64,000 nt of DNA from an uncultured Desulfosarcina sp. (GTDB lineage: Bacteria > Desulfobacterota > Desulfobacteria > Desulfobacterales > Desulfosarcinaceae). The notes under the pieces were generated by a model. The model did not search any database. It had not been told where the DNA came from and saw only the letters and a list, made by a program, of their open reading frames with translations. The DNA lies in NCBI GenBank assembly GCA_963674945.2, contig CAXXWQ010000003.1, positions 544,001 to 608,000 of the forward strand, written 5' to 3'. This document shows positions 1 to 64,000 of this stretch, one piece after another. Within the stretch, counting starts at the first letter, position 1; every line of letters begins with the position of its first letter. The position numbers and the translations under genes are program-made.

Positions 1-123
1 TCCCTTGAAAAACCTGGAAAAGAGATTGGCGAATCTTTTGGGTATTGGCGCCGGATATTCGAAGACACCAGCGACCCATTCAAATATTATATATTTTGCG
101 TATATTTATTTTATTTGCAGTAC

Positions 124-152
124 TTGACAACTATATAAAGTAAAGTTATAAA
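124..152 (+). promoter_or_regulatory. sigma70-type promoter
   Basis: TTGACA-17 nt-TATAAA in AT-rich DNA upstream of the 445/722 genes. Confidence 0.65.
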
Positions 153-444
153 AATATTGTCTGTTTTTCACCTTATAGTGCAGCTATTATGCAATTACAA
201 GGGTATGGAACAACGAAGTCTTTTGTTTGGGGGCAAAGCAGGCCCTATTCGTTCGGTTTATGGAAAACACGAACAACTTTGTCATCTCTGGACGCCTCAT
301 GTCGCTGCTCATGTATGAAAATTATCAATTGTGCAGGCTTTGGAGACCCTCCTGCCAAGTTGATAGTGGTGAGATCGCACGCGATCATTTCGAATTTGTG
401 TCCCGCATTATCGAAGAGAGGTTACTTCTCGAACAGGAGGAAAC

Positions 445-651
445 ATGACTGAAATTCAAATTGGACAACGTGTATCTGTGGACATGTCGGGGTTTCAAGC
501 CACCGGTGTGGTTGTTGGGAATGGCGTGCATTTACACGGCAAGGTCGTTTCTGTTGAAACGTCTTCCCAGAATATTACGGTTAAGCTGAAAGAGCCATTT
601 ATGGGCCGTCCCACTGTAATTGTTAATCCGGAGCGGGTTACGATTTGCTAG
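445..651 (+). CDS. small hypothetical protein (68 aa, beta-rich, possibly SH3/KOW-like)
   Basis: AGGAGG RBS just upstream of ATG; protein-like composition. Confidence 0.6.
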   Translation: MTEIQIGQRVSVDMSGFQATGVVVGNGVHLHGKVVSVETSSQNITVKLKEPFMGRPTVIVNPERVTIC

Positions 652-721
652 GAGACCGATACTATTTGTCCGTATCCATAGGCATTAAAACAGCAAAATT
701 TCATCAAAAGGAGGTATTTGC

Positions 722-2158
722 ATGACACCATTTCGTAAAGCACATCACCCGTTATACTACGACCTAGCGGGGGTAGTCGGCCCCAAATACGTCTCCGACG
801 AAGATGTCGTATTGGAGACCTACAGCAGGGATACCAGCCTGCTGCCACCCAATAAACAGGGCATCGTAGTGCGCCCATCAAGCACCGATGAGGTAGTGGA
901 TATTGTCAGACTGGCGAACACTACCAAAATTCCAATCGTACCCAGCGGCGGCAGAGCTTCATTCTATGGCACTCCCAGAGGAATGCACGGGAGAGGTATC
1001 GTGATCGATATGACCCGGATGAACAAACTGATAGAGATCGACGAGGTAAATCTGTCGGCGACTGCTGAGGCCGGCATGACCACATCGGAGTTTAACACGC
1101 TTCTTTGGGACAAGGGGTGGGATGTACATACCGCCTTTCAGCCCTGGTACCCGGATACACTGGGCGGACAAATCAGCGGTTTCGCCGGCGGCGGAGCGGG
1201 TTATGAATTGCCGCAAGCGGGATTTAACGCCCTTCATATTCCCGGAGTGAAGGTGGTCCTTGGAAACGGAAACGTGGTTCAAACCGGATCCGGCCGGGGA
1301 AACAACATCATGAACAAAATGCTCTACGATCCCTATTGCGGAACGTCGAATCTCGGGGGGATGTTTATCGGCGCTTCGGGTACGTTCGGAATCATAACGG
1401 AAGCAACCTACCGGATGTACAGGGTATCTCCGGTAAGGAAAGTTCAGGCCTACTATTTCGATACATTCGAGAAGGCTTGGGATCTGGTCCAGGAGATGAG
1501 TGTTCTTGAACCCCTTCCAATGTACTTCATCGTTATTGTGCCGGTCACTGATTTCACCCGGTCCCAGGGGCAGGAATCCCCCCTTGTCATTACCATCGCC
1601 AAGGGCAACACCGAAAAAGAGGTGGATGCCAAAGTGGAGATCATCGAAGAGGTTTTCGATAAGCACAAGGGACGGCTTGCCACAGGCCCCCAGGTTGAAG
1701 ACTGGAAATCAAGCTGTGTGGAAGGACGTCGGCACCGTGAAATGGGTGAGTTCGGTTCTCCGGGAATCTGGCACTTTTTTGAGTATTACGTATCTCGATC
1801 CCAGGTAGTGGAGGGCCATCATGAGATGAGGAATTTCATCTACAAAAGGATGAACAAGAGCGGCATTCCATACAAATCAAACGAGGGCTGCATCGCCACC
1901 GGAATGGCCAACTGGATACTCACGACCATCATATGGGTTCCGGGAGAAGATCTGAATGCAAGAGAGTTAATGGGAAATCTCTTTGCCGACGCCACCGAGC
2001 ACGCATGTTCTCATGGCTATTTCCCGGATTGCCATCAGGGATGGGGCACTCGCATGATGGCCAAATACTGGCCCAAAGAGCATTACCAGTTCATGAAGAC
2101 GTTGAAAGGGGCTTTAGATCCGAACAACATTATGAATCCAGGCATTTGGGATCTATAG
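722..2158 (+). CDS. FAD-binding oxidoreductase (GlcD/D-lactate dehydrogenase-like FAD-linked oxidase)
   Basis: VVRP..DEV, GASGTFGIITE and C-terminal KGALDPNNIMNPG motifs; GGAGG RBS. Confidence 0.9.
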   Translation: MTPFRKAHHPLYYDLAGVVGPKYVSDEDVVLETYSRDTSLLPPNKQGIVVRPSSTDEVVDIVRLANTTKIPIVPSGGRASFYGTPRGMHGRGIVIDMTRMNKLIEIDEVNLSATAEAGMTTSEFNTLLWDKGWDVHTAFQPWYPDTLGGQISGFAGGGAGYELPQAGFNALHIPGVKVVLGNGNVVQTGSGRGNNIMNKMLYDPYCGTSNLGGMFIGASGTFGIITEATYRMYRVSPVRKVQAYYFDTFEKAWDLVQEMSVLEPLPMYFIVIVPVTDFTRSQGQESPLVITIAKGNTEKEVDAKVEIIEEVFDKHKGRLATGPQVEDWKSSCVEGRRHREMGEFGSPGIWHFFEYYVSRSQVVEGHHEMRNFIYKRMNKSGIPYKSNEGCIATGMANWILTTIIWVPGEDLNARELMGNLFADATEHACSHGYFPDCHQGWGTRMMAKYWPKEHYQFMKTLKGALDPNNIMNPGIWDL

Positions 2159-2181
2159 AATAAATTATATCGAGATGAGAG

Positions 2182-3387
2182 GTGAAGAAAATGGAATTAG
2201 AAAAACACAAAAAAGCAATCTACGCCTGTACGAGGTGTGGTGTATGTGTTCATAAATATAACCCTTGGGGAGACAGGAAGGTATGCCCGATTCGGGAGCA
2301 TACCGAAGGATTTGAACCTTACTCTTCCCGTGGAAGGAACCAAATGGCCCAGCGCGTGCTTGAAGGGACCGTCGAGATAACGCCGCAACTGGCGGAGTAT
2401 GCATATAGTTGTCTCCTTTGTGGTAACTGCCGACAGGCGTGCGGATGTCTGGACCTGGAGACATTTAAACCTAAGATTGTTCAGCCTCACATCACCAAGG
2501 CATTGAGGGCGGACCTGTTCAATTCCGGCGTCGCGCTTCCGGAACATGTCGACATGTTCTGTACGGCTATTGAAAAAACCCAGAACGTCATGGGTTTTCC
2601 CAACGAAGAGAGGGGTGACTGGGTGGAGGATGCCGGCATCAAACTGGATCCCAATGCCGACACTACCTATTTCGTCGGATGTCTGTCCAGCTTTCGGGAA
2701 GTCGAAATCGCCCAGGCGGTGGGTAAGGTTCTCAACATTCTGGACATTCCTTTCAATATCCTGGGAGAGGAAGAGAGCTGCTGCGGCAATCCCATGCTGA
2801 TGATGGGAAATCTTATGCTGGCCCGGGATCTGATGCGTCACAACTATGAACTGATGAAAGGCAAAACGGTGATCGCTTCCTGTGCCGGCTGCTATCGTAT
2901 TCTCGTTCAGGATTATCCCAAGATACTGAAGCTGGAAGGAGATGATTACAAGATCAAACCCAAACATATCGTGCATGTGCTGGCCGAGCAGATCGAGGAA
3001 GGCAAGGTAAAATTCACCCAAGAGGTCAAGAAGACGGTTGTCTATCATGATCCTTGCGAATTAGGCCGGGACACGCAGACCTACGATGAGCCGAGGAAGA
3101 TCCTTGCGGCAATCCCCGGACTCGAGGTGGTGGAGTTTTACAGTACCAAAGAGCAGACCTGGTGTTGCGGCGGCGGGGGCGGCGTTAAAGGTTTTGACTT
3201 CGACCTTTCCGTGGAGATTGCCACCGACAAGGTCAAACAGGCCAATGACGTTGGTGCAGATACGATTGTATCGGCCTGTCCATCCTGCAAGACGAATATC
3301 ACAGACGGCATCAAGTCCGTCGGTTCCGATCTGGATATGCTGGACGTTCTTGAACTATGTATCGAAGCTGGAATCACGAAAGCATAA
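2182..3387 (+). CDS. Fe-S/CCG-domain protein (GlcF/HdrD-like), probable partner of the FAD oxidase
   Basis: CxxCxxC motifs (CTRCGVC, CLLCGNC), CCG motifs, YHDPC, SACPSC. Confidence 0.9.
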   Translation: MKKMELEKHKKAIYACTRCGVCVHKYNPWGDRKVCPIREHTEGFEPYSSRGRNQMAQRVLEGTVEITPQLAEYAYSCLLCGNCRQACGCLDLETFKPKIVQPHITKALRADLFNSGVALPEHVDMFCTAIEKTQNVMGFPNEERGDWVEDAGIKLDPNADTTYFVGCLSSFREVEIAQAVGKVLNILDIPFNILGEEESCCGNPMLMMGNLMLARDLMRHNYELMKGKTVIASCAGCYRILVQDYPKILKLEGDDYKIKPKHIVHVLAEQIEEGKVKFTQEVKKTVVYHDPCELGRDTQTYDEPRKILAAIPGLEVVEFYSTKEQTWCCGGGGGVKGFDFDLSVEIATDKVKQANDVGADTIVSACPSCKTNITDGIKSVGSDLDMLDVLELCIEAGITKA

Positions 3388-3701
3388 TTGAGGAGATTGC
3401 AAGCATGGCAGATGTCAAAATTGGACACATGGAAAACGCTCCCGAGTGGTACGGCCTACCGCTGAAGGAGCAACACTTCGAGTGGAGTGTGGAAAAGGAC
3501 CTGTATTGCGGCTGCAGTGTGGATGACCATATCGTTCTGGATGGCGATTTTGACGCCGTGGAAGCGGAACTGAAAGTGCGTGTGGCCGAAGCCAAGAAAT
3601 ATCCCAAGCACTTCCAGGCCCTTGGTGTTCTCGACTACTGGACTCCCATGGAGTATGTGGACAAATTGTTCGATATGACCAAGAAAATGGCAATATTTTA
3701 A
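3388..3701 (+). pseudogene. C-terminal fragment of a uroporphyrinogen-decarboxylase-like (MtaA/CmuA-type) protein
   Basis: GDFDAVEAELK...TPMEYVDKLFDMTKKM resembles the last ~100 aa of URO-D family barrels; N-terminal part absent. Confidence 0.45.
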
Positions 3702-3947
3702 TCATACTCATGTCTCATCCCATACCGGCGCCTTGATTATGGGCGCTGTGCCACATCAGCCACGGGACCGAATCGGGGGAAAAAGCAAATAAGGCGAAAA
3801 GGGTTATTTCACACGATCGGTTTCGTGGCTCTACCGGCACGGCAATTCATCTACAGGTAGGCACAAGGAGGCAACTGGCCATGTTTAGAAACGCCTTGCC
3901 TGCTACTGTTGGAGCCACGTCTGTCAGGCGTAGTAAGAGCATGGTTC

Positions 3948-5078
3948 TTACATTCCCAGCACATTCGCCATGAGGGCGAAAATCCCGTCGGCCACGACGA
4001 TGTAGACGATGGCGATCACTACGGCGGAAGTCGTGGCCTGGCCCACGGCAGCCGCGCTTCTACCGCAGCCGATACCCTGCATGCAACCGCTGATGGCAAC
4101 GATGAGACCGAATACCACACTCTTGAAAATACCGAGAAAGATGTGGGTGAAGGCCAATGCATTTCGGGTTTGCACCAGATATTGAAGAAGGGAGATGTCG
4201 AAGGCACCGACGCCGACCACCATGCCCCCCAACAGCCCCATGAAATCCGCATAAATGCAAAGAAGCGGCATCATTATCACCAGGGCCACAACCCGGGGAA
4301 GGACCAGAAAATCCATGGGAGAAACGCCGAGCGTTTTCAAGGCATCGATCTCCTCGTTGACCTTCATGGTGCCAAGGTTGGCGGCAAAGGCGGCACCGGT
4401 TCGACCGGCCATGATGACCCCAGCCATCACCGCCCCCATCTCCCGGGTCATACCGATTCCCACGAGGTCGGCCACGTATATCTGAGCCCCGAACATCTTG
4501 AGCTGTACCGCCCCCATGAAGGCAAGGATCAGACCCACGAGGATGCTGATGAGCGATACGATGGGAAGTGCTTGCCAACCGCAGGCCTGGATCAGTACGA
4601 CGAGGTCCGACCACCGCAGCCTGGCTTTTCCTGTAGCGAGTCGCACAGCCGATACTGCCAGTTCTCCCAAAAAATCCGATGTGGAAACCAGAGCCCTGGC
4701 CTGAGAAAAACCCGTTTCACCCAGCCGTTCCAGAAAGGATGGTGCCTTCGGCTCTTGCCGGGTCTCTTTTTTATCGTCAGTGCTTCCACCGGAAAGGGAG
4801 AGCAACCGCCGGACACCTTTGGGAAGACCATCGGGAAGAACCCGAACACCCGATGCGGCGCAATGATCCATCAGTGCGGACACGTAAACAAGCAGACTGC
4901 TATCCCATGTTTCCAGCGCATTGGTATCGAAGCCGATAGCACCTGTCCGGGCATCCTCCACCAGTTTTTTCACTTCATCGAGGGAGGGTGTCGGCCGACC
5001 GACCTTCCAGACACCGGAAAGCTGGACAACCGACGAACCATCCGATTGCCGATTGTTATGCACTGCTGCCTGCATCAT
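3948..5078 (-). CDS. mlaE: MlaE-family ABC permease with N-terminal STAS-like domain
   Basis: REMGAVMAGVIMAGRTGAAFAANLGTMKVNEEIDAL and VGQATTSAVV signatures. Confidence 0.9.
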   Translation of the reverse strand: MMQAAVHNNRQSDGSSVVQLSGVWKVGRPTPSLDEVKKLVEDARTGAIGFDTNALETWDSSLLVYVSALMDHCAASGVRVLPDGLPKGVRRLLSLSGGSTDDKKETRQEPKAPSFLERLGETGFSQARALVSTSDFLGELAVSAVRLATGKARLRWSDLVVLIQACGWQALPIVSLISILVGLILAFMGAVQLKMFGAQIYVADLVGIGMTREMGAVMAGVIMAGRTGAAFAANLGTMKVNEEIDALKTLGVSPMDFLVLPRVVALVIMMPLLCIYADFMGLLGGMVVGVGAFDISLLQYLVQTRNALAFTHIFLGIFKSVVFGLIVAISGCMQGIGCGRSAAAVGQATTSAVVIAIVYIVVADGIFALMANVLGM

Positions 5079-5098
5079 GATGGCATCCTGATTTTATT

Positions 5099-5941
5099 CT
5101 ATAGTGCGGCGCCACAGTACTTACAATGGCGGGCGTCCATATCATGCCCCTCGGCACCGCATTTGCGACAGGCCTGTGTAGACACGCCACGAGCGAAGGT
5201 GTGAGACATCTCCACGCTCACGATCCCGGTGGGAACGGCGATAATGGCATAGCCGAGAATCATGACCATGGATGCCACCGACTGTCCGATCCCTGTCTGC
5301 GGAGAGATATCCCCATACCCAACTGTCGTCAGGGTTACGATAGCCCAATAGATACTTTTGGGAATGCTGGAAAAACCGTTGGCTTCACCCTCGATGAGGT
5401 ACATGAGTGAGCCGAAAATCACCACCAGCGTCATGACCGTGTAAAGAAATACAGCAATCTTTCTGACACTGGCCCGAAGGGCTCTTATGAGAAGTCTCGC
5501 CTCGCCGATGAAGTGAACCAGTTTCAGGATCCGAAAAATCCTGAGAATACGCAAGATGCGGATGACCAACAGGTATTGGCTGCCCGGCAAAAAGAGGCTC
5601 AAATAAGTCGGAACGATGGCCAGAAGATCCACGAGCCCGTAAAAACTCACCGCGTATGCAAAGGGCCTACCCACGCAAGTGAGCCGCAGGAAATACTCGA
5701 TGGTAAAGATAATCGTGAAAAACCACTCGATGTTGTATAGAAGACCTCCGAATTGGGATCGGATGCTCCCCATGCTGTCGAGCATCACCGCGGCGACGCT
5801 GGCGAGGATCGCAATGATGAGAAGAAGATCGAATCCCTTGCCAGCCGGGGTGTCGGCCTCGAAAATCACCTCGTGCAACAAAAGGCGCCATCGCGCCCTT
5901 TTGGCCGGCATCTCGTCGTGCCCGTATTGGTATCGAGCCAT
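5099..5941 (-). CDS. voltage-gated K+ channel-type ion transporter with C-terminal Zn ribbon
   Basis: S4 helix RILRILRIFRILK; selectivity filter TTVGYGD; CxxC...CxxC tail. Confidence 0.92.
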   Translation of the reverse strand: MARYQYGHDEMPAKRARWRLLLHEVIFEADTPAGKGFDLLLIIAILASVAAVMLDSMGSIRSQFGGLLYNIEWFFTIIFTIEYFLRLTCVGRPFAYAVSFYGLVDLLAIVPTYLSLFLPGSQYLLVIRILRILRIFRILKLVHFIGEARLLIRALRASVRKIAVFLYTVMTLVVIFGSLMYLIEGEANGFSSIPKSIYWAIVTLTTVGYGDISPQTGIGQSVASMVMILGYAIIAVPTGIVSVEMSHTFARGVSTQACRKCGAEGHDMDARHCKYCGAAL

Positions 5942-6246
5942 TATTTCTTTTTGTAATGGGAAGTTGCCTTGTCAAAGGCAGAGGACAAGGACTTCCAGGC
6001 ATCTTCCACTCCGCCTTTCAGGTCTACCCAGGCATTTTCCCCTGCAGCGTCCAACTCATTGATCTTTTCCTTCATCTGCATGCGGTATTTTCTGAATGCC
6101 TCGCGCTTTTCCTCGAATTTTTTGATTGCATCGGCACTCTCGTGCTGGGCCTTGGCTTCGAATTTGTTACGCTCGATGTTCCATCGATAGTTCAGGTCAT
6201 CGAGCTTCTTTTTCATCTGATGTAAAAGGTCATCTTTGTTCATCAT
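5941..6246 (-). CDS. coiled-coil hypothetical protein
   Basis: helical charged sequence ending AWVDLKGGVEDAW; GAGG RBS; 1-nt overlap with next gene. Confidence 0.7.
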   Translation of the reverse strand: MMNKDDLLHQMKKKLDDLNYRWNIERNKFEAKAQHESADAIKKFEEKREAFRKYRMQMKEKINELDAAGENAWVDLKGGVEDAWKSLSSAFDKATSHYKKK

Positions 6247-6441
6247 GACACCCTCTGCCCTGTTGGTTGATTTTGTGAACCGACAATGAAAGGACAACAC
6301 CATCTATTTTCTATACCGCCGACCACCTAATGAATGCAAGGATCTCTTTGGTGTCGGCCGTCCATGGTTTTACCGTACCATTTTTCAAAATTCGGCTGTT
6401 TCCGGCTTGGGATGAATCCCTGAAAGTTGCCTTCACAATAC

Positions 6442-6479
6442 AAAAAAACCCGCCTTTGTGTGTAAAGGCGGGCTCTTTT
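6442..6479 (-). terminator. intrinsic terminator downstream of the C25 peptidase gene
   Basis: CCCGCCTTT-6 nt-AAAGGCGGG stem with A7 on + (U7 on -). Confidence 0.8.
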
Positions 6480-6507
6480 GTATCGATTGGAAAATCGGGA
6501 TTCGGGT

Positions 6508-8739
6508 TTATTTCATGACAATCGGGTAAGGTATCAACTTTTTACCGATGGGATACGGGAGGAGCTTGATAATTTTCATGGCAACACGATTCGATACATA
6601 CTCGTTCTGGCAATCCCGGTCATCCAGCACGACGTAGACGGAACTCGGTGGCTTGATGCCTTCGGCAACGGAGAACCAGAGTTTGGTTAAATCGTCGTTG
6701 GCGTCAAGGGCGCAGAAGCCATACATCCTTGTATCCGTATCACCATTGTAGATATCCACCCAGGTTCGGGATGAATTGCTATTCAAACCACAGGGTGCCA
6801 GATGCGGCGCGGCTTCGAAGAGCTGGTTGGGATAGTCCGCCCAATTCTTCACCTTCAGATTGTAGCGAATGTATTTTTTCAGACCAACCGTGTACTTGGT
6901 CGTACCGGTGAACACCAGTTCCGGCTTGGGCAATTCAGGGAAGCAGGCGGGGCCGACGTTTATGGAAGGATCACCGAAGATATGCCAGGTTAGGAACATG
7001 TTGGTACCGCCTTCCCCGTCACCGGCACCATACGCATCCATCATTGCCGCCGACGCATTGAAGCAAAGCGCACCAAAGGATGAGTAGTCCTCGTTTACAA
7101 GCATATCATTGAATTCATCCTGCGCTTCCATGGGAGGGCTCCAGGATTGATTGATGGAAGAGCCGTAAAAACCGATGGCCCCGGTGGGGTTTCCAGTCGC
7201 GTCATTTTTCGCACGCAACCATGTTTCGGCAAAACAGGTGGAACCGGTAAAATTGCCATTCACACAGGCGACGGAGAAAATGAAAGGAAGCTCATTGTCA
7301 TTGACGAGGTCGTTTACATCCGCGTTTGAAAAACCCGAACTCGTCCAGCTGGTTGTACTTCCGTGCCCCGTATAATTGATAATGGAAACCCCGCTGTTCA
7401 CACCCGATGCAATTGCCGCGGCTGTCGGGTTACCGGCGGTGTCCGCACCACCTTGCGAACCATCGTAGAATTCACCGATGCTTGCATAATGCCAGCCGGA
7501 CAATACAGTGCGTACGTTACGAATGTGCTCGTAGTCGTATTCTCCATCATCTCCAGGCCCCTGACTGGAGGCAATTCCCATCCCGTTATGAAACCATACG
7601 CCTTTTCCGGTCGTTTCGTACACAATGGTCCGCTGCACCATCGTGTCCACCTGAGATCCGTCTTCGGCGGAAAATCGCCCGATAAAAATATCCGGGTAAT
7701 TATCCGAGCCCGACAGGAGCGAATAGCTGGGGTCGGACCCGCCACCCAGATGAAATGGGGTTGGAATCTGGGCATAGTCACCGACGAGCAGCACGTAGGT
7801 CAAGGATTCGTGCGTGTTATAATAGTTTTGAAGATAGTCCTTGATTTCGGCCGGCGTCGTGCCCACTTCGCTCATGCCGACCATGGTCGTTTTTAGACCG
7901 ATGTCATTTTTATGATCCACAAAAGGCGTCATTTCATCGGTGAAGTCATCGTCCGCAATGACAAGCATGACAACATCATCATCGTATAATTCAAACAGCT
8001 TGCCATCCATCAGCGCCATATTGATAAAGTGCTTTTGATAAACGGGGGCAAAATATGGATTATATTTTTCGGTTCTTCTATCCAGTGCGTTTCGATCGTC
8101 CTGCCCCTCAAAATGGATTTTGATCCTCAGGTGTGTGTAAACACGTAACGTTCCTGTAACCGGATTATAGACAAAGGGAGAAATGTCAACGGAAAGCCCC
8201 CTCACCTCCCTCATTACATAAGGTTTGCCGAGCCTTACAATGCGGGCCGGATAAAACCGATTGTTCTTATAGTGATCATTAAAAGAAAATGGAATTTTCG
8301 TCGGATCATCGTTTCTGTATACGATCCCCTTGGACGGGGCGATCTGTATCTTATAATCGAAATACTGGGCGTCCATCACCTCTGCAGAGGCACCGGACCG
8401 GTCAGGTATGGAGATACTTCGGGATATCTTGGGTAATTCGGGACTCCCCTTCTCTTTTGTCGATGTCTCGCCAGGAAGTGTAATCGAATAGTACTTCTGG
8501 TTTCCGATGAACACCTCCTTGCGCTCAAAGTTCCCGATCGTTACATCGATGGTACAAGAATCGTCCCTCGATGAGAGGACTTTCACGTCCGTCCACTCCT
8601 TTCCGATATTGATCTTCTCAGCAAATGCAATCGAACCACTTATCAACATAAACGCCGAGAAAAAAACAATGGATCTTACCAGCCGTTCTCCAAGATGAAA
8701 CTTTTTAGGATTATCGATTTTTGCATTATTCCGTTTCAT
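6508..8739 (-). CDS. C25-family cysteine peptidase (gingipain-like) with signal peptide and propeptide
   Basis: YVLLVGD, GRFSA, NYTGHGS (His) and FSVACVNG (Cys) dyad, FGDPS; N-terminal propeptide. Confidence 0.88.
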   Translation of the reverse strand: MKRNNAKIDNPKKFHLGERLVRSIVFFSAFMLISGSIAFAEKINIGKEWTDVKVLSSRDDSCTIDVTIGNFERKEVFIGNQKYYSITLPGETSTKEKGSPELPKISRSISIPDRSGASAEVMDAQYFDYKIQIAPSKGIVYRNDDPTKIPFSFNDHYKNNRFYPARIVRLGKPYVMREVRGLSVDISPFVYNPVTGTLRVYTHLRIKIHFEGQDDRNALDRRTEKYNPYFAPVYQKHFINMALMDGKLFELYDDDVVMLVIADDDFTDEMTPFVDHKNDIGLKTTMVGMSEVGTTPAEIKDYLQNYYNTHESLTYVLLVGDYAQIPTPFHLGGGSDPSYSLLSGSDNYPDIFIGRFSAEDGSQVDTMVQRTIVYETTGKGVWFHNGMGIASSQGPGDDGEYDYEHIRNVRTVLSGWHYASIGEFYDGSQGGADTAGNPTAAAIASGVNSGVSIINYTGHGSTTSWTSSGFSNADVNDLVNDNELPFIFSVACVNGNFTGSTCFAETWLRAKNDATGNPTGAIGFYGSSINQSWSPPMEAQDEFNDMLVNEDYSSFGALCFNASAAMMDAYGAGDGEGGTNMFLTWHIFGDPSINVGPACFPELPKPELVFTGTTKYTVGLKKYIRYNLKVKNWADYPNQLFEAAPHLAPCGLNSNSSRTWVDIYNGDTDTRMYGFCALDANDDLTKLWFSVAEGIKPPSSVYVVLDDRDCQNEYVSNRVAMKIIKLLPYPIGKKLIPYPIVMK

Positions 8740-9038
8740 GATTTGGTTCCCTCCCCCTCTTCACATAAGGACGATTCTCTTCTTTCCCCTTATGCATGGC
8801 ATGAACTGCATTTCTTCTACTTCTTTTTTCCCTTTTGCCCTTCATGTAATGGTTGCTTTCACGATTTATACGTTTCCTTTGCCTGCATTTCGTTCACGGC
8901 ATATGGACCTCCCTTTTTTGTGTAAATGGTTCATATTTGGCCTTGTAAAGCTTTTTAAAAAAATTGTTCCGCAGTGCGAATGAAAAAGACTTTTTTGCCG
9001 ATTACAAATCGGGTCTATGCAAACGATCGCTTATTGCC

Positions 9039-9287
9039 TTATGCGATTTGAAACCGGACCTGGTATGGAATCGTATGGATCGCCAGGTCGGCAAGCCTTT
9101 TGAAATTGTTAAATGTCACCAGCCACAAACAGATATGGTAGAGCCATCGATAATACCAAAACGGCATGACACACACGGCCCGCAGCTCATACAATTTTCG
9201 ATCGGCCCAATAAAACAAACGAACACGATTCCAACGATAAGCGATATTTCTCACCGGAAACAGTACGGCTTTCGTTAATCGTTTCAT
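9039..9287 (-). CDS. small basic/aromatic hypothetical protein
   Basis: GGAGG RBS and a consensus sigma54 promoter upstream. Confidence 0.55.
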   Translation of the reverse strand: MKRLTKAVLFPVRNIAYRWNRVRLFYWADRKLYELRAVCVMPFWYYRWLYHICLWLVTFNNFKRLADLAIHTIPYQVRFQIA

Positions 9288-9355
9288 TTTGTTTTCCTCC
9301 TTTTTCCTGCCCTAAGGATTGCCATCGGTAGCATGAGTTTTTTAGCAGTATACTG

Positions 9356-9371
9356 AGCAACTCGTGTGCCA
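9356..9371 (-). promoter_or_regulatory. sigma54 -24/-12 promoter
   Basis: TGGCACACGAGTTGCT on the minus strand (GG-N10-GC). Confidence 0.75.
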
Positions 9372-9629
9372 AATGACATAAAACCAATGATTACAATCTG
9401 TTTTCGATTTCGTGAAGGTGGATTGGCTACAAAAAGAGGGGATGGATTGATTCAATATGAAGCAGCAAGCGGGATTATTTGCGGATATCGCACCGTTTTC
9501 ATTACACAATTTGTTTTACGCGACATAATGAAGCAATAACAGCCATCGGGCAATTTGAAGCAGGGCGAAAAGGATATGAGGCAAATTCCTGGATGCACCA
9601 AGAATTCAAAGGGATTTATAAAGGAGGGG

Positions 9630-11687
9630 TCAGTTGAGGAGGTTTTCAAACATTTTCTTTTCCGGTATGGCCCTGGATGTTTCGTCCAACAATTGTCTCA
9701 CCTTTTTGGAAAGCGTGAAGATGTTATAGGGCTTTTGGATAAACCCATTGCACCCTCTCTCGATGATCTTTTCCGCCTGTCCCCTGATGGCGTATCCGCT
9801 GGAGAGCAGGATCGGAAGAAGTGGACAGATCTCGCGGATCCGATCAAAAGTCCGCCCTCCATCCAGACCGGGCATGACCATATCCAAAATCACCAGATCG
9901 ATCTCTTCCCCCAGGCGATGAACCACCTCGATGGACGACTTTCCACTATTGGCGGAGATGACGCGATAACCGAGTTTTTCAAGCAGCGCCTTTCCCACGT
10001 CGATGACCATCTCTTCATCGTCAACCAACAGGATCGTCTCACAGCCCTTGGTGATTTCCATTTTTGACGTAAGATCCGTAACGGCACATTTGTTTGAAAC
10101 GGGAAGATAAATGGAAAAGGTCGTCCCATATCCGAGCTCACTGGTGACGATTATGAATCCGCCGTGGTTCTTGATGATCCCGTATGCGGAGGCAAGGCCC
10201 AATCCCGTGCCTCGCCCTTTTTTCTTGGTCGTGAAAAAGGGATCGAAAATATGCGGCAATGTCTTTTTATCCATACCGATGCCGTTGTCCGTAATCGTGA
10301 TCTGCGCGTAGCACCCCGGATTCACCTGATGGGACCTGCAAATTTTCTCGTCCAATTCGACAATCGCGGAGGCCAATCGTAAGACGCCCCCTTCAGGCAT
10401 GGCTTGCCAGGCATTGACGAACAGGTTCAAGAACACCTGTTCCATCTGCCTGCGGTCGGCGTCCACGACGATATCCGCATTCTCGAGTTGAGACTCGATG
10501 ATGATCTCCTTCTTCGTCCTGCCGAACATATTGGCGCTCTTTTCAAGCAGCCCGTTCATATCGGTGGGTTTGACTTCGAATTTTCCGCCGCGGGCAAACC
10601 CCAGCAGTTGTTGGGTAAGATATGCCGCACTGCGTACGTGTTCATCGATGGCTTGAAGGTGCTCCCAATGGGGATGGTCTTTCTCCAATTCCATGGACAT
10701 CAAGGTGGACCGCCCCTGGATGCCCGTCAGTAGATTGTTAAAGTCGTGTGCGATGCCCCCTGCCAGAGAGCCCAGGGACTTCATTCGTTCGGCGCTCTCC
10801 AATTGGGCCTGTATCCGCTTTCTTTCACTGATGTCCCGAATTACACCGTGGGTCCCGCGTCGTTTGTTTTCCCTGCTTTCGATACCGTCGCCGTAAGTCC
10901 CCATGGTTTTAAGTTCGACGGGCAAATAGGGATCGGAAACCTTGTATTTGAGCTTCGCCCCGTTTACCTTCAGACGCAGTTCGATACTCGATGAAAACCG
11001 TTCTTTGACGTTTCCCACGTTCAAGGACCGCTCGGCTCTTTCGAGATCCTCATCGTGGACGATATGCAAAAAGTGCTTTCCGATAAGTTCATGGCCGGAA
11101 AAACCCAGCATGCCTTCCACCGCTTCACTGACAAAAGTAAACCGCCCCTTCGTGTCCAGCGTATAGATGACATCCGGGCTGTTTTGTACCAAATCACGAT
11201 ATTTTTTTTCCGAGATCTGCAGCTTTTCGTTGATACTGTCTTTTTCCCGCTGCAACTTTTTTTGTTGGAGGGCGTTTTCGACGGTTTTGAGAAATTCTTC
11301 GAATTCGAATGGCTTGCGCAGGTAATCGTAAGCGCCACATTGCAAGGCGGCAAGGGCGGAGTCCAGGTTGGCGTCCGCGGTAATCAACACCACCATTGTT
11401 TCCGGGCAATGGCTGGAAACGTCCTTCAATATGTCGGTTCCCAGCATGTCCGGCAGATGGACATCCAGAATCACCAGATCGAATCTGTTTTTTTCCAGAA
11501 TCGCAAAGGCGTCCATCCCGCAATTTGCAGTCTGGATGTCATAGTTCTTTGCCGTAAGAAGATAGGCAAGACTCTCACACAACCGTTTTTCGTCATCAAC
11601 AATCAATATCTTCGGTGTTCGTCGCATCGCAAATTCCACCCATTTCCGGTTTGAAACAAAAGACGAAAGAAAAAACGCCTTGTTCAT
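9630..11687 (-). CDS. hybrid sensor kinase (REC-PAS-HisKA-HATPase-REC)
   Basis: AHDFNNLL H-box, FFTTK...GTGLGL, two receiver domains; real start may be 11627. Confidence 0.92.
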   Translation of the reverse strand: MNKAFFLSSFVSNRKWVEFAMRRTPKILIVDDEKRLCESLAYLLTAKNYDIQTANCGMDAFAILEKNRFDLVILDVHLPDMLGTDILKDVSSHCPETMVVLITADANLDSALAALQCGAYDYLRKPFEFEEFLKTVENALQQKKLQREKDSINEKLQISEKKYRDLVQNSPDVIYTLDTKGRFTFVSEAVEGMLGFSGHELIGKHFLHIVHDEDLERAERSLNVGNVKERFSSSIELRLKVNGAKLKYKVSDPYLPVELKTMGTYGDGIESRENKRRGTHGVIRDISERKRIQAQLESAERMKSLGSLAGGIAHDFNNLLTGIQGRSTLMSMELEKDHPHWEHLQAIDEHVRSAAYLTQQLLGFARGGKFEVKPTDMNGLLEKSANMFGRTKKEIIIESQLENADIVVDADRRQMEQVFLNLFVNAWQAMPEGGVLRLASAIVELDEKICRSHQVNPGCYAQITITDNGIGMDKKTLPHIFDPFFTTKKKGRGTGLGLASAYGIIKNHGGFIIVTSELGYGTTFSIYLPVSNKCAVTDLTSKMEITKGCETILLVDDEEMVIDVGKALLEKLGYRVISANSGKSSIEVVHRLGEEIDLVILDMVMPGLDGGRTFDRIREICPLLPILLSSGYAIRGQAEKIIERGCNGFIQKPYNIFTLSKKVRQLLDETSRAIPEKKMFENLLN

Positions 11688-11697
11688 CCACTGCCAT

Positions 11698-13869
11698 TTA
11701 CTTTACGGGCAACTCGATAATGAATGTCGTTCCACTGCCATCCTCGCTCTCACAGGTAATCTTCCCATGAAAGGTTTTAATGATGTTATAGACGATGGAA
11801 AGGCCCAATCCGGAATGCCCGTCCGCCTTGGAACTGACGTACGGATCAAACAACTTCTCCTTTATGTCATCCGGGATGCCGGGTCCATCGTCCTTTACTA
11901 TGACTTCGACATATCCGGTACGCCCTCGATTTTCGATCTGGGGCCTGCTGCCGATGGGCGAAGGGATACTGCGCGTCTGGATGGTCAGGTTTCCACCCGA
12001 CGCCATCGCTTCTGCCGCATTCTTCATGAGATTGATAAAGACCTGCTTTAGCCCTGCGTTTTCCGCAGCGACCTGGGGCAGGTCCGGCTGCAAGTCGGTA
12101 TGCAGTGTCACGTGGGAATGCCGGAGCAAGGAATCCCTTGTCAGTTTGACGATATCCGAAATCAGTTCGTTAACGTTCGTGCTTTCGTAATCCGAGGGCT
12201 TTTCCGAAGAAATGACGGTCAGCTTATTCAACAGCAGGGAAACACGGTTGATCTCTTCATTGATGATCTGCAGCTCTTCCTGGGCGATGTTTATGTCGGA
12301 CAGTTTTAACTGCAGGATTTTCAGGTAGTTTTTGATGATGCTCAAGGGGTTGTTGACTTCATGGACCACTCTTCTGGCCATGTCGGCCGATGCGTCGACC
12401 CGCTTTTCGCGAACATCTTGCAACTGGTCGCGTTTGAGTTGGTCCAATCGCAAGGCAAGAGCGCCCTTGTGGATAAAAATACGCAACAGTTTCCGGTTTT
12501 CCTCGATGTGCGGCAGGTCCCCTTTTCCAATGGACAGGACAAGGACGCCCACCATATCCTCATTCGTATGCATGGGAAGGCAATAGACGCCATCGCCCCC
12601 GGTAAGACGAATGATCTGCTCGTCCAAAATCGTCAGTCCGCTCTCTTCCGCTTGCTCGAAAGAGGAGACGAACTTTGTTTCGGCCAGTGACCGCACAAGA
12701 AGACTGTCACCTAAATCCATGGATATGGATAGGCTGGAAAGTCTGGAGAAACCACCCTCCTTGTTGCGGGAATAACCGAAAAGTGCCCGCTTTTTGCCAT
12801 CGAAAAGGAAAAACAGGAATCGGTCGAGGTCCAACAGGATTTTCAATCCATCCGACATAACGGATAGGATGTCGCTTCTGCTTCCGGCGGCCAGGAACCC
12901 TTCGAGTGATCCCACGAGCAAGGAGACGTTCTGAACATCTTGAACGAGGTTGTCCCGAATTTTTCGGTCTTTTTCATCAGACGTTTCATCGGCGTGCGGT
13001 ACGCTGGCCGGAGTGTCGCTCTGAATATCGATGCCCAGGGCATCGGCCACCTCTTTTCCCTCCGCGACGATCTTGTCGATAAAAACCCGGCACGCTTGCT
13101 CACCCAACCCCAGGATCTTGTGGGCGAGTTTGAATCCTTCCGCCACTGTCTCTTCGTCATCATGACAGAGCAAATTCGAGACATGGACAACTTGGGTCGT
13201 GGGAAGGGCTTGGGCGATTCGGGCGGCGGGTTCATGGTGATACCGCACCGAATCGGCGACCACCGTATAAAATTTCCATCGGTTGAGAAGCCAGGCCCCC
13301 ACTTCGCTGTGGGTCGCTCCCAAGCGCGCTTCTCCCGTGACGAGGCAGGACCGGTCGCCTTGACACTCGTTAAAAAGCGCCTCGTAGTCCATACCGCAAT
13401 GGGACCACAACACCAATTTGCCGATGTCGTGCAGCAGCCCCGAAATGAAAGCGTCATCGGTCTGATCGATTTTCAGCTCATTGGCGATATGCTGGGACAA
13501 GATGGCACACCGGATGGAATGCCACCAAAATGCTTTCAACGGAAATCGGCCCGCTTTTTTCGGTTTGGGAAAGGCCTCGTAGACACAGGCACAGATGGCC
13601 ATGTTTTTTAGGCCGCTGGTGCCGATCAGGGCGACGGCCTGCTGGATCTCCCGGACCTTTTGACGCAGTCCGAAATAAGCCGAATTGACGAGTTTCAACA
13701 GCTTGGCACAAAGGGCGGGATCCTTGCCGACGATGGCGGCGATCTCATCAAAATTAATGTTCTCCTTGCCGCAGGCATCGAAGAGACGGAGCAGTATATG
13801 CGGAAGCGTAGGCAGGTTATGCAGACGAGACAGTCGATCAAAAAAAGGATTCTGCGCTTTCATTATCAC
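11698..13869 (-). CDS. HDOD-GAF-histidine kinase
   Basis: LPTLP, DPAL..KLLKLVNSAYF, GLLHDIGK; HEVNNPL; GLGLSI. Confidence 0.9.
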   Translation of the reverse strand: MIMKAQNPFFDRLSRLHNLPTLPHILLRLFDACGKENINFDEIAAIVGKDPALCAKLLKLVNSAYFGLRQKVREIQQAVALIGTSGLKNMAICACVYEAFPKPKKAGRFPLKAFWWHSIRCAILSQHIANELKIDQTDDAFISGLLHDIGKLVLWSHCGMDYEALFNECQGDRSCLVTGEARLGATHSEVGAWLLNRWKFYTVVADSVRYHHEPAARIAQALPTTQVVHVSNLLCHDDEETVAEGFKLAHKILGLGEQACRVFIDKIVAEGKEVADALGIDIQSDTPASVPHADETSDEKDRKIRDNLVQDVQNVSLLVGSLEGFLAAGSRSDILSVMSDGLKILLDLDRFLFFLFDGKKRALFGYSRNKEGGFSRLSSLSISMDLGDSLLVRSLAETKFVSSFEQAEESGLTILDEQIIRLTGGDGVYCLPMHTNEDMVGVLVLSIGKGDLPHIEENRKLLRIFIHKGALALRLDQLKRDQLQDVREKRVDASADMARRVVHEVNNPLSIIKNYLKILQLKLSDINIAQEELQIINEEINRVSLLLNKLTVISSEKPSDYESTNVNELISDIVKLTRDSLLRHSHVTLHTDLQPDLPQVAAENAGLKQVFINLMKNAAEAMASGGNLTIQTRSIPSPIGSRPQIENRGRTGYVEVIVKDDGPGIPDDIKEKLFDPYVSSKADGHSGLGLSIVYNIIKTFHGKITCESEDGSGTTFIIELPVK

Positions 13870-14089
13870 CGGCCTTCTATAACAGAAGAATTCCCCAACA
13901 AAATACGTTCACGGTCAATCAGCACATCAATACGTAACGCTGTTCACCCTTTTTCATTTAAAAAATAACGTGTTATCTTTTTTTGTATTGCCGAGCGAAC
14001 AGAATCATGGAAGAGAGCCGATGCCACCTGGATCTCATCCGGTTTCTCCCACAATAGACTGTATCGGTCCTGTTCGTTTAGGCTTTACA

Positions 14090-14380
14090 TTATTTTTTTA
14101 TTTCGTTCCTTTCGTATAAGTCATCCAGCACCTTCTTCAGGTAACTGCCCTTTTTCTTCAGAAGCTTGGACCCACGGGTAATCTTGCACAGACTGATCTT
14201 TCGATCGGTGGCGATTTTTCGCTGGGTCTTTCCTTCGTACAGGTCCTTTAGCAATTGCCATCGCAAAGTGAGTGTGTCGATCTCTTTGGGGGTGAAAATC
14301 TCCTGAAACAACAGGACCATGGATTTTCGATCGTTGGTTTGCACAAAAATATCGATGAGTTCTTCTGTTATCGGATTCAT
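14090..14380 (-). CDS. trpR: Trp repressor-family regulator
   Basis: FTPKEI..L.LRW, TQRKIA...ISLCKITRGS helix-turn-helix typical of TrpR/YerC. Confidence 0.8.
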   Translation of the reverse strand: MNPITEELIDIFVQTNDRKSMVLLFQEIFTPKEIDTLTLRWQLLKDLYEGKTQRKIATDRKISLCKITRGSKLLKKKGSYLKKVLDDLYERNEIKK

Positions 14381-14674
14381 GGAGCAACCTTTGGGTCCGG
14401 CCTGCCGAAACCAGTGGGGAAGAACATCGGATGACGACGATGGACATCGTGTGCAGGCCCTTTGTCTTCCTCTCACGAACGGTTTACAATTGCCGCCTCC
14501 CATCGTTGGGATTGCAATTTTACTGTTTTTTTGGGATGCATGGTTTCCACATACGCTGACCGGCCCGGGCCGACACCCCCGTTTCCGGTTGCGTTGTGGA
14601 TGAAATTTCTTTCAGATTTCAATTATATAAGTTAAAACATAGAAGAAATCTCGTTGAAAAGAAAGGAAAAAGTG

Positions 14675-15664
14675 ATGAAAATCCGAATCGGCACCCTGAC
14701 CGGCCTCATGCTAATTGTTGCCATGTTCTTCGTTTCGACAACCGCGGCGTCGGATGCCCTCCTCATCGGCATCTCGAAAATCGTCTCCCACCCGGCATTG
14801 GATGCCGTGGAGCGGGGAATCCAGGAAGAGGTCAAGGACAAGTATCCCGACGCACGATTCGACGCACAGAACGCAAACGGGGAAATGTCCACCGCCTCCT
14901 CCATCGCACAGAAGTTCAAATCGGAAGATGTTACCCTGGCGGTGGGGATCGCGACGCCCACCGCCCAGGCACTGTTCAATACCATCAAGGACCGCCCCGT
15001 GATTTTCAGTGCCGTTACCGATCCGGTGGCCGCGGGGTTGGTCGCATCGACGGACAAGGGGGAAACATTCATCACCGGCATCTCGGACATGACCCCGGTC
15101 AGGGCGCAGATCGAACTGCTCAACCGGATCAAGCCCATCAAGACCTTGGGGCATGTTTACGCCAGCAGCGAGGCCAATGCCGTGAGTCTTGCCGCCATCG
15201 CCCGGGACGTATGCAAACAGATGGGCATCAAATTCGTCGAAACCACCGTCTCCAACTCGGCGGAAGTAAAACAGGCCGTTCAGACCCTCGCCGGTCGGGT
15301 GGACGGCATCTATATCTCCAACGACAACACCGTGGTATCGGCCCTGGCCGCCGTATCCAGTGTGGCCGGAAAGCACAACATCCCGGTCATGTCCGCCGAC
15401 CCCAGCAGCGCCGAATCCACGCCCGTCCTGGCGGCCTGGGGCTTCGACTACTACAAGATGGGCAAGGCCACCGGCCGGTTGGTGAATCGTATTCTCGCCG
15501 GAGAAAAGCCCGCGGCCATTCCCACCATTTACATGACCGATGCATCGGATGTGGATCTTTTGATCAACCTGGATGTGGCCGAGGAACTGGGATTGACGAT
15601 TCCGGCGGACATTCTGGACAAGGCCAACACCATCATCAAAGGTGGCAAATTAACGAAACGATAG
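14675..15664 (+). CDS. ABC substrate-binding protein (putative Trp/Tyr, TrpX-like)
   Basis: signal peptide; HPALD, IATPTAQA, FSAVTDPV motifs. Confidence 0.85.
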   Translation: MKIRIGTLTGLMLIVAMFFVSTTAASDALLIGISKIVSHPALDAVERGIQEEVKDKYPDARFDAQNANGEMSTASSIAQKFKSEDVTLAVGIATPTAQALFNTIKDRPVIFSAVTDPVAAGLVASTDKGETFITGISDMTPVRAQIELLNRIKPIKTLGHVYASSEANAVSLAAIARDVCKQMGIKFVETTVSNSAEVKQAVQTLAGRVDGIYISNDNTVVSALAAVSSVAGKHNIPVMSADPSSAESTPVLAAWGFDYYKMGKATGRLVNRILAGEKPAAIPTIYMTDASDVDLLINLDVAEELGLTIPADILDKANTIIKGGKLTKR

Positions 15665-15686
15665 TACAAAACAGGGAATTCCCAGA

Positions 15687-16583
15687 ATGCTCGAAGGAAT
15701 CTTTGTCGAAGGTCTCATCTACGCCATCATGGCATTGGGCGTATTCTTCACCTTCCGCATACTCGATTTTCCGGACCTGACCGTGGACGGCAGTTTTCCC
15801 ATGGGAGCCGTCATCATGGCCGCGACCTTGACCGGCGGGATGAATCCTGCGGCAGGATTGTTGCTGGCCTTTGCAGGAGGTGTTGCGGCCGGCTGCGTGA
15901 CGGCGGCCATTCACAACCGGCTCAAGGTTCCTCACCTATTGGCCGGTATTCTCACCATGACCATGCTCTATTCCGTCAACATCCGGATACTGGACAACCG
16001 GGCCAACCTTCCTCTCATGCGCGTCGATACCGTGGTCACCCAGGTGACCGCGGCCGCCAACGGAACCCTTCCCAGCGAATGGGCCCTTTTGCTCTTCTTC
16101 GCGGCGGTGGTGCTGGTCATCAAGTTCGCTCTGGATCTTTTCTTTCATACGGACATGGGGCTGGTGTTCGGCGCCCTTGGCAACAACGAACAGATGGTCC
16201 GGGTCCAGGGCGTCAACCCGGCCACGCTCAAACTCATCGGCGTGGGGTTGTCCAATGGGCTGGTGGCCCTGTCCGGCGCCTTCGCCGCCCAGTATCAGGG
16301 ATTTGCCGACGTGAACCTGGGACAGGGAATCGTGGTTTCCGGACTGGCGTCGGTGATGCTCGGCGAGTTTCTCATCAAGTCCAACCGCATCGGTATGCTC
16401 ACCTTGCGCGTGATCCTCGGTACGATTCTCTTCAAAGCCATCATGTATCTGGGCCGTTTTTACGGGTATACCATCAACATGACCCCCAACGATCTGAAAC
16501 TTATCGCCGGGGTTCTCATCATCGCCTCGCTGGCCGTGACCAACTACCGCCGGATCCGCGGCAAGGAGCAGACCGACTCGTGA
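15687..16583 (+). CDS. ABC transporter permease
   Basis: FRILDFPDLTVDGSF, LLAGIL; hydrophobic. Confidence 0.88.
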   Translation: MLEGIFVEGLIYAIMALGVFFTFRILDFPDLTVDGSFPMGAVIMAATLTGGMNPAAGLLLAFAGGVAAGCVTAAIHNRLKVPHLLAGILTMTMLYSVNIRILDNRANLPLMRVDTVVTQVTAAANGTLPSEWALLLFFAAVVLVIKFALDLFFHTDMGLVFGALGNNEQMVRVQGVNPATLKLIGVGLSNGLVALSGAFAAQYQGFADVNLGQGIVVSGLASVMLGEFLIKSNRIGMLTLRVILGTILFKAIMYLGRFYGYTINMTPNDLKLIAGVLIIASLAVTNYRRIRGKEQTDS

Positions 16584-17395
16584 TTCGACTGGAAGATGTC
16601 AACTGTACGTTTCACGCCGGCACACCCAATGCCAAGACGGTGATCCGGGATATCAACCTATCTGTGTCGCCCGGCGAATTCGTCACCATCATCGGCAGCA
16701 ACGGTGCCGGCAAGACCACACTCTTCAATCTGATCGCCGGCAGCCTCTACCCGACATCCGGCAGAATTTTCTTCAAAGAAAAAAATGTCACCGCAACACC
16801 CGAGTACAAGCGGGCCAAAACGGTCGGAAGGATCTTTCAAGACCCTTTGGTGGGTACCGCCTCCAACATGACGTTGGCGGACAACATGATGATTACCTGT
16901 ACAAAGGGCTTCAAATGGCCCGTCATCCACCTCAACCGAAAAATGCGTGCACGCTTTCGCGAGCAGCTGGTGCACTTGAAGATGGGCCTGGAATCGCGGA
17001 TGAAGGAAAACGTCAACACCCTTTCCGGCGGACAGCGCCAGGCATTGACCCTTCTGATGATGGTAATGTCAAGGCCGGACATCGCCCTTCTGGATGAACA
17101 CACCGCGGCCCTTGACCCCCAGAACGCCGCCATCGTCATGGACCTGACCACCCGGTTTGTGAAAACCCATCGGTTGACCACGCTGATGATCACCCATAAC
17201 ATGAACCATGCCATCGAATACGGCAGCCGACTGCTCATGATGGACGCCGGCGAGGTGATCATCGACGTCTCCGGCGCCGAAAAAACCAAGCTCACCGTTC
17301 CCAGACTGCTGGAGATGTTTTCCCATATCCGGCGCAAGGATTTCGAAAACGACGAGGTGCTGTTGTCCGCCGGGCCAAAAGCCCCACTACCATAA
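16580..17395 (+). CDS. ABC transporter ATP-binding protein
   Basis: GSNGAGKT, LSGGQRQ, LLDEH; GTG start overlapping the permease TGA. Confidence 0.9.
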   Translation: MIRLEDVNCTFHAGTPNAKTVIRDINLSVSPGEFVTIIGSNGAGKTTLFNLIAGSLYPTSGRIFFKEKNVTATPEYKRAKTVGRIFQDPLVGTASNMTLADNMMITCTKGFKWPVIHLNRKMRARFREQLVHLKMGLESRMKENVNTLSGGQRQALTLLMMVMSRPDIALLDEHTAALDPQNAAIVMDLTTRFVKTHRLTTLMITHNMNHAIEYGSRLLMMDAGEVIIDVSGAEKTKLTVPRLLEMFSHIRRKDFENDEVLLSAGPKAPLP

Positions 17396-17408
17396 TTCAG
17401 GAGTGCAC

Positions 17409-18098
17409 ATGCGCGCCCACTACCTGCAACATGTCCCCTTCGAGGGGCTGGGAAGTATCGAACCGTGGCTCGTGTCCGCCGGATACGAAATCACCTGTAC
17501 CCGACTTTTCAACGAAGAGGCCCTTCCCGCCATCCATGGGATCGACTTTCTCGTGGTGATGGGAGGGCCCATGAGCGTCAACGACGAGCACCTGTTTCCA
17601 TGGCTGCCGGCGGAAAAACAGTTCATTTACAGCGCAATGGATCGCGACCTGCCGGTGCTGGGCATCTGCCTGGGCGCCCAGCTTATCGCCAGTGCCGTGG
17701 GCAGTGCGGTATTTCCCAATACGGTCAAGGAGATCGGCTGGTATCCCATCCAAAAAACGGTGCCTGACGGAAAAGGGGTATTCGAATTTCCGCCATCGGT
17801 GGAGGTATTTCACTGGCACGGCGAGACCTTCGACCTGCCTCCGGGTGCCTGCCTGCTGGCCAGCAGCGAGGGCTGCGAGAATCAGGCGTTTCAGATGGGA
17901 CAAAGGGTGTTGGGCCTGCAGTTTCACCTGGAGACCACCCCCGCCTCGGCACGGGAGATCGTGACCCACTGCCGGGATGAACTGGTGCCATCCACAACCG
18001 TGCAGTCCGAATCGCAGATCCTGGCCGCAGCGCCGGAAAAGTATGAGATCATCAACGGGCTGATGGCGGATGTGCTCCGTTTCGTCACCCGGCCGTGA
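17409..18098 (+). CDS. type 1 glutamine amidotransferase (GMP-synthase-like)
   Basis: MGGPMS, LGICLGAQ, QFHLE. Confidence 0.88.
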   Translation: MRAHYLQHVPFEGLGSIEPWLVSAGYEITCTRLFNEEALPAIHGIDFLVVMGGPMSVNDEHLFPWLPAEKQFIYSAMDRDLPVLGICLGAQLIASAVGSAVFPNTVKEIGWYPIQKTVPDGKGVFEFPPSVEVFHWHGETFDLPPGACLLASSEGCENQAFQMGQRVLGLQFHLETTPASAREIVTHCRDELVPSTTVQSESQILAAAPEKYEIINGLMADVLRFVTRP

Positions 18099-18156
18099 TG
18101 TTCCGATAGCCGGTTCATGGCCCGCACAAGGGCCCCTTCCGGCGATGGAAACGCGC

Positions 18157-18996
18157 CTACAGCTTCAACAGCCGCCCGGCATTCTCGCCGCAGACCAGCT
18201 TCTTATCGGCATCTTTCAGACCGGCGGCATCCATCTCCTTGAAGTAGCGCTCCGGTTTGAGCAAAGGGTAGTCCGTGCCAAGCAGCACCTTTTCCAACCC
18301 GACCAGGTCCTTGGCATAGGAATAGATCCGATGGTCATACAGAAACGGTGATGCGGCGGTATCATAATAGACATTGGCCAGGGTCTCCCGCACCGCTTTT
18401 TTCAGCAGGTTGTAAAAGAATATACCGCCCCCCCAGTGTGCCAGCACGATGGTGTTGTCCGGAAACCGCTGGATGGTCTCGTAGATCTGCAGCATGGTGT
18501 TGGGGGTTTTTCCCGGATAGAGGTGCCCCACCTCTTCGTTGGTATGAAGCAGCACCGGCACGTTCCGCTGCCGGCACATGGCCATGATGGGATCGAGGCT
18601 CAACTGACACTGGCCATCGATACCGCACCCGTAGAAGGCCAGTTCCCCCACGCCGCTCAACCCGGCATCGAGGCATCGCTCGACCTCTCGGTCCGCATCC
18701 GGATCGAGGCTGTCCACGCAGCAAAGCCCTCGAAGACGTTCGGGATACCGACTCACCGCATCGAGGACGTAGTCGTTGTTGCGGCGACAGGTTTCGGGAT
18801 CATGCCAGGGAAACCCGAACACAACGGAAACGTCCACTTCCTGTTCGTCCATCGTGCGGACGATATCCGACGCAGAGACGAGTCTGGAACGGGGTGATTC
18901 GTATAGCAGCTTAAATTCCGGTTCATTATCGAAAAACCGTTCCCGGTGGTCACGAATTTCTGCAGGAAAGGTATGAACGTGAAAATCGACGATCAT
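18157..18996 (-). CDS. amidohydrolase-2 family protein
   Basis: DFHVH, GVGEL, LAHWGG, GTDYP. Confidence 0.88.
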   Translation of the reverse strand: MIVDFHVHTFPAEIRDHRERFFDNEPEFKLLYESPRSRLVSASDIVRTMDEQEVDVSVVFGFPWHDPETCRRNNDYVLDAVSRYPERLRGLCCVDSLDPDADREVERCLDAGLSGVGELAFYGCGIDGQCQLSLDPIMAMCRQRNVPVLLHTNEEVGHLYPGKTPNTMLQIYETIQRFPDNTIVLAHWGGGIFFYNLLKKAVRETLANVYYDTAASPFLYDHRIYSYAKDLVGLEKVLLGTDYPLLKPERYFKEMDAAGLKDADKKLVCGENAGRLLKL

Positions 18997-19021
18997 GGTG
19001 CGCTCCTTTTCCTAATTTGAA

Positions 19022-19058
19022 ACATCCATCCAAAAAATAGCATTTCTGGATGGGTACT
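19022..19058. repeat. minimal copy of the TIR pair of the 43190-43363 element
   Basis: right arm TTTCTGGATGGGTACT matches the TIR AGTGCCCATCCAGAAA at 15/16. Confidence 0.55.
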
Positions 19059-19198
19059 TGACTAACGGTTTTTTTCTTATACAATACGGCACACGCATGC
19101 AATATCCAATCTCCCGAATCAATCCGTTCGCAGCGGAAGAGAGCCTTGGAATCCGGGAAAACCGAGGTCACAGACGAAAAAAGTCATTCGATAATTCC

Positions 19199-19513
19199 AT
19201 GTTTTTAATCGCCGGTGTGCAACCCAAAACCAAACAATTGGATGAAGTTCCCCGACGCTGCCCGAACTGCGGATTGAATCAGGCATATACCACCCGGGTG
19301 GATCACTATGTAAGCCTCTTTTTCATTCCGCTGATCAGAGTCAAGCAGGGAGAACCATTTTTGCTCTGCCGGCATTGCCAAGGGCCGGTCAATGAAATCC
19401 GAACCGATGCCTCCAAGGATTCGGACATTTCGTCCACCGTCGTGTGCGCAGCCTGCAAAAGGGAATTTGACAAAGCGTTCAACTATTGTCCCCATTGCGG
19501 GCAGCGGGCATAG
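19199..19513 (+). CDS. zinc-ribbon domain protein
   Basis: CPNCG, SLFFIPL, CRHC, CAAC, CPHCG. Confidence 0.8.
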   Translation: MFLIAGVQPKTKQLDEVPRRCPNCGLNQAYTTRVDHYVSLFFIPLIRVKQGEPFLLCRHCQGPVNEIRTDASKDSDISSTVVCAACKREFDKAFNYCPHCGQRA

Positions 19514-19569
19514 GGACTCCGACGCATCGCGACGTGCCGTTTGAATCAAAATGTAAGGTCGAGATACCC

Positions 19570-20901
19570 ATGGGCAATTCAAAAATCATCCTGAACGGAC
19601 TGAACCGCCGAGAGTTTCTCGCCATGACCGCCATGGCGGCCGCCGGTGTGGCGACGGGGTGTGCCGTCAATCCCGTATCGGGGAAATCGCAGTTCATGAT
19701 CATGAATGAGAATGAGGAGATCGCCATCGATAAACAGAACGCGCCCCATCAGTTCTCCGCCGATTACGGCAACGCACAGGACCCCAAGCTGCAAGCGTAT
19801 ATCGAAGATGCGGGAAAACGGCTCGTCCCGGTCACCCACCGCACCCACATGCCTTACAATTTCCACTGTGTAAATGCGAACTACGTCAATGCCTACGCCT
19901 TTCCCGGGGGAAGCATCGCCTGTACCCGGGGAATTTTGCTGGAACTCACAAACGAGGCGGAGCTGGCCGCCCTGCTCGGTCATGAACTGGGCCATGTCAA
20001 CGCCCGGCACACCGCGGCCAGCATGTCCAAGGCACAGGTGGCCAGCATCGCCGTGGGAGGACTGGCGATCTTTACGAGTGTCGCCGTGGGCGCGGAGGCG
20101 GGCAACCTTGCCGGCCAATTGGGACAACTCGGTTCGGGCGCCCTGCTGGCATCCTACAGCCGTGACAACGAACGCCAGGCGGATCATCTGGGCATGGAAT
20201 ACATGACCCGGGCCGGTTACGGCCCCCAGGGCATGGTGGGACTCATGGACATGCTCAACAACATGAATCAGCACCAGGCAAGCATGACGCAACTGCTGTT
20301 TGCCACCCACCCCATGTCTTCGGAACGCTACGAAACATCGGTACACCAGGCCAGAAACGACTACAAGAAATTCGATGGCCAACCCATATACAAGGAACGG
20401 TATATGGACAATACCGCCGGCCTGAGAAAAATCAAGGATGCCATTCACAAGATGCAAGACGGTGAAGCGGCTGTGGCCAAAGAGAAATATGAGGAAGCCG
20501 AAACGCTCTTCTCCCAGGCCCTCGGCAAGGCACCCGACGATTATGTGGGGCTTCTGCTCATGGCCAAATGCAAGCTGGCGCAGGAAAAAGATGCGGAGGC
20601 GGGAAAATATGCCTCCGGGGCAAAAAAGGCCTACCCTGCCGAAGCCCAGGCCTACCATATCAGCGGTATTACCAATTTACGGAGCAAGAAGTACGAAGCG
20701 GCCAACCGGGATTTCACCGAGTATGAAAAACGCCTGCCCGGCAATCCCAATATGGTCTTTTACAGGGGACTCTCCTTCGAGGGAATGGAAAAAATCGAAC
20801 CGGCGGCGAGGCAGTACGACAGCTACCTGAAACAGGTCCGGCAGGGAAAACAGGCCCAGTACGCCTACCAGCGGCTGAAGGAGTGGGGGTACGTCAAATA
20901 G
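19570..20901 (+). CDS. M48 metalloprotease with TPRs (BepA-like), Tat lipoprotein
   Basis: NRREFL twin-arginine plus ATGC lipobox; NAYAFPGG; HELGH. Confidence 0.9.
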   Translation: MGNSKIILNGLNRREFLAMTAMAAAGVATGCAVNPVSGKSQFMIMNENEEIAIDKQNAPHQFSADYGNAQDPKLQAYIEDAGKRLVPVTHRTHMPYNFHCVNANYVNAYAFPGGSIACTRGILLELTNEAELAALLGHELGHVNARHTAASMSKAQVASIAVGGLAIFTSVAVGAEAGNLAGQLGQLGSGALLASYSRDNERQADHLGMEYMTRAGYGPQGMVGLMDMLNNMNQHQASMTQLLFATHPMSSERYETSVHQARNDYKKFDGQPIYKERYMDNTAGLRKIKDAIHKMQDGEAAVAKEKYEEAETLFSQALGKAPDDYVGLLLMAKCKLAQEKDAEAGKYASGAKKAYPAEAQAYHISGITNLRSKKYEAANRDFTEYEKRLPGNPNMVFYRGLSFEGMEKIEPAARQYDSYLKQVRQGKQAQYAYQRLKEWGYVK

Positions 20902-21386
20902 TGAGGGGCCACAAAGATCGATGGGAACGCCATGTGGTCCTGGTGTCACCCGAAATTCACTGGAACACCGGAAACATCGGCCGTACCTGTTTGGGCGCCG
21001 GTGCGCGGCTGCATCTGATTCGCCCGCTGGGATTTTCCCTGGATAGCCGCCAGGTGAAGCGGGCAGGCCTGGATTATTGGGGACGGGTTCCACTTTCCAT
21101 TTGGGACAGTTTCCATGCATTCCATCTGGCCATGAAACCGTCGGAAGATGAGGTGGTACTGTTTACCAAGACCGGAAACCGTCTTTACTGGCAACTGCCG
21201 AAACACAAGCGACTCTTTCTGGTGTTCGGCTCCGAGACAAAAGGCCTGCCGGAGGCCATTCTCTCACGCTACCCGGATGCCCGTTACCGGATTCCCATCA
21301 CCGATGAGATTCGATCGCTGAATTTGTCGACCGCCGCGGGGATTGCCCTGTATGAAAGTATCCGAAGCTGTGAAAAGAGTGTATGA
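20883..21386 (+). CDS. trmL: tRNA (cytidine/uridine-34-2'-O)-methyltransferase
   Basis: PEIHWNTGNIGRTC, KRAGLDYW, FGSETKGLP, RSLNLS. Confidence 0.92.
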   Translation: MGVRQIVRGHKDRWERHVVLVSPEIHWNTGNIGRTCLGAGARLHLIRPLGFSLDSRQVKRAGLDYWGRVPLSIWDSFHAFHLAMKPSEDEVVLFTKTGNRLYWQLPKHKRLFLVFGSETKGLPEAILSRYPDARYRIPITDEIRSLNLSTAAGIALYESIRSCEKSV

Positions 21387-21440
21387 ATAGCTTTCATCAT
21401 ACCGGTATTATTCATTTATTCAACAAGAAGGAGGAACACC

Positions 21441-22172
21441 ATGACAATTCATGCAAGACAACGAAAGCACCGATCCACACATCTTTCGGTTTTGGCGGCC
21501 TGCATCATCGCCGGCGTCTTTCTCGTTCAATGCGGCGGCGGGGATTCGGTTCAAATCATCCAGGAGCCGCTGCCCTATGCGCAGGATGCATTGGAACCCG
21601 TTATCAGTGCGAAAACGCTGGAATATCATTATGGCAAACACTATGCCGGGTATGTCGAGAAGGCCAATTCACTGATCAAGGGCAAGGTCCGGGGCGCGAA
21701 ATCCGTCGAAGATGTGATCCTCCTTGCAGCCGGGGATGATTCCACGGCGTCCATCTTTAACAATGCCGCACAGGCTTACAACCATGCGTTTTTCTTCAAG
21801 TGTCTCAAACCCGAAGGGGGTGGAGTGCCGGAAGGAATGCTCGGTGAAATGATCGCGGCGACCTTCGGTAGCTACGAAAAATTCAAATCGGTTTTTATCA
21901 CAGCCGCCAAGGACCAGTTCGGAAGCGGCTGGGTATGGCTCGTGCTGGATGAAGACGAACTTTCCATCATTGCCACGGCCAATGCGGACACGCCAATCGC
22001 CCACGAACTGACGCCCCTGTTTACCGTGGATGTGTGGGAGCATGCCTACTATCTGGACTACCAGAACCGCAGGACCGATTTCGTCGCAGCCGTATTGGAC
22101 AACCTCGCAAACTGGGATTTTGTTTCGGATCAACTGGAAAAGGCGTTGCCGGCAAAAGAGCGACCTGAATAA
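21441..22172 (+). CDS. sodB: Fe-type superoxide dismutase with N-terminal export (lipoprotein-like) signal
   Basis: HYGKH, FNNAAQAYNH, FGSGW, DVWEHAYY. Confidence 0.88.
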   Translation: MTIHARQRKHRSTHLSVLAACIIAGVFLVQCGGGDSVQIIQEPLPYAQDALEPVISAKTLEYHYGKHYAGYVEKANSLIKGKVRGAKSVEDVILLAAGDDSTASIFNNAAQAYNHAFFFKCLKPEGGGVPEGMLGEMIAATFGSYEKFKSVFITAAKDQFGSGWVWLVLDEDELSIIATANADTPIAHELTPLFTVDVWEHAYYLDYQNRRTDFVAAVLDNLANWDFVSDQLEKALPAKERPE

Positions 22173-22323
22173 AAATCCGGATATAGAAGGCCCGGCGTTG
22201 GACTCCGTGTGGAAGCAAGAATGCGCTGTAATCGGAGGGGAACAGAAGGAGTCAGAAGCCAAGTATTCAGCGCCGCCGCCGACCTTTGGCCGGCGGCGGC
22301 GCTGGATTCTGACTCCTGGATTC
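22170..22323. repeat. 3'-intergenic repeat with strong hairpin, copy 1 (copy 2 at 60934-61121)
   Basis: 37-nt block 32/37 identical to 60934-60970; AGGAGTCAGAA...TTCTGACTCCT inverted ends. Confidence 0.7.
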
Positions 22324-22548
22324 CCGAAAAAATTATGCGGCATCGCCACTTAGATCGGACCTGTCCCGGGGCAATAGGTTTTATGGACGGAATAAAAATA
22401 TCCATTACGCAGGCGCCACAATAAGAAATTAATTACACACCCATACGATTTCCAACCATATCTCCGACCCGCCACAGACGTTTCTATAAACTTGCAATTT
22501 CAGTACTTTTTCTTCATCACAGCAAAATACGTATAGAAAAAAATGCCG

Positions 22549-22564
22549 TGGCATGATTCATGCT
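22549..22564 (+). promoter_or_regulatory. sigma54 -24/-12 promoter
   Basis: TGGCATGATTCATGCT (GG-N10-GC). Confidence 0.65.
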
Positions 22565-22656
22565 TGATGAGATCGTCCATGGATACTGAAGAGGTTTAAA
22601 TAATTAGGATAAACGGTGATTATGGCAAAATTGCATAGATGGAACAGGAGACCTCG

Positions 22657-22845
22657 ATGAAGAAGAAGCCGCTATTTCCCAAGCATGCCACCTGTGTGAG
22701 TCAAACCGACTTCTTGCGCAATTTTCGTTGTCGACACTATGATTCCTGCATGGCAAAAGCCACCATTCAGAACTGTTTCCTAAGTTGTGTGCTTTGTGGG
22801 TTTCGATTTTATCGGGGGGGAGAAATTATTGAACCAGTCGTCTGA
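22657..22845 (+). CDS. small Cys-rich hypothetical protein (62 aa)
   Basis: AGGAG RBS, sigma54 promoter, C-x5-C...CxxC pattern. Confidence 0.6.
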   Translation: MKKKPLFPKHATCVSQTDFLRNFRCRHYDSCMAKATIQNCFLSCVLCGFRFYRGGEIIEPVV

Positions 22846-23410
22846 TCAAACCAAAGATCGATGATCGCCGTTTTTGCATAAACGTGTCGTCGGTATGTTT
22901 TGCAACGAGATCGGGTCTGCGCTCCAGAACCAAACGGGCCGCCATCTCGGTCGCCTGGGCCGTTAATTGGGCACATTGCCGGAAATGGGCCTTCCTGTCG
23001 TGCCGGACCTTCCGGGTGAGTGCCCGGCAGCAGGTGGCGCCATTGGCAACTTTGAATTCATCATGCAACCTTCTGGCGCTTTGGCGCATGGCGCTTCGGT
23101 GCCCATGACGATGCTCCTTTCCCAGTAACAGTCCGGAGGCCATTACAGCACCGCTCAATGCGCCACAAAGGCAACCGCTTTCGCCCATGGCGGCGCTAAA
23201 GGGTGCCGCCATGGCGATGGCCTGGGTATCGGTGAGCCCTCCGTCCAGGCCCTGGTTGATTGCCGACAGTACCGCTTCGGTGCAAAGCATCTGCTTGGTC
23301 TGATATAAGTGAAAGGCATGATCCCTGATACGACGAATCAGTTCTTCGGTCTTCTCCGGCAGCGCTTTTTCGTTGCCATTGATTGATCTTTTCACGGTAT
23401 GTCCATCCAT
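22826..23410 (-). CDS. C-GCAxxG-C-C family redox protein
   Basis: CTEAV, GCLCGALSGA, TCCRAL, QCAQL. Confidence 0.88.
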   Translation of the reverse strand: MDGHTVKRSINGNEKALPEKTEELIRRIRDHAFHLYQTKQMLCTEAVLSAINQGLDGGLTDTQAIAMAAPFSAAMGESGCLCGALSGAVMASGLLLGKEHRHGHRSAMRQSARRLHDEFKVANGATCCRALTRKVRHDRKAHFRQCAQLTAQATEMAARLVLERRPDLVAKHTDDTFMQKRRSSIFGLIRRLVQ

Positions 23411-23677
23411 TCGATGTTCAATTCCATATGAGCGAACAGCGCATTGCCAAAGGCTGACCGCCCGGATTGGATCACAATAACCATTTGTTCACCGTTGTCC
23501 ATGAACTTCGTACACTCCTCGGTGGCCACGGGGTTGCAGTCGCCCCACTGTTATAGAAAATATCCCGCCACGCTCGATTCCCCGGCATTCATCCACGCAT
23601 CCTCATCGTAAATGACGCCGCCCTATTTGCATAGATACTTTCAATAATAACGAATCAATCGATCCAAATAATCAATT

Positions 23678-23686
23678 TGATATAAT
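23678..23686 (+). promoter_or_regulatory. extended -10 promoter, probably for the yedE operon
   Basis: TGATATAAT (TGnTATAAT). Confidence 0.5.
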
Positions 23687-23732
23687 GCCAATAACTAAAG
23701 TAATTGATGAATTTGTAGGAAGCCGGATTTCG

Positions 23733-23858
23733 GACGGCTTCGTAAAAAGTTCGAGATCAAGGCTTGCGAGCCCTTAAGGAATGAGGCGTATGGTTGGATA
23801 CGTCGCAGTGACGAGGGGTGAAGCCTAACGCCGATATCGGACTTTTTACGAAGCCGTC
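23733..23858. mobile_element. MITE/REP-like element, copy 1 (copy 2 at 61675-61819)
   Basis: perfect 18-bp TIR GACGGCTTCGTAAAAAGT; interior similar to copy 2. Confidence 0.8.
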
Positions 23859-23977
23859 AAAGTAATTGAGTTCGGAATAATTGTGAACGATATGCAGCAT
23901 GCGGATCAGACCGTTGGCCGTCCCTTTTGTGTAAGGGCTAAAATTGAAGTGCAAATGGGAAAGGAGGACGTACGCGT

Positions 23978-25060
23978 ATGAAAAATTTTTTTGCCAGCCG
24001 CTGGGGTATCATCAGCGTCGGCGCGATTATCGGTATTCTGGCCGCTTTTTTACAGAAGTTGGGCAATCCCGGGAACATGGGCATCTGCGTAGCCTGTTTC
24101 GAACGCGACATTGCCGGCGCCCTGGGTCTGCACCGGGCCGCCGTGGTACAATACATCCGTCCTGAAATTATCGGGTTCGTAATCGGTTCGATGATCGCCG
24201 CCTATATGTTCAAGGAGTTCCGGCCCCGGGTGGGTTCGGCTCCCATCGTCCGCTTCATTCTGGGCGCCTTTGCCATGATCGGGGCACTGGTCTTTCTCGG
24301 ATGTCCATGGCGGGCGGTGTTGCGACTGGCCGGCGGAGACGGAAACGCCATCTTCGGGTTGCTGGGTCTGACCTTCGGCATCTGGATCGGCACACTTTTT
24401 CTTAAAAATGGCTACAACCTGGGCCGCACCCAGAGCACCCACACCACGGTGGGATGGATGCTGCCCTTGATCATGCTGGGTTTTCTGATTCTCATGCTGA
24501 TTTATCCCCAGATCGAGGGCCAAGATAAAAGCGGCGTTCTTTTTTACAGCCTCAAGGGACCCGGCGCCATGCACGCCCCGCTCATTATTGCCCTGATCGT
24601 GGGATTGGGTATCGGATTTCTGGCCCAGCGCAGCCGGTTCTGCACCATGGGCGCCATCCGGGATCTTGTATTGTTCGGCCAGATTCACCTGCTGACCGGA
24701 TTCATCAGCCTGGTGGTTTTCGCTTTCCTGACGAACCTGGCCCTGGGTCAGTTCCATCCGGGCTTTGCCGGTCAACCCGTGGCCCATACCATGCAAGTCT
24801 GGAACTTCTCCGGAATGGTCCTGGCCGGTCTGGCCTTCGCCCTTGCCGGCGGTTGCCCCGGCCGACAGTTGTTTCTCTCCGGTGAAGGCGACGGTGATGC
24901 CGCGGTATTTGTGATGGGCATGATCGTCGGAGCCGGGTTCGCCCACAATTTCGGGCTGGCCAGTTCTCCCAAGGGCGTCGGCCCCCATGGCATCGCCGCC
25001 GTGGTTGTCGGACTGGTCGTATGCCTGTTCATTGGATTTACCATGCGGAAAAAGGCGTAA
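23978..25060 (+). CDS. yedE: YedE/YeeE-family putative selenium/sulfur transporter
   Basis: GNPGNMGICVACFERDIAG, FLGCP, SRFCT, GGCP; multi-TM. Confidence 0.88.
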   Translation: MKNFFASRWGIISVGAIIGILAAFLQKLGNPGNMGICVACFERDIAGALGLHRAAVVQYIRPEIIGFVIGSMIAAYMFKEFRPRVGSAPIVRFILGAFAMIGALVFLGCPWRAVLRLAGGDGNAIFGLLGLTFGIWIGTLFLKNGYNLGRTQSTHTTVGWMLPLIMLGFLILMLIYPQIEGQDKSGVLFYSLKGPGAMHAPLIIALIVGLGIGFLAQRSRFCTMGAIRDLVLFGQIHLLTGFISLVVFAFLTNLALGQFHPGFAGQPVAHTMQVWNFSGMVLAGLAFALAGGCPGRQLFLSGEGDGDAAVFVMGMIVGAGFAHNFGLASSPKGVGPHGIAAVVVGLVVCLFIGFTMRKKA

Positions 25061-25071
25061 GGAGAATAATC

Positions 25072-25290
25072 ATGAGCACAACGATCGATGCACGCGGATT
25101 ATCGTGCCCGCAACCGGTACTGATGACCCTGGACGAGATCAAAAAGGGCAGTGAATCGGAAATCGTCGTCCTGGTGGACACGGACACCTCCAAGGAAAAT
25201 GTGTCCCGCGCCGCCCAAAGCCAGGGGTGCACCGTTACTAGCGTAGAGCCGGACGGCGATGGCTATCGGGTTCTGATTGCCAGGGCCTAA
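25072..25290 (+). CDS. TusA/SirA-family sulfur(selenium) carrier
   Basis: IDARGLSCPQP motif; AGGAG RBS. Confidence 0.9.
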   Translation: MSTTIDARGLSCPQPVLMTLDEIKKGSESEIVVLVDTDTSKENVSRAAQSQGCTVTSVEPDGDGYRVLIARA

Positions 25291-25326
25291 AACAGGCGTT
25301 TCACCTTTCTTGAGAAAAACTGTAAG

Positions 25327-25884
25327 ATGGGATTTTTCAATTTTTTAGATCGCACCATCAAAAAAACGAAACCGGCGGTGGTCCATCAGGAAGACCGGGG
25401 CTTTCTGGTATTTGAAAACACCAGCGAAGTCATCCAGGCCGAAAACCTGCTCAAACAGGAGGGATGGACCGTCCAGGTGATGGGACCACCGCCGGAGATC
25501 CACTCGGGATGCGATCTGGTGATCACCTTCCCCCTGATCGAGGAACTGAATATCCTGCGGCTGCTCGACAAAAACCGCCTTCCGCCCCTGTCGGTTGTAC
25601 CGGTCACCGGTCCATTGCTCGAACCGGTCGGCATTTACCAGGTCAAGGACTTCGGCGAATATCTTATGGTACGCGCGGCCAACATGAAGCTGGTGGTTGA
25701 GAAAAAAAACCGTAAAATTGTCAATGTTTCCGGCGGCGGCTGCCCGGATGTACCCTATCTGGCGCATAAGATGGTCGGCAAAACGATCGATGAAGCACCC
25801 CGACCCCGCGAGATCGGCCACACCCTGTGCGGCTATGCCCTGGAACTGGCGTTCGAGGAGATACTGGTTCGATGCGCGCCGTAG
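25327..25884 (+). CDS. DUF3343-domain protein with Cys-containing C-terminal extension
   Basis: FENTSEVIQAE..PPPEIHSGC; GGGCPDVP; TLCG. Confidence 0.75.
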   Translation: MGFFNFLDRTIKKTKPAVVHQEDRGFLVFENTSEVIQAENLLKQEGWTVQVMGPPPEIHSGCDLVITFPLIEELNILRLLDKNRLPPLSVVPVTGPLLEPVGIYQVKDFGEYLMVRAANMKLVVEKKNRKIVNVSGGGCPDVPYLAHKMVGKTIDEAPRPREIGHTLCGYALELAFEEILVRCAP

Positions 25885-26729
25885 TCGGAACCGTACCGTT
25901 CGAGGATTTTCCCCTCACCGTGGGCGAAGTTTCCCTCTCCGGCCAGGACCTGCACATCGGCGGACACACCATACCCGTCAACCGCGGCACGCCTGCCCTG
26001 CTGGCGGCAATGGTCCGGGCATTGGAAGTGATCGGCAACGGAAAGGTTACCGGTTTTCTCGTCGGAGACATCGGCCTGGGAAAGGGCAGCCGGCGACTGT
26101 ATGAAATGTTGGCCCGCGATCTGGGCGGATACGACCTTGAGAGTCTGACCTTCCACTACCTACAGCCGGATGTGGACTGGCACAATCGGGTACTCTTTGC
26201 TGTGGACGAAATGCCGCGGCGACCGCTGCTGATCGCCGACGCCGGGTTCATGTACGCGGCCAAGATGAGCGGTAGCGCACCCGAATACGATCTGTTTACG
26301 CCGGATGCGGGTGAGTTGGCCTTTCTGGCCGACGAAGCGGCCCCCCACCCTTTTTACACCCGCGGCTTCATTCTGCACGATGAAAACAAGGTCCCCGATC
26401 TGATTCGCCGGGCCTATTCACACGACAATGCGGCCCGCCATCTGCTGGTCAAGGGAGAAATCGACCGTTTGGCAGATCGTTCGGGCATTTTGAAAAGCGT
26501 CGACGGGCCGTCCGTGGACGCCATGGAAGCCATGGGCGGCACCGGCGACACGCTGACCGGGCTGGCCGCCGCGTTGATTGGTACCAACGGTCTTTCCCTG
26601 TCCGAAGCAGTCATCGCAGCGGCGCGGATTAACCGCGAGGCCGGCGCGTTGGCCAATTTGAGCCCGGCCAGCCAGGTCGCCGATCTGATCCGTTATTTTT
26701 CCCACGCCATGGAAAAAGTCCTGGGATAG
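25872..26729 (+). CDS. ribokinase-fold carbohydrate-kinase/NAD(P)HX-dehydratase-like protein
   Basis: LIADAG, FTPDAGE, LLVKG, GGTGD anion-hole motif. Confidence 0.75.
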   Translation: MRAVVGTVPFEDFPLTVGEVSLSGQDLHIGGHTIPVNRGTPALLAAMVRALEVIGNGKVTGFLVGDIGLGKGSRRLYEMLARDLGGYDLESLTFHYLQPDVDWHNRVLFAVDEMPRRPLLIADAGFMYAAKMSGSAPEYDLFTPDAGELAFLADEAAPHPFYTRGFILHDENKVPDLIRRAYSHDNAARHLLVKGEIDRLADRSGILKSVDGPSVDAMEAMGGTGDTLTGLAAALIGTNGLSLSEAVIAAARINREAGALANLSPASQVADLIRYFSHAMEKVLG

Positions 26730-26735
26730 TTTGCT

Positions 26736-28658
26736 TCACGATTTCGGTTGCCGCAACACGCGTTTATCGCCCCTTCGGGTGGTAAACCCGATTTCATCAA
26801 GGTAATCGAAAACATGAACACAACCCCATCGACCATACCCCAGAATGGCCTTGCAATCGGACAGTCTGACACACCCCTTTTCATGGATGAACTGCTCGAC
26901 ACGGTCCTTGATGTCGTCGAGAGCATCGAGGGACAGGAAACGCTGGTCATTGAGCCGGATCAACTTCTTCCGGTTGTCGAGGTAATTGAGAAGTTTTTGT
27001 ATCGTCTCTTTTTCGTGGATCCTGTTGTGTTTTTTCCAGAAGGTATCGGCGCTGAAGGGGTTCAGACCCGACACTTTGGCGAAGTCCAGCAATTGATTCA
27101 GCAGTTGATCCTGGTCCGCAGACAGGTTTGCCGCCCCTTGTCCGGGCACATACCCACCACCGATCTTCTCCAGTTTCCCCCCCAGACAAAGGGATTCCAC
27201 CAGTTGAACAAAGAGAAAATCGTCCATGGAGTCATCGAGCAGATTCATCAATTCGATCCGGTTGATGTTTTTTTTCAGCGGGTTTTCACGGAATACCGAT
27301 TCGATGACACGAAGCATTTTCTTTCTGATCCGCTCGAATTTCTCCTTTGGATAGGCTCCATGGCGCTTGAGGTAGACAAAAGCCCCGGACTGTACACGGG
27401 CACTGATCTGGACCTGGAACGCTTTCTGGGAAAGACCGGTTATTTGGGACAAGGTACGGGCATCGGTGTAGGTTTCGACGACCGCGTCGAAATAGGTGTC
27501 GACGAAGCCGGCGATGTCTCCGGTTCGAAGCGCCTCCAGATAAGGGAGGATACGCTGCTTCTTGGCCTGACGGAACTTTTCCGATGGAATTTCCAGTACC
27601 TTGCCACCGCCTAAGACCATGGGCAAATTCATGGCCACAATCACGAACCGGTCCCTTGGAAAAACAAAAAGCGGCCGTTGCAACCGAAACTGCGTCAGGG
27701 CCCGGTCACCGGGATCGAGCCGCGCCTTTTCCATGAGCACGACCATGGCGCCCACGACGGCAGTACCGATATACAGCTTCACCCGCTGTCGATTCTTGAG
27801 TCCGAAGACCGCAGATGGAATAAGGTGCAGGTCGACATTTAACAGGTAGCCACCCTCTCCTGCGTCCAAAGCGGCCACCAGCATTCCTCTTTTCAAGGAT
27901 CCGGCAGGCACATTGTGCAGATTCAAACCCACCCGCTGACCGGCAAAAACCTCTTTAACGGGCTGATTGTGGGATTCCATGGATCGGATCCGTGTAAAGA
28001 TCCTTCCGGGTTGAACCAACACCGTGTCGTTGACGGCAGCCGAACCCGAAGCCACGGTGCCGCTCACCACCGTCCCCAATCCAACGATGCGCTTGATGCG
28101 GTCGATCCAGAGCCGAAAGTCTCCGCCGCCATCTTTTTTCGGTAGCGATCGCACCTGTGCTTCCAGGAAGTCAAGAATTTCGGTGACACCTTGACCGGTC
28201 TTTGTGGAGAATCGAACAACGGGTCGACCATGGAGAAAAGAATCGGGGAGAATTTCCTGCAGTTCCAACTCAGCGAGGTCGAGTGTCTCCTCATCCACCA
28301 GATCGGCCTTGGTGAGGACGCAAACGCCTCCTCTGGCACCGAAAAACTTTAAAATTTCCAAATGCTCCCGGCTCTGGGGCATGACGCCGTCGTCGGCGGC
28401 GATCACGAAAATAGCCAGATCGACACCACTCAATCCGCGAATGGTATTTTTCAGATAATCGGTATGCCCGGGTACGTCCACCAGGGCGACCTGCCGTCCG
28501 CTGGGAAGAACCAGCGGCGCCACGCCGGACTCGATGGAGAGTCCACGCTCTTTTTCCACCTTCATGCGGTCGGTGTCGATGCCGCTCAGGGCCTTGACCA
28601 ACGATGTCTTTCCATGGTCGACGTGGCCGGCGACACCGATGGTGATTCCCTTTTCCAT
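26736..28658 (-). CDS. selB: selenocysteine-type elongation factor, divergent (SelB*-like)
   Basis: GHVDHGKT, DVPGH, TKAD, GQRV; C-terminal winged helices ending YLDEIGFTTRRGDKR. Confidence 0.9.
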   Translation of the reverse strand: MEKGITIGVAGHVDHGKTSLVKALSGIDTDRMKVEKERGLSIESGVAPLVLPSGRQVALVDVPGHTDYLKNTIRGLSGVDLAIFVIAADDGVMPQSREHLEILKFFGARGGVCVLTKADLVDEETLDLAELELQEILPDSFLHGRPVVRFSTKTGQGVTEILDFLEAQVRSLPKKDGGGDFRLWIDRIKRIVGLGTVVSGTVASGSAAVNDTVLVQPGRIFTRIRSMESHNQPVKEVFAGQRVGLNLHNVPAGSLKRGMLVAALDAGEGGYLLNVDLHLIPSAVFGLKNRQRVKLYIGTAVVGAMVVLMEKARLDPGDRALTQFRLQRPLFVFPRDRFVIVAMNLPMVLGGGKVLEIPSEKFRQAKKQRILPYLEALRTGDIAGFVDTYFDAVVETYTDARTLSQITGLSQKAFQVQISARVQSGAFVYLKRHGAYPKEKFERIRKKMLRVIESVFRENPLKKNINRIELMNLLDDSMDDFLFVQLVESLCLGGKLEKIGGGYVPGQGAANLSADQDQLLNQLLDFAKVSGLNPFSADTFWKKHNRIHEKETIQKLLNYLDNRKKLIRLNDQRFLSLDALDDIKDRVEQFIHEKGCVRLSDCKAILGYGRWGCVHVFDYLDEIGFTTRRGDKRVLRQPKS

Positions 28659-28701
28659 GATCGAAATCCTTACCGCTGGGTCATGACGTTTGTATTCGTG
28701 A

Positions 28702-28793
28702 TGGAAGGGGCAAGGGGAATCGAACCTCCTCCCCGCTTTTCAGACGAGGCCAGCGGTTTTGAAGACCGTGGGGTGCCCAGCACCATTGCCCCT
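28702..28793 (-). tRNA. selC: non-canonical UCA-anticodon tRNA, SelC*-type tRNA-Cys(UCA)
   Basis: 8-bp acceptor AGGGGCAA/UUGCCCCU, discriminator U, encoded CCA; loop CU-UCA-AA; long variable arm; T-stem GG(A)GG/CCCC with UUCGAUU loop. Confidence 0.88.
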
Positions 28794-29160
28794 ATATGGA
28801 ACCGATCCATTCGTTGATCAGGTATTTGGAACGTAAATTGTCTATCTTGCTTCTAAGGATATCATTCATTAATTGGAAATAGACTTCCAAGGAAGAAGTT
28901 CAGTAATACAAACGAAAAAAGGCTTTTTGTAAAACGCTTTTCCCTTGTAATCAATCGACAAAATAATGGAAGAATGAATTTCTTTCGCAATACTGCTTGG
29001 CCATGTTTGGACGGGAAAAGCTTTTTAAGAATTAAATTGAGATCATTGATTAGTCAAACAGTAAATATCTATACATACTCACTTTATCATCGAGAAAATA
29101 AATTTGACATTTCATCCAACTTGAGACATTGAAGTTAGAATTTTTTATTACCTGCAAAAA

Positions 29161-29481
29161 GGTTGATTCCATGCTGCGGCTTTTCGGCTTTACATGACGG
29201 TGCTCCGACTCGCTACCCGGGTTGGTGTGCACCGTAGGAGACTGAAAGGCCGTATTTTTGCGTTGTTCCCGCCTCGCGTCAACACCACATGATGGCGCCG
29301 AACTCACATCAATGCGAAAAACGGCACAAGATGAAACAATCCGTGGTCCTGAAGGCCCATAGGATCTCCCATCGTTGTACCGGTGTGGTCCGATCCCAAA
29401 AGGCAACCTGCGTCCGCGTATTAAAAAAAACGGCAACCGAAATTCGGTCAGCCCATTACGGATCGACGAAAGGAACGACCC
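29161..29481 (+). promoter_or_regulatory. structured leader with UGA-terminated uORFs and a SECIS-like hairpin
   Basis: uORFs 29171-29197, 29194-29292, 29289-29489; stems 29197-29235, 29249-29325, 29339-29463. Confidence 0.5.
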
Positions 29482-30813
29482 ATGAATGAAACAGAGGTAA
29501 TAAAAATTCAATCGAATCGAAAAAATGCTTTCATCGAAAAGGTCAAAGAGATTCTTCCCGATGGTGGGAACCTGAATCTGTGTCTCACCTGCGGAGCCTG
29601 TGCGGCGGGTTGCCCGGCCACCGGACTGGAGGGCATGGATCCCCGAAAATTCCTTCGGCTGGCGGCCCTGGGCCTGGATGAAGAGATCACCAAGCATCCC
29701 TGGGTGTGGATGTGTTCCATGTGTGCCCGTTGCACCTATGTCTGCCCCATGAGTATCAATATCTCAGGATTGATTTTCGAGGCACGGAAGTTATGGCCGC
29801 GGGAGGAACGGCCCAAAGGGATATTGGGATCCTGCGACATGGCGCTTCGCAACGAAAGCGGCAGTGCAATGGGAACGCCACCCGAGGATTTCACCTTTGT
29901 GGTGGAAGACGTACTCGAAGAAGTACGCGAGACCCAACCGGGCTGGGAAGATCTTCAGGCACCCCTCGAAAAGCAGGGTGCCCATTTCTTCGTCAGCCAG
30001 AACTCTCGGGAACCGGTAACGGAACCCGACGAGATGGTACCACTGTGGAAAATCTTCCACTTGGCAGGCATCGACTGGACTTACAGCAACCAGGCCTGGG
30101 GCGGCGAAAACTACTGCATGTTCCTGGCAGACGATGAGAACTGGAAAAGGGTCGCCAACAATACACTGAAACGGGCCGAAGAGCTGGGTTGTAAGGTTTA
30201 TTTGAATACCGAATGCGGCCACTCCACCTTTTCCGTGTGGGAAGCGAACAGACGCTACGGCATTGACTCTCCGCTGGAAATCGCCCCAATGGTGGCCTAT
30301 TACTATGAGTGGATCAAATCGGGAAAACTCAAAGTCAGTTCCGACTGGAACAAAGACCGGAAAATCAAGTTCACGGTCCAGGATCCCTGCAACCAGATCC
30401 GGAAGAGCTATGGGGACGAGCAGGCCGATAAGATGCGCTACGTGGTCAAGGCCTGCGTGGGAGAAGAAAACTTCGTGGAAATGTACCCCAACAAGTCCAA
30501 CAACTTCTGCTGCGGCGGCGGTGGCGGATATTTGCAGTCCGGCTACACCCAGGCGCGCCTTGCCTACGGAAAGATCAAATCCGACCAGATCATCACCACC
30601 GGCGCGGATTATTGCCTGACGCCCTGCCACAACTGCCATGCACAGATTCACGAACTGTCCCATCATTATGGTGGAAACTTTCAAGTCACCCATATGTGGA
30701 CGATCATCGCACTATCGCTTGGCATTCTGGCCGAAAACGAGAGAGAATATCTGGGAGACGATCTGAAGGATGTGTGGCTGCCCGGCGAACCGGGAACGCC
30801 GAGTCCATTTTAG
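29482..30813 (+). CDS. HdrD/GlpC-like Fe-S (CCG-domain) oxidoreductase
   Basis: CLTCGACAAGCP, CSMCARCTYVCP, NTECGH, QDPC, CCGGGG, PCHNC. Confidence 0.9.
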   Translation: MNETEVIKIQSNRKNAFIEKVKEILPDGGNLNLCLTCGACAAGCPATGLEGMDPRKFLRLAALGLDEEITKHPWVWMCSMCARCTYVCPMSINISGLIFEARKLWPREERPKGILGSCDMALRNESGSAMGTPPEDFTFVVEDVLEEVRETQPGWEDLQAPLEKQGAHFFVSQNSREPVTEPDEMVPLWKIFHLAGIDWTYSNQAWGGENYCMFLADDENWKRVANNTLKRAEELGCKVYLNTECGHSTFSVWEANRRYGIDSPLEIAPMVAYYYEWIKSGKLKVSSDWNKDRKIKFTVQDPCNQIRKSYGDEQADKMRYVVKACVGEENFVEMYPNKSNNFCCGGGGGYLQSGYTQARLAYGKIKSDQIITTGADYCLTPCHNCHAQIHELSHHYGGNFQVTHMWTIIALSLGILAENEREYLGDDLKDVWLPGEPGTPSPF

Positions 30814-30924
30814 CATTCAGCAATAGTATATCATCCAAAGGAGAAACCATGTCCCACCGGGGACATTAAACCGTCACCTTTCAGAGACATAGGCCGAGCG
30901 ATTGTCGAGCTTGCCACAGATGCT

Positions 30925-31437
30925 ATGATAGAAAACATACACGTAGATCCCAAACTGGAAAAATGTCTGACGGTATTGGAGAGGGGTGGCCGGCGTTCCT
31001 GTTTGGCCGCGGATCGGGTACGGTCGATCATCGCCGAACTCAAGCAGGGAGAAATGCCAACCCATGAAATATGTTCGTTCACCAAAAACGGAGAGGCCCG
31101 CATCAAAGGATGCCGGAAGTACGACCTTGGCGCCGGCTATCGTCTGGTCACATTGAAACGGGGAAACGACCTGTACCTGCTATACGCAGGAACCCACGAC
31201 GAGTGCGGTCGCTGGGTTGAGAACAATCGGGAACAATTGGCCTTGGAAATGATCGGTCAGCGCAGTACCACCATCAGGCGTACCACGGCGAAATGCGCTT
31301 CAAAGACAAGCTGCCGGGGTCTGCCGGATCAGGAACAGGAAGAGGAGGAGGATTGGATCCCCCCCCTGGATGATCAAGACCTTCGGATCATTTTTAAAGG
31401 ATTGATCCAAAGCGTCGGCGAAAAGTCCAACCAATGA
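30925..31437 (+). CDS. hypothetical protein with RelE/ParE-like motif
   Basis: KYDLGAGYRLV...LLYAGTHD; acidic C-terminus. Confidence 0.55.
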   Translation: MIENIHVDPKLEKCLTVLERGGRRSCLAADRVRSIIAELKQGEMPTHEICSFTKNGEARIKGCRKYDLGAGYRLVTLKRGNDLYLLYAGTHDECGRWVENNREQLALEMIGQRSTTIRRTTAKCASKTSCRGLPDQEQEEEEDWIPPLDDQDLRIIFKGLIQSVGEKSNQ

Positions 31438-31457
31438 GCTGCAATAAAGGAGAAAAA

Positions 31458-31772
31458 ATGATCAACGTCACTCAAGCCGCCATCGATGCATTAACCGACT
31501 ATTTCCGTACCGCCGAACGGAAACCGGTACGGATTTTTCTGACCCAGGGGTGTGGTGGCCAACGTCTGGCAATGGCCCTGGACGAAACCAAGGAAAGCGA
31601 TTCGGTGTGCACAGCCGGTGATCACCAGATCATCATGGACCGGACGCTTTTGGAGGAGGCGAAGCCCGTGGACGTGGATTATTCGGACATGGGGTTCAAG
31701 ATCGCCTCCAATCTCGAATTGGGCGGCGGTTGCCAAAGTTGCGGAACCGCCGGAAGCTGCTGTTCATCGTAA
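31458..31772 (+). CDS. IscA/HesB-like protein (Cys form)
   Basis: VTQAA, RIFLTQGCGG..LAMALDE, C-terminal GGCQSCG..GSCC; AGGAG RBS. Confidence 0.85.
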   Translation: MINVTQAAIDALTDYFRTAERKPVRIFLTQGCGGQRLAMALDETKESDSVCTAGDHQIIMDRTLLEEAKPVDVDYSDMGFKIASNLELGGGCQSCGTAGSCCSS

Positions 31773-31814
31773 AAAAGGCGACTTGACACCTTTTTTACGG
31801 AGGTTAAACAATAG

Positions 31815-31844
31815 ATCGAAAAGGCGCCTCGGCGCCTTTTCGAT
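31815..31844. terminator. bidirectional intrinsic terminator
   Basis: perfect inverted repeat ATCGAAAAGGCGCC-TC-GGCGCCTTTTCGAT. Confidence 0.75.
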
Positions 31845-32112
31845 TCGTTGACAACGCCGCCGAAGTTTGCTGATAGAAGCTCCGTTGAAGCCGATGGATA
31901 TGATCCGGGCATTACGAAAATGCCTCGTCACTTCACGTAACGTACCACAATCACCGATCACCTGCTCTACAGGGAATCGGTAATTTCCCCAGAGTTCATC
32001 CCATCCAATGTACCCCATATGAAAAACAAGCTCGTGGATTGATCAAAATGAAACGGACAGTACTAAGTTATTTTATAGGATACTCAACCTTATGGGAAAA
32101 AAGTGCAAACCG

Positions 32113-33372
32113 CTATTCGTGGCGTAATGCTTCGATTGGATCCAACCTGGCCGCCTGGCGGGCAGGGAAGTACCCGAACAGGACGCCCACGGCGGCGGAG
32201 AAGAGAAAAGCAATGATGGTAATTCCAAAATCGAAAACGAAGGGAACATCCAGCAGGTTGGCACCCATGACCGCCGCTGCCAACCCGAGCAGAATCCCCG
32301 CCAAGCCACCAAAGGCAGAGAGAACGACCGCCTCAATGAGAAATTGCAGTAGTACCTGGCGCGCCAGTGCACCGATGGCCAGACGGATCCCGATCTCTCG
32401 GGTTCGCTCGGTAACCGATACCAGCATGATGTTCATGATGCCGATACCGCCCACCAAAAGGCTGACGGCCGCCACTGCTCCCAATAATGCCGTGAGAACA
32501 CGGGTCGTGTCTGTCAGGGTACTCACGATCTCCTGCATGTCCCGCACGAAAAAGTCATCTTCTTTATTTCCCGTGATCTTTCGCCGCTGACGCATCAAAA
32601 GTTCGACATCTGTTTTGACCCTTTCCGTTTTTATCCTCTTTTCGTGAAGACCGGTGACTGGGACGCCGCCGGGGAGGATGGGGCAGGAGTTTTTGAATCA
32701 GGTTGCCGCCCTGTCTGGTGCCTGTTCGCCCATCGACCGGCGGAGTATAGCGGAAAGCGGCATTGGGGATCAGCAGGGTATTTTCCATCCGATGAACCGT
32801 GATTTCCGCCGTGGCCGTCATTCCAGGCCGCAGGGTCAAATCCGAATTGTCCACATCGAGTACAGTGGCATAGGTAACAACGCCATCAACGGTTTTGGCT
32901 CCATAGCGGACTTTGGTGACATGGGCTGGAAACGGCGATCCGAATAGGCATCCACAGTGAATTCAGCCGTCTGACCGGCACTGACGGCGCCTACGTCGGC
33001 CTCATCCACATCCACGATCAACTCCATGCGGGCAAGATCTTCGGCCAGGATGAAGAGTACCGGCGCCTGGAGGGATGCCACGGCAGCATCCAGATCGATC
33101 TGCGAAACGGCCTTGTTGCCGCTGATCTCGCGAAAACGGTTGAGCCGATCCACCTGGTTCCGGGCCTCATCGACAGTGGCTTGGGCCGACAGCACTTTGG
33201 ATTGCAACACCTTTGCCCTTAGTTTGGTGGTATCCAACACCGCCAGTGCCTGCCCCACCGTTACCCGATCGTTATAGTCCACTGCCACTTTCTCAACAAT
33301 TCCGGGGCTCGCTGCCCACATCCGCCTGATTGGTGGGTGCCAAATTGCCGGTGGCGGTGACCGTAACGATCA
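32113..33372 (-). pseudogene. eroded macA/macB-like efflux adaptor and ABC permease remnants
   Basis: MacB C-terminus GGIGIMNIMLVSVTERTREIG..DPIEALRHE without N-terminus; MacA pieces (VTATGNL..GSE, LRPGMTA) with frameshifts and deletions. Confidence 0.85.
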
Positions 33373-33778
33373 GAATCGTTGTTGTATATGAATGCAAGTG
33401 AGAAGTCTTATAGAATCGCGGTTCTTACTAAAGCATCGCTTCTAATGTCAATATGGTTTTCATGGGTAAGAACTTTTTTACGCCCTTGGCACGATATTTC
33501 TCAATCTGACGATCAATAAAAAGCATTCCGTGCCAGCGGAAAATTTTACTTGACTGAAATTCGATAATGAGTTAAAGACCACAATCTTTGTTGGGAATCG
33601 CCTTTCCAAATCTGGCGCCATGAAGGTGCCACGACCCGACAATCTACTCGTCAAAAACAATCCAGACTTATAATGTAGTGTTGCCAAGAAGGCGGACGCA
33701 AATCATGGCGAACCGGGATGCTGCCCGGTGTTGCTCGCCTTTATTTCCGGCAGTCGTGCCGTTTGTTGGGGAGATATT

Positions 33779-34564
33779 ATGCGTTTGAAAATACTTTTTG
33801 GCCTATGGATGATGGTTTTCTTTTTCCTGGGAACGTTGCCTTGTCCGGCCGAAGAGCCCGGCAAATCGGGATTGAAGCGGCAGGTCGAACGGTTGGTCGA
33901 CGAATCCGTCGACATTCGTCAGGCGACCCAAAAAGAGAGCGAACAATGGCGGGAGGAAAAGCAAGCGCTGATCGACCGGTACGAGCTTCTGGAGAAGGAG
34001 CTCGTGCAACTTACGGCCCAAGAGCGTCAATTGGCGGAGAAAAATTCCGCCTGCCGGCAACGTATCGCCGAGAAACAACGGCAATTGGAGAATTCGGAGA
34101 GAATCCAGTCCGAGATTGCGCCCCTGATCGACGCCCAGGTCGCCAAACTCAATCGCCACCTCACCACCGACCTGCCGTTCCTTCCCGATGAACGCCGCCA
34201 ACGGATCGATCGATTGGAAGCCCTGCGCCTGGATCCGGACATTGCCGCTGGTGAGAAATTCCGCAAGCTGATGGAAGCGCTTCTGGTGGAGGCCGAATAC
34301 GGAAACACGATCGAGGTGTACCAGCAAACCGTCGGCGTTGCCGGCAAGGAAATGCTGGTCAATGTGTTCCGCCTCGGCCGCATCGGGCTCTTCTTTCAAA
34401 CCCTGGACGGCAAAACCAGCGGCATCTTCGATGTGGCTTCCTCAAAATGGCAACCCCTGCCTCCTTCGACCAACCAGGTCATTTGCGCGGCGATGGACAT
34501 CGGATCGAAACGGCAGCCGGTGGAAATGCTGACCTTGCCGTTGGGAAGGATGCGCGTCCAATGA
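33779..34564 (+). CDS. DUF3450-family protein
   Basis: signal peptide, coiled coil, DLPFLPDER, EAEYG, LGRIGL. Confidence 0.85.
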   Translation: MRLKILFGLWMMVFFFLGTLPCPAEEPGKSGLKRQVERLVDESVDIRQATQKESEQWREEKQALIDRYELLEKELVQLTAQERQLAEKNSACRQRIAEKQRQLENSERIQSEIAPLIDAQVAKLNRHLTTDLPFLPDERRQRIDRLEALRLDPDIAAGEKFRKLMEALLVEAEYGNTIEVYQQTVGVAGKEMLVNVFRLGRIGLFFQTLDGKTSGIFDVASSKWQPLPPSTNQVICAAMDIGSKRQPVEMLTLPLGRMRVQ

Positions 34565-36000
34565 GACTCACCCGCTTATGTGAATCATCGGCCCTTGTTC
34601 TCACGTTCGTCCTGGCCTTTGCAACCCTTTGCCAGTCGCAGGATATGCGCGACATGCATATTCGGGCCAGGGAACAGCTTCTCGAAAAATCGGCTGCCGA
34701 GAAGCAGGCTGCGGTAGAGGAAGCGGCCCGGGGAAAGGCCCGCATAATCGACGACCGCACGCAACTGGAGCAGTCATTGAAGGATCTGGAGTCCCGGGTT
34801 CAGTCGGTGCATCGGAAAATCGAAGGGCTCGAAACCGAGGAAACGGCGCTCGAAACCGAGGAGACCGAGCTGAACCAAAAGATCGCCCTGACCGATAGTA
34901 TGGTCCGGGAAATGGTCGGTGTGATCCGGGTCACGGCCAAGGATATCGTCACCCTCATCGACGGCAACCTGCAAAGCGCCATCGCCGACAAGCCGATGGG
35001 AGTGCTACGGTCCATTGCCGGTCAGGCCCGTTTTCCGGGAATGGAAGAGATCGAGACCATGGTGGCCCAACTGTGGCGGGAGATTCGCGATGCCGGCAAC
35101 GTTTATCTTACCTCCGGGACCATCGTCGACCGAGGCGGCAACCGCAGCCGGGCGGACATTCTCGTTCTGGGCAACTTCACGGCGGCCTATCGCATCGGCG
35201 AGGAGGTCGGTTTTCTCAACTACTCGGCATCCGGTCATAACCTGTTCGCCCTTTCCAAGCTGCCCCCAAAGCGGATGCAGAAATCCTTGTTTACTTACAT
35301 GCATGGAAAAAGCGATGCCGTTCCCATGGACATCTCCCGTGGCGCAGCCCTCGGCCAGCTCACCCATTCCCTCAGCCTATGGCAGCAAATTCCCAAGGGC
35401 GGCCCCATCGTCTGGCCGATCCTGGCCATTTTGGCCCTGGCCGTCATGATCGTGATCGAACGGGTTATTTTCCTGCTGCGCAAGCGCCTGGATGCGGACG
35501 GCCTTACCGACCGCATCGCATCCCTGGCCAAGACCGGAGACTGGAAGAAATGCGCGGATATGTGCGCCCGCCAGGGCAAAAAGCCCGTGGCGCGGGTAGT
35601 GGCCGCCGGTCTGGCGTGCTTCCCGGAAATTCAGCGGGAAACCATGGAAAACGCCCTCCAGGAGGCGATTTTAAAGGAAATCCCGCCCATGGAGCGGTTT
35701 TTGTCCACCCTGGGCATGCTGGCCGCCATCGCCCCGCTGCTGGGTCTCTTGGGAACGGTGACCGGTATGATCGACACGTTTCATGTGATCACCCGGCACG
35801 GAACCGGCGATCCGCGGTTGATGTCGGGAGGCATATCCGAAGCCCTGGTGACCACCATGCTGGGACTCACCGTGGCGATTCCCATCATGCTTGCCCACAC
35901 CCTGCTTAGCCGGGCCGTGGACAAACGAATCGGCCAAATGGAAGAAAAGGCCGTGACCCTCGTCAATATCGTTGAAAAAAACAATGACGCCGGCAATTGA
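34561..36000 (+). CDS. MotA/TolQ/ExbB protein with N-terminal periplasmic coiled coil
   Basis: APLLGLLGTVTGMI, GGISEALVTT. Confidence 0.9.
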   Translation: MRLTRLCESSALVLTFVLAFATLCQSQDMRDMHIRAREQLLEKSAAEKQAAVEEAARGKARIIDDRTQLEQSLKDLESRVQSVHRKIEGLETEETALETEETELNQKIALTDSMVREMVGVIRVTAKDIVTLIDGNLQSAIADKPMGVLRSIAGQARFPGMEEIETMVAQLWREIRDAGNVYLTSGTIVDRGGNRSRADILVLGNFTAAYRIGEEVGFLNYSASGHNLFALSKLPPKRMQKSLFTYMHGKSDAVPMDISRGAALGQLTHSLSLWQQIPKGGPIVWPILAILALAVMIVIERVIFLLRKRLDADGLTDRIASLAKTGDWKKCADMCARQGKKPVARVVAAGLACFPEIQRETMENALQEAILKEIPPMERFLSTLGMLAAIAPLLGLLGTVTGMIDTFHVITRHGTGDPRLMSGGISEALVTTMLGLTVAIPIMLAHTLLSRAVDKRIGQMEEKAVTLVNIVEKNNDAGN

Positions 36001-36604
36001 TCTGATTCGCGAATGCTTCCTGAAACTGGAAGACTACCTGCAGACAGGCGGTGTGGTGATGCTGCCGCTGGTGGCGGTGAGTCTTGTCATGTGGCTGTTG
36101 ATCATGGATCGGGCCATCTTCTTCAGACGCATGTACCGCCGGAATATGAGCTATCGGACCGCCTGGTCCCACGTGCGGGAAAACCGGATGCCCGATCCCG
36201 AAAAATACAGTGGCGCCGTTTCGCTGCTGGTGGCGCGCTTCATACCGGCCCGCAGCGGCGAGCCGGTCCTGGATCGTTTTATTCTGGATGAAACGGTGAT
36301 GCTCTTACACCGCAGCCTTTCCGACTATCTGGCGTTGATCGGCGTGCTTGCCGCCATTGCCCCTCTTCTCGGTTTGCTGGGCACGGTGACCGGCATGATC
36401 GCCACCTTCGACGTACTTTCCGTATTCGGCACCGGCAACGCAAAGGCCATGGCCGGCGGTATTTCCGAGGCCCTGATCACCACCCAGACCGGGCTGCTGG
36501 TGGCCATCCCGGGACTTTATATGAAAGGGTTTCTGGAGCGCAGGGCACGTACATTGAAACAACGCATCCTTGCCGTGGGGCTTTTTCTGAGGAGGCAATT
36601 GTAA
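35984..36604 (+). CDS. exbB: ExbB/TolQ proton channel protein
   Basis: APLLGLLGTVTGMI, GGISEALITT. Confidence 0.9.
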   Translation: MTPAIDLIRECFLKLEDYLQTGGVVMLPLVAVSLVMWLLIMDRAIFFRRMYRRNMSYRTAWSHVRENRMPDPEKYSGAVSLLVARFIPARSGEPVLDRFILDETVMLLHRSLSDYLALIGVLAAIAPLLGLLGTVTGMIATFDVLSVFGTGNAKAMAGGISEALITTQTGLLVAIPGLYMKGFLERRARTLKQRILAVGLFLRRQL

Positions 36605-36605
36605 C

Positions 36606-37028
36606 ATGCTCAACATCACCGCCGGCCGACGCACCAAGCGAACTCCCGCCGAATTGAATATTGCCCCGTTGATCGACATGGTGTTCATTCTGCTGATTTT
36701 CTTTCTGGTCAATACCAGCTTCGTGAAAGAGACCGGCATCGAAGTGAGCCGTCCCACGGCCTCCACCGCGGCCAGCCAGTCCAAGGCCACGATCCTGATC
36801 GGTATCGATGCCGCAAATCGTATTTTCATCAACCGTCGCGAGGTGGATGTACGCGCTGTTCGGGCCAATGTGGAGCGTGCCCTGGCCGAAAATCCCGAAG
36901 GTGCCGTGGTGGTGGTGGCGGATAAGGCCAGCAGCACCGGCATTGCCATCCAGGTAATGGACGGCTGCCGCATCGCTGGCGCACAAAATGTCTCCCTGGC
37001 GGCGATGCTGCCCCAGGAGAACCGGTAA
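36606..37028 (+). CDS. exbD: ExbD/TolR
   Basis: NIAPLIDMVFILLIFF. Confidence 0.92.
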   Translation: MLNITAGRRTKRTPAELNIAPLIDMVFILLIFFLVNTSFVKETGIEVSRPTASTAASQSKATILIGIDAANRIFINRREVDVRAVRANVERALAENPEGAVVVVADKASSTGIAIQVMDGCRIAGAQNVSLAAMLPQENR

Positions 37029-37052
37029 CCATATGCAAAAATACCATCGGCT

Positions 37053-37751
37053 ATGAATCGTCATTCGGATACGACCGCCTATTTCGAAACCCAGATTCAC
37101 CGCAACTGGCTGACATGGCTGTGGGCCGTCCTGGGTGCGCTGACGTTGAATCTGGCGCTTTTTGCCGTCATGCCGCACCTTTTGCATCCGGTGAAAAACA
37201 GAGCGGTGTTCGATACGCTTGTTTCGCACATCAACGTGATCCGTATCAAACGGCCGGAAACGCCGGTAAAGCGCAACAACGAAAACCCCCCGGAACCGCC
37301 TCCCCCAAAGCGGCATTTGAATGAACCGCTGAATCGAAAACCCATTGCCGCGAAAATGACATTGCCTTTTTCCATCAATCCGCGTCTGCCCACGACGCCG
37401 AATGCCTTACACCTGCCGGTTCAATCGATGGAAGCACCGGACACGATGGATGCGGGCGGAATTTTTGCCGTCGGAGATTTGGATTCGCCCCTGACAGTGC
37501 TGGCCCGCATGCCTCCCATCTATCCCTTGAATGCCAAACACCGGGGTATCGAAGGATGGGTCCGCATCCGATTCATTGTAAACGAAGACGGCGGCGTGAC
37601 AGACATCGACGTAGTGGAGAGCGAACCGTCGGGCGTATTCGATCAGAGCGTGATTCGTTGTGTCTCCGGTTGGCGTTTTCGCCCGGGAACGGTAGAGGGC
37701 ATGGCAGTAAAAACCTGTGCCGAAACGACCATCCGGTTCACATTGGATTAA
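37053..37751 (+). CDS. tonB: energy transducer TonB
   Basis: N-terminal TM, Pro-rich spacer, YPLNAK..GIEG.V, WRFRPG. Confidence 0.9.
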   Translation: MNRHSDTTAYFETQIHRNWLTWLWAVLGALTLNLALFAVMPHLLHPVKNRAVFDTLVSHINVIRIKRPETPVKRNNENPPEPPPPKRHLNEPLNRKPIAAKMTLPFSINPRLPTTPNALHLPVQSMEAPDTMDAGGIFAVGDLDSPLTVLARMPPIYPLNAKHRGIEGWVRIRFIVNEDGGVTDIDVVESEPSGVFDQSVIRCVSGWRFRPGTVEGMAVKTCAETTIRFTLD

Positions 37752-37777
37752 ACGGTATTCAGTAAGGAGGTGCGGCG

Positions 37778-39145
37778 ATGCAACCAGCCGTACGAAGCCT
37801 GTCCGCTTTGCTTTTTTTGTTGTTCATCCTGCCTGATGTTTGGTTTTTCCCGACCTGTTGCCGGGCAGCGGAAAAAAGCGACATCCCCTTGCCGGCCAGG
37901 GTCGCGCTTTCCAAAGCCGGGGCCTTGATGAATCAAAAGGCCTATGACCGGGCGACGGAAATCCTGACCTCCTTTCGGGAGGCAGGCGGCGGTCCGCCGA
38001 CCCTGGGCGAACCGGACCCCAAGGGCCGCGGTCATGCCGAAATCCATTTCGCCCTTGGCACCTGCTATCTGTTTTTAGGCGACTACCGGCAAGCATCCGA
38101 CGAATTCGAAGTGGCCGTGAGAAAAAAACCGTCCCACACATCCGCCTGGCTCAACCTTGCCAAGGCACGGTATGAATGCACCCAGTATGACGAAGCGGCC
38201 CGGTGTTTTATTCTGGCCTATGAGAACTCTGAAAACGGCCGGCCGGAACACCTCTATTTCGGCGCGGCCGCCTATCTCATGGCCAAACAGCCCCAAGCGA
38301 GCATCGACCTGTTCGAACGGCTGATGGACCGTCATCCCGATGCCGTCCTGCCCGAGTGGCGCGAGACCTTTGTCCACGCACTTTTGACCACCGACCGCGC
38401 ACGCCGGGCCTTGCCGGAAATCCGGATACTGGCCGAGACGTACACGGGAGAGAAACAGATCCAGTGGCAGGAAATCCTTTTGCACCAATACATCCAGCTC
38501 GAAATGAGGGAAGCGGCCCTGGCATACGCCCAGACGCTCACCCGACAGTCGCCGACCGTGGCCAAGTGGTGGGAAGCGCTTGCCCACGTCCGGTTGCAGG
38601 ATAGCAACTATCGTCAGGCGCTGGTCGCATTGACCGTATGCGGCTACCTGAAACCGCTTAGCGCCCGCGAGAAAAAGTTGCTCGCGGATCTCAATTTGCA
38701 ACTTGGAATTCCCATCCAAGCCGTCCGGCTGTACGAAAATGCGCTGGCTGAAAAATCCGATGCACGGATGCTTCACAATCTGATGCTGGCCTTGCAGCAG
38801 ATGGGAGAACCCCAAAAGGCACTTGCGGTATTGGAACGGTTCGCACCCCAGAGCCGGGACCCGGACCTGCTCATGGCCAAAGCCGACCTGCTGTACGGCA
38901 TGAAACGATTCAAGGATGCACAGCGAATTTACCACGAAATTGCCATAGACGATTCGGAAAAAGCATCGTTCACGGGGCGCGCCTGGCTGATGGCCGGCTA
39001 TGCGGCGCTGCAGGCCAATGACCCCGATGCGGGCCGACGGGCGTTCATGCATGCGGCGGACTATAAGCCGCATCGCCGGGCGGCCCTTGCGGCCATCAAA
39101 CAGATTCCCAATACCCGGAAACGCGTCGGACATTCGTCGTTATAG
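37778..39145 (+). CDS. exported TPR protein
   Basis: signal peptide, repeated TPR-like helices. Confidence 0.8.
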   Translation: MQPAVRSLSALLFLLFILPDVWFFPTCCRAAEKSDIPLPARVALSKAGALMNQKAYDRATEILTSFREAGGGPPTLGEPDPKGRGHAEIHFALGTCYLFLGDYRQASDEFEVAVRKKPSHTSAWLNLAKARYECTQYDEAARCFILAYENSENGRPEHLYFGAAAYLMAKQPQASIDLFERLMDRHPDAVLPEWRETFVHALLTTDRARRALPEIRILAETYTGEKQIQWQEILLHQYIQLEMREAALAYAQTLTRQSPTVAKWWEALAHVRLQDSNYRQALVALTVCGYLKPLSAREKKLLADLNLQLGIPIQAVRLYENALAEKSDARMLHNLMLALQQMGEPQKALAVLERFAPQSRDPDLLMAKADLLYGMKRFKDAQRIYHEIAIDDSEKASFTGRAWLMAGYAALQANDPDAGRRAFMHAADYKPHRRAALAAIKQIPNTRKRVGHSSL

Positions 39146-39352
39146 GGACCGGTCGTATGGAAAAGAATAGTAAAAAGCAAGCAACCGCATCCCGGCCAGG
39201 AGACGGCGGCTGCTTGCATGGTTGAAGCCCCGGTTACCGGGGAGCTTCGGAATGGATTTTACCATCCGACTCCCCGCCGCGTCAATTCGAGATGCACACC
39301 GGCTTATGACAATTGTTGAAACGGATCATGACAGCAAAGGGAGAAAGTGGAG

Positions 39353-41449
39353 ATGAAAAAGAAATGGTTGATTGTCAGGCGGATGGGACTGGTAGTATGG
39401 CTTACCGCCATGGTTATGACGATGGTTGTCGCCCCGGCAGCGGCGGCGGACACCGAGGAGAAAAAGGACGCCGCCGCAAAAGACGATATCGTCCAACTGG
39501 AGGAAGTGGAGGTAAAGGATAAGATCGGCGCCCCCGGCCTTGACGTGGAGCCCTTGAAAACCATTATCGAGGTGGACGATTTTATTCCCGTGGCACCGTC
39601 CGACAGTATCCTGGATGTGCTCAAAACCCAGGCGGCCATCGATTTCCGGGATACAAACGACCTGGATCCGGGCGTCGACAGCGTCTACCTGAACGGCTTC
39701 GACAGCACGCGCTTCGTGACCGCGCTGGACGGTCTCACCATTCAGAAAACAGGGGGGCGCAAATCCTCCAATATCGTGGATTATTCGATGCTGCCGGCCT
39801 TTTTGATCGATAAGGTAGAGATCCTTCCGGGGCCCCACTCGGCCATGTATGACGCCAAGTCCATCGGCGGCGTGCTGAATTTCGTAAGCCGTGCCCCCGA
39901 GCGTCGGGACAGCCGGAGGCCCGATGTCGACTTGAGCACCGGCTACAGCTCCTACAACACATGGAACAGCACCGCCTCCCTGGCGGGGTCGATATCGGCG
40001 TTTACCTATGATTTGGCCTACCAGCATTACGAAACCGATGGGTATTTGCGTAGCAGCGCCATGGATAAGGATATCTTCTATGGTCGCTTAGGCTTTGTTT
40101 TGCCCTACGACGGCTTCGTCACCCTGAGTGTTTCCCACTCGGATGTCGATCGCAATCCGCCGGTGCGCAACGATCCCGACGTGGCGGAAAGCGATTACGA
40201 CCCGGACTATCCCATTGTGATCAATAGCAGCACCAGCAGTGTGTTCAATGCCAACCAACAGCCCACATGGGACAGTACTTCCAACAATTACCGCCTCAAC
40301 TACGAGCAGTCGCTTCCCACTGGGCGGCTCAACGTCAGCGGCTATTATAGTGATACGAACCGCCTTCGCAGTTATTATGAATATACCGATGATACCAGAA
40401 CCACCCTCGAAACCCAAAGAACCGACATGGACACCGACTGGTGGACCCAGGGCGGCAAAATCACGGATGCCATCGACTGGACCCCAAGTCAGACCACTAC
40501 CGTGGGATATGACCTCGTCCAGATGTTCGACGACCAGCCGGAGGACCATTCCAAGCGCATGGAAAAGCAGGGTTTCTTCCTGCAGCACCGGTGGGCCATT
40601 GTCCCGTCGCTGGAGGTCACGGTGGGGGCACGCCATGAGGATTTGAAGATCTGGATACATGACGATGGCACCTTGGATCCGCCCCGCCATTTTTCCGACC
40701 TGATGCCCAAATCCTTCCTCACCTGGAAAATGGACCAGTTGGCCCCCTGGCTGCGGGACACCTCCGTGTCCGCAGGCGTCAGCAAGATCTGGCACGCCCC
40801 CGACGCCCACGGCACCTACAACGCCCGGGGACGGCCCATTGGACGCGAGATGGATCCCGAGCACGGCATGGGCTATGACCTGATCCTGCAGCGTCGGTTG
40901 TGGCGGGATATCGAGATCCAGATCGACTACTCCCTTTATTTGATCGACGATTACATGTCCGGCGGCGACAATCTGGAAGGCACCGTGGAACGTGACGGCG
41001 TGGGGTTGCAGATGGGAGGCCATCTGACCGAGGACCTCTCTTTCTATGCCTCCTGGGCCTGGCAGGATTTCGGATATGACGGCAACGATGCGGGCGGCCA
41101 TGAAGTTGTGGACCAGCGGGCCAAAAACCGGATCGGGGCCGGGCTGCGCTATAATCTGCTTGAAAACACCATGCTGCTGCTCGACTATTCTTACCAGGAC
41201 GACGAGATTACTGAAGATTGGACGGACAATTCCGACGGCACTTCCACGTTCAACGGATACACCGAGATTCCGGCCTACCATTTGTTCGACTTCGGCGTGC
41301 AGCAAACCCTTTTCAAAAATGCCGGCTGGTTTCATGACGGGGTGCTCAGCGCTTATGTCAAGAACCTGTTCGACGAAGAATATTCCAACGCCAAGGGATG
41401 GCCGGCCATAGACCGGACTTACGGCGTCTCCTTCAAGGTAAAGTTCTGA
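39353..41449 (+). CDS. TonB-dependent outer-membrane receptor
   Basis: signal peptide, TonB box LEEVEV, plug IDKVEILPGP..GGVLN, C-terminal NLFD..Y...RTYGVSFKVKF. Confidence 0.92.
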   Translation: MKKKWLIVRRMGLVVWLTAMVMTMVVAPAAAADTEEKKDAAAKDDIVQLEEVEVKDKIGAPGLDVEPLKTIIEVDDFIPVAPSDSILDVLKTQAAIDFRDTNDLDPGVDSVYLNGFDSTRFVTALDGLTIQKTGGRKSSNIVDYSMLPAFLIDKVEILPGPHSAMYDAKSIGGVLNFVSRAPERRDSRRPDVDLSTGYSSYNTWNSTASLAGSISAFTYDLAYQHYETDGYLRSSAMDKDIFYGRLGFVLPYDGFVTLSVSHSDVDRNPPVRNDPDVAESDYDPDYPIVINSSTSSVFNANQQPTWDSTSNNYRLNYEQSLPTGRLNVSGYYSDTNRLRSYYEYTDDTRTTLETQRTDMDTDWWTQGGKITDAIDWTPSQTTTVGYDLVQMFDDQPEDHSKRMEKQGFFLQHRWAIVPSLEVTVGARHEDLKIWIHDDGTLDPPRHFSDLMPKSFLTWKMDQLAPWLRDTSVSAGVSKIWHAPDAHGTYNARGRPIGREMDPEHGMGYDLILQRRLWRDIEIQIDYSLYLIDDYMSGGDNLEGTVERDGVGLQMGGHLTEDLSFYASWAWQDFGYDGNDAGGHEVVDQRAKNRIGAGLRYNLLENTMLLLDYSYQDDEITEDWTDNSDGTSTFNGYTEIPAYHLFDFGVQQTLFKNAGWFHDGVLSAYVKNLFDEEYSNAKGWPAIDRTYGVSFKVKF

Positions 41450-41454
41450 TCGTA

Positions 41455-41487
41455 GCCCCGTTCCCGCACAGACCGTGGGAACGGGGC
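41455..41487 (+). terminator. strong intergenic hairpin (partial terminator or mRNA stabiliser)
   Basis: GCCCCGTTCCC...GGGAACGGGGC; weak U tract. Confidence 0.55.
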
Positions 41488-41511
41488 AGTTTAATATAGG
41501 AGAAGAGTAAC

Positions 41512-43188
41512 ATGCGAAGCACACATACGAAGAGAAGAATCGTCATGGCATGGATGGGGCTGGCCCTTTTGGGGTTCGTTCTGTCGGCCTGCGCGGGACG
41601 GAGTCCGACGGCGCCCCAGAGCCCTGCCACAGGCGCGCGGGGAAGTTTTGCAATTGTGGGCATCGGCCCGGGTGACGGGGATCTCATCACCGTCAGGGCG
41701 GTGGAGGCCATCCGGGCGGCGGATTTGGTTTTCTGCGGTTCGAAAACCAGGAATAAACTCTCGCCATATGTTGATTTCAGCGGCAAGCAGGTCCTGGACG
41801 GGTATGGGGTTCTGTTTCGCTATTACGGCAGGGACTGCAGTCGGTTAAATGGAGAAGGAGAATCCAAACAGCGCATGAGCTGCGAGGAGTACCATCAAAA
41901 GCAGGCCGAATTTGCCCGGTTGGTAAGAGATGCCGTATCTGCAGGCAAGCATGTGGTACTGCTCAGCGGCGGCGACCCCACCATCTACGGGCCGGATATG
42001 TGGTCCGTGAAGGAACTGAAAGAACTCGATCCAACGGTCATTCCCGGTCTCAGTGCCTTCAACGCCGCCAATGCGGCCCTGAAGGTCAGCCTGGGCGAAG
42101 TGATGCTTACGGCGCCCTTCAAAAAGGAGGGCAGCCGGGACACCATCGAGCAATTGGCCGGCCACGAGCGGGCCACCATGGTCATTTTCATGCCACGGGA
42201 TATGAAAGATTTGTTTGCGCGTTTATCGCGTTCTTATCCATCCGATACACCAGTGGCCATCGTCGGCAATGCGGGAATGGTAGGCCAGGAAAAAATTACG
42301 AACGGTACCATGGGCAGCTTTACCAAGGATTTTTCCGACATCCATCGAATGCGTTCGATTGTCTATGTGGGAAAAGCCCTTGAGTATGCGCAATGCAAGG
42401 CAACACCGGCCGACACATCCGGCAAGGGCAAGTTCTATCTGGTTGGTGCGGGGCCAGGCGACGCGGATCTGATCACCCTGCGAGGATTGACGGTGATCGA
42501 ATCGGCGGACCTGATCTTCGCCCACCAGCGGCTGGCCCATAAATTCCAGCGTTACTTGACGGGCAAAGAGGTTCTCACCGGCTATCATCGGCTTTTTCCC
42601 TTTTATGGAAAGCCCTGTGCCGGGGTCTCACAAACCGACAGAGCAAAAGAGCGCATGAGCTGTGAGGAATATCATCAAAAACAGGCCGAGTTCGCCGCCC
42701 TGGTGCGAAAAGCGGTCGCCGAAGGCAAGACCGTGGCCATGCTCGACAGCGGAGATCCCCTGGTTTACGGCCCCTGTTCGTGGTCGCTGACCGAATTGCG
42801 CGACCTTTCTACCGAAGTGGTGCCGGGCGTAAGCTGTTTCAATGCCGCCAATGCGGCCCTCAAGGCCGGCGTCACCGAAGGCAAGACCTCTCATTCGGTG
42901 ATTTTGGCCTCCGGGTGGTCGGTGGAGGAAATGGCCGTCCATCAAGGCACCATGGTGCTGTTTACCATGCGTACGCAGTTCAAGAAGTTTATCGATGGCC
43001 TATCAGCCCATTACCCGGCAGACACACCCGTGGCCATCGTGTTCAGTGCCGGTTATGCTGAAAAAGAACGAGTACTGCAGGGTACCCTGGGAACGATTCA
43101 GGATCAGGTGGGAACCGGCCGGCTGCCATTCGAGTATTTGCTTTATGTGGGTGATTTTTTGGCTGATGGGGGGCGCGTTGCCCATTAA
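41512..43188 (+). CDS. lipoprotein with two tandem tetrapyrrole-methylase (CobM/CbiF-like) domains
   Basis: lipobox LSA-C; GxGPGD..LIT, SG(G)DP, PGxS.FNAANA each present twice. Confidence 0.82.
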   Translation: MRSTHTKRRIVMAWMGLALLGFVLSACAGRSPTAPQSPATGARGSFAIVGIGPGDGDLITVRAVEAIRAADLVFCGSKTRNKLSPYVDFSGKQVLDGYGVLFRYYGRDCSRLNGEGESKQRMSCEEYHQKQAEFARLVRDAVSAGKHVVLLSGGDPTIYGPDMWSVKELKELDPTVIPGLSAFNAANAALKVSLGEVMLTAPFKKEGSRDTIEQLAGHERATMVIFMPRDMKDLFARLSRSYPSDTPVAIVGNAGMVGQEKITNGTMGSFTKDFSDIHRMRSIVYVGKALEYAQCKATPADTSGKGKFYLVGAGPGDADLITLRGLTVIESADLIFAHQRLAHKFQRYLTGKEVLTGYHRLFPFYGKPCAGVSQTDRAKERMSCEEYHQKQAEFAALVRKAVAEGKTVAMLDSGDPLVYGPCSWSLTELRDLSTEVVPGVSCFNAANAALKAGVTEGKTSHSVILASGWSVEEMAVHQGTMVLFTMRTQFKKFIDGLSAHYPADTPVAIVFSAGYAEKERVLQGTLGTIQDQVGTGRLPFEYLLYVGDFLADGGRVAH

Positions 43189-43189
43189 A

Positions 43190-43363
43190 TCAGTGCCCAT
43201 CCAGAAAGGGCCAATTTGCCCGATATCTTCGTTGCGCGAAAAATTTTATCCTCGGAATATCATCCATATGCACCCCAAGGGCATTTCCTTCGGGGCACCT
43301 CCGGTAAAATTTTTCGTACGGCTCGATCTCGACCAAATGTTCCTATTTCTGGACGGACACTGA
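43190..43363. mobile_element. MITE-like element
   Basis: TIR CAGTGCCCATCCAGAAA / TTTCTGGACGGACACTG (15/17); internal inverted repeats; no transposase. Confidence 0.75.
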
Positions 43364-43383
43364 ATATGAAAAGGAGAATTGAA

Positions 43384-44223
43384 ATGTCACGAAAATCGTA
43401 TATCGTTCTGATGGCTTCTGTTTTTTTTGTGGTTGTATTCTATGGTGCCGCTCATGCCCACAACCTGTGGCTTAATCCCGGCAATTACTTCCCCGAGGTC
43501 GGCACCACCGTCGACATCGGCATTGGTTGGGGGCACAAGTATCCGGCCAACCGGGTCGACCAGGAAGTAAAAGACGGCCGGGTGGAAGAGATCAAGGCCG
43601 TTGATCCCGACGGCAAGACCATCGATTTGTCGAAAGTTTCTGCGGCGTTGTACCAGCTGAAGATCGAAAAACCGGGTGCCTATCTGATTACGGCCCAAAT
43701 CAAGCCCGGGTTTTTCACGACCACACCGGAAGGCCGCAAATGGGGAAACAAGAAAGAGATCGCCAATCCCATCAAGTGCACCAACTTTTTCATCCAGGCC
43801 AAAACCGTGCTCATTGCCGGCAACAGTGATAAAAATCTCGGCAATGCGGCCGGCCAGCCTCTGGAGGTCATTCCGCTGAACAATCTTGAGCGGATGAAAT
43901 CGGGTGATGCGCTACGCATCAAATTGCTGTTCGACGGAAAACCGCTTCCCGATGCAAAAGTCAGGGCCACCTATGCTGGATTTGAGACCGAGGATATCGC
44001 TCCCCATCAACCGGCCGCCAAAGAGAAGAAAGAAGATAAAAGGGGGCACCATCGACACTTTCCGGTGGAAACCGTTACGGACGGCCAAGGCAAGGCCGTT
44101 CTGCCAATACAAAAGCCAGGCTTCTGGATGGTCATGCTTTCCCATCGCTGCCCATATGCGGATGCGGGAACCTGCGATGAGTATATGTACAACATGGCGG
44201 TTACTTTCGAAGTTCCCGATTAG
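43384..44223 (+). CDS. DUF4198-family periplasmic protein (Ni/Co-uptake associated)
   Basis: signal ending AHA then H-N-L-W; GWGH; PLEVIP; TDGQG. Confidence 0.8.
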   Translation: MSRKSYIVLMASVFFVVVFYGAAHAHNLWLNPGNYFPEVGTTVDIGIGWGHKYPANRVDQEVKDGRVEEIKAVDPDGKTIDLSKVSAALYQLKIEKPGAYLITAQIKPGFFTTTPEGRKWGNKKEIANPIKCTNFFIQAKTVLIAGNSDKNLGNAAGQPLEVIPLNNLERMKSGDALRIKLLFDGKPLPDAKVRATYAGFETEDIAPHQPAAKEKKEDKRGHHRHFPVETVTDGQGKAVLPIQKPGFWMVMLSHRCPYADAGTCDEYMYNMAVTFEVPD

Positions 44224-44261
44224 TATCGTCCAACACACCCTCACAGGGTAAGTCACTGCAT

Positions 44262-45110
44262 ATGGAGATAAAAATGGAGACCAACAAACAAATCCTATTC
44301 TGGGTTGTTCTTTTCACTGCGGCGATAGTTCTGTCGGCTGCGCCGCAAACCGTTTTGCCCTACCAACAGGCCGAAAACAACTTCTATCTGGTCAGCCTCG
44401 GCGTCGGTGACCCGGATCTGATCACACTTCGGGCCATCAATACCATCAAGGCGTCCGACATTATCGTCTGCCGGGATCAACACAAGGAGGAATTCGCCGA
44501 ATATCTTACGGGCAAGACGATTCTGGACCAATCCATGGCCGGATGGCGTGGGTACCGCAAGGATTGCACATCCATCGAGGATCCCCAAAAACGGGCCGAA
44601 TGTCAGAAGAAAGCGGATTCACGTGCCCAATTGATCAAGCAGATTCGCCTTACGATTGAGGCCGGCAAGACGGTGTCGGTCTTAGGCAGCGGCGACATGA
44701 TGATCTATGGCGGTCCGTACCGCTGGTATCTCGAAGAATTCAAGGATCTTAATCCGAAGATCATACCCGGGGTAAGTTGCTTCAATGCGGCCAACGCAGC
44801 CATGGGCAAGGATATCATGTTGGGCAAGGCGTGCCATTCCGCGGTGCTGACCACCTTTCGCGAAATCGATAAGCTGGCCGGATCCAACCCCACGATGGTG
44901 ATTTTCACCATGCACACCAAATTCAATGAACTGGTGGACAAGCTTACAACCCACTATCCTGCCGACACCCCCATTGCCATCGTGTTTTATGCCGGATACA
45001 AGCAAAAGGAGAATATTGTCAGGGGACGCCTGGATACGATCATCGACCGGACGAAAGGCAAACCGTTTCCCTTCGAGCATCTTGTGTATGTCGGTGATTT
45101 CATGAAATAG
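44262..45110 (+). CDS. signal-peptide-bearing tetrapyrrole-methylase-like protein
   Basis: hydrophobic N-terminus; LGVGDPDLIT, GSGD, IPGVSCFNAANA. Confidence 0.8.
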   Translation: MEIKMETNKQILFWVVLFTAAIVLSAAPQTVLPYQQAENNFYLVSLGVGDPDLITLRAINTIKASDIIVCRDQHKEEFAEYLTGKTILDQSMAGWRGYRKDCTSIEDPQKRAECQKKADSRAQLIKQIRLTIEAGKTVSVLGSGDMMIYGGPYRWYLEEFKDLNPKIIPGVSCFNAANAAMGKDIMLGKACHSAVLTTFREIDKLAGSNPTMVIFTMHTKFNELVDKLTTHYPADTPIAIVFYAGYKQKENIVRGRLDTIIDRTKGKPFPFEHLVYVGDFMK

Positions 45111-45121
45111 CATAACCAAAA

Positions 45122-46525
45122 ATGTCCAATCAATTGAAAAGAGAGTTGGGGTTGTTTTCGGCAACGGCCCTGGTCGTCGCCAACATGGTCGGCACCGGTA
45201 TTTTTACGACTTCCGGGTTTATCATGGCCGAGCTGCAAGATCCGCAGGCGCTGATCTCCTGCTGGCTGTGCGGCGGCCTGTTCGCCCTGTGCGGCGCCCT
45301 TTGTTACGGGGAACTCGGGGCACGGTTTCCCCAAGCCGGGGGTGAATATGTTTTTCTCAAGGAGAGTCTTGGCCGGCCGGTAGGTTTTCTCTCCGGGTGG
45401 ATCTCTTTGATCGTCGGATTTTCCGCACCCATCGCGGCGGCATCCATGGCCTTTGCCACCTACCTTTTTCATACCTTTTCGATTCCCATGGGCGAAGCTA
45501 TTCTCGTCTTTTCAATAGCCGACATCCGCTTGTTGACTTTATCGCCCGCGACGCTGACGGCCATCGGCGTAATCGTTCTCTTCTCCCTGATCCACTACCA
45601 CAGCCTGCGTTTGGGCAGCCGGTTTCAGAACGGATTGACCCTGTTCAAGATTGGCATGGTAGTTATGTTCATCGTCGCCGGTTTTTGGTTGGGGAAGGGC
45701 TCAACCGATCATTTTTCGGCCACGGCAACCACCCCCTGGTCGTCGGAAAAGTTTGCCGTGGCCCTGATTTTCGTTTCCTTTGCGTACAGCGGATGGAATG
45801 CCTCAGCATATCTGGGAGGCGAAATCGTCAATCCCCATAGAAATATACCGATTTCCCTTTTTGCGGGCACCACCATCGTGGTGATTTTGTATGTGTCGCT
45901 GAACCTCGTCTATCTGTACGCATTGCCACCCGAAGCTATGCAGGGGGTCATGGAAATCGGCGCAAAATCGGCGGCAGCCCTTTTCGGTACCGGCATGAGT
46001 CGGCTTTTCAATGGTGCCGTTGCCATAGGGCTTTTGTCTGTCCTGAGCGCCATGATCCTGACTGGGCCGAGAATTTACTATGCCATGTCCAAAGACCGGT
46101 TGTTTTTTTCAGTGTTCGGCCGTCTGGATATGAAACGAAACACCCCGGCCCCAGCAATTTTTCTGCAGGCCGCCATCGCTATCGCAATGGTGGTTTCCGC
46201 CTCTTTCGGCGGCCTTTTGCTGTACATCGGTTTTACGCTTTCTTTGTTTGCCATGCTGACGGTCATCGGATTGATGCGTGTCCGCAAAAGATTTCCCGTC
46301 GCAGACGGGACCTATCGGACGATCGGATATCCATTGACGCCGTTGTTGTTTATCCTGGGCAATCTGTGGATCATTTCTTTTTCCATCAGGAGCCGCCCCA
46401 TGACTGCCCTGTTCGGGCTCGGTACCATTGGCTTGGGGGTTGCGGCCTATCTGTACTTTAATCTCTGCAAGCAGCCGGCTGACAGGTCCCATCTCCACGA
46501 GGGTGTGGTAGATACCGAACGATGA
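45122..46525 (+). CDS. APC-superfamily amino acid/polyamine permease
   Basis: NMVGTGIF, YGELG..FP.AGGEY, FAYSGW. Confidence 0.9.
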   Translation: MSNQLKRELGLFSATALVVANMVGTGIFTTSGFIMAELQDPQALISCWLCGGLFALCGALCYGELGARFPQAGGEYVFLKESLGRPVGFLSGWISLIVGFSAPIAAASMAFATYLFHTFSIPMGEAILVFSIADIRLLTLSPATLTAIGVIVLFSLIHYHSLRLGSRFQNGLTLFKIGMVVMFIVAGFWLGKGSTDHFSATATTPWSSEKFAVALIFVSFAYSGWNASAYLGGEIVNPHRNIPISLFAGTTIVVILYVSLNLVYLYALPPEAMQGVMEIGAKSAAALFGTGMSRLFNGAVAIGLLSVLSAMILTGPRIYYAMSKDRLFFSVFGRLDMKRNTPAPAIFLQAAIAIAMVVSASFGGLLLYIGFTLSLFAMLTVIGLMRVRKRFPVADGTYRTIGYPLTPLLFILGNLWIISFSIRSRPMTALFGLGTIGLGVAAYLYFNLCKQPADRSHLHEGVVDTER

Positions 46526-46549
46526 GTTGATGCTTGAAAGGAAAACAGT

Positions 46550-47023
46550 ATGAAAACCCCTTTCTTATTACTGAGCAGTATTGCTGTGATCTCCATGCTG
46601 ACCGTTTCCATCGGATGGTCCCATGGCGTCGATGGATATGTCGAACCCATTGAGGCCCATTGTGTTACCGCCATGTACGACGACGGAGAACCCATGAGCT
46701 ATGCCGCCGTGGAAATCAAGGCCCCCAATTCGGAGATTGCCTTCCAGACCGGCCGTACTGATCGCAACGGCTGTTTCATGATAAAAACGGATAACCCCGG
46801 TGACTGGCAGGTCGTGGTCAGCGACGGTACGGGCCATCGCCTGGCCCTGGACTTCTCGGTCTCGGCAGATAAGGAGAATCTTCAGGCAGTGGAGAAAGTC
46901 TCCTCTCCGAGAGCAATCCATCATGCCATGGAACGGCCAATCAAAATCATCGCCGGTCTGTCAATCATTTTTGGATTGTGCGGTATTGTCTATGGATGGA
47001 AAGCACGACGCAACGTGTTGTAA
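46550..47023 (+). CDS. CbiL/NikL-like metal-uptake accessory protein
   Basis: signal then HGV; YDDGEPM, GRTDRNG, DGTGH; C-terminal TM anchor. Confidence 0.7.
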   Translation: MKTPFLLLSSIAVISMLTVSIGWSHGVDGYVEPIEAHCVTAMYDDGEPMSYAAVEIKAPNSEIAFQTGRTDRNGCFMIKTDNPGDWQVVVSDGTGHRLALDFSVSADKENLQAVEKVSSPRAIHHAMERPIKIIAGLSIIFGLCGIVYGWKARRNVL

Positions 47024-47058
47024 TCAAAAAGGCTCTTCGTACCAACAAGGAGAAAAAC

Positions 47059-48057
47059 ATGAGACGAATCGTTCGTACCGGTTTTGCGGCAGCCCTGTTT
47101 TTGACTTTCGGATTGTGTACCCATGGTTTCGCGGTCACTTTCGAGGCCATGGTTTCCCAGGCCATGCAGACCCTGAAGGTGTCAAAAGGCGATCCCGACC
47201 TGCTGATTCTTACCGACGCCCCTTATGTCAAGATTGATGGCACCTGCGCACTTCAATGGCTGGATCAGGCCCAGGAGAAAACCGGTTGCACGGTGGGCAA
47301 GGGGAATCTGCTGTTTTTTCAGCGGTCTCAAACCCATCCCCTGCGACTGATGCTATTCAGTAAAAAAGATGGCCATGCGGTTATCATCAGCAGGGAGAAA
47401 AACAAGTTGGAAAGCGACGATCTCGACATAGGCCCGGCCACAATCTCCCAGGCGGCGTTCTGGGAGAAAACCAATGACTTTCATGCGGGCCGGGACTTGT
47501 TTACTTTGGTCGCCATGGCCAATGTGTGGGCCAAGGGTGGGCCGTATGACTTTCTGAAAAGCGCCGAACTGCACAACCATATCTGCCCGGGACTTACTTC
47601 GGGCTATCTCATGGCCCATTATATCCTCGATCACTTCCCGCTGAAACCGGGTGAGCGTTACACGGTAGTGGCCTGCCCCGTATGGTGTAAGGAAGATGCC
47701 TTCCAGGTGATCATGGACTGCACACCCGGCAAGAAAGGTATGGTGGTCAAACGGCTTTCCGAAGCGCAGAAAAAACGGATCTCCATTGACAATCCGGCCG
47801 GCATGGTGCTGATCTGGGATGCCACGCAAAAGCGGGGACGGGGGGCGGCACTGAGCTTTCGCTTCGATCCCTTGCGTTCCCTGTCGCCAAAAGACACACC
47901 CAAGGCCGCCATGGTACTGACCTCCCTTGACTATCTGGATCAGCCGGACCGGTTTGTCTCGACCGCAGCCGAATTCGATCTGGATGAGAAGCGTTACGAA
48001 GCAATTGTTCAGGCAGGTAACAATCCTTGGGAGACCGTGGGGTTGATTACAAATTGA
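47059..48057 (+). CDS. exported FmdE-family protein
   Basis: signal peptide; ELHNHICPGLTSG; WCKEDAFQ..DCTPGK. Confidence 0.8.
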   Translation: MRRIVRTGFAAALFLTFGLCTHGFAVTFEAMVSQAMQTLKVSKGDPDLLILTDAPYVKIDGTCALQWLDQAQEKTGCTVGKGNLLFFQRSQTHPLRLMLFSKKDGHAVIISREKNKLESDDLDIGPATISQAAFWEKTNDFHAGRDLFTLVAMANVWAKGGPYDFLKSAELHNHICPGLTSGYLMAHYILDHFPLKPGERYTVVACPVWCKEDAFQVIMDCTPGKKGMVVKRLSEAQKKRISIDNPAGMVLIWDATQKRGRGAALSFRFDPLRSLSPKDTPKAAMVLTSLDYLDQPDRFVSTAAEFDLDEKRYEAIVQAGNNPWETVGLITN

Positions 48058-48110
48058 AATCCGTTCTATCAATTTCGTCGGAAAAATCTTTCATCAACAT
48101 TGAAGGAAAC

Positions 48111-51100
48111 ATGATTTCCATCTTCGTGGCAGGCTGCTTTTTCCTCTCCGGCGCCGCCGGCCTGGTCTATCAAGTCATCTGGGTGCGGCTGATCGACAAA
48201 ATCATCGGCAGTGCGCCGTTTGCCGTGGCCACGGTGCTTTCCGTCTTCATGGGAGGATTGGCCGTGGGCAGCTATCTGTCCGGCCGGATCGCCGACCGGT
48301 TTACTCGGCGCCGCACACTTCTGGCCATGTATGGGATCTTGGAAATCGGTATCGGTATTTGCGCCTTGCTCGTACCCTTGATGATTCATGCGATCCAGCC
48401 GACCTACCAGGCCATTTACGACCGGCTCCTGAACGACTTTTGGTGTTATCAGATGGCTGCATTTGCCGGCTGCGTTCTCATCCTGGTGGTGCCTACCGCC
48501 CTGATGGGAGCGACGCTTCCGGTGCTGTGCCGGTTCTATGTTTTGCGCCTTGAGCATATCGGCGCCCGTACCGGATGGCTTTATGGCCTAAACACGGTGG
48601 GAGCCTCGATGGGTGTGTTGTTGTGCGGATTTGTGCTGATAAAAAGCCTTGGTGTTTCCATGAGTCTGGCGCTTTTTGCCGGCATCAATGGATTGATCAG
48701 CTTGTCCTGCATCCTGATCTCGCGATTTCTGCCGGTCGATGACGGGCCATCGGTTTCTTTACGCCAAAAAGAACCGGTAAAAACCGTAACACAGGTATCC
48801 GACAATCCCAATGCCGGCCCCATCTGCTGGGGCGTGCTGATCTTTACCGTCTCCGGGTTCTGTTCCATGGCCTATGAGGTTCTGTGGACGCGGTTGCTGG
48901 GGCTCATCGCCGGTCCGACGACTTATTGTTTTACTCTCGTGGTGGCCACCTTTATCATCGGATTGGCCCTGGGCAGCATTATATTCGGATGTTTGGCCGA
49001 CAAAACCCGCAACGCATTGGGCTGGCTGACCGGTACACAGATGGCAGCCGCCATGATGGCACTCGGCATCAGCCAGCTTTTAGGCAACGGGCAGTTCTTC
49101 TTCGCAAAGTTGATTCATACCTTTCAAGGAGAGTTTTCTCACCTTATCCTCATGCAATCCGTAGTACTGTTTTGTGTACTGTTGACGCCAACCATTTTTC
49201 TGGGCGCAGCATTTCCGCTGGTCAATCGACTCTATGTGCAATCGGTCGGCGCCATGGGACGTCGTCTGGGAACAGCCTATGCCTTAAATACCGTTGGCGC
49301 CCTGGCAGGATCCTTTGTTGCAGGGTTTGTACTGGTCCCGTGGCTGGGCAAGATGAACGGACTGCGCCTGGTCATTTTACTGCAGTTTTTCCTGTCAGGA
49401 CTGTTGCTCTTATTCCCGACAGTAGTGAAACCAAGGAAGAGCCGATACCGATTGGCCATCGTCGGGCTGGTCGTTATCGGCTGTTTGTTAATCGGCCATT
49501 TCCCGAACTGGCGCAGCGACCTGCTATCACGGGGATGGTATCGTGACTTTGACGCACTTGCGTCGGATCTTGACCGCATCGGGTGGCTGGATGCGTTGAT
49601 GAAAGGAACCCAGCGAATCGCCAACCATCGCCAGGGGCTGGATGTCGTCTTCCAGGGTGAGGGCGCCGGCGGATTTACCACCGTCGAGAAGGAGACTACC
49701 AGTTTGGGGACAGTGGAGTTCGCCATGTTCAACAGCGGCAAAGCAGACGCCTCATCCCATGGGGATCGTTCCACCCAGACGCTTTCGGCCCACATTCCCA
49801 TGTTGTTTCATCCCCACGCGAAGAAGGTAATGATGCTTGGGCTGGCCAGTGGCATGACCGCTGGAGAGATACTGCTATATCCGGTCGATCAATTGGATGT
49901 GCTGGAGATCAATGAAGCGGTCACGCTGGCTTGCAGAAACTATTTTTCTCTCTGGAACAACGATTGTCTGGAAGATCCACGCACGCGTCTGATTGTCCAG
50001 GACGGTCGAAACCATCTGGCCCTGACCCGTCAGTTCTACGATGTCATCATCTCCGAACCCTCCAATCCATGGATGGCCGGTCTTGCCAATTTGTATTCCC
50101 TAGAATTCTTCCAATTGGCCAGACGGCGATTGACCGAACGCGGTCTCTTCGCCCAATGGATTCAGGCCTATGAGATGGATTGGGAGACATTTTGTCTCCT
50201 GGGAAGGACGTTTGCCACCGTTTTTCCCAACAGTGCCCTGCTCAAGGTGGGACCGGTGGACTATCTGATGCTGGGGTTCAACGGCGATGAGGGAGGCTTC
50301 GATTGGCAAACCGCCAAACGCAATGAAATCTACGCGAAGAGATCGAACCTGATCAAGTTCACGGGTATCGATTTTCTCGTTCACCTGATTGTAACCGAGG
50401 ATCTACCGAAGCTATTCGGCCCCGGTCCGCTCCATACGGACGATCGGCCCCATCTTGAATTCACTGCGCCCATGAAACTTTACAACGACCATGGGGACAT
50501 CCCGGGACATGTCGCCGACGGCCGGCGGATATCTCCAGAGATCAGGCATTTTTTCGACACGCACAACGATTTGAATACGTTGTTGGACTTGGTCGAATTT
50601 GCCGCGTCGGCCAATGTGCCGATGTTCGGCATTCTGCCGTGGTCGCATCTTGATAGGGGGCAGCAGTCACGGTATCGAAGGGCCGTGGCCGATTACTGCG
50701 GCCGCGTAATGGTCCCCTCCTATGACATCTTCGATCATCCGGAGCTGAAATCCGAATGTGCCGAGATCCAGATCGATGCCATCCAAAAAAAGATCTCATC
50801 CGACGATGGGAATGTCATTGATCGCTACAATTTGGCATTGGCACAGATCGCCGCCGGCAGGAAAAGGGCGGCAAGGGAAAGTCTGCAGGCAGCCGTCGAA
50901 CGCGATCCGAACCATGAGCCCGCCATGACGGCATTGGGATTGTTGCTGGCCGAAAACGGTTTCCTGGACGAGGCGGCAAACGTGTTTCAAGACGCCGTCG
51001 CGCTGGCGCCGCGAAAAGCAGATCCACACAAGTACCTGGGAATGGTGGAGCTGCGGAGAAAAGCGCCGCAACGTGCTGTTATCAGTCTTTCCAAAGCGCT

Positions 51101-51275
51101 CTTTCTTGCGCCGGAAGACGATATCATCCTCAGTGAATTGGGCGCGGCCTATCTGATGCAGGGCGATCATGAAAACGCCGTGGTCTACTTGGAGAAGGCC
51201 CTTTCCAAAAATCCCCGGGACGAACAAAGTCATTACTACCTGGATTTGGCAAAGCAGCGATCCAAAGCAGATTAA
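48111..51275 (+). CDS. membrane-fused spermidine-synthase-like protein with C-terminal TPRs
   Basis: two TM repeats (SG..L.Y.V.W.R), LGLASGMT, EIN, DGRN, YDVIISEPSNPW, TPRs. Confidence 0.85.
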   Translation: MISIFVAGCFFLSGAAGLVYQVIWVRLIDKIIGSAPFAVATVLSVFMGGLAVGSYLSGRIADRFTRRRTLLAMYGILEIGIGICALLVPLMIHAIQPTYQAIYDRLLNDFWCYQMAAFAGCVLILVVPTALMGATLPVLCRFYVLRLEHIGARTGWLYGLNTVGASMGVLLCGFVLIKSLGVSMSLALFAGINGLISLSCILISRFLPVDDGPSVSLRQKEPVKTVTQVSDNPNAGPICWGVLIFTVSGFCSMAYEVLWTRLLGLIAGPTTYCFTLVVATFIIGLALGSIIFGCLADKTRNALGWLTGTQMAAAMMALGISQLLGNGQFFFAKLIHTFQGEFSHLILMQSVVLFCVLLTPTIFLGAAFPLVNRLYVQSVGAMGRRLGTAYALNTVGALAGSFVAGFVLVPWLGKMNGLRLVILLQFFLSGLLLLFPTVVKPRKSRYRLAIVGLVVIGCLLIGHFPNWRSDLLSRGWYRDFDALASDLDRIGWLDALMKGTQRIANHRQGLDVVFQGEGAGGFTTVEKETTSLGTVEFAMFNSGKADASSHGDRSTQTLSAHIPMLFHPHAKKVMMLGLASGMTAGEILLYPVDQLDVLEINEAVTLACRNYFSLWNNDCLEDPRTRLIVQDGRNHLALTRQFYDVIISEPSNPWMAGLANLYSLEFFQLARRRLTERGLFAQWIQAYEMDWETFCLLGRTFATVFPNSALLKVGPVDYLMLGFNGDEGGFDWQTAKRNEIYAKRSNLIKFTGIDFLVHLIVTEDLPKLFGPGPLHTDDRPHLEFTAPMKLYNDHGDIPGHVADGRRISPEIRHFFDTHNDLNTLLDLVEFAASANVPMFGILPWSHLDRGQQSRYRRAVADYCGRVMVPSYDIFDHPELKSECAEIQIDAIQKKISSDDGNVIDRYNLALAQIAAGRKRAARESLQAAVERDPNHEPAMTALGLLLAENGFLDEAANVFQDAVALAPRKADPHKYLGMVELRRKAPQRAVISLSKALFLAPEDDIILSELGAAYLMQGDHENAVVYLEKALSKNPRDEQSHYYLDLAKQRSKAD

Positions 51276-51480
51276 CCGGCAGTTATAAATCAGTAGATTG
51301 AGCAAAAACCGGACGATTCTGCCCCCATCCATTCTCTGCCGGCAATAACAGGCGAAAAGGTGGAAAAGACCTTCATGCAATTCCCATCATCTCAGTTTGC
51401 CGAAAAAACAAGGTTTTGCTATAGTCTTACTTCCAATCTCACATCGCACCACGACAATATAACAGAAAAAGGAGTGTTGA

Positions 51481-52431
51481 ATGAAAACCTTCACTCGTCG
51501 TCATTTCATGTGGATGCTGGCTGCAGCGCCAATCATTACGGCAATTTTTCCCAAAACGACAACAGCCGAAGATTGCAATGTTCAACATCCGTTCATGCCG
51601 CCCGTAAACACATATCAGGGACAATGCCCTGTTTGTGGAATGGTCAGAAGCATGTGGGCGCGCACATGGATCACCTTTGACGAAGGCAAGGATGTATCAC
51701 AGGTCTGCTCCTTTCATTGCCTGGCGGACTGGATCGGCAAATCCGGGCACCCCCCCACCAATGTCATGCTCACTGTTTATCATCAACCCGACACCGCTGT
51801 TTCGGCCGGTGATGCGATTATCGTGATGGGATCGACCGCTGCCGGAACCATGAGCCCGGTTTCGAAGATCGTTTTTGCCGACAGATCCGAGGCCGAACGC
51901 TTCGCGCAGAACTGCGGCGGCGAGATCGTCAATTTTGCCGAAGCACTTCAGACGGCGAGATCCAACGTGGGAAAGGAAAACAGGATGATCAATGCACGCA
52001 GGCTGAAAAAAGGCAGGATCGTCGAACCGAAAGATAGCGACAATTGCCCGGTATGCGGCATGTTCCCGAAACGGTACCCCTATGGAAAATGCCAGATCAG
52101 AGCAAAGGACGGCCGCACCATCCATTTTTGCTCGACGCAGTGCTTGTTCGCCTTTTTGGGAAAACAGGGTCTGTATGTGGACACACCCGTCGATCCGCTG
52201 CTGATTTGGGTGGTCGATCGTGGTACCGGCATGTGGATCAGTGGTCGTACCGCCTTTTATGTGATCGGTTCGAAAAAGGTATTCGGACCCATGGGATATG
52301 AGGCCCTGCCCTTTTCTTCGCTGAAAGAAGCAGATGGATTTGCATCCGACAACGGAGGAAAAACCGCCATCTTTGCCGATGTGACCATTGAAAAAATCGT
52401 TCCCAACTGGAAATATGCAAGCAAGCGTTAA
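51481..52431 (+). CDS. Tat-exported protein with two NosL-like domains
   Basis: TRRHF twin-arginine; two CPVCGM motifs; CSFHC, FCSTQC; GPMG. Confidence 0.8.
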   Translation: MKTFTRRHFMWMLAAAPIITAIFPKTTTAEDCNVQHPFMPPVNTYQGQCPVCGMVRSMWARTWITFDEGKDVSQVCSFHCLADWIGKSGHPPTNVMLTVYHQPDTAVSAGDAIIVMGSTAAGTMSPVSKIVFADRSEAERFAQNCGGEIVNFAEALQTARSNVGKENRMINARRLKKGRIVEPKDSDNCPVCGMFPKRYPYGKCQIRAKDGRTIHFCSTQCLFAFLGKQGLYVDTPVDPLLIWVVDRGTGMWISGRTAFYVIGSKKVFGPMGYEALPFSSLKEADGFASDNGGKTAIFADVTIEKIVPNWKYASKR

Positions 52432-52446
52432 TGAGAGGAGAGCTTT

Positions 52447-53010
52447 ATGAAAAAATCACTGGGAGCAAACACATTTCTTACCACCACACCGGTTCTGCTT
52501 GTCGGAACCTACGATCAGGAGGGGAAAGCCAACCTCATGACTGCGGCCTGGGGAGGCATCTGCTGTTCCAAGCCACCTTGCATTGCCGTCTCCTTGCGCG
52601 AGGCAACCTACTCGTACGCTGCCATCGTCGAACGCAAAGCCTTCACCATCGGCGTTCCCACGGCGTCACAAGTTCAAGCGGCCGATTACTGCGGTATCGT
52701 CAGCGGCCGCAGGACCGACAAGTTTTCGAAAGCAGGTCTGACCGTCGTGAACAGCGACCTGGTCGATGCGCCATACGCCGATGAAGTTCCGCTCGTTCTC
52801 GAGTGCAAACTCGTTAATCGACTGGAACTCGGCCTGCACACACTTTTCGTGGGTGAAATTATCGATGTGAAGGCGGATGAGACGGTCCTGGCAAAAGACG
52901 GCCTTCCGGATATCGCCAAGATCGAGCCGATCGTCTACGACCCGGTGCACAAAAGCTATAACGGTGTCGGATCATTTCTGGGAAAGGCCTTTTCCGTGGG
53001 CAAAAAATGA
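52447..53010 (+). CDS. flavin reductase family (flavoredoxin-like)
   Basis: NLMTAAWGG, ADYCGIVSGR..DKF, LECK, HTLFVGEI. Confidence 0.88.
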   Translation: MKKSLGANTFLTTTPVLLVGTYDQEGKANLMTAAWGGICCSKPPCIAVSLREATYSYAAIVERKAFTIGVPTASQVQAADYCGIVSGRRTDKFSKAGLTVVNSDLVDAPYADEVPLVLECKLVNRLELGLHTLFVGEIIDVKADETVLAKDGLPDIAKIEPIVYDPVHKSYNGVGSFLGKAFSVGKK

Positions 53011-53215
53011 AGGGATGTAAGGAGCAGCCTACGGACACCTTAATGTCACGATTTTCACTTTGCTCCATATGCTTCATCATGAGATCCAAGTATTAAAAAT
53101 TTCAATGTCTCATTTTCATTATCCATAGCTGTGCCAATCGGCGGAACCATCTTTTATTCGATTCCGAACGTCTAAAACAGCTTTGTAAAAATCTGGATTG
53201 GAATAAATAAGATCC

Positions 53216-53571
53216 ATGCTTTCCACGCAGGCCGTGGCACTTTCTTTGGAACATAATATCGACATTGTCTTTTTGGCTGGTTACGGCGATCCGGTAGGCC
53301 GGGTATGGTTTGCCAGAACCGGCAGCACGGTGTTGATGAGGATTTCCGGCGCGTCAATGTGCTGGGCCAGGGGTTTGGCCGGAAATTGGTCAACGATGAA
53401 ATTTTGGCGAAGTTTTTCTGAACAGACCCTTTTAAATACAAAGAAACCAAAATCGACCTGGCCGATTGTCTGTTGGCCGCTTATTCATCACCCGACACAC
53501 CGGTGGTTTCTTTCGACACGGATCTTCGAAAACTTGGTGCACACTTGGGATTGATTCAGAGCACGCCTTGA
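53216..53571 (+). pseudogene. fused relic: cas1 5' fragment, cas2 3' fragment, PIN-domain 3' fragment
   Basis: LSTQAVALSLEHNIDIVFL..YGDPVGRVW (Cas1-like); DFRRVNVLGQGFGRKLVNDEILAKFF* (Cas2-like); IDLADCLLAA..VVSFDTDLRKL (PIN-like). Confidence 0.7.
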
Positions 53572-53611
53572 AAAACGAAAAAAATAAACTTATCGCCCTC
53601 ATGGATATCAG

Positions 53612-54385
53612 ATGTGCCTCATCGCCTTCGCATGGAAGACAGGGCCGGGAAAATTGATCCTGGCGGCAAATCGGGATGAATTTTTTCATCGACCGGCCAG
53701 GAAAGCCTCGTTTTGGAATGACGGACACACGCTGGGCGGCATCGATTTGAAACATGGTGGGACATGGCTGGCAATCAACCGCTCCGGACGATTCGCAGCC
53801 CTCACCAACTACCGCGACCCGGCCGGCAGTAACGGTGATGCGCCCAGCAGGGGCAGCATCGTAGCGGATTTCGTCAAAGGCTCGGTCTCCCCCCGGCGTT
53901 ATACGGAACAAATCCGATCCCGATGGCCTCGATTCAATGGGTTCAACCTGCTGATGATGGAACAAGACCGGCTGTTTTACTTTTGCAATGTAAACAAAAA
54001 GTGCAAGATGCTCGACCCGGGCGTATATGGACTGAGCAACCATCTGCTCGATACCCCGTGGCCCAAAACCCTTCGCGTGAAAAAAGGATTACAGGCGTTG
54101 TTGGATAAAAATGCAGTGGATCACGACGCACTCTTGCAATTGCTCGGCGACAGAGAAAGGGCGCCCGATGAAAGACTTCCGGATACCGGCATTCCCAAAG
54201 ATCTCGAAAAGGCTCTCTCCTCGGTGTTCATATCCACGGATGGGTATGGGACCCGGTGTTCCACAATGGTTACCATCGCGCATGACGGGAAGGTCGATTT
54301 CACCGAAGTTTCCTACGATTCGCAAGGTGCCGTGACAGGGCGGGTGAGATTCAGGTTTTCGATCCAGCGTCCCGGAAATCGGTAG
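53612..54385 (+). CDS. NRDE/TANGO2-family protein
   Basis: MCLI, AANRDEF, GGTWL, LTNYR, LSNHLLDTPW, YGTRCST. Confidence 0.92.
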   Translation: MCLIAFAWKTGPGKLILAANRDEFFHRPARKASFWNDGHTLGGIDLKHGGTWLAINRSGRFAALTNYRDPAGSNGDAPSRGSIVADFVKGSVSPRRYTEQIRSRWPRFNGFNLLMMEQDRLFYFCNVNKKCKMLDPGVYGLSNHLLDTPWPKTLRVKKGLQALLDKNAVDHDALLQLLGDRERAPDERLPDTGIPKDLEKALSSVFISTDGYGTRCSTMVTIAHDGKVDFTEVSYDSQGAVTGRVRFRFSIQRPGNR

Positions 54386-54411
54386 GCCGATCAATATCCC
54401 ATGTACGAACG

Positions 54412-55206
54412 CTATTCAAGTTGCCCGGCCCGAAACGCCTTCAGGTAGCTCATGCAATAACGATCCCGGCCGGCCAGGGTTTCGGCGGCGATGATGTTGG
54501 CCATCATTTTCCTGTCCAGCGGGTTGACGATTGCTCCGCCCAACCCCTTGGCGATGGCCATGGTCATGAAGGTCTGGTTCATGAACTTGCGCGCCGGCAA
54601 ACCATAGCTGATGTTGCTAAGACCGCAGGCGGTATGAATCCCCGGATATGTGGCAACGATCTTCTCGATGGTGTCGATGAACGCCACGCCGAAGGTATTG
54701 TCCACCGAGATCGGCTGCACCAACGGGTCCACGAAGATGTTCTCTATCTTGACATTGTTCTCGAGAAGTCCGCTTACCAGATCATCGGCGATCTTCATGC
54801 GGTCGTCCACCGTCTTCGGCATGCCCGCATCGCTCATGCAAAGGGCGATCACCTTCAAATCCGTACCGGCGATGATCGGCATCAGCTTCTCGTAGCGTTC
54901 TTTTTCCAGGGATATGGAGTTGATCATGGGGATTCCCCGGTGAATGGCAAGGGCTGCCTCCACGGCCATCGGATCGGGACTGTCGATGGCGCAGGGCTTA
55001 TCCGTCACCTCCTGCACGATCTCGACCAGCCATTTGAGGTATTCGGGCTCCTTGCCCACGAAGACGCCGGCATTGACATCGATGTAGTCGGCACCGGCCT
55101 CGTCCTGATCCCTGGCCACCTTCTGGATGGTTGCGGCGTCCTGCGCCTCGATGGCCGCCTTGATTGCCTTGCGGCTGGCGTTGATGAGTTCGCCGATGAT
55201 TATCAT
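54412..55206 (-). CDS. methyltetrahydrofolate:corrinoid methyltransferase (AcsE/MeTr-like)
   Basis: IIGELIN, IDVNAG, AIDS, INS, VDPLV, GLSNISYGLP. Confidence 0.92.
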   Translation of the reverse strand: MIIIGELINASRKAIKAAIEAQDAATIQKVARDQDEAGADYIDVNAGVFVGKEPEYLKWLVEIVQEVTDKPCAIDSPDPMAVEAALAIHRGIPMINSISLEKERYEKLMPIIAGTDLKVIALCMSDAGMPKTVDDRMKIADDLVSGLLENNVKIENIFVDPLVQPISVDNTFGVAFIDTIEKIVATYPGIHTACGLSNISYGLPARKFMNQTFMTMAIAKGLGGAIVNPLDRKMMANIIAAETLAGRDRYCMSYLKAFRAGQLE

Positions 55207-55226
55207 TCTTTTTCTCCCTTATCGGG

Positions 55227-55847
55227 TTAGGCCACCAGTTGCTTGACCAGCTTCACTGCACCCGGCGCATCTGCGCTGAAACCGTCGGCGCCGATCTGAT
55301 CCGCGAAGGCCTGGGTCACCGGGGCACCGCCGATGATCGTCTTTGCCGAGATGCCCGCCTCCTTGATCGCCTTGACCGTGGTCTCCATGGCCGGCATGGT
55401 CGTGGTCAACAGCGAAGACATGGCGATCATTTGCGCCTTCTTCTCCACTGCTGCCCGGACGAATTTCTCGCTGTCCACATCAACCCCCAGGTCCACGACG
55501 TCGAACCCGGCGCCTTCGATCATCATCGCCACCAGGTTCTTGCCGATATCGTGCTGGTCGCCCTTGACCGTGCCGATCACCACGACGCCCCTGCTGTTGC
55601 TCTGGTCCGTGGCCAAAAGCGGCTTTATCATCTCCAGTCCCGCCTTCATGGTGTGGGCTGCCATGAGCATCTCGGGCACGAACATATCACCTGAGCTGTA
55701 CCGCTCGCCGACCTCGTCCATGGCGCTGATCAACCCCTCGCTGAGAATCCTCTGGGTGTCCGTGCCGGCATTCAGCGCCTCCTGTACCTTGGTCTTAACC
55801 TTAACCTCGTCGAGGTCCAATACCGCCTTAAAAATATCGTTTGTCAT
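55227..55847 (-). CDS. corrinoid (B12-binding) protein
   Basis: GTVKGDQHDIGKNLV, DLGVDV, SSLLTTTM, GGAP. Confidence 0.93.
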   Translation of the reverse strand: MTNDIFKAVLDLDEVKVKTKVQEALNAGTDTQRILSEGLISAMDEVGERYSSGDMFVPEMLMAAHTMKAGLEMIKPLLATDQSNSRGVVVIGTVKGDQHDIGKNLVAMMIEGAGFDVVDLGVDVDSEKFVRAAVEKKAQMIAMSSLLTTTMPAMETTVKAIKEAGISAKTIIGGAPVTQAFADQIGADGFSADAPGAVKLVKQLVA

Positions 55848-55963
55848 GTGATTTTCCTTTTTCCCTTATTTTGAGCGATAAGCCGTTCGCTGTCAGCAAT
55901 ACAATTTTCAAGAATTGCCCATTGATGCGCAATAGACAAGAGCTAACAGCTGATTGCCAAAAG

Positions 55964-57412
55964 CTATCCGACGAGGATGGCCTCGATGCCCTTTTTCACG
56001 GCATCGGATTTGGGAACCACCCGGTGCTCGGCCAGGATCTTCTTGGCCTTTTCATTGCAGCGAAGGCGCATCTTTTTGGCCCCGCCGGCCTCCCAATGCT
56101 CAAACCGGCTGCGGTCGCACAACTCGGGATTGAACAGCGCCGTCTTGAAATTCGTGAAGGTGTGCTTGTCGCTGAGAAAAATGGCCCCGCTGCTGCCGTT
56201 GCGGGCCACGCGGTCGATCACATCCAGGGCCAGTGTGTCGTCATCGATGCGCAATCCGTCCACGAAATAGCGACTCATGGCCACCAGTTCATCGGCCAGG
56301 GTCACCATTTCCAACGAGGAGGTATGCCCGGACTCGATGTAGCCCACGTCGTGAATGAAGTTGCAGCGGGACAGCATGGCCGTGATGATGGAGAGCATGC
56401 CCTCGGCGCCGGCCTGGGCATCCACCGACTTGGAATCCGTGGCCCCGGCGAAGGCCCAGATGGGCAGGTGGTAGATCATATCGCGCATATCGGCAAGGGC
56501 CGCCTGGGTGAGGCTCCACTCGGTGCACCCATAGGAAATGACCGAATGACGCATGTCCAGCACGCTCACATTGGGGGCGAAGAGAAAGGGAGCGCCCTTG
56601 TTGGTCAACTGATGGATGGTCAGCCCCACCAGATTTTCGGCAATGCCCAGGGCCATGGCCCCGGCCAGTGTCACCGGACCGCCGCCGCCGGCATTGCATC
56701 CCGACGGCAGGCAGATGGGAATCTGCTTTTTGGCGCAGAAGACCAGCTTCTCCATGACATTGGTGGGATAGCGCAACGGGCTGATGGCCTCCGAGTAGTT
56801 GAGGAGAAACGGCCGCCGGGCCAGGGCCTCCTCACCGCCGGCCACCAGGCAGGCGATGTCGTGAATTTTGGAGATGTCCCGTCCGCTGTCGGCGATGAAA
56901 CAGATCGGTTTGTTGCTCTTGCGCACCATCTCGGCAAACACATGCACGTAGATATCCTCGATGGGCACATCCGTGGGGTTTCCCATGGACATGGAAAAAT
57001 CCATGTTCGGCAGCCCGTCCACCAGGTGGGCGAAGTTTCCCGTGTCCCGGAGCACGGTGCGCCGTCGCTCTCCGGTTTCCAGATCGATGGTGAAAATCGT
57101 GTCCGAACCGGTGCCGTAATAAAAATTGCCGTCGACCAATGGCATGCACCGTCGGCCCTGCTGATCGTACAAGGTAATCTGCCGGGGCGCGGACTGCAGG
57201 GCATCCTCGACCAGACGCGCCGGCATGAGAACCCGGTCCTCACCGTCAGTGCGACAACCGGCCGATAGCAGCATCTGGCGCACCTGTGGATGCTCCATAA
57301 CAAAACCGGTGTTTTCTAAGATCTCCAGGGCGGCATGATGAATGGCCCGGGCCTGCTGTTCGTTGATCACCCGCATTCGCGGGCGCAGCGTGCTAATCTG
57401 GGGTTGTTGCAT
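55964..57412 (-). CDS. MttB-superfamily methyltransferase, non-pyrrolysine
   Basis: ISPL, GPVTLAG, AGATDSKSVDAQAG; no in-frame TAG; AGGAGAGG RBS (start could be up to 57448). Confidence 0.9.
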   Translation of the reverse strand: MQQPQISTLRPRMRVINEQQARAIHHAALEILENTGFVMEHPQVRQMLLSAGCRTDGEDRVLMPARLVEDALQSAPRQITLYDQQGRRCMPLVDGNFYYGTGSDTIFTIDLETGERRRTVLRDTGNFAHLVDGLPNMDFSMSMGNPTDVPIEDIYVHVFAEMVRKSNKPICFIADSGRDISKIHDIACLVAGGEEALARRPFLLNYSEAISPLRYPTNVMEKLVFCAKKQIPICLPSGCNAGGGGPVTLAGAMALGIAENLVGLTIHQLTNKGAPFLFAPNVSVLDMRHSVISYGCTEWSLTQAALADMRDMIYHLPIWAFAGATDSKSVDAQAGAEGMLSIITAMLSRCNFIHDVGYIESGHTSSLEMVTLADELVAMSRYFVDGLRIDDDTLALDVIDRVARNGSSGAIFLSDKHTFTNFKTALFNPELCDRSRFEHWEAGGAKKMRLRCNEKAKKILAEHRVVPKSDAVKKGIEAILVG

Positions 57413-57663
57413 GGTCAACCTCTCCTTTTCCTTCTTGGTTTGGCGCAACGGGGTTATTCATGTCCTCATACGGCCGGGCGCACATCGGCGCCCGGTTGGC
57501 GTTTCCATCCGTATGCCGGTTCATGATGGGGTATCGCCCACAAATCCGTGAGGCCGTAATGGTCCGACTACACCACCACCCCCATACGGGGGCGAAGCAG
57601 TGGGCGGCATGGTCACTTGGCAAGGGGCTTGATAATGACGGTCTGGTTCAGTCGGCAGGCATG

Positions 57664-58407
57664 TCAGAAATCATTTTCTTTGCGGCCCACGACGGCGTAA
57701 TAGTGGAGGGGATCGCCGGTCATGGACAATCGATGGCAGTAGTGGTGTTTTTTAATCATCTTCAGGTTCTTGCCGATCATCTCCTGCAGCACCTCGTTGT
57801 AGCCGGTGTCGTCATCATCGCTGAAAAAGCGATCCTTGATGTTGAAAACGACCCAGCTGTTGTCGTCAACCAGGTTGAAGGCGTTGACAAAGGCCTGGGT
57901 GGGAATGTCACCGAAGCCGAGGGCGGCCACCGTCACCAGGGCATTGAAATTCCAACGATTCAATCGCTGTTTGTCCTGCTTGTCGGTCTGGCTGAGGTCC
58001 ATGACGTAGTAGTCGTCATAGACGCCCGGTCGATCTCTTTTGACCGCTTTTCTGGCCTCATCGATGATATCCACACCGACGATGGCTTCGGTCTCCAGCG
58101 CATCTTGAAGGCATTCGCCGACGATACCGTTACCGGCACCGAAGTCCAGCACCCGCAAGGGTTCGCTGGTATCGGCAGACTGTTCGACGGCCTCTTTGAG
58201 CAATCCGGTAATCACGTTCGGGGAACTGCACTGCAATTTGTTGTATACCACCTCTTCGTACAGACCGGGTACATCGTACACCCGGTCGTATTCGTGGATT
58301 CGAATGCACTCCCTGCCCTCGTCGGTAATCAATTCAAAAAACTCCTCATCCTGATCCAGCATACACTTTTTGCTGGGATAGGCCACCTGCAGATCACAGG
58401 TATTCAT
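57664..58407 (-). CDS. class I SAM-dependent methyltransferase
   Basis: RVLDFGAGNG, VGVDI; AAGGAGG RBS. Confidence 0.85.
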   Translation of the reverse strand: MNTCDLQVAYPSKKCMLDQDEEFFELITDEGRECIRIHEYDRVYDVPGLYEEVVYNKLQCSSPNVITGLLKEAVEQSADTSEPLRVLDFGAGNGIVGECLQDALETEAIVGVDIIDEARKAVKRDRPGVYDDYYVMDLSQTDKQDKQRLNRWNFNALVTVAALGFGDIPTQAFVNAFNLVDDNSWVVFNIKDRFFSDDDDTGYNEVLQEMIGKNLKMIKKHHYCHRLSMTGDPLHYYAVVGRKENDF

Positions 58408-58493
58408 CGCTACCTCCTTATGTATTGTCGAAAAATGAGTTGTCCCGATAAGCTTGGATGGCGCATTGCACCGCAAGCTGAAGCACAAATACT

Positions 58494-58509
58494 ATCAACA
58501 AACATGCCA
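58494..58509 (-). promoter_or_regulatory. probable sigma54 promoter of the methyltransferase operon
   Basis: TGGCATGTTTGTTGAT (GG-N10-GA), divergent from a sigma54 activator. Confidence 0.55.
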
Positions 58510-58907
58510 TACACAGAACAATGATAGTAACCTATTGAATTTGATGTTTTTTATATATATTTACATCCCGATTCATTCTAAGAACACGTCGCCTGCGAGC
58601 AAAAGTGGGCAATTTATATACATTTTACCAATATTTACTCCACCAGCGTAAAGTATCTGCACACAGTCAATGTCATGTCGCCCATGTCATCAGGCACCTG
58701 AAAAAAATATATATTTACTAAGTTACTGAATAAGAATGGAGAAATCCAGCCCTTGGTACTGGCCCCCACCGGGAGCGGCAAATTATCCTTGACAGTAAAC
58801 TTTTTATACACCACTTATGAAAATAAAACGATATCCCTGCAACGCAGGCAACCAATCCGTCCGAACAGAGTATACGATCGGCCACCCACCGACGCAACCG
58901 GAGCAAT

Positions 58908-60275
58908 ATGGCAGCCAACAAGAAAGTCAACATTCTGGTCATCGAGCGAGGCGTGGAGCTCATCCGCCAGCTCAAACGCATCTGCAGTGAAAAAAAGTTT
59001 ACCATCATGGGTACCCAGACCATTGAACACGGTTTCGAAAAGTTCGAGGAATGTGAGATCGACATCCTTTTTCTCACCGGATCGCTGGCACGCTTCGGAA
59101 GGATTCGGGGCATGGCTCTGTTGGACATCATTTCAGAAAAAAGCGCCGCCACCCAGATCCTCTTTTTGGCGGCGTCCAGGGATATGTCACTGGTCCTTTC
59201 GGCCCTCAAACGTGGATCCTATCAATACGCCAAACTGCCCATCTCCGATGGCGAGCTGCGCATGCTCATCGATGCGGCTCTGCTGCATCAACCCCAGTAC
59301 ACACCCAACCTGCTGTTGAAAGCCAACGCCCGAAAAACCACCTTCGAACAAATGGTAGGCGGCTCCACCACCATGCGCGAGGTCTACCGGGAGATCCGCC
59401 AGGCGGCCAGTACCGATATGCCGGTATTGCTCACCGGCGAGACCGGAACCGGCAAAGACCTGGTGGCCCGCGCCATCCATCAGCAGAGCCATCGCAGTCA
59501 GGCGATGTTTCATCCGATCCATCTGGGCGCCCTGCCACCGGAATTGGTGGCCGGCGAACTGTTCGGCTATGAGAAAGGAGCCTTTACCGGAGCCACGCGA
59601 AGTCACAGGGGCCTGTTCGAGAAGACGAATGGCGGCACGATCTTCTTGGATGAGATTGGCACCATCGACGAGAAGATACAGATCAGCTTGCTGCGCCTGA
59701 TCGAAACGCAGCAGTTGGAGCGCATCGGCGGCAGCCGCACCATCTTCTCAAACGTGCGAATTGTGGCTGCCACCAATGAGAACCTGTCTGAGGCCGTCGA
59801 TCAAGGGCGATTTCGCGAGGATCTGTTCTTCCGGCTGGACATCTTCCAGATCATGCTGCCACCGGTGCGTGAACGCGGCGGGGATGTCGTTCTTCTGGTC
59901 AACCATTTCCTCAAGCGCTTCAACGACGATTACCAGCGGGGTATTGTCGGTATTTCACCGGAATGCATCTCGATCCTCGAATCCTACGACTGGCCGGGAA
60001 ATGTCAGAGAGATCAAGAATGTGATGCATCGCGCCGTGTTGAACGCCACCGGCGGGATTCTGCTGCCCGGGCACCTGCCACAGCGCCTGCAGAAGGCCCG
60101 GACCAAAACGCCTGAAATCAAGCTGTCCGTAGGATGCACCCTCAAAGAGGCCGAAAAAGCCGTTATCGTCAGGACCCTGAACTGGACACGCAACAATCGG
60201 CAGCGAACCGCCGCCATTTTGGATATCAGCAGGCGAACGCTGTACAACAAGCTGGCGAAGTATAATCTACTATAG
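58908..60275 (+). CDS. sigma54-dependent transcriptional activator with atypical receiver domain
   Basis: GETGTGKD, GAFTGA, FLDEIG, WPGNVRE, C-terminal HTH. Confidence 0.92.
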   Translation: MAANKKVNILVIERGVELIRQLKRICSEKKFTIMGTQTIEHGFEKFEECEIDILFLTGSLARFGRIRGMALLDIISEKSAATQILFLAASRDMSLVLSALKRGSYQYAKLPISDGELRMLIDAALLHQPQYTPNLLLKANARKTTFEQMVGGSTTMREVYREIRQAASTDMPVLLTGETGTGKDLVARAIHQQSHRSQAMFHPIHLGALPPELVAGELFGYEKGAFTGATRSHRGLFEKTNGGTIFLDEIGTIDEKIQISLLRLIETQQLERIGGSRTIFSNVRIVAATNENLSEAVDQGRFREDLFFRLDIFQIMLPPVRERGGDVVLLVNHFLKRFNDDYQRGIVGISPECISILESYDWPGNVREIKNVMHRAVLNATGGILLPGHLPQRLQKARTKTPEIKLSVGCTLKEAEKAVIVRTLNWTRNNRQRTAAILDISRRTLYNKLAKYNLL

Positions 60276-60423
60276 GGCGCTTTCCTCGGTATTCCTATCC
60301 ACGGATGGGTATGGGACCCGATGTTCGGCGATGGTTACCGTCGCAAATGGCGGAACGGTCGATTTCACCGAAGTTTCCTGAAATTCACAAGGTGCCGTGG
60401 CAGGACGGGAAAGATTCAAGTTT
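60276..60423 (+). repeat. degenerate duplicate of the NRDE gene 3' region (54211-54358)
   Basis: ungapped 148-nt alignment, 23 mismatches by hand; TAC replaced by TGA. Confidence 0.9.
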
Positions 60424-60590
60424 CAATTGCGCGGTAGCTATGGTAATCGAAGGTCGGTCGCATTGCCTGGATGATCATCCGTGGCGAATTCACCACAATC
60501 TTGCCTTGGACACGATGAAAATGCTAACGTCGCCGGCAGATGGTGATGGCTCATTGTTCCGAAAAAGATTTCACAGAAGGCAAATCGATT

Positions 60591-60932
60591 ATGAATACAG
60601 TAGCTCACCGACGCCAATATCCGCGCTACAAGACCGATTTCAGTGCGAAATACACCCTCAAGGAGGGAAAGTTCAGAGATATCATCCAAGATATCGGTGC
60701 GGGCGGCGTTTATTTCAATACCAGAAGAAGAATCCAACCGGGGCGATCCATCAATATCCAAATCCCCATATTCGCCTTCGGCAGACCCGTCAGCGTCATG
60801 GGTACCGTGGTACGCACAGAAGATGACGGGTTTGCTGTGGCGTTCGATTGGGCATTGGAGGCCAGATTGTTTAATGATGGGGACTTTCCGCGAAGTGCCC
60901 GTGAAGTTTCTCTGCAACCTGACGTCGACTGA
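60591..60932 (+). CDS. PilZ-domain protein
   Basis: RRQYPR, DIGAGG, GTVVR..GFAVAF; start may be 60540. Confidence 0.8.
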   Translation: MNTVAHRRQYPRYKTDFSAKYTLKEGKFRDIIQDIGAGGVYFNTRRRIQPGRSINIQIPIFAFGRPVSVMGTVVRTEDDGFAVAFDWALEARLFNDGDFPRSAREVSLQPDVD

Positions 60933-60933
60933 G

Positions 60934-61121
60934 TAAAAATCCGGATACAGAGGGGCCGGCTTTGGGCTCCCCTATAAGGGGGTTGCATCACGAGCGCATG
61001 GTATCGTAGGAGCCAGAAGCCAGAATGAATCTGAAGTCGCTTCGCTCCATCGATTGCATAAAATGGATCGAACCGAAGGCGAATACCTGATTCTGGATTC
61101 TGAATTCTGACTCCTGGATTC
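60934..61121. repeat. 3'-intergenic repeat, copy 2
   Basis: TAAAAATCCGGATA block plus AGGAGCCAGAAGCCA...ATTCTGACTCCTGGATTC ends shared with 22170-22323. Confidence 0.7.
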
Positions 61122-61197
61122 TTGTAACAATCATACGGCATAGCCAAGGAACGCTGACCTGGCCCAGAGGACTATGTTTTCTACACCCCAATAACCG

Positions 61198-61605
61198 TTA
61201 CAGAACCGTCAGTTTGCGCACGTAGTCACGCACGTAGTGGGGAAGATCACCGGTTTTGAGATATTCCCGAAAATCCGCATCGGCCGTCCGGGCTCCAAGG
61301 GACCAGGTGGCCGCAGCCCTTTTGAACACCTCGTGTTCGCTGATCCCCTGCCTCCTGGCGTGGTTCCACAACCGCTCTTCATCGGTCAATGGCGTCCTAT
61401 TGGCCCAGTACTTATCCAGCCGGCGCATCGCTTCGAAATAGATCACGACGGCCACAAGGGCCAACAGCATTGGCCAGCCGATGACATCCCCCCCATTCAT
61501 CCATACTCTCCCGCTGACGTGTTCCGATATTGCCGAGCCCGCACCGATTCGTTCAGTATACCATATATATCGAACAATCTCATTGCCGATATTCCAAGGA
61601 ATCAC
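61198..61605 (-). CDS. hypothetical membrane-anchored protein
   Basis: one TM helix; SEHEVF..AA..W, F.EYL.TG.LPHYVRD; start uncertain. Confidence 0.6.
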   Translation of the reverse strand: MIPWNIGNEIVRYIWYTERIGAGSAISEHVSGRVWMNGGDVIGWPMLLALVAVVIYFEAMRRLDKYWANRTPLTDEERLWNHARRQGISEHEVFKRAAATWSLGARTADADFREYLKTGDLPHYVRDYVRKLTVL

Positions 61606-61674
61606 TTGAAATTTAGCCGAAACATCGGATAACAGGTACCACTTCTTGATGATCTCGTAATAAGTCGATGCTCG

Positions 61675-61819
61675 GACGGCTTTGTAAAAAGTTCGAGATC
61701 AAGCTTTGCGAGTCCCGAGAATACCGCTATCGCGGGTGCCGTAGGCAGCGTACATAGGGTACTCCGCCGTGACGAGGGATGAGGGGTAACGCCGATATCG
61801 GACTTTTTACGAATCCGTA
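61675..61819. mobile_element. MITE/REP-like element, copy 2
   Basis: GACGGCTTTGTAAAAAGTTCGAGATCAAG...AACGCCGATATCGGACTTTTTACGAATCCGT. Confidence 0.8.
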
Positions 61820-62130
61820 AAAATATGGAACCGGAGCAAGAGGGTGGTGCGACAGGAGCCGTTCACGGGAGTGTGAACGGCTTGGCAACTGGGTGCCAGT
61901 TTGCGTTGCTCCGGTATAATAAGATAATAATTCTTCATCGAGATCCAATCAAGTTGAAAATAGCACTTTTTTTTCATTGGAACATAGCGATCCCCCTTCC
62001 CCCTAAAGCGAAGCGACCATGTGCCGATAATGTACACGTTATACATAAACGTGTAAGGTGCCGAATCATGAAAGCTCGCGCGAAACCCTCTCAACTGACC
62101 CGACACGCGAAAAAACCTGAAACGAAAAAC

Positions 62131-62604
62131 ATGCCGGTTCGTGTGTTTCTCAATGAAAACTGCCAGGGAACATTCATTTGTCCATCCTGCGGTAACAGCG
62201 TCATCAAGCGCCTGGGAGATCATATTCATGGCGGATCGGTGGTACGAATAAAATGCAAATGCAAATGCGGCCATGTTTTTCCCGCAATCATCGAACAGCG
62301 CCACTTTTTTCGAAAGCCATCCGACTTCATGGGCGGTTTCACCTACAGGGGTGGAAATGGCCCGCAACAGAAAGGAATGATCCGGATAACGGATATCTCC
62401 CAGTCCGGCATGCAGTTTACCTTAACAGAAGCACCCTCGTTTCGGGTGGGAGACCGGTTGTCCATCGAATTCAGGTTGAACGATAAGGATCAGACCCTGG
62501 TCCAGGAAGAGGGAACCGTCCTTCGGATTCAGCATCGACAAGTCGGCCTGCGATTCGATTCCCCCGAACGATACGGAAAGCTCGGCCAGTATCTCTTTCT
62601 CTGA
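62131..62604 (+). CDS. Zn-ribbon plus PilZ-domain protein
   Basis: CPSCG..CKCG; RHFFRK; DISQSG. Confidence 0.8.
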   Translation: MPVRVFLNENCQGTFICPSCGNSVIKRLGDHIHGGSVVRIKCKCKCGHVFPAIIEQRHFFRKPSDFMGGFTYRGGNGPQQKGMIRITDISQSGMQFTLTEAPSFRVGDRLSIEFRLNDKDQTLVQEEGTVLRIQHRQVGLRFDSPERYGKLGQYLFL

Positions 62605-62640
62605 TTCCATATCGATATGATCGATGTGGATCCGCGTTTT

Positions 62641-64000
62641 CTACGCAAGTACCTGCTTTATCTTATTGGACAGTTGCGTAAGGTTGTACGGCTTCTGAAT
62701 GAAGCCGTCACGGCTTCCCTTCAAGATGGATTCGGCCTGCTCTTCGATGCCGTATCCCGAAGAGAGAATGACGCGAAGGTCGGGTCGAATCGCCTTTATT
62801 CGATGGTATACGACCTCCCCACTCATGTCCGGCATGACCAGGTCCAGAATCATTATATCGATTCGTTCCTTGTTCTCCGTAAAAACGCGAAGGGCGGCTT
62901 CACCACCGTTGGCGAGCAAGACTTCGTAACCGAGGTTTTTCAAAAGGACTTTATCGGCATTTAGGATATATTCCTCATCATCCACCACCAAAACGGTTCC
63001 GGTCCCCTTTTCCGGTCGCCCCCCGACCGATGTCGTTTTCCCGTTGTCCCTGCTCTCGGGCCGTTTTGTGACTTCGGCCTCCGGCAAATGGATGGTAAAC
63101 GTCGTTCCCACACCCACCTGACTGGTTACGGTGATGATTCCCATGTGTTTTTTCACGATCCCGAATACGGTGGACAACCCCAGGCCGGTCGCTTCCCCCA
63201 TGTGCCGCGTGGTATAAAATGGTTCGAAGATCCGCTCGCGTATCGACTCGTCCATTCCCGAGCCCGTATCGGTAACTTCGATTGTTATGTATCTGCCCGG
63301 AGGCAAATCATAGGGTTTGACGAAGGCGCCATCCAGGTCGGTATTGCCCGTTGCGACGGTCAACTGCCCCCCCTTGGCCATGGCGTGGCAAGCATTCAAA
63401 AACAGTTCCATCATGGCCAGTTCCATCTGGACGGAATCGGCCTGGGCCACTGCCGGATCAGCTTCCAATGTAAGCCGAACACGCATCTCCTTACGGGTCC
63501 GGGAGAACATGTTCGACGATTTTTCCACCATGCGGTTGATATCCATGGGTTCCAATGAATATCGACCGCCCTTGGCAAAGCTGAGCAATTGACGGGTCAA
63601 TTTGGCACCGCTTTCGATGCACCCTTCGATTCTTGAAAGCTCTTCGTATCCCGCGTCTCCTTTCGATTTATCCTGCTCCAAGATGGAGACATTTCCCTGG
63701 ATTCCCATAAGCAGATTGTTGAAGTTATGGGCGATTCCACCGGCAATGTTGCCGATTGCATCCATACGCCGGACATGCTGAAGCTGATACTCCAGGTTTC
63801 GTTGTTCCGTAACGTCGGTAATGAGAAATATAGTCGTATCCGATTCACCGATAACCGGAAAGCTTCGAATGACGACCTGGCGGTTATTGAGTTCAAAGGG
63901 GCGTGCCAGACCCACCACCGATGTCTTCGCCTGGCTCGGATTCATCAAACGGTCGATCCTGCCTTTCTCCACTTTGCCGAAAAGATCGGACGGCTCGGCA
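62641..64000 (-). CDS. hybrid sensor histidine kinase/receiver (probably 5'-truncated by window end)
   Basis: AHNFNNLL, FYTT..TGLGL, C-terminal REC. Confidence 0.9.
   Translation of the reverse strand, partial: AEPSDLFGKVEKGRIDRLMNPSQAKTSVVGLARPFELNNRQVVIRSFPVIGESDTTIFLITDVTEQRNLEYQLQHVRRMDAIGNIAGGIAHNFNNLLMGIQGNVSILEQDKSKGDAGYEELSRIEGCIESGAKLTRQLLSFAKGGRYSLEPMDINRMVEKSSNMFSRTRKEMRVRLTLEADPAVAQADSVQMELAMMELFLNACHAMAKGGQLTVATGNTDLDGAFVKPYDLPPGRYITIEVTDTGSGMDESIRERIFEPFYTTRHMGEATGLGLSTVFGIVKKHMGIITVTSQVGVGTTFTIHLPEAEVTKRPESRDNGKTTSVGGRPEKGTGTVLVVDDEEYILNADKVLLKNLGYEVLLANGGEAALRVFTENKERIDIMILDLVMPDMSGEVVYHRIKAIRPDLRVILSSGYGIEEQAESILKGSRDGFIQKPYNLTQLSNKIKQVLA

Follow-up and report, generated by a model that had tools for sequence, protein, structure and literature searches.

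The DNA analysed here, a window of 64,000 nucleotides from an uncultured Desulfosarcina sp., contains a leader of about 170 nt (29156–29325) flanked by a divergent tRNA(UCA)–selB pair and by a gene for an HdrD-like Fe–S protein. The element consists of a ribosome-binding site, an eight-codon upstream open reading frame (uORF; MLRLFGFT) with UGA as its stop, a SECIS-type hairpin that places GGG at +25 to +27, and two mutually exclusive helices. Also nearby in the window are yedE, tusA/yedF-like and DUF3343 genes, which the relevant passages of a review class as predicted selenium-metabolism genes (PMC9312934). An Rfam search of 22000–34000 returned only the neighbouring tRNA among matches up to E 5 and left the leader without an Rfam family. 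The Shine–Dalgarno (SD)-like site of the uORF (29156–29162, plus strand) pairs with the anti-SD sequence; the family median is −4.3 kcal/mol at this site, as against −0.2 farther upstream. A −35-like hexamer, TTGACA (29104–29109, plus strand), 67 nt 5′ of the AUG, marks a putative promoter. The hexamer is conserved at 10 of the 11 genus loci, and TTGAYW occurs at −65 to −69 in 43/140 family members (a raw count without a control); a scan with a promoter consensus did not list it. At 28880–29035 lies an intergenic repeat of ~120–150 nt with 78 BLAST matches (E < 1e-3) on all four contigs. It is bounded by an inverted pair, AAAAAGC-TTTTCC and GGAAAAGCTTTTT, and by its look may be a small non-autonomous mobile or REP-like element; it has no Rfam match. 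Elsewhere in the window, 33728–45110 carries genes that we labelled from their translations as TonB/ExbBD, a TonB-dependent receptor and several tetrapyrrole-methylase-like ORFs, unlinked to the leader.

The putative first regulated gene (29482–30813, plus strand) encodes the HdrD-like Fe–S/CCG protein (Pfam Fer4_8 and CCG) in its Cys form: the TGC codon at 30214–30216 is TGA in three paralogs of this genome. A 170-aa ORF follows (30925–31437, plus strand), which recurs behind the leader and is the first recognised gene in 10/125 cases. It had no match in Pfam or NCBIfam, and its KYDLGxGYRL motif may point to RelE-like folds. The next gene (31434–31772, plus strand) encodes the Cys form of a HesB-like protein (NF038090, above cut-off), whose paralog at C4:1268055 has TGA at the Cys site.

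On the other side of the leader, the divergent tRNA (28702–28793, minus strand; ARAGORN and Rfam) has a UCA anticodon, A1:U72 and U73, and directly behind it lies a second selB, here selB* (26736–28658, minus strand; TIGR00475), which shares 32% identity with its counterpart, the selB at C3:439040. The main text of the work on selC* and SelB* gives A1:U72 and U73 as marks of selC* tRNA-Cys, which reads UGA as Cys (PMC5389517), and the locus resembles that system in the anticodon, in both of these marks and in the second selB directly behind. The neighbouring tRNA shows the features by which selC* is recognised: U73, a UCA anticodon (GCA being the other accepted one), selB* downstream and a canonical selC also present, this genome carrying both canonical selC and canonical selB. 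No leader is mentioned in that account, in whose main text the term 'leader' occurs 0 times (PMC5389517). A second cysS-like gene lies in a 763-aa frame at C1:209660–211018 of this genome.

We collected 141 non-redundant copies of the leader in Desulfobacterota (<90% identity; a few weak ones were kept in). In a DNA search of 101 genomes, 29158–29262 was matched in 10/30 genomes of the same genus, and three other matches were short and due to chance. All 11 genus loci read M-x-R-(L/F)-F-G-F-T-UGA before the same gene. A GTDB pattern search gave at least 118 stretches, which among the matches listed fell mostly in Desulfobacterales, Desulfarculales, Syntrophales and Desulfobaccales; there were 148 distinct pattern matches, from which 24 without a start codon were dropped. 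Neither a start codon nor P1, the helix described below, was present in the pattern matches beyond Desulfobacterota (Desulfotomaculum, Chloroflexota and others), and two of these that were tested went unconfirmed by the leader model. This model (R2) matched 51/151 genomes of the order, 8/151 of a draw from the phylum and 0/139 of the Desulfotomaculum class (Bacillota), a class in which there was no positive control. Among 52 model matches examined, 48 parse as a uORF ending in UGA; by eye, the remaining four comprise two in which the frame that ends in UGA is longer or did not parse, one with UGG and one with neither. The UGG copy (L315; G076:C104:61305) is leader-like without a clear SECIS and is possibly a decayed or repurposed switch. 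Because selA is present in 149/151 genomes of the order, co-occurrence with the Sec trait is uninformative. One genome (G205) yielded four leaders but no match to selA, yet it carries tRNA-Sec and a TGA-form paralog, and its lack of selA is probably an assembly gap.

The sensor uORF (29171–29197, plus strand) is most constant at its 3′ end. Gly at −3 (140/141), Phe at −2 (138/141) and Thr at −1 (137/141) are nearly invariant, although these counts are partly built into the search patterns, whereas positions −5 to −7 vary. Among the leaders found by the model, Thr stands at −1 in 45/48, with all four Thr codons in use. Of the 25 members in which a Thr codon would be unable to pair with the SECIS arm, 24 still have ACN, which rules out that it is conserved merely for pairing with that arm; together with the use of all four codons, this argues that Thr is conserved as a residue. 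The UGA itself (29195–29197, plus strand) is the predicted selenocysteine codon. In a blind scan of metagenomes, with a pattern that left AUG and UGA open, 24/87 stretches (some of them duplicates) had TGA, and 22 of these 24 had AUG eight codons upstream, where none of the 63 stretches without TGA did; all 22 stretches with this AUG had UGA, which ties the two together.

The ending F-x-x-T-UGA occurs in 124/141 leaders but in only 3/1640 long TGA-ending frames of this genome. The relevant passage of PMC7246954, from which alone we take the motif, cites WILFXXT-stop as stalling termination in E. coli; the leaders contain its F-x-x-T-stop part, and the upstream WIL is unmatched. The same source describes Thr as a residue that bacteria avoid before stops and reports that expression in Mycoplasma, the single organism assayed, was unaffected by a C-terminal Thr (PMC7246954). 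If the UGA is read through, translation would end in this copy at 29243–29245 (plus strand), 16 codons on. Across the family the read-through frame ends after 9–28 codons in 116/141 members, compared with 60 and 51 in the other frames; 53 of these 116 stops lie at 10 codons, mostly as the UAG that the SECIS arm contains, and may be by-products.

Downstream of the UGA, the upper stem GCUACC-[CGGGUU]-GGUG-U-GC (29212–29230, plus strand) can fold as a SECIS-type hairpin. In 103 sequences the stem is 94.2% paired with two-sided changes in 3/5 pairs, and the first loop G is at +25 or +26 in 81/101 members. The spacing matches that of the hairpins in the Sec genes of this genome. In bacterial SECIS elements the first or second nucleotide of the loop is a G (PMC13582414), and the leader has both the stem–loop 3′ of UGA and this loop G. 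The stem is weak, with at least three pairs in 121/138 members in a tight window, against 40/116 in a wider one. We regard the hairpin as a predicted SECIS and a candidate SelB-binding site that would direct Sec insertion. The SECIS-like hairpin of the initial annotation holds up as a conserved feature, in a different register from the one drawn; the worry voiced there that the apical loop sits too close to the UGA falls away, since the conserved register places its G-rich loop at the usual distance. The hairpin originally drawn at the UGA, a two-tier fold (29197–29235, plus strand), does exceed chance in this copy (z −3.3, 0/200 shuffles) and is the stronger of the two, at −23.1 kcal/mol against −5.1 for the SECIS register. 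It is a genus-level alternative fold, 84% paired in the genus with no two-sided change (212/500 shuffles). In the computed folds of this copy it hides the SECIS unless the first ~16 nt are masked (pair probability 0.21), and this predicted competition is a real caveat for SECIS availability here.

The most conserved helix of the leader, absent from the initial annotation, is P1, in which the uORF coding strand (region 1, 29177–29190, plus strand) pairs with 29239–29252. The latter belongs to a switch strand (region 2, 29239–29265, plus strand) that, in folds computed with the UGA free or covered by a ribosome footprint, pairs either with region 1 or with region 3 (29310–29325, plus strand) to form the alternative helix P2; the two helices overlap on region 2 at GCCGUA. 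P1 is 90.6% paired in 103 sequences, with two-sided changes in 6/12 pairs, and 95.5% paired in the genus. The covariation alignment comprised 103 of 124 sequences, and the 3′ strands lay outside the search patterns. The initial annotation had proposed aligning orthologous leaders for a conserved UGA and covarying stems, and both appear: the position of the UGA is conserved, and P1 and the SECIS stem together are 91.7% paired against 87.8% in shuffles (0/500), with two-sided changes in 9/17 pairs. With the register slid as a control, pairing reached at most 58.7%. P1 is predicted to extend over the SD and AUG of the uORF in this copy, but such an extension found no support as a family-wide feature (43/99, p 0.64).

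The 3′ segment of P2 lies near +84 to +125. A member's own partner beat shuffled ones in 71/99 cases, with two controls at chance, and beat the segments of other members in 69/99. The genus form of P2, which includes the 16-bp stem (29249–29325) noted initially, was better than shuffled in 14/17, and in this copy that stem exceeds chance (z −3.7, 0/200 shuffles); the pairing is GCCGU:ACGGC here and GCCGC:GCGGC in relatives. The helix frequently takes over the 3′ arm of the SECIS. With a ribosome masking the UGA, P2 is predicted in 116/141 members, whereas equilibrium folds switch cleanly in 60/141 and P2 forms ribosome-free in 61/141. A further stem proposed at 29339–29463 can be drawn in the sequence but is at chance level (z −0.9, 37/200 shuffles) and absent from the centroid. 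The leader thus has the parts that define leader-peptide attenuators, namely a translatable uORF with a sensor codon, linked genes downstream and exclusive helices.

The first recognised genes of 125 leaders, assigned to classes by motifs with 30 checked, are HdrD-like (31), double-cubane reductase (14), MvhD (12), YedE (11), SelB* (10), the 170-aa ORF (10), Fdh-like (7), HdrA (7), YedF (3), SelD (2), MauE/rhodanese (1) and other (17). Behind leaders, HdrD-like proteins were in the Cys form in 36/36 cases and FdhA in 6/6, and SelD was in the Sec form in 8/8, which counts against the switch proposed below. MvhD (27) and HdrA (13) were also all Cys by motif count and were left out of this evidence, as the positions concerned are only potential Sec sites here. 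In a hand tally of the matches listed (150 of 250 HdrD-like copies in the order), taking 6.5 kb upstream and counting two leaders that surfaced once filters were switched off (E 0.02 and 0.08), a leader lay upstream of 26/31 Cys copies and 0/119 TGA-containing copies, a comparison that represents fewer independent events because the Cys copies are largely kin. Of the other five Cys copies among these matches, two lie at contig ends, and three show no leader despite long upstream sequence (G065, G147 and G080). With filters off, no leader appeared at the 13 TGA-containing copies that were checked as NTE-U-GH.

Behind 15/141 leaders the first gene encodes a selC*-type tRNA, 112–246 nt after the UGA, which places the output at the RNA level. 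The sequences and gene contexts place the leader before Cys backup enzymes, genes of selenium supply and the selC*/selB* pair, which inserts Cys. The original reading of a UGA-ending uORF with a SECIS-like hairpin before Cys-form genes is borne out by family conservation and gene context, and the direction assigned to it, on in selenium shortage, agrees with the target genes.

The initial annotation had further proposed a translational relay in which uORF1, uORF2, uORF3 and the HdrD-like gene are coupled and read-through of the UGA breaks the chain. Its parts are all in the sequence of this copy: AAAAGG, uORF1 (29171–29197), uORF2 (29194–29292), uORF3 (29289–29489), the ACATGAyGGyGC junctions, the TGA at 29243 and the hairpins. 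Its own caution that ATGA overlaps arise by chance proved apt, as ATGA is automatic, and so incidental, when ACA or AGA precedes TGA, and is found in 27/141 members. The chain reaches a long ORF in just 2/141, uORF2 varies from 4 to 107 aa, the first gene is far downstream, and translational coupling cannot control a tRNA, the first gene in 15 members. We consider the relay highly improbable. No more credible is that the uORF yields a small selenopeptide that acts on its own account, regulation being incidental. The UGA and SECIS would yield a product of 19–37 residues, but the residues after the UGA are conserved neither in sequence nor in length, five predicted read-through products had no match in NCBIfam, and both P1 and P2 covary.

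The conserved leader and its gene context make it very probable that this is a Sec-sensing switch that is on when selenium is short, and we propose that it is likely a transcription attenuator that senses selenocysteine supply and drives backup and selenium-supply genes. When Sec-tRNA is scarce, a ribosome would dwell with the UGA in its A site, helped by F-x-x-T-stop. By covering region 1 it would let P2 form, which would cage part of a C/U tract and often invade the 3′ arm of the SECIS, and transcription would go on. When SelB delivers Sec-tRNA, the ribosome would advance to the second stop 10–28 codons on, blocking P2 and freeing region 1; P1 would then form, covering the start of the uORF and leaving the C/U tract open for Rho to terminate transcription. 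The assignment of P2 as ON and P1 as OFF follows from this geometry, with a ribosome at the UGA giving P2 and one at the second stop giving P1, together with targets that call for ON in shortage. The earlier formula that termination turns the genes on keeps the right direction but is too simple: the model requires the ribosome to dwell at the UGA, because fast termination would free the uORF strand. Such a dwell without Sec-tRNA is plausible given the F-x-x-T ending and the precedent of PepNL. In leaders that precede selC*/selB*, a feedback loop would arise from the insertion of Cys at the leader's UGA. The exact wiring of stall, P2 and Rho has, as modelled, slightly better than even standing.

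The C/U tract of this model is a pyrimidine-rich, G-poor stretch (29255–29315, plus strand; C 0.33, G 0.20) that we regard as a candidate Rho loading site on the basis of its composition. In the family, +60 to +120 has C 0.28, U 0.35 and G 0.15, as against 0.24/0.25/0.25 farther on. Locking P1 exposes more C/U sequence in 116/141 members, a modest gain (42.0 against 36.5 nt; 0.54 against 0.51 without locking P1). A rho gene is present in this genome; a second, rho-like gene (C2:556881–557972) falls under the family cut-off. An intrinsic terminator of the trp/his type, in P2 or downstream, found no support: terminators behind the leader were not in excess (23 against 28 of 101) and no overall U tract follows P2 (2.45 against 2.13 U per 8 nt).

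Three other accounts share much of this evidence. The timing could be reversed, so that without selenium RF2 frees the ribosome fast and P1 is the ON state, while slow Sec decoding makes P2 a pause or termination signal. In its favour, Sec decoding in the E. coli results drawn on from PMC4513850 is slow and shields the UGA from RF2, which acts where Sec fails, and a few P2 ends are indeed followed by 4 U. However, the U counts given above show no tract after P2 overall, a read-through ribosome would collide with P2, and the Thr-stop ending would be left unexplained; we hold this account to be unlikely, if the most serious of the alternatives. Somewhat less probable is that Sec is sensed as we propose and that the output is RNA cleavage or decay or a Rho-independent stop. 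We infer Rho just from base composition and the lack of intrinsic terminators, which leaves room for such an output, but the excess of C over G directly behind P1, fading by +140, fits a Rho site, and leaders of the mgtA/corA type use Rho in the systems described in PMC12360218. The fold might instead be fixed by SelB–GTP–Sec-tRNA bound to the SECIS, protecting the arm that P2 invades, with translation of the uORF secondary, in the manner of the SECIS-like element of E. coli selAB. The frequent pairing of P2 with the 3′ arm and a stem weak enough to need a protein are in keeping with this, but a binding switch has no need of a conserved SD, AUG, eight-codon frame, canonically spaced UGA or Thr, and it seems improbable.

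On the attenuator reading, the leader works like a uORF attenuator, and the new part is the sensor, a recoded stop. In the Rho-dependent leaders of mgtL/mgtA, corL/corA, cruR, tnaC and speFL, as described in parts of a review (PMC12360218), the position of a uORF ribosome likewise picks the fold of the leader, and stalling gives a termination-resistant fold that turns uptake genes on in shortage. Here, by contrast, the sensed event is stop-codon recoding through SECIS and SelB, with the stall at the sensor codon; none of the attenuators listed in those parts involves selenium, and 'selen' occurs 0 times in the review (PMC12360218). As in trp/his attenuation, a leader ribosome reads charged-tRNA supply and chooses between helices 1:2 and 2:3, and stop-codon occupancy is described there as shifting the outcome (PMC5373646, in the passages concerned). 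PepNL of E. coli arrests at a UGA stop and is relieved by read-through, but its 14-aa frame has no SECIS and is read through by near-cognate Trp-tRNA; we liken the two by mechanism (PMC11890864, in the part that bears on this arrest). Unlike trp/his leaders, the present one has one UGA and no run of sense codons, and no 3:4 intrinsic terminator was found. In E. coli selAB, a SECIS-like element binds SelB and represses translation, without a uORF.

The closest physiology is that of Methanococcus, in which Cys backups and scavenging genes rise in selenium shortage; the regulator, HrsM, is a LysR repressor acting on DNA, whereas the predicted sensor here is mRNA (PMC11097638, in the relevant sections). 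In Treponema primitia, UGA/SECIS decoding also affects expression through fdhF-Sec polarity, but inside the selenoprotein gene and with expression off in shortage, according to the portion of PMC3892789 that treats it. The literature covered, which lay outside subscription journals and supplements (those of PMC5389517 show selC* loci), described no Sec-codon leader as far as we found; the term 'leader' is absent from PMC13582414, PMC3892789, PMC11097638 and PMC9312934 and has one unrelated use in PMC8124441. It is probable, if only a little more so than the exact wiring, that this is a natural selenocysteine attenuator, regulon-wide in sulfate reducers. In it, the competition of SelB with RF2 would be converted into a choice of fold by the SECIS together with a termination-stalling F-x-x-T-UGA peptide, and control would extend to Cys backup enzymes, selenium uptake and the UGA-to-Cys tRNA/SelB* pair, with feedback on the leader's codon.

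Even for Methanococcus, the best-studied case of selenium-dependent switching between Sec and Cys enzymes, the sections concerned state that the means of sensing is unknown (PMC11097638). The element, which also occurs in records titled Desulfosarcina alkanivorans, D. cetonica, Dethiosulfatarculus sandiegensis and Desulfobacter curvatus, offers a directly testable sensor of ~170 nt in cultured sulfate reducers. If the model is right, attenuation would gain the 21st amino acid and a stop codon among its signals, the occasions on which Cys recoding by selC*/SelB* is used would be explained, and the switch would change how the cell reads the genetic code, with feedback on the leader's codon. The leader may also be useful for reporting Sec-tRNA supply genetically, and its targets form a list of candidate selenium uptake and scavenging genes.

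This genome (G000) carries four intact copies of the leader and one without a start codon. Behind the three other intact copies (C4:1215220, minus; C4:605767, plus; C4:613595, minus) lie URO-D-like methyltransferases, a corrinoid-protein-like ORF, a double-cubane reductase and transporters, the corrinoid-protein and transporter labels being our reading of the sequences. Further genes behind them are TonB-receptor-like, a nifH/nifDK-like run and ABC-transporter-like; together these genes are candidate selenium-scavenging routes (compare the use of dimethylselenide in Methanococcus). The degenerate fifth copy (C4:2664250–2664400, minus) keeps GFT-UGA and the SECIS, has no in-frame AUG, and precedes a second Cys-form HdrD-like gene and an hdrA–mvhD–hdrA cluster. 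An unnamed protein family without a Pfam or NCBIfam match lies behind the leader at L184 (449–1120), L244 and L183. Elsewhere in the family, divergent pairs of leaders occur a few hundred bases apart, each directed at an operon of its own (L288, L289, L296, L290 and L322).
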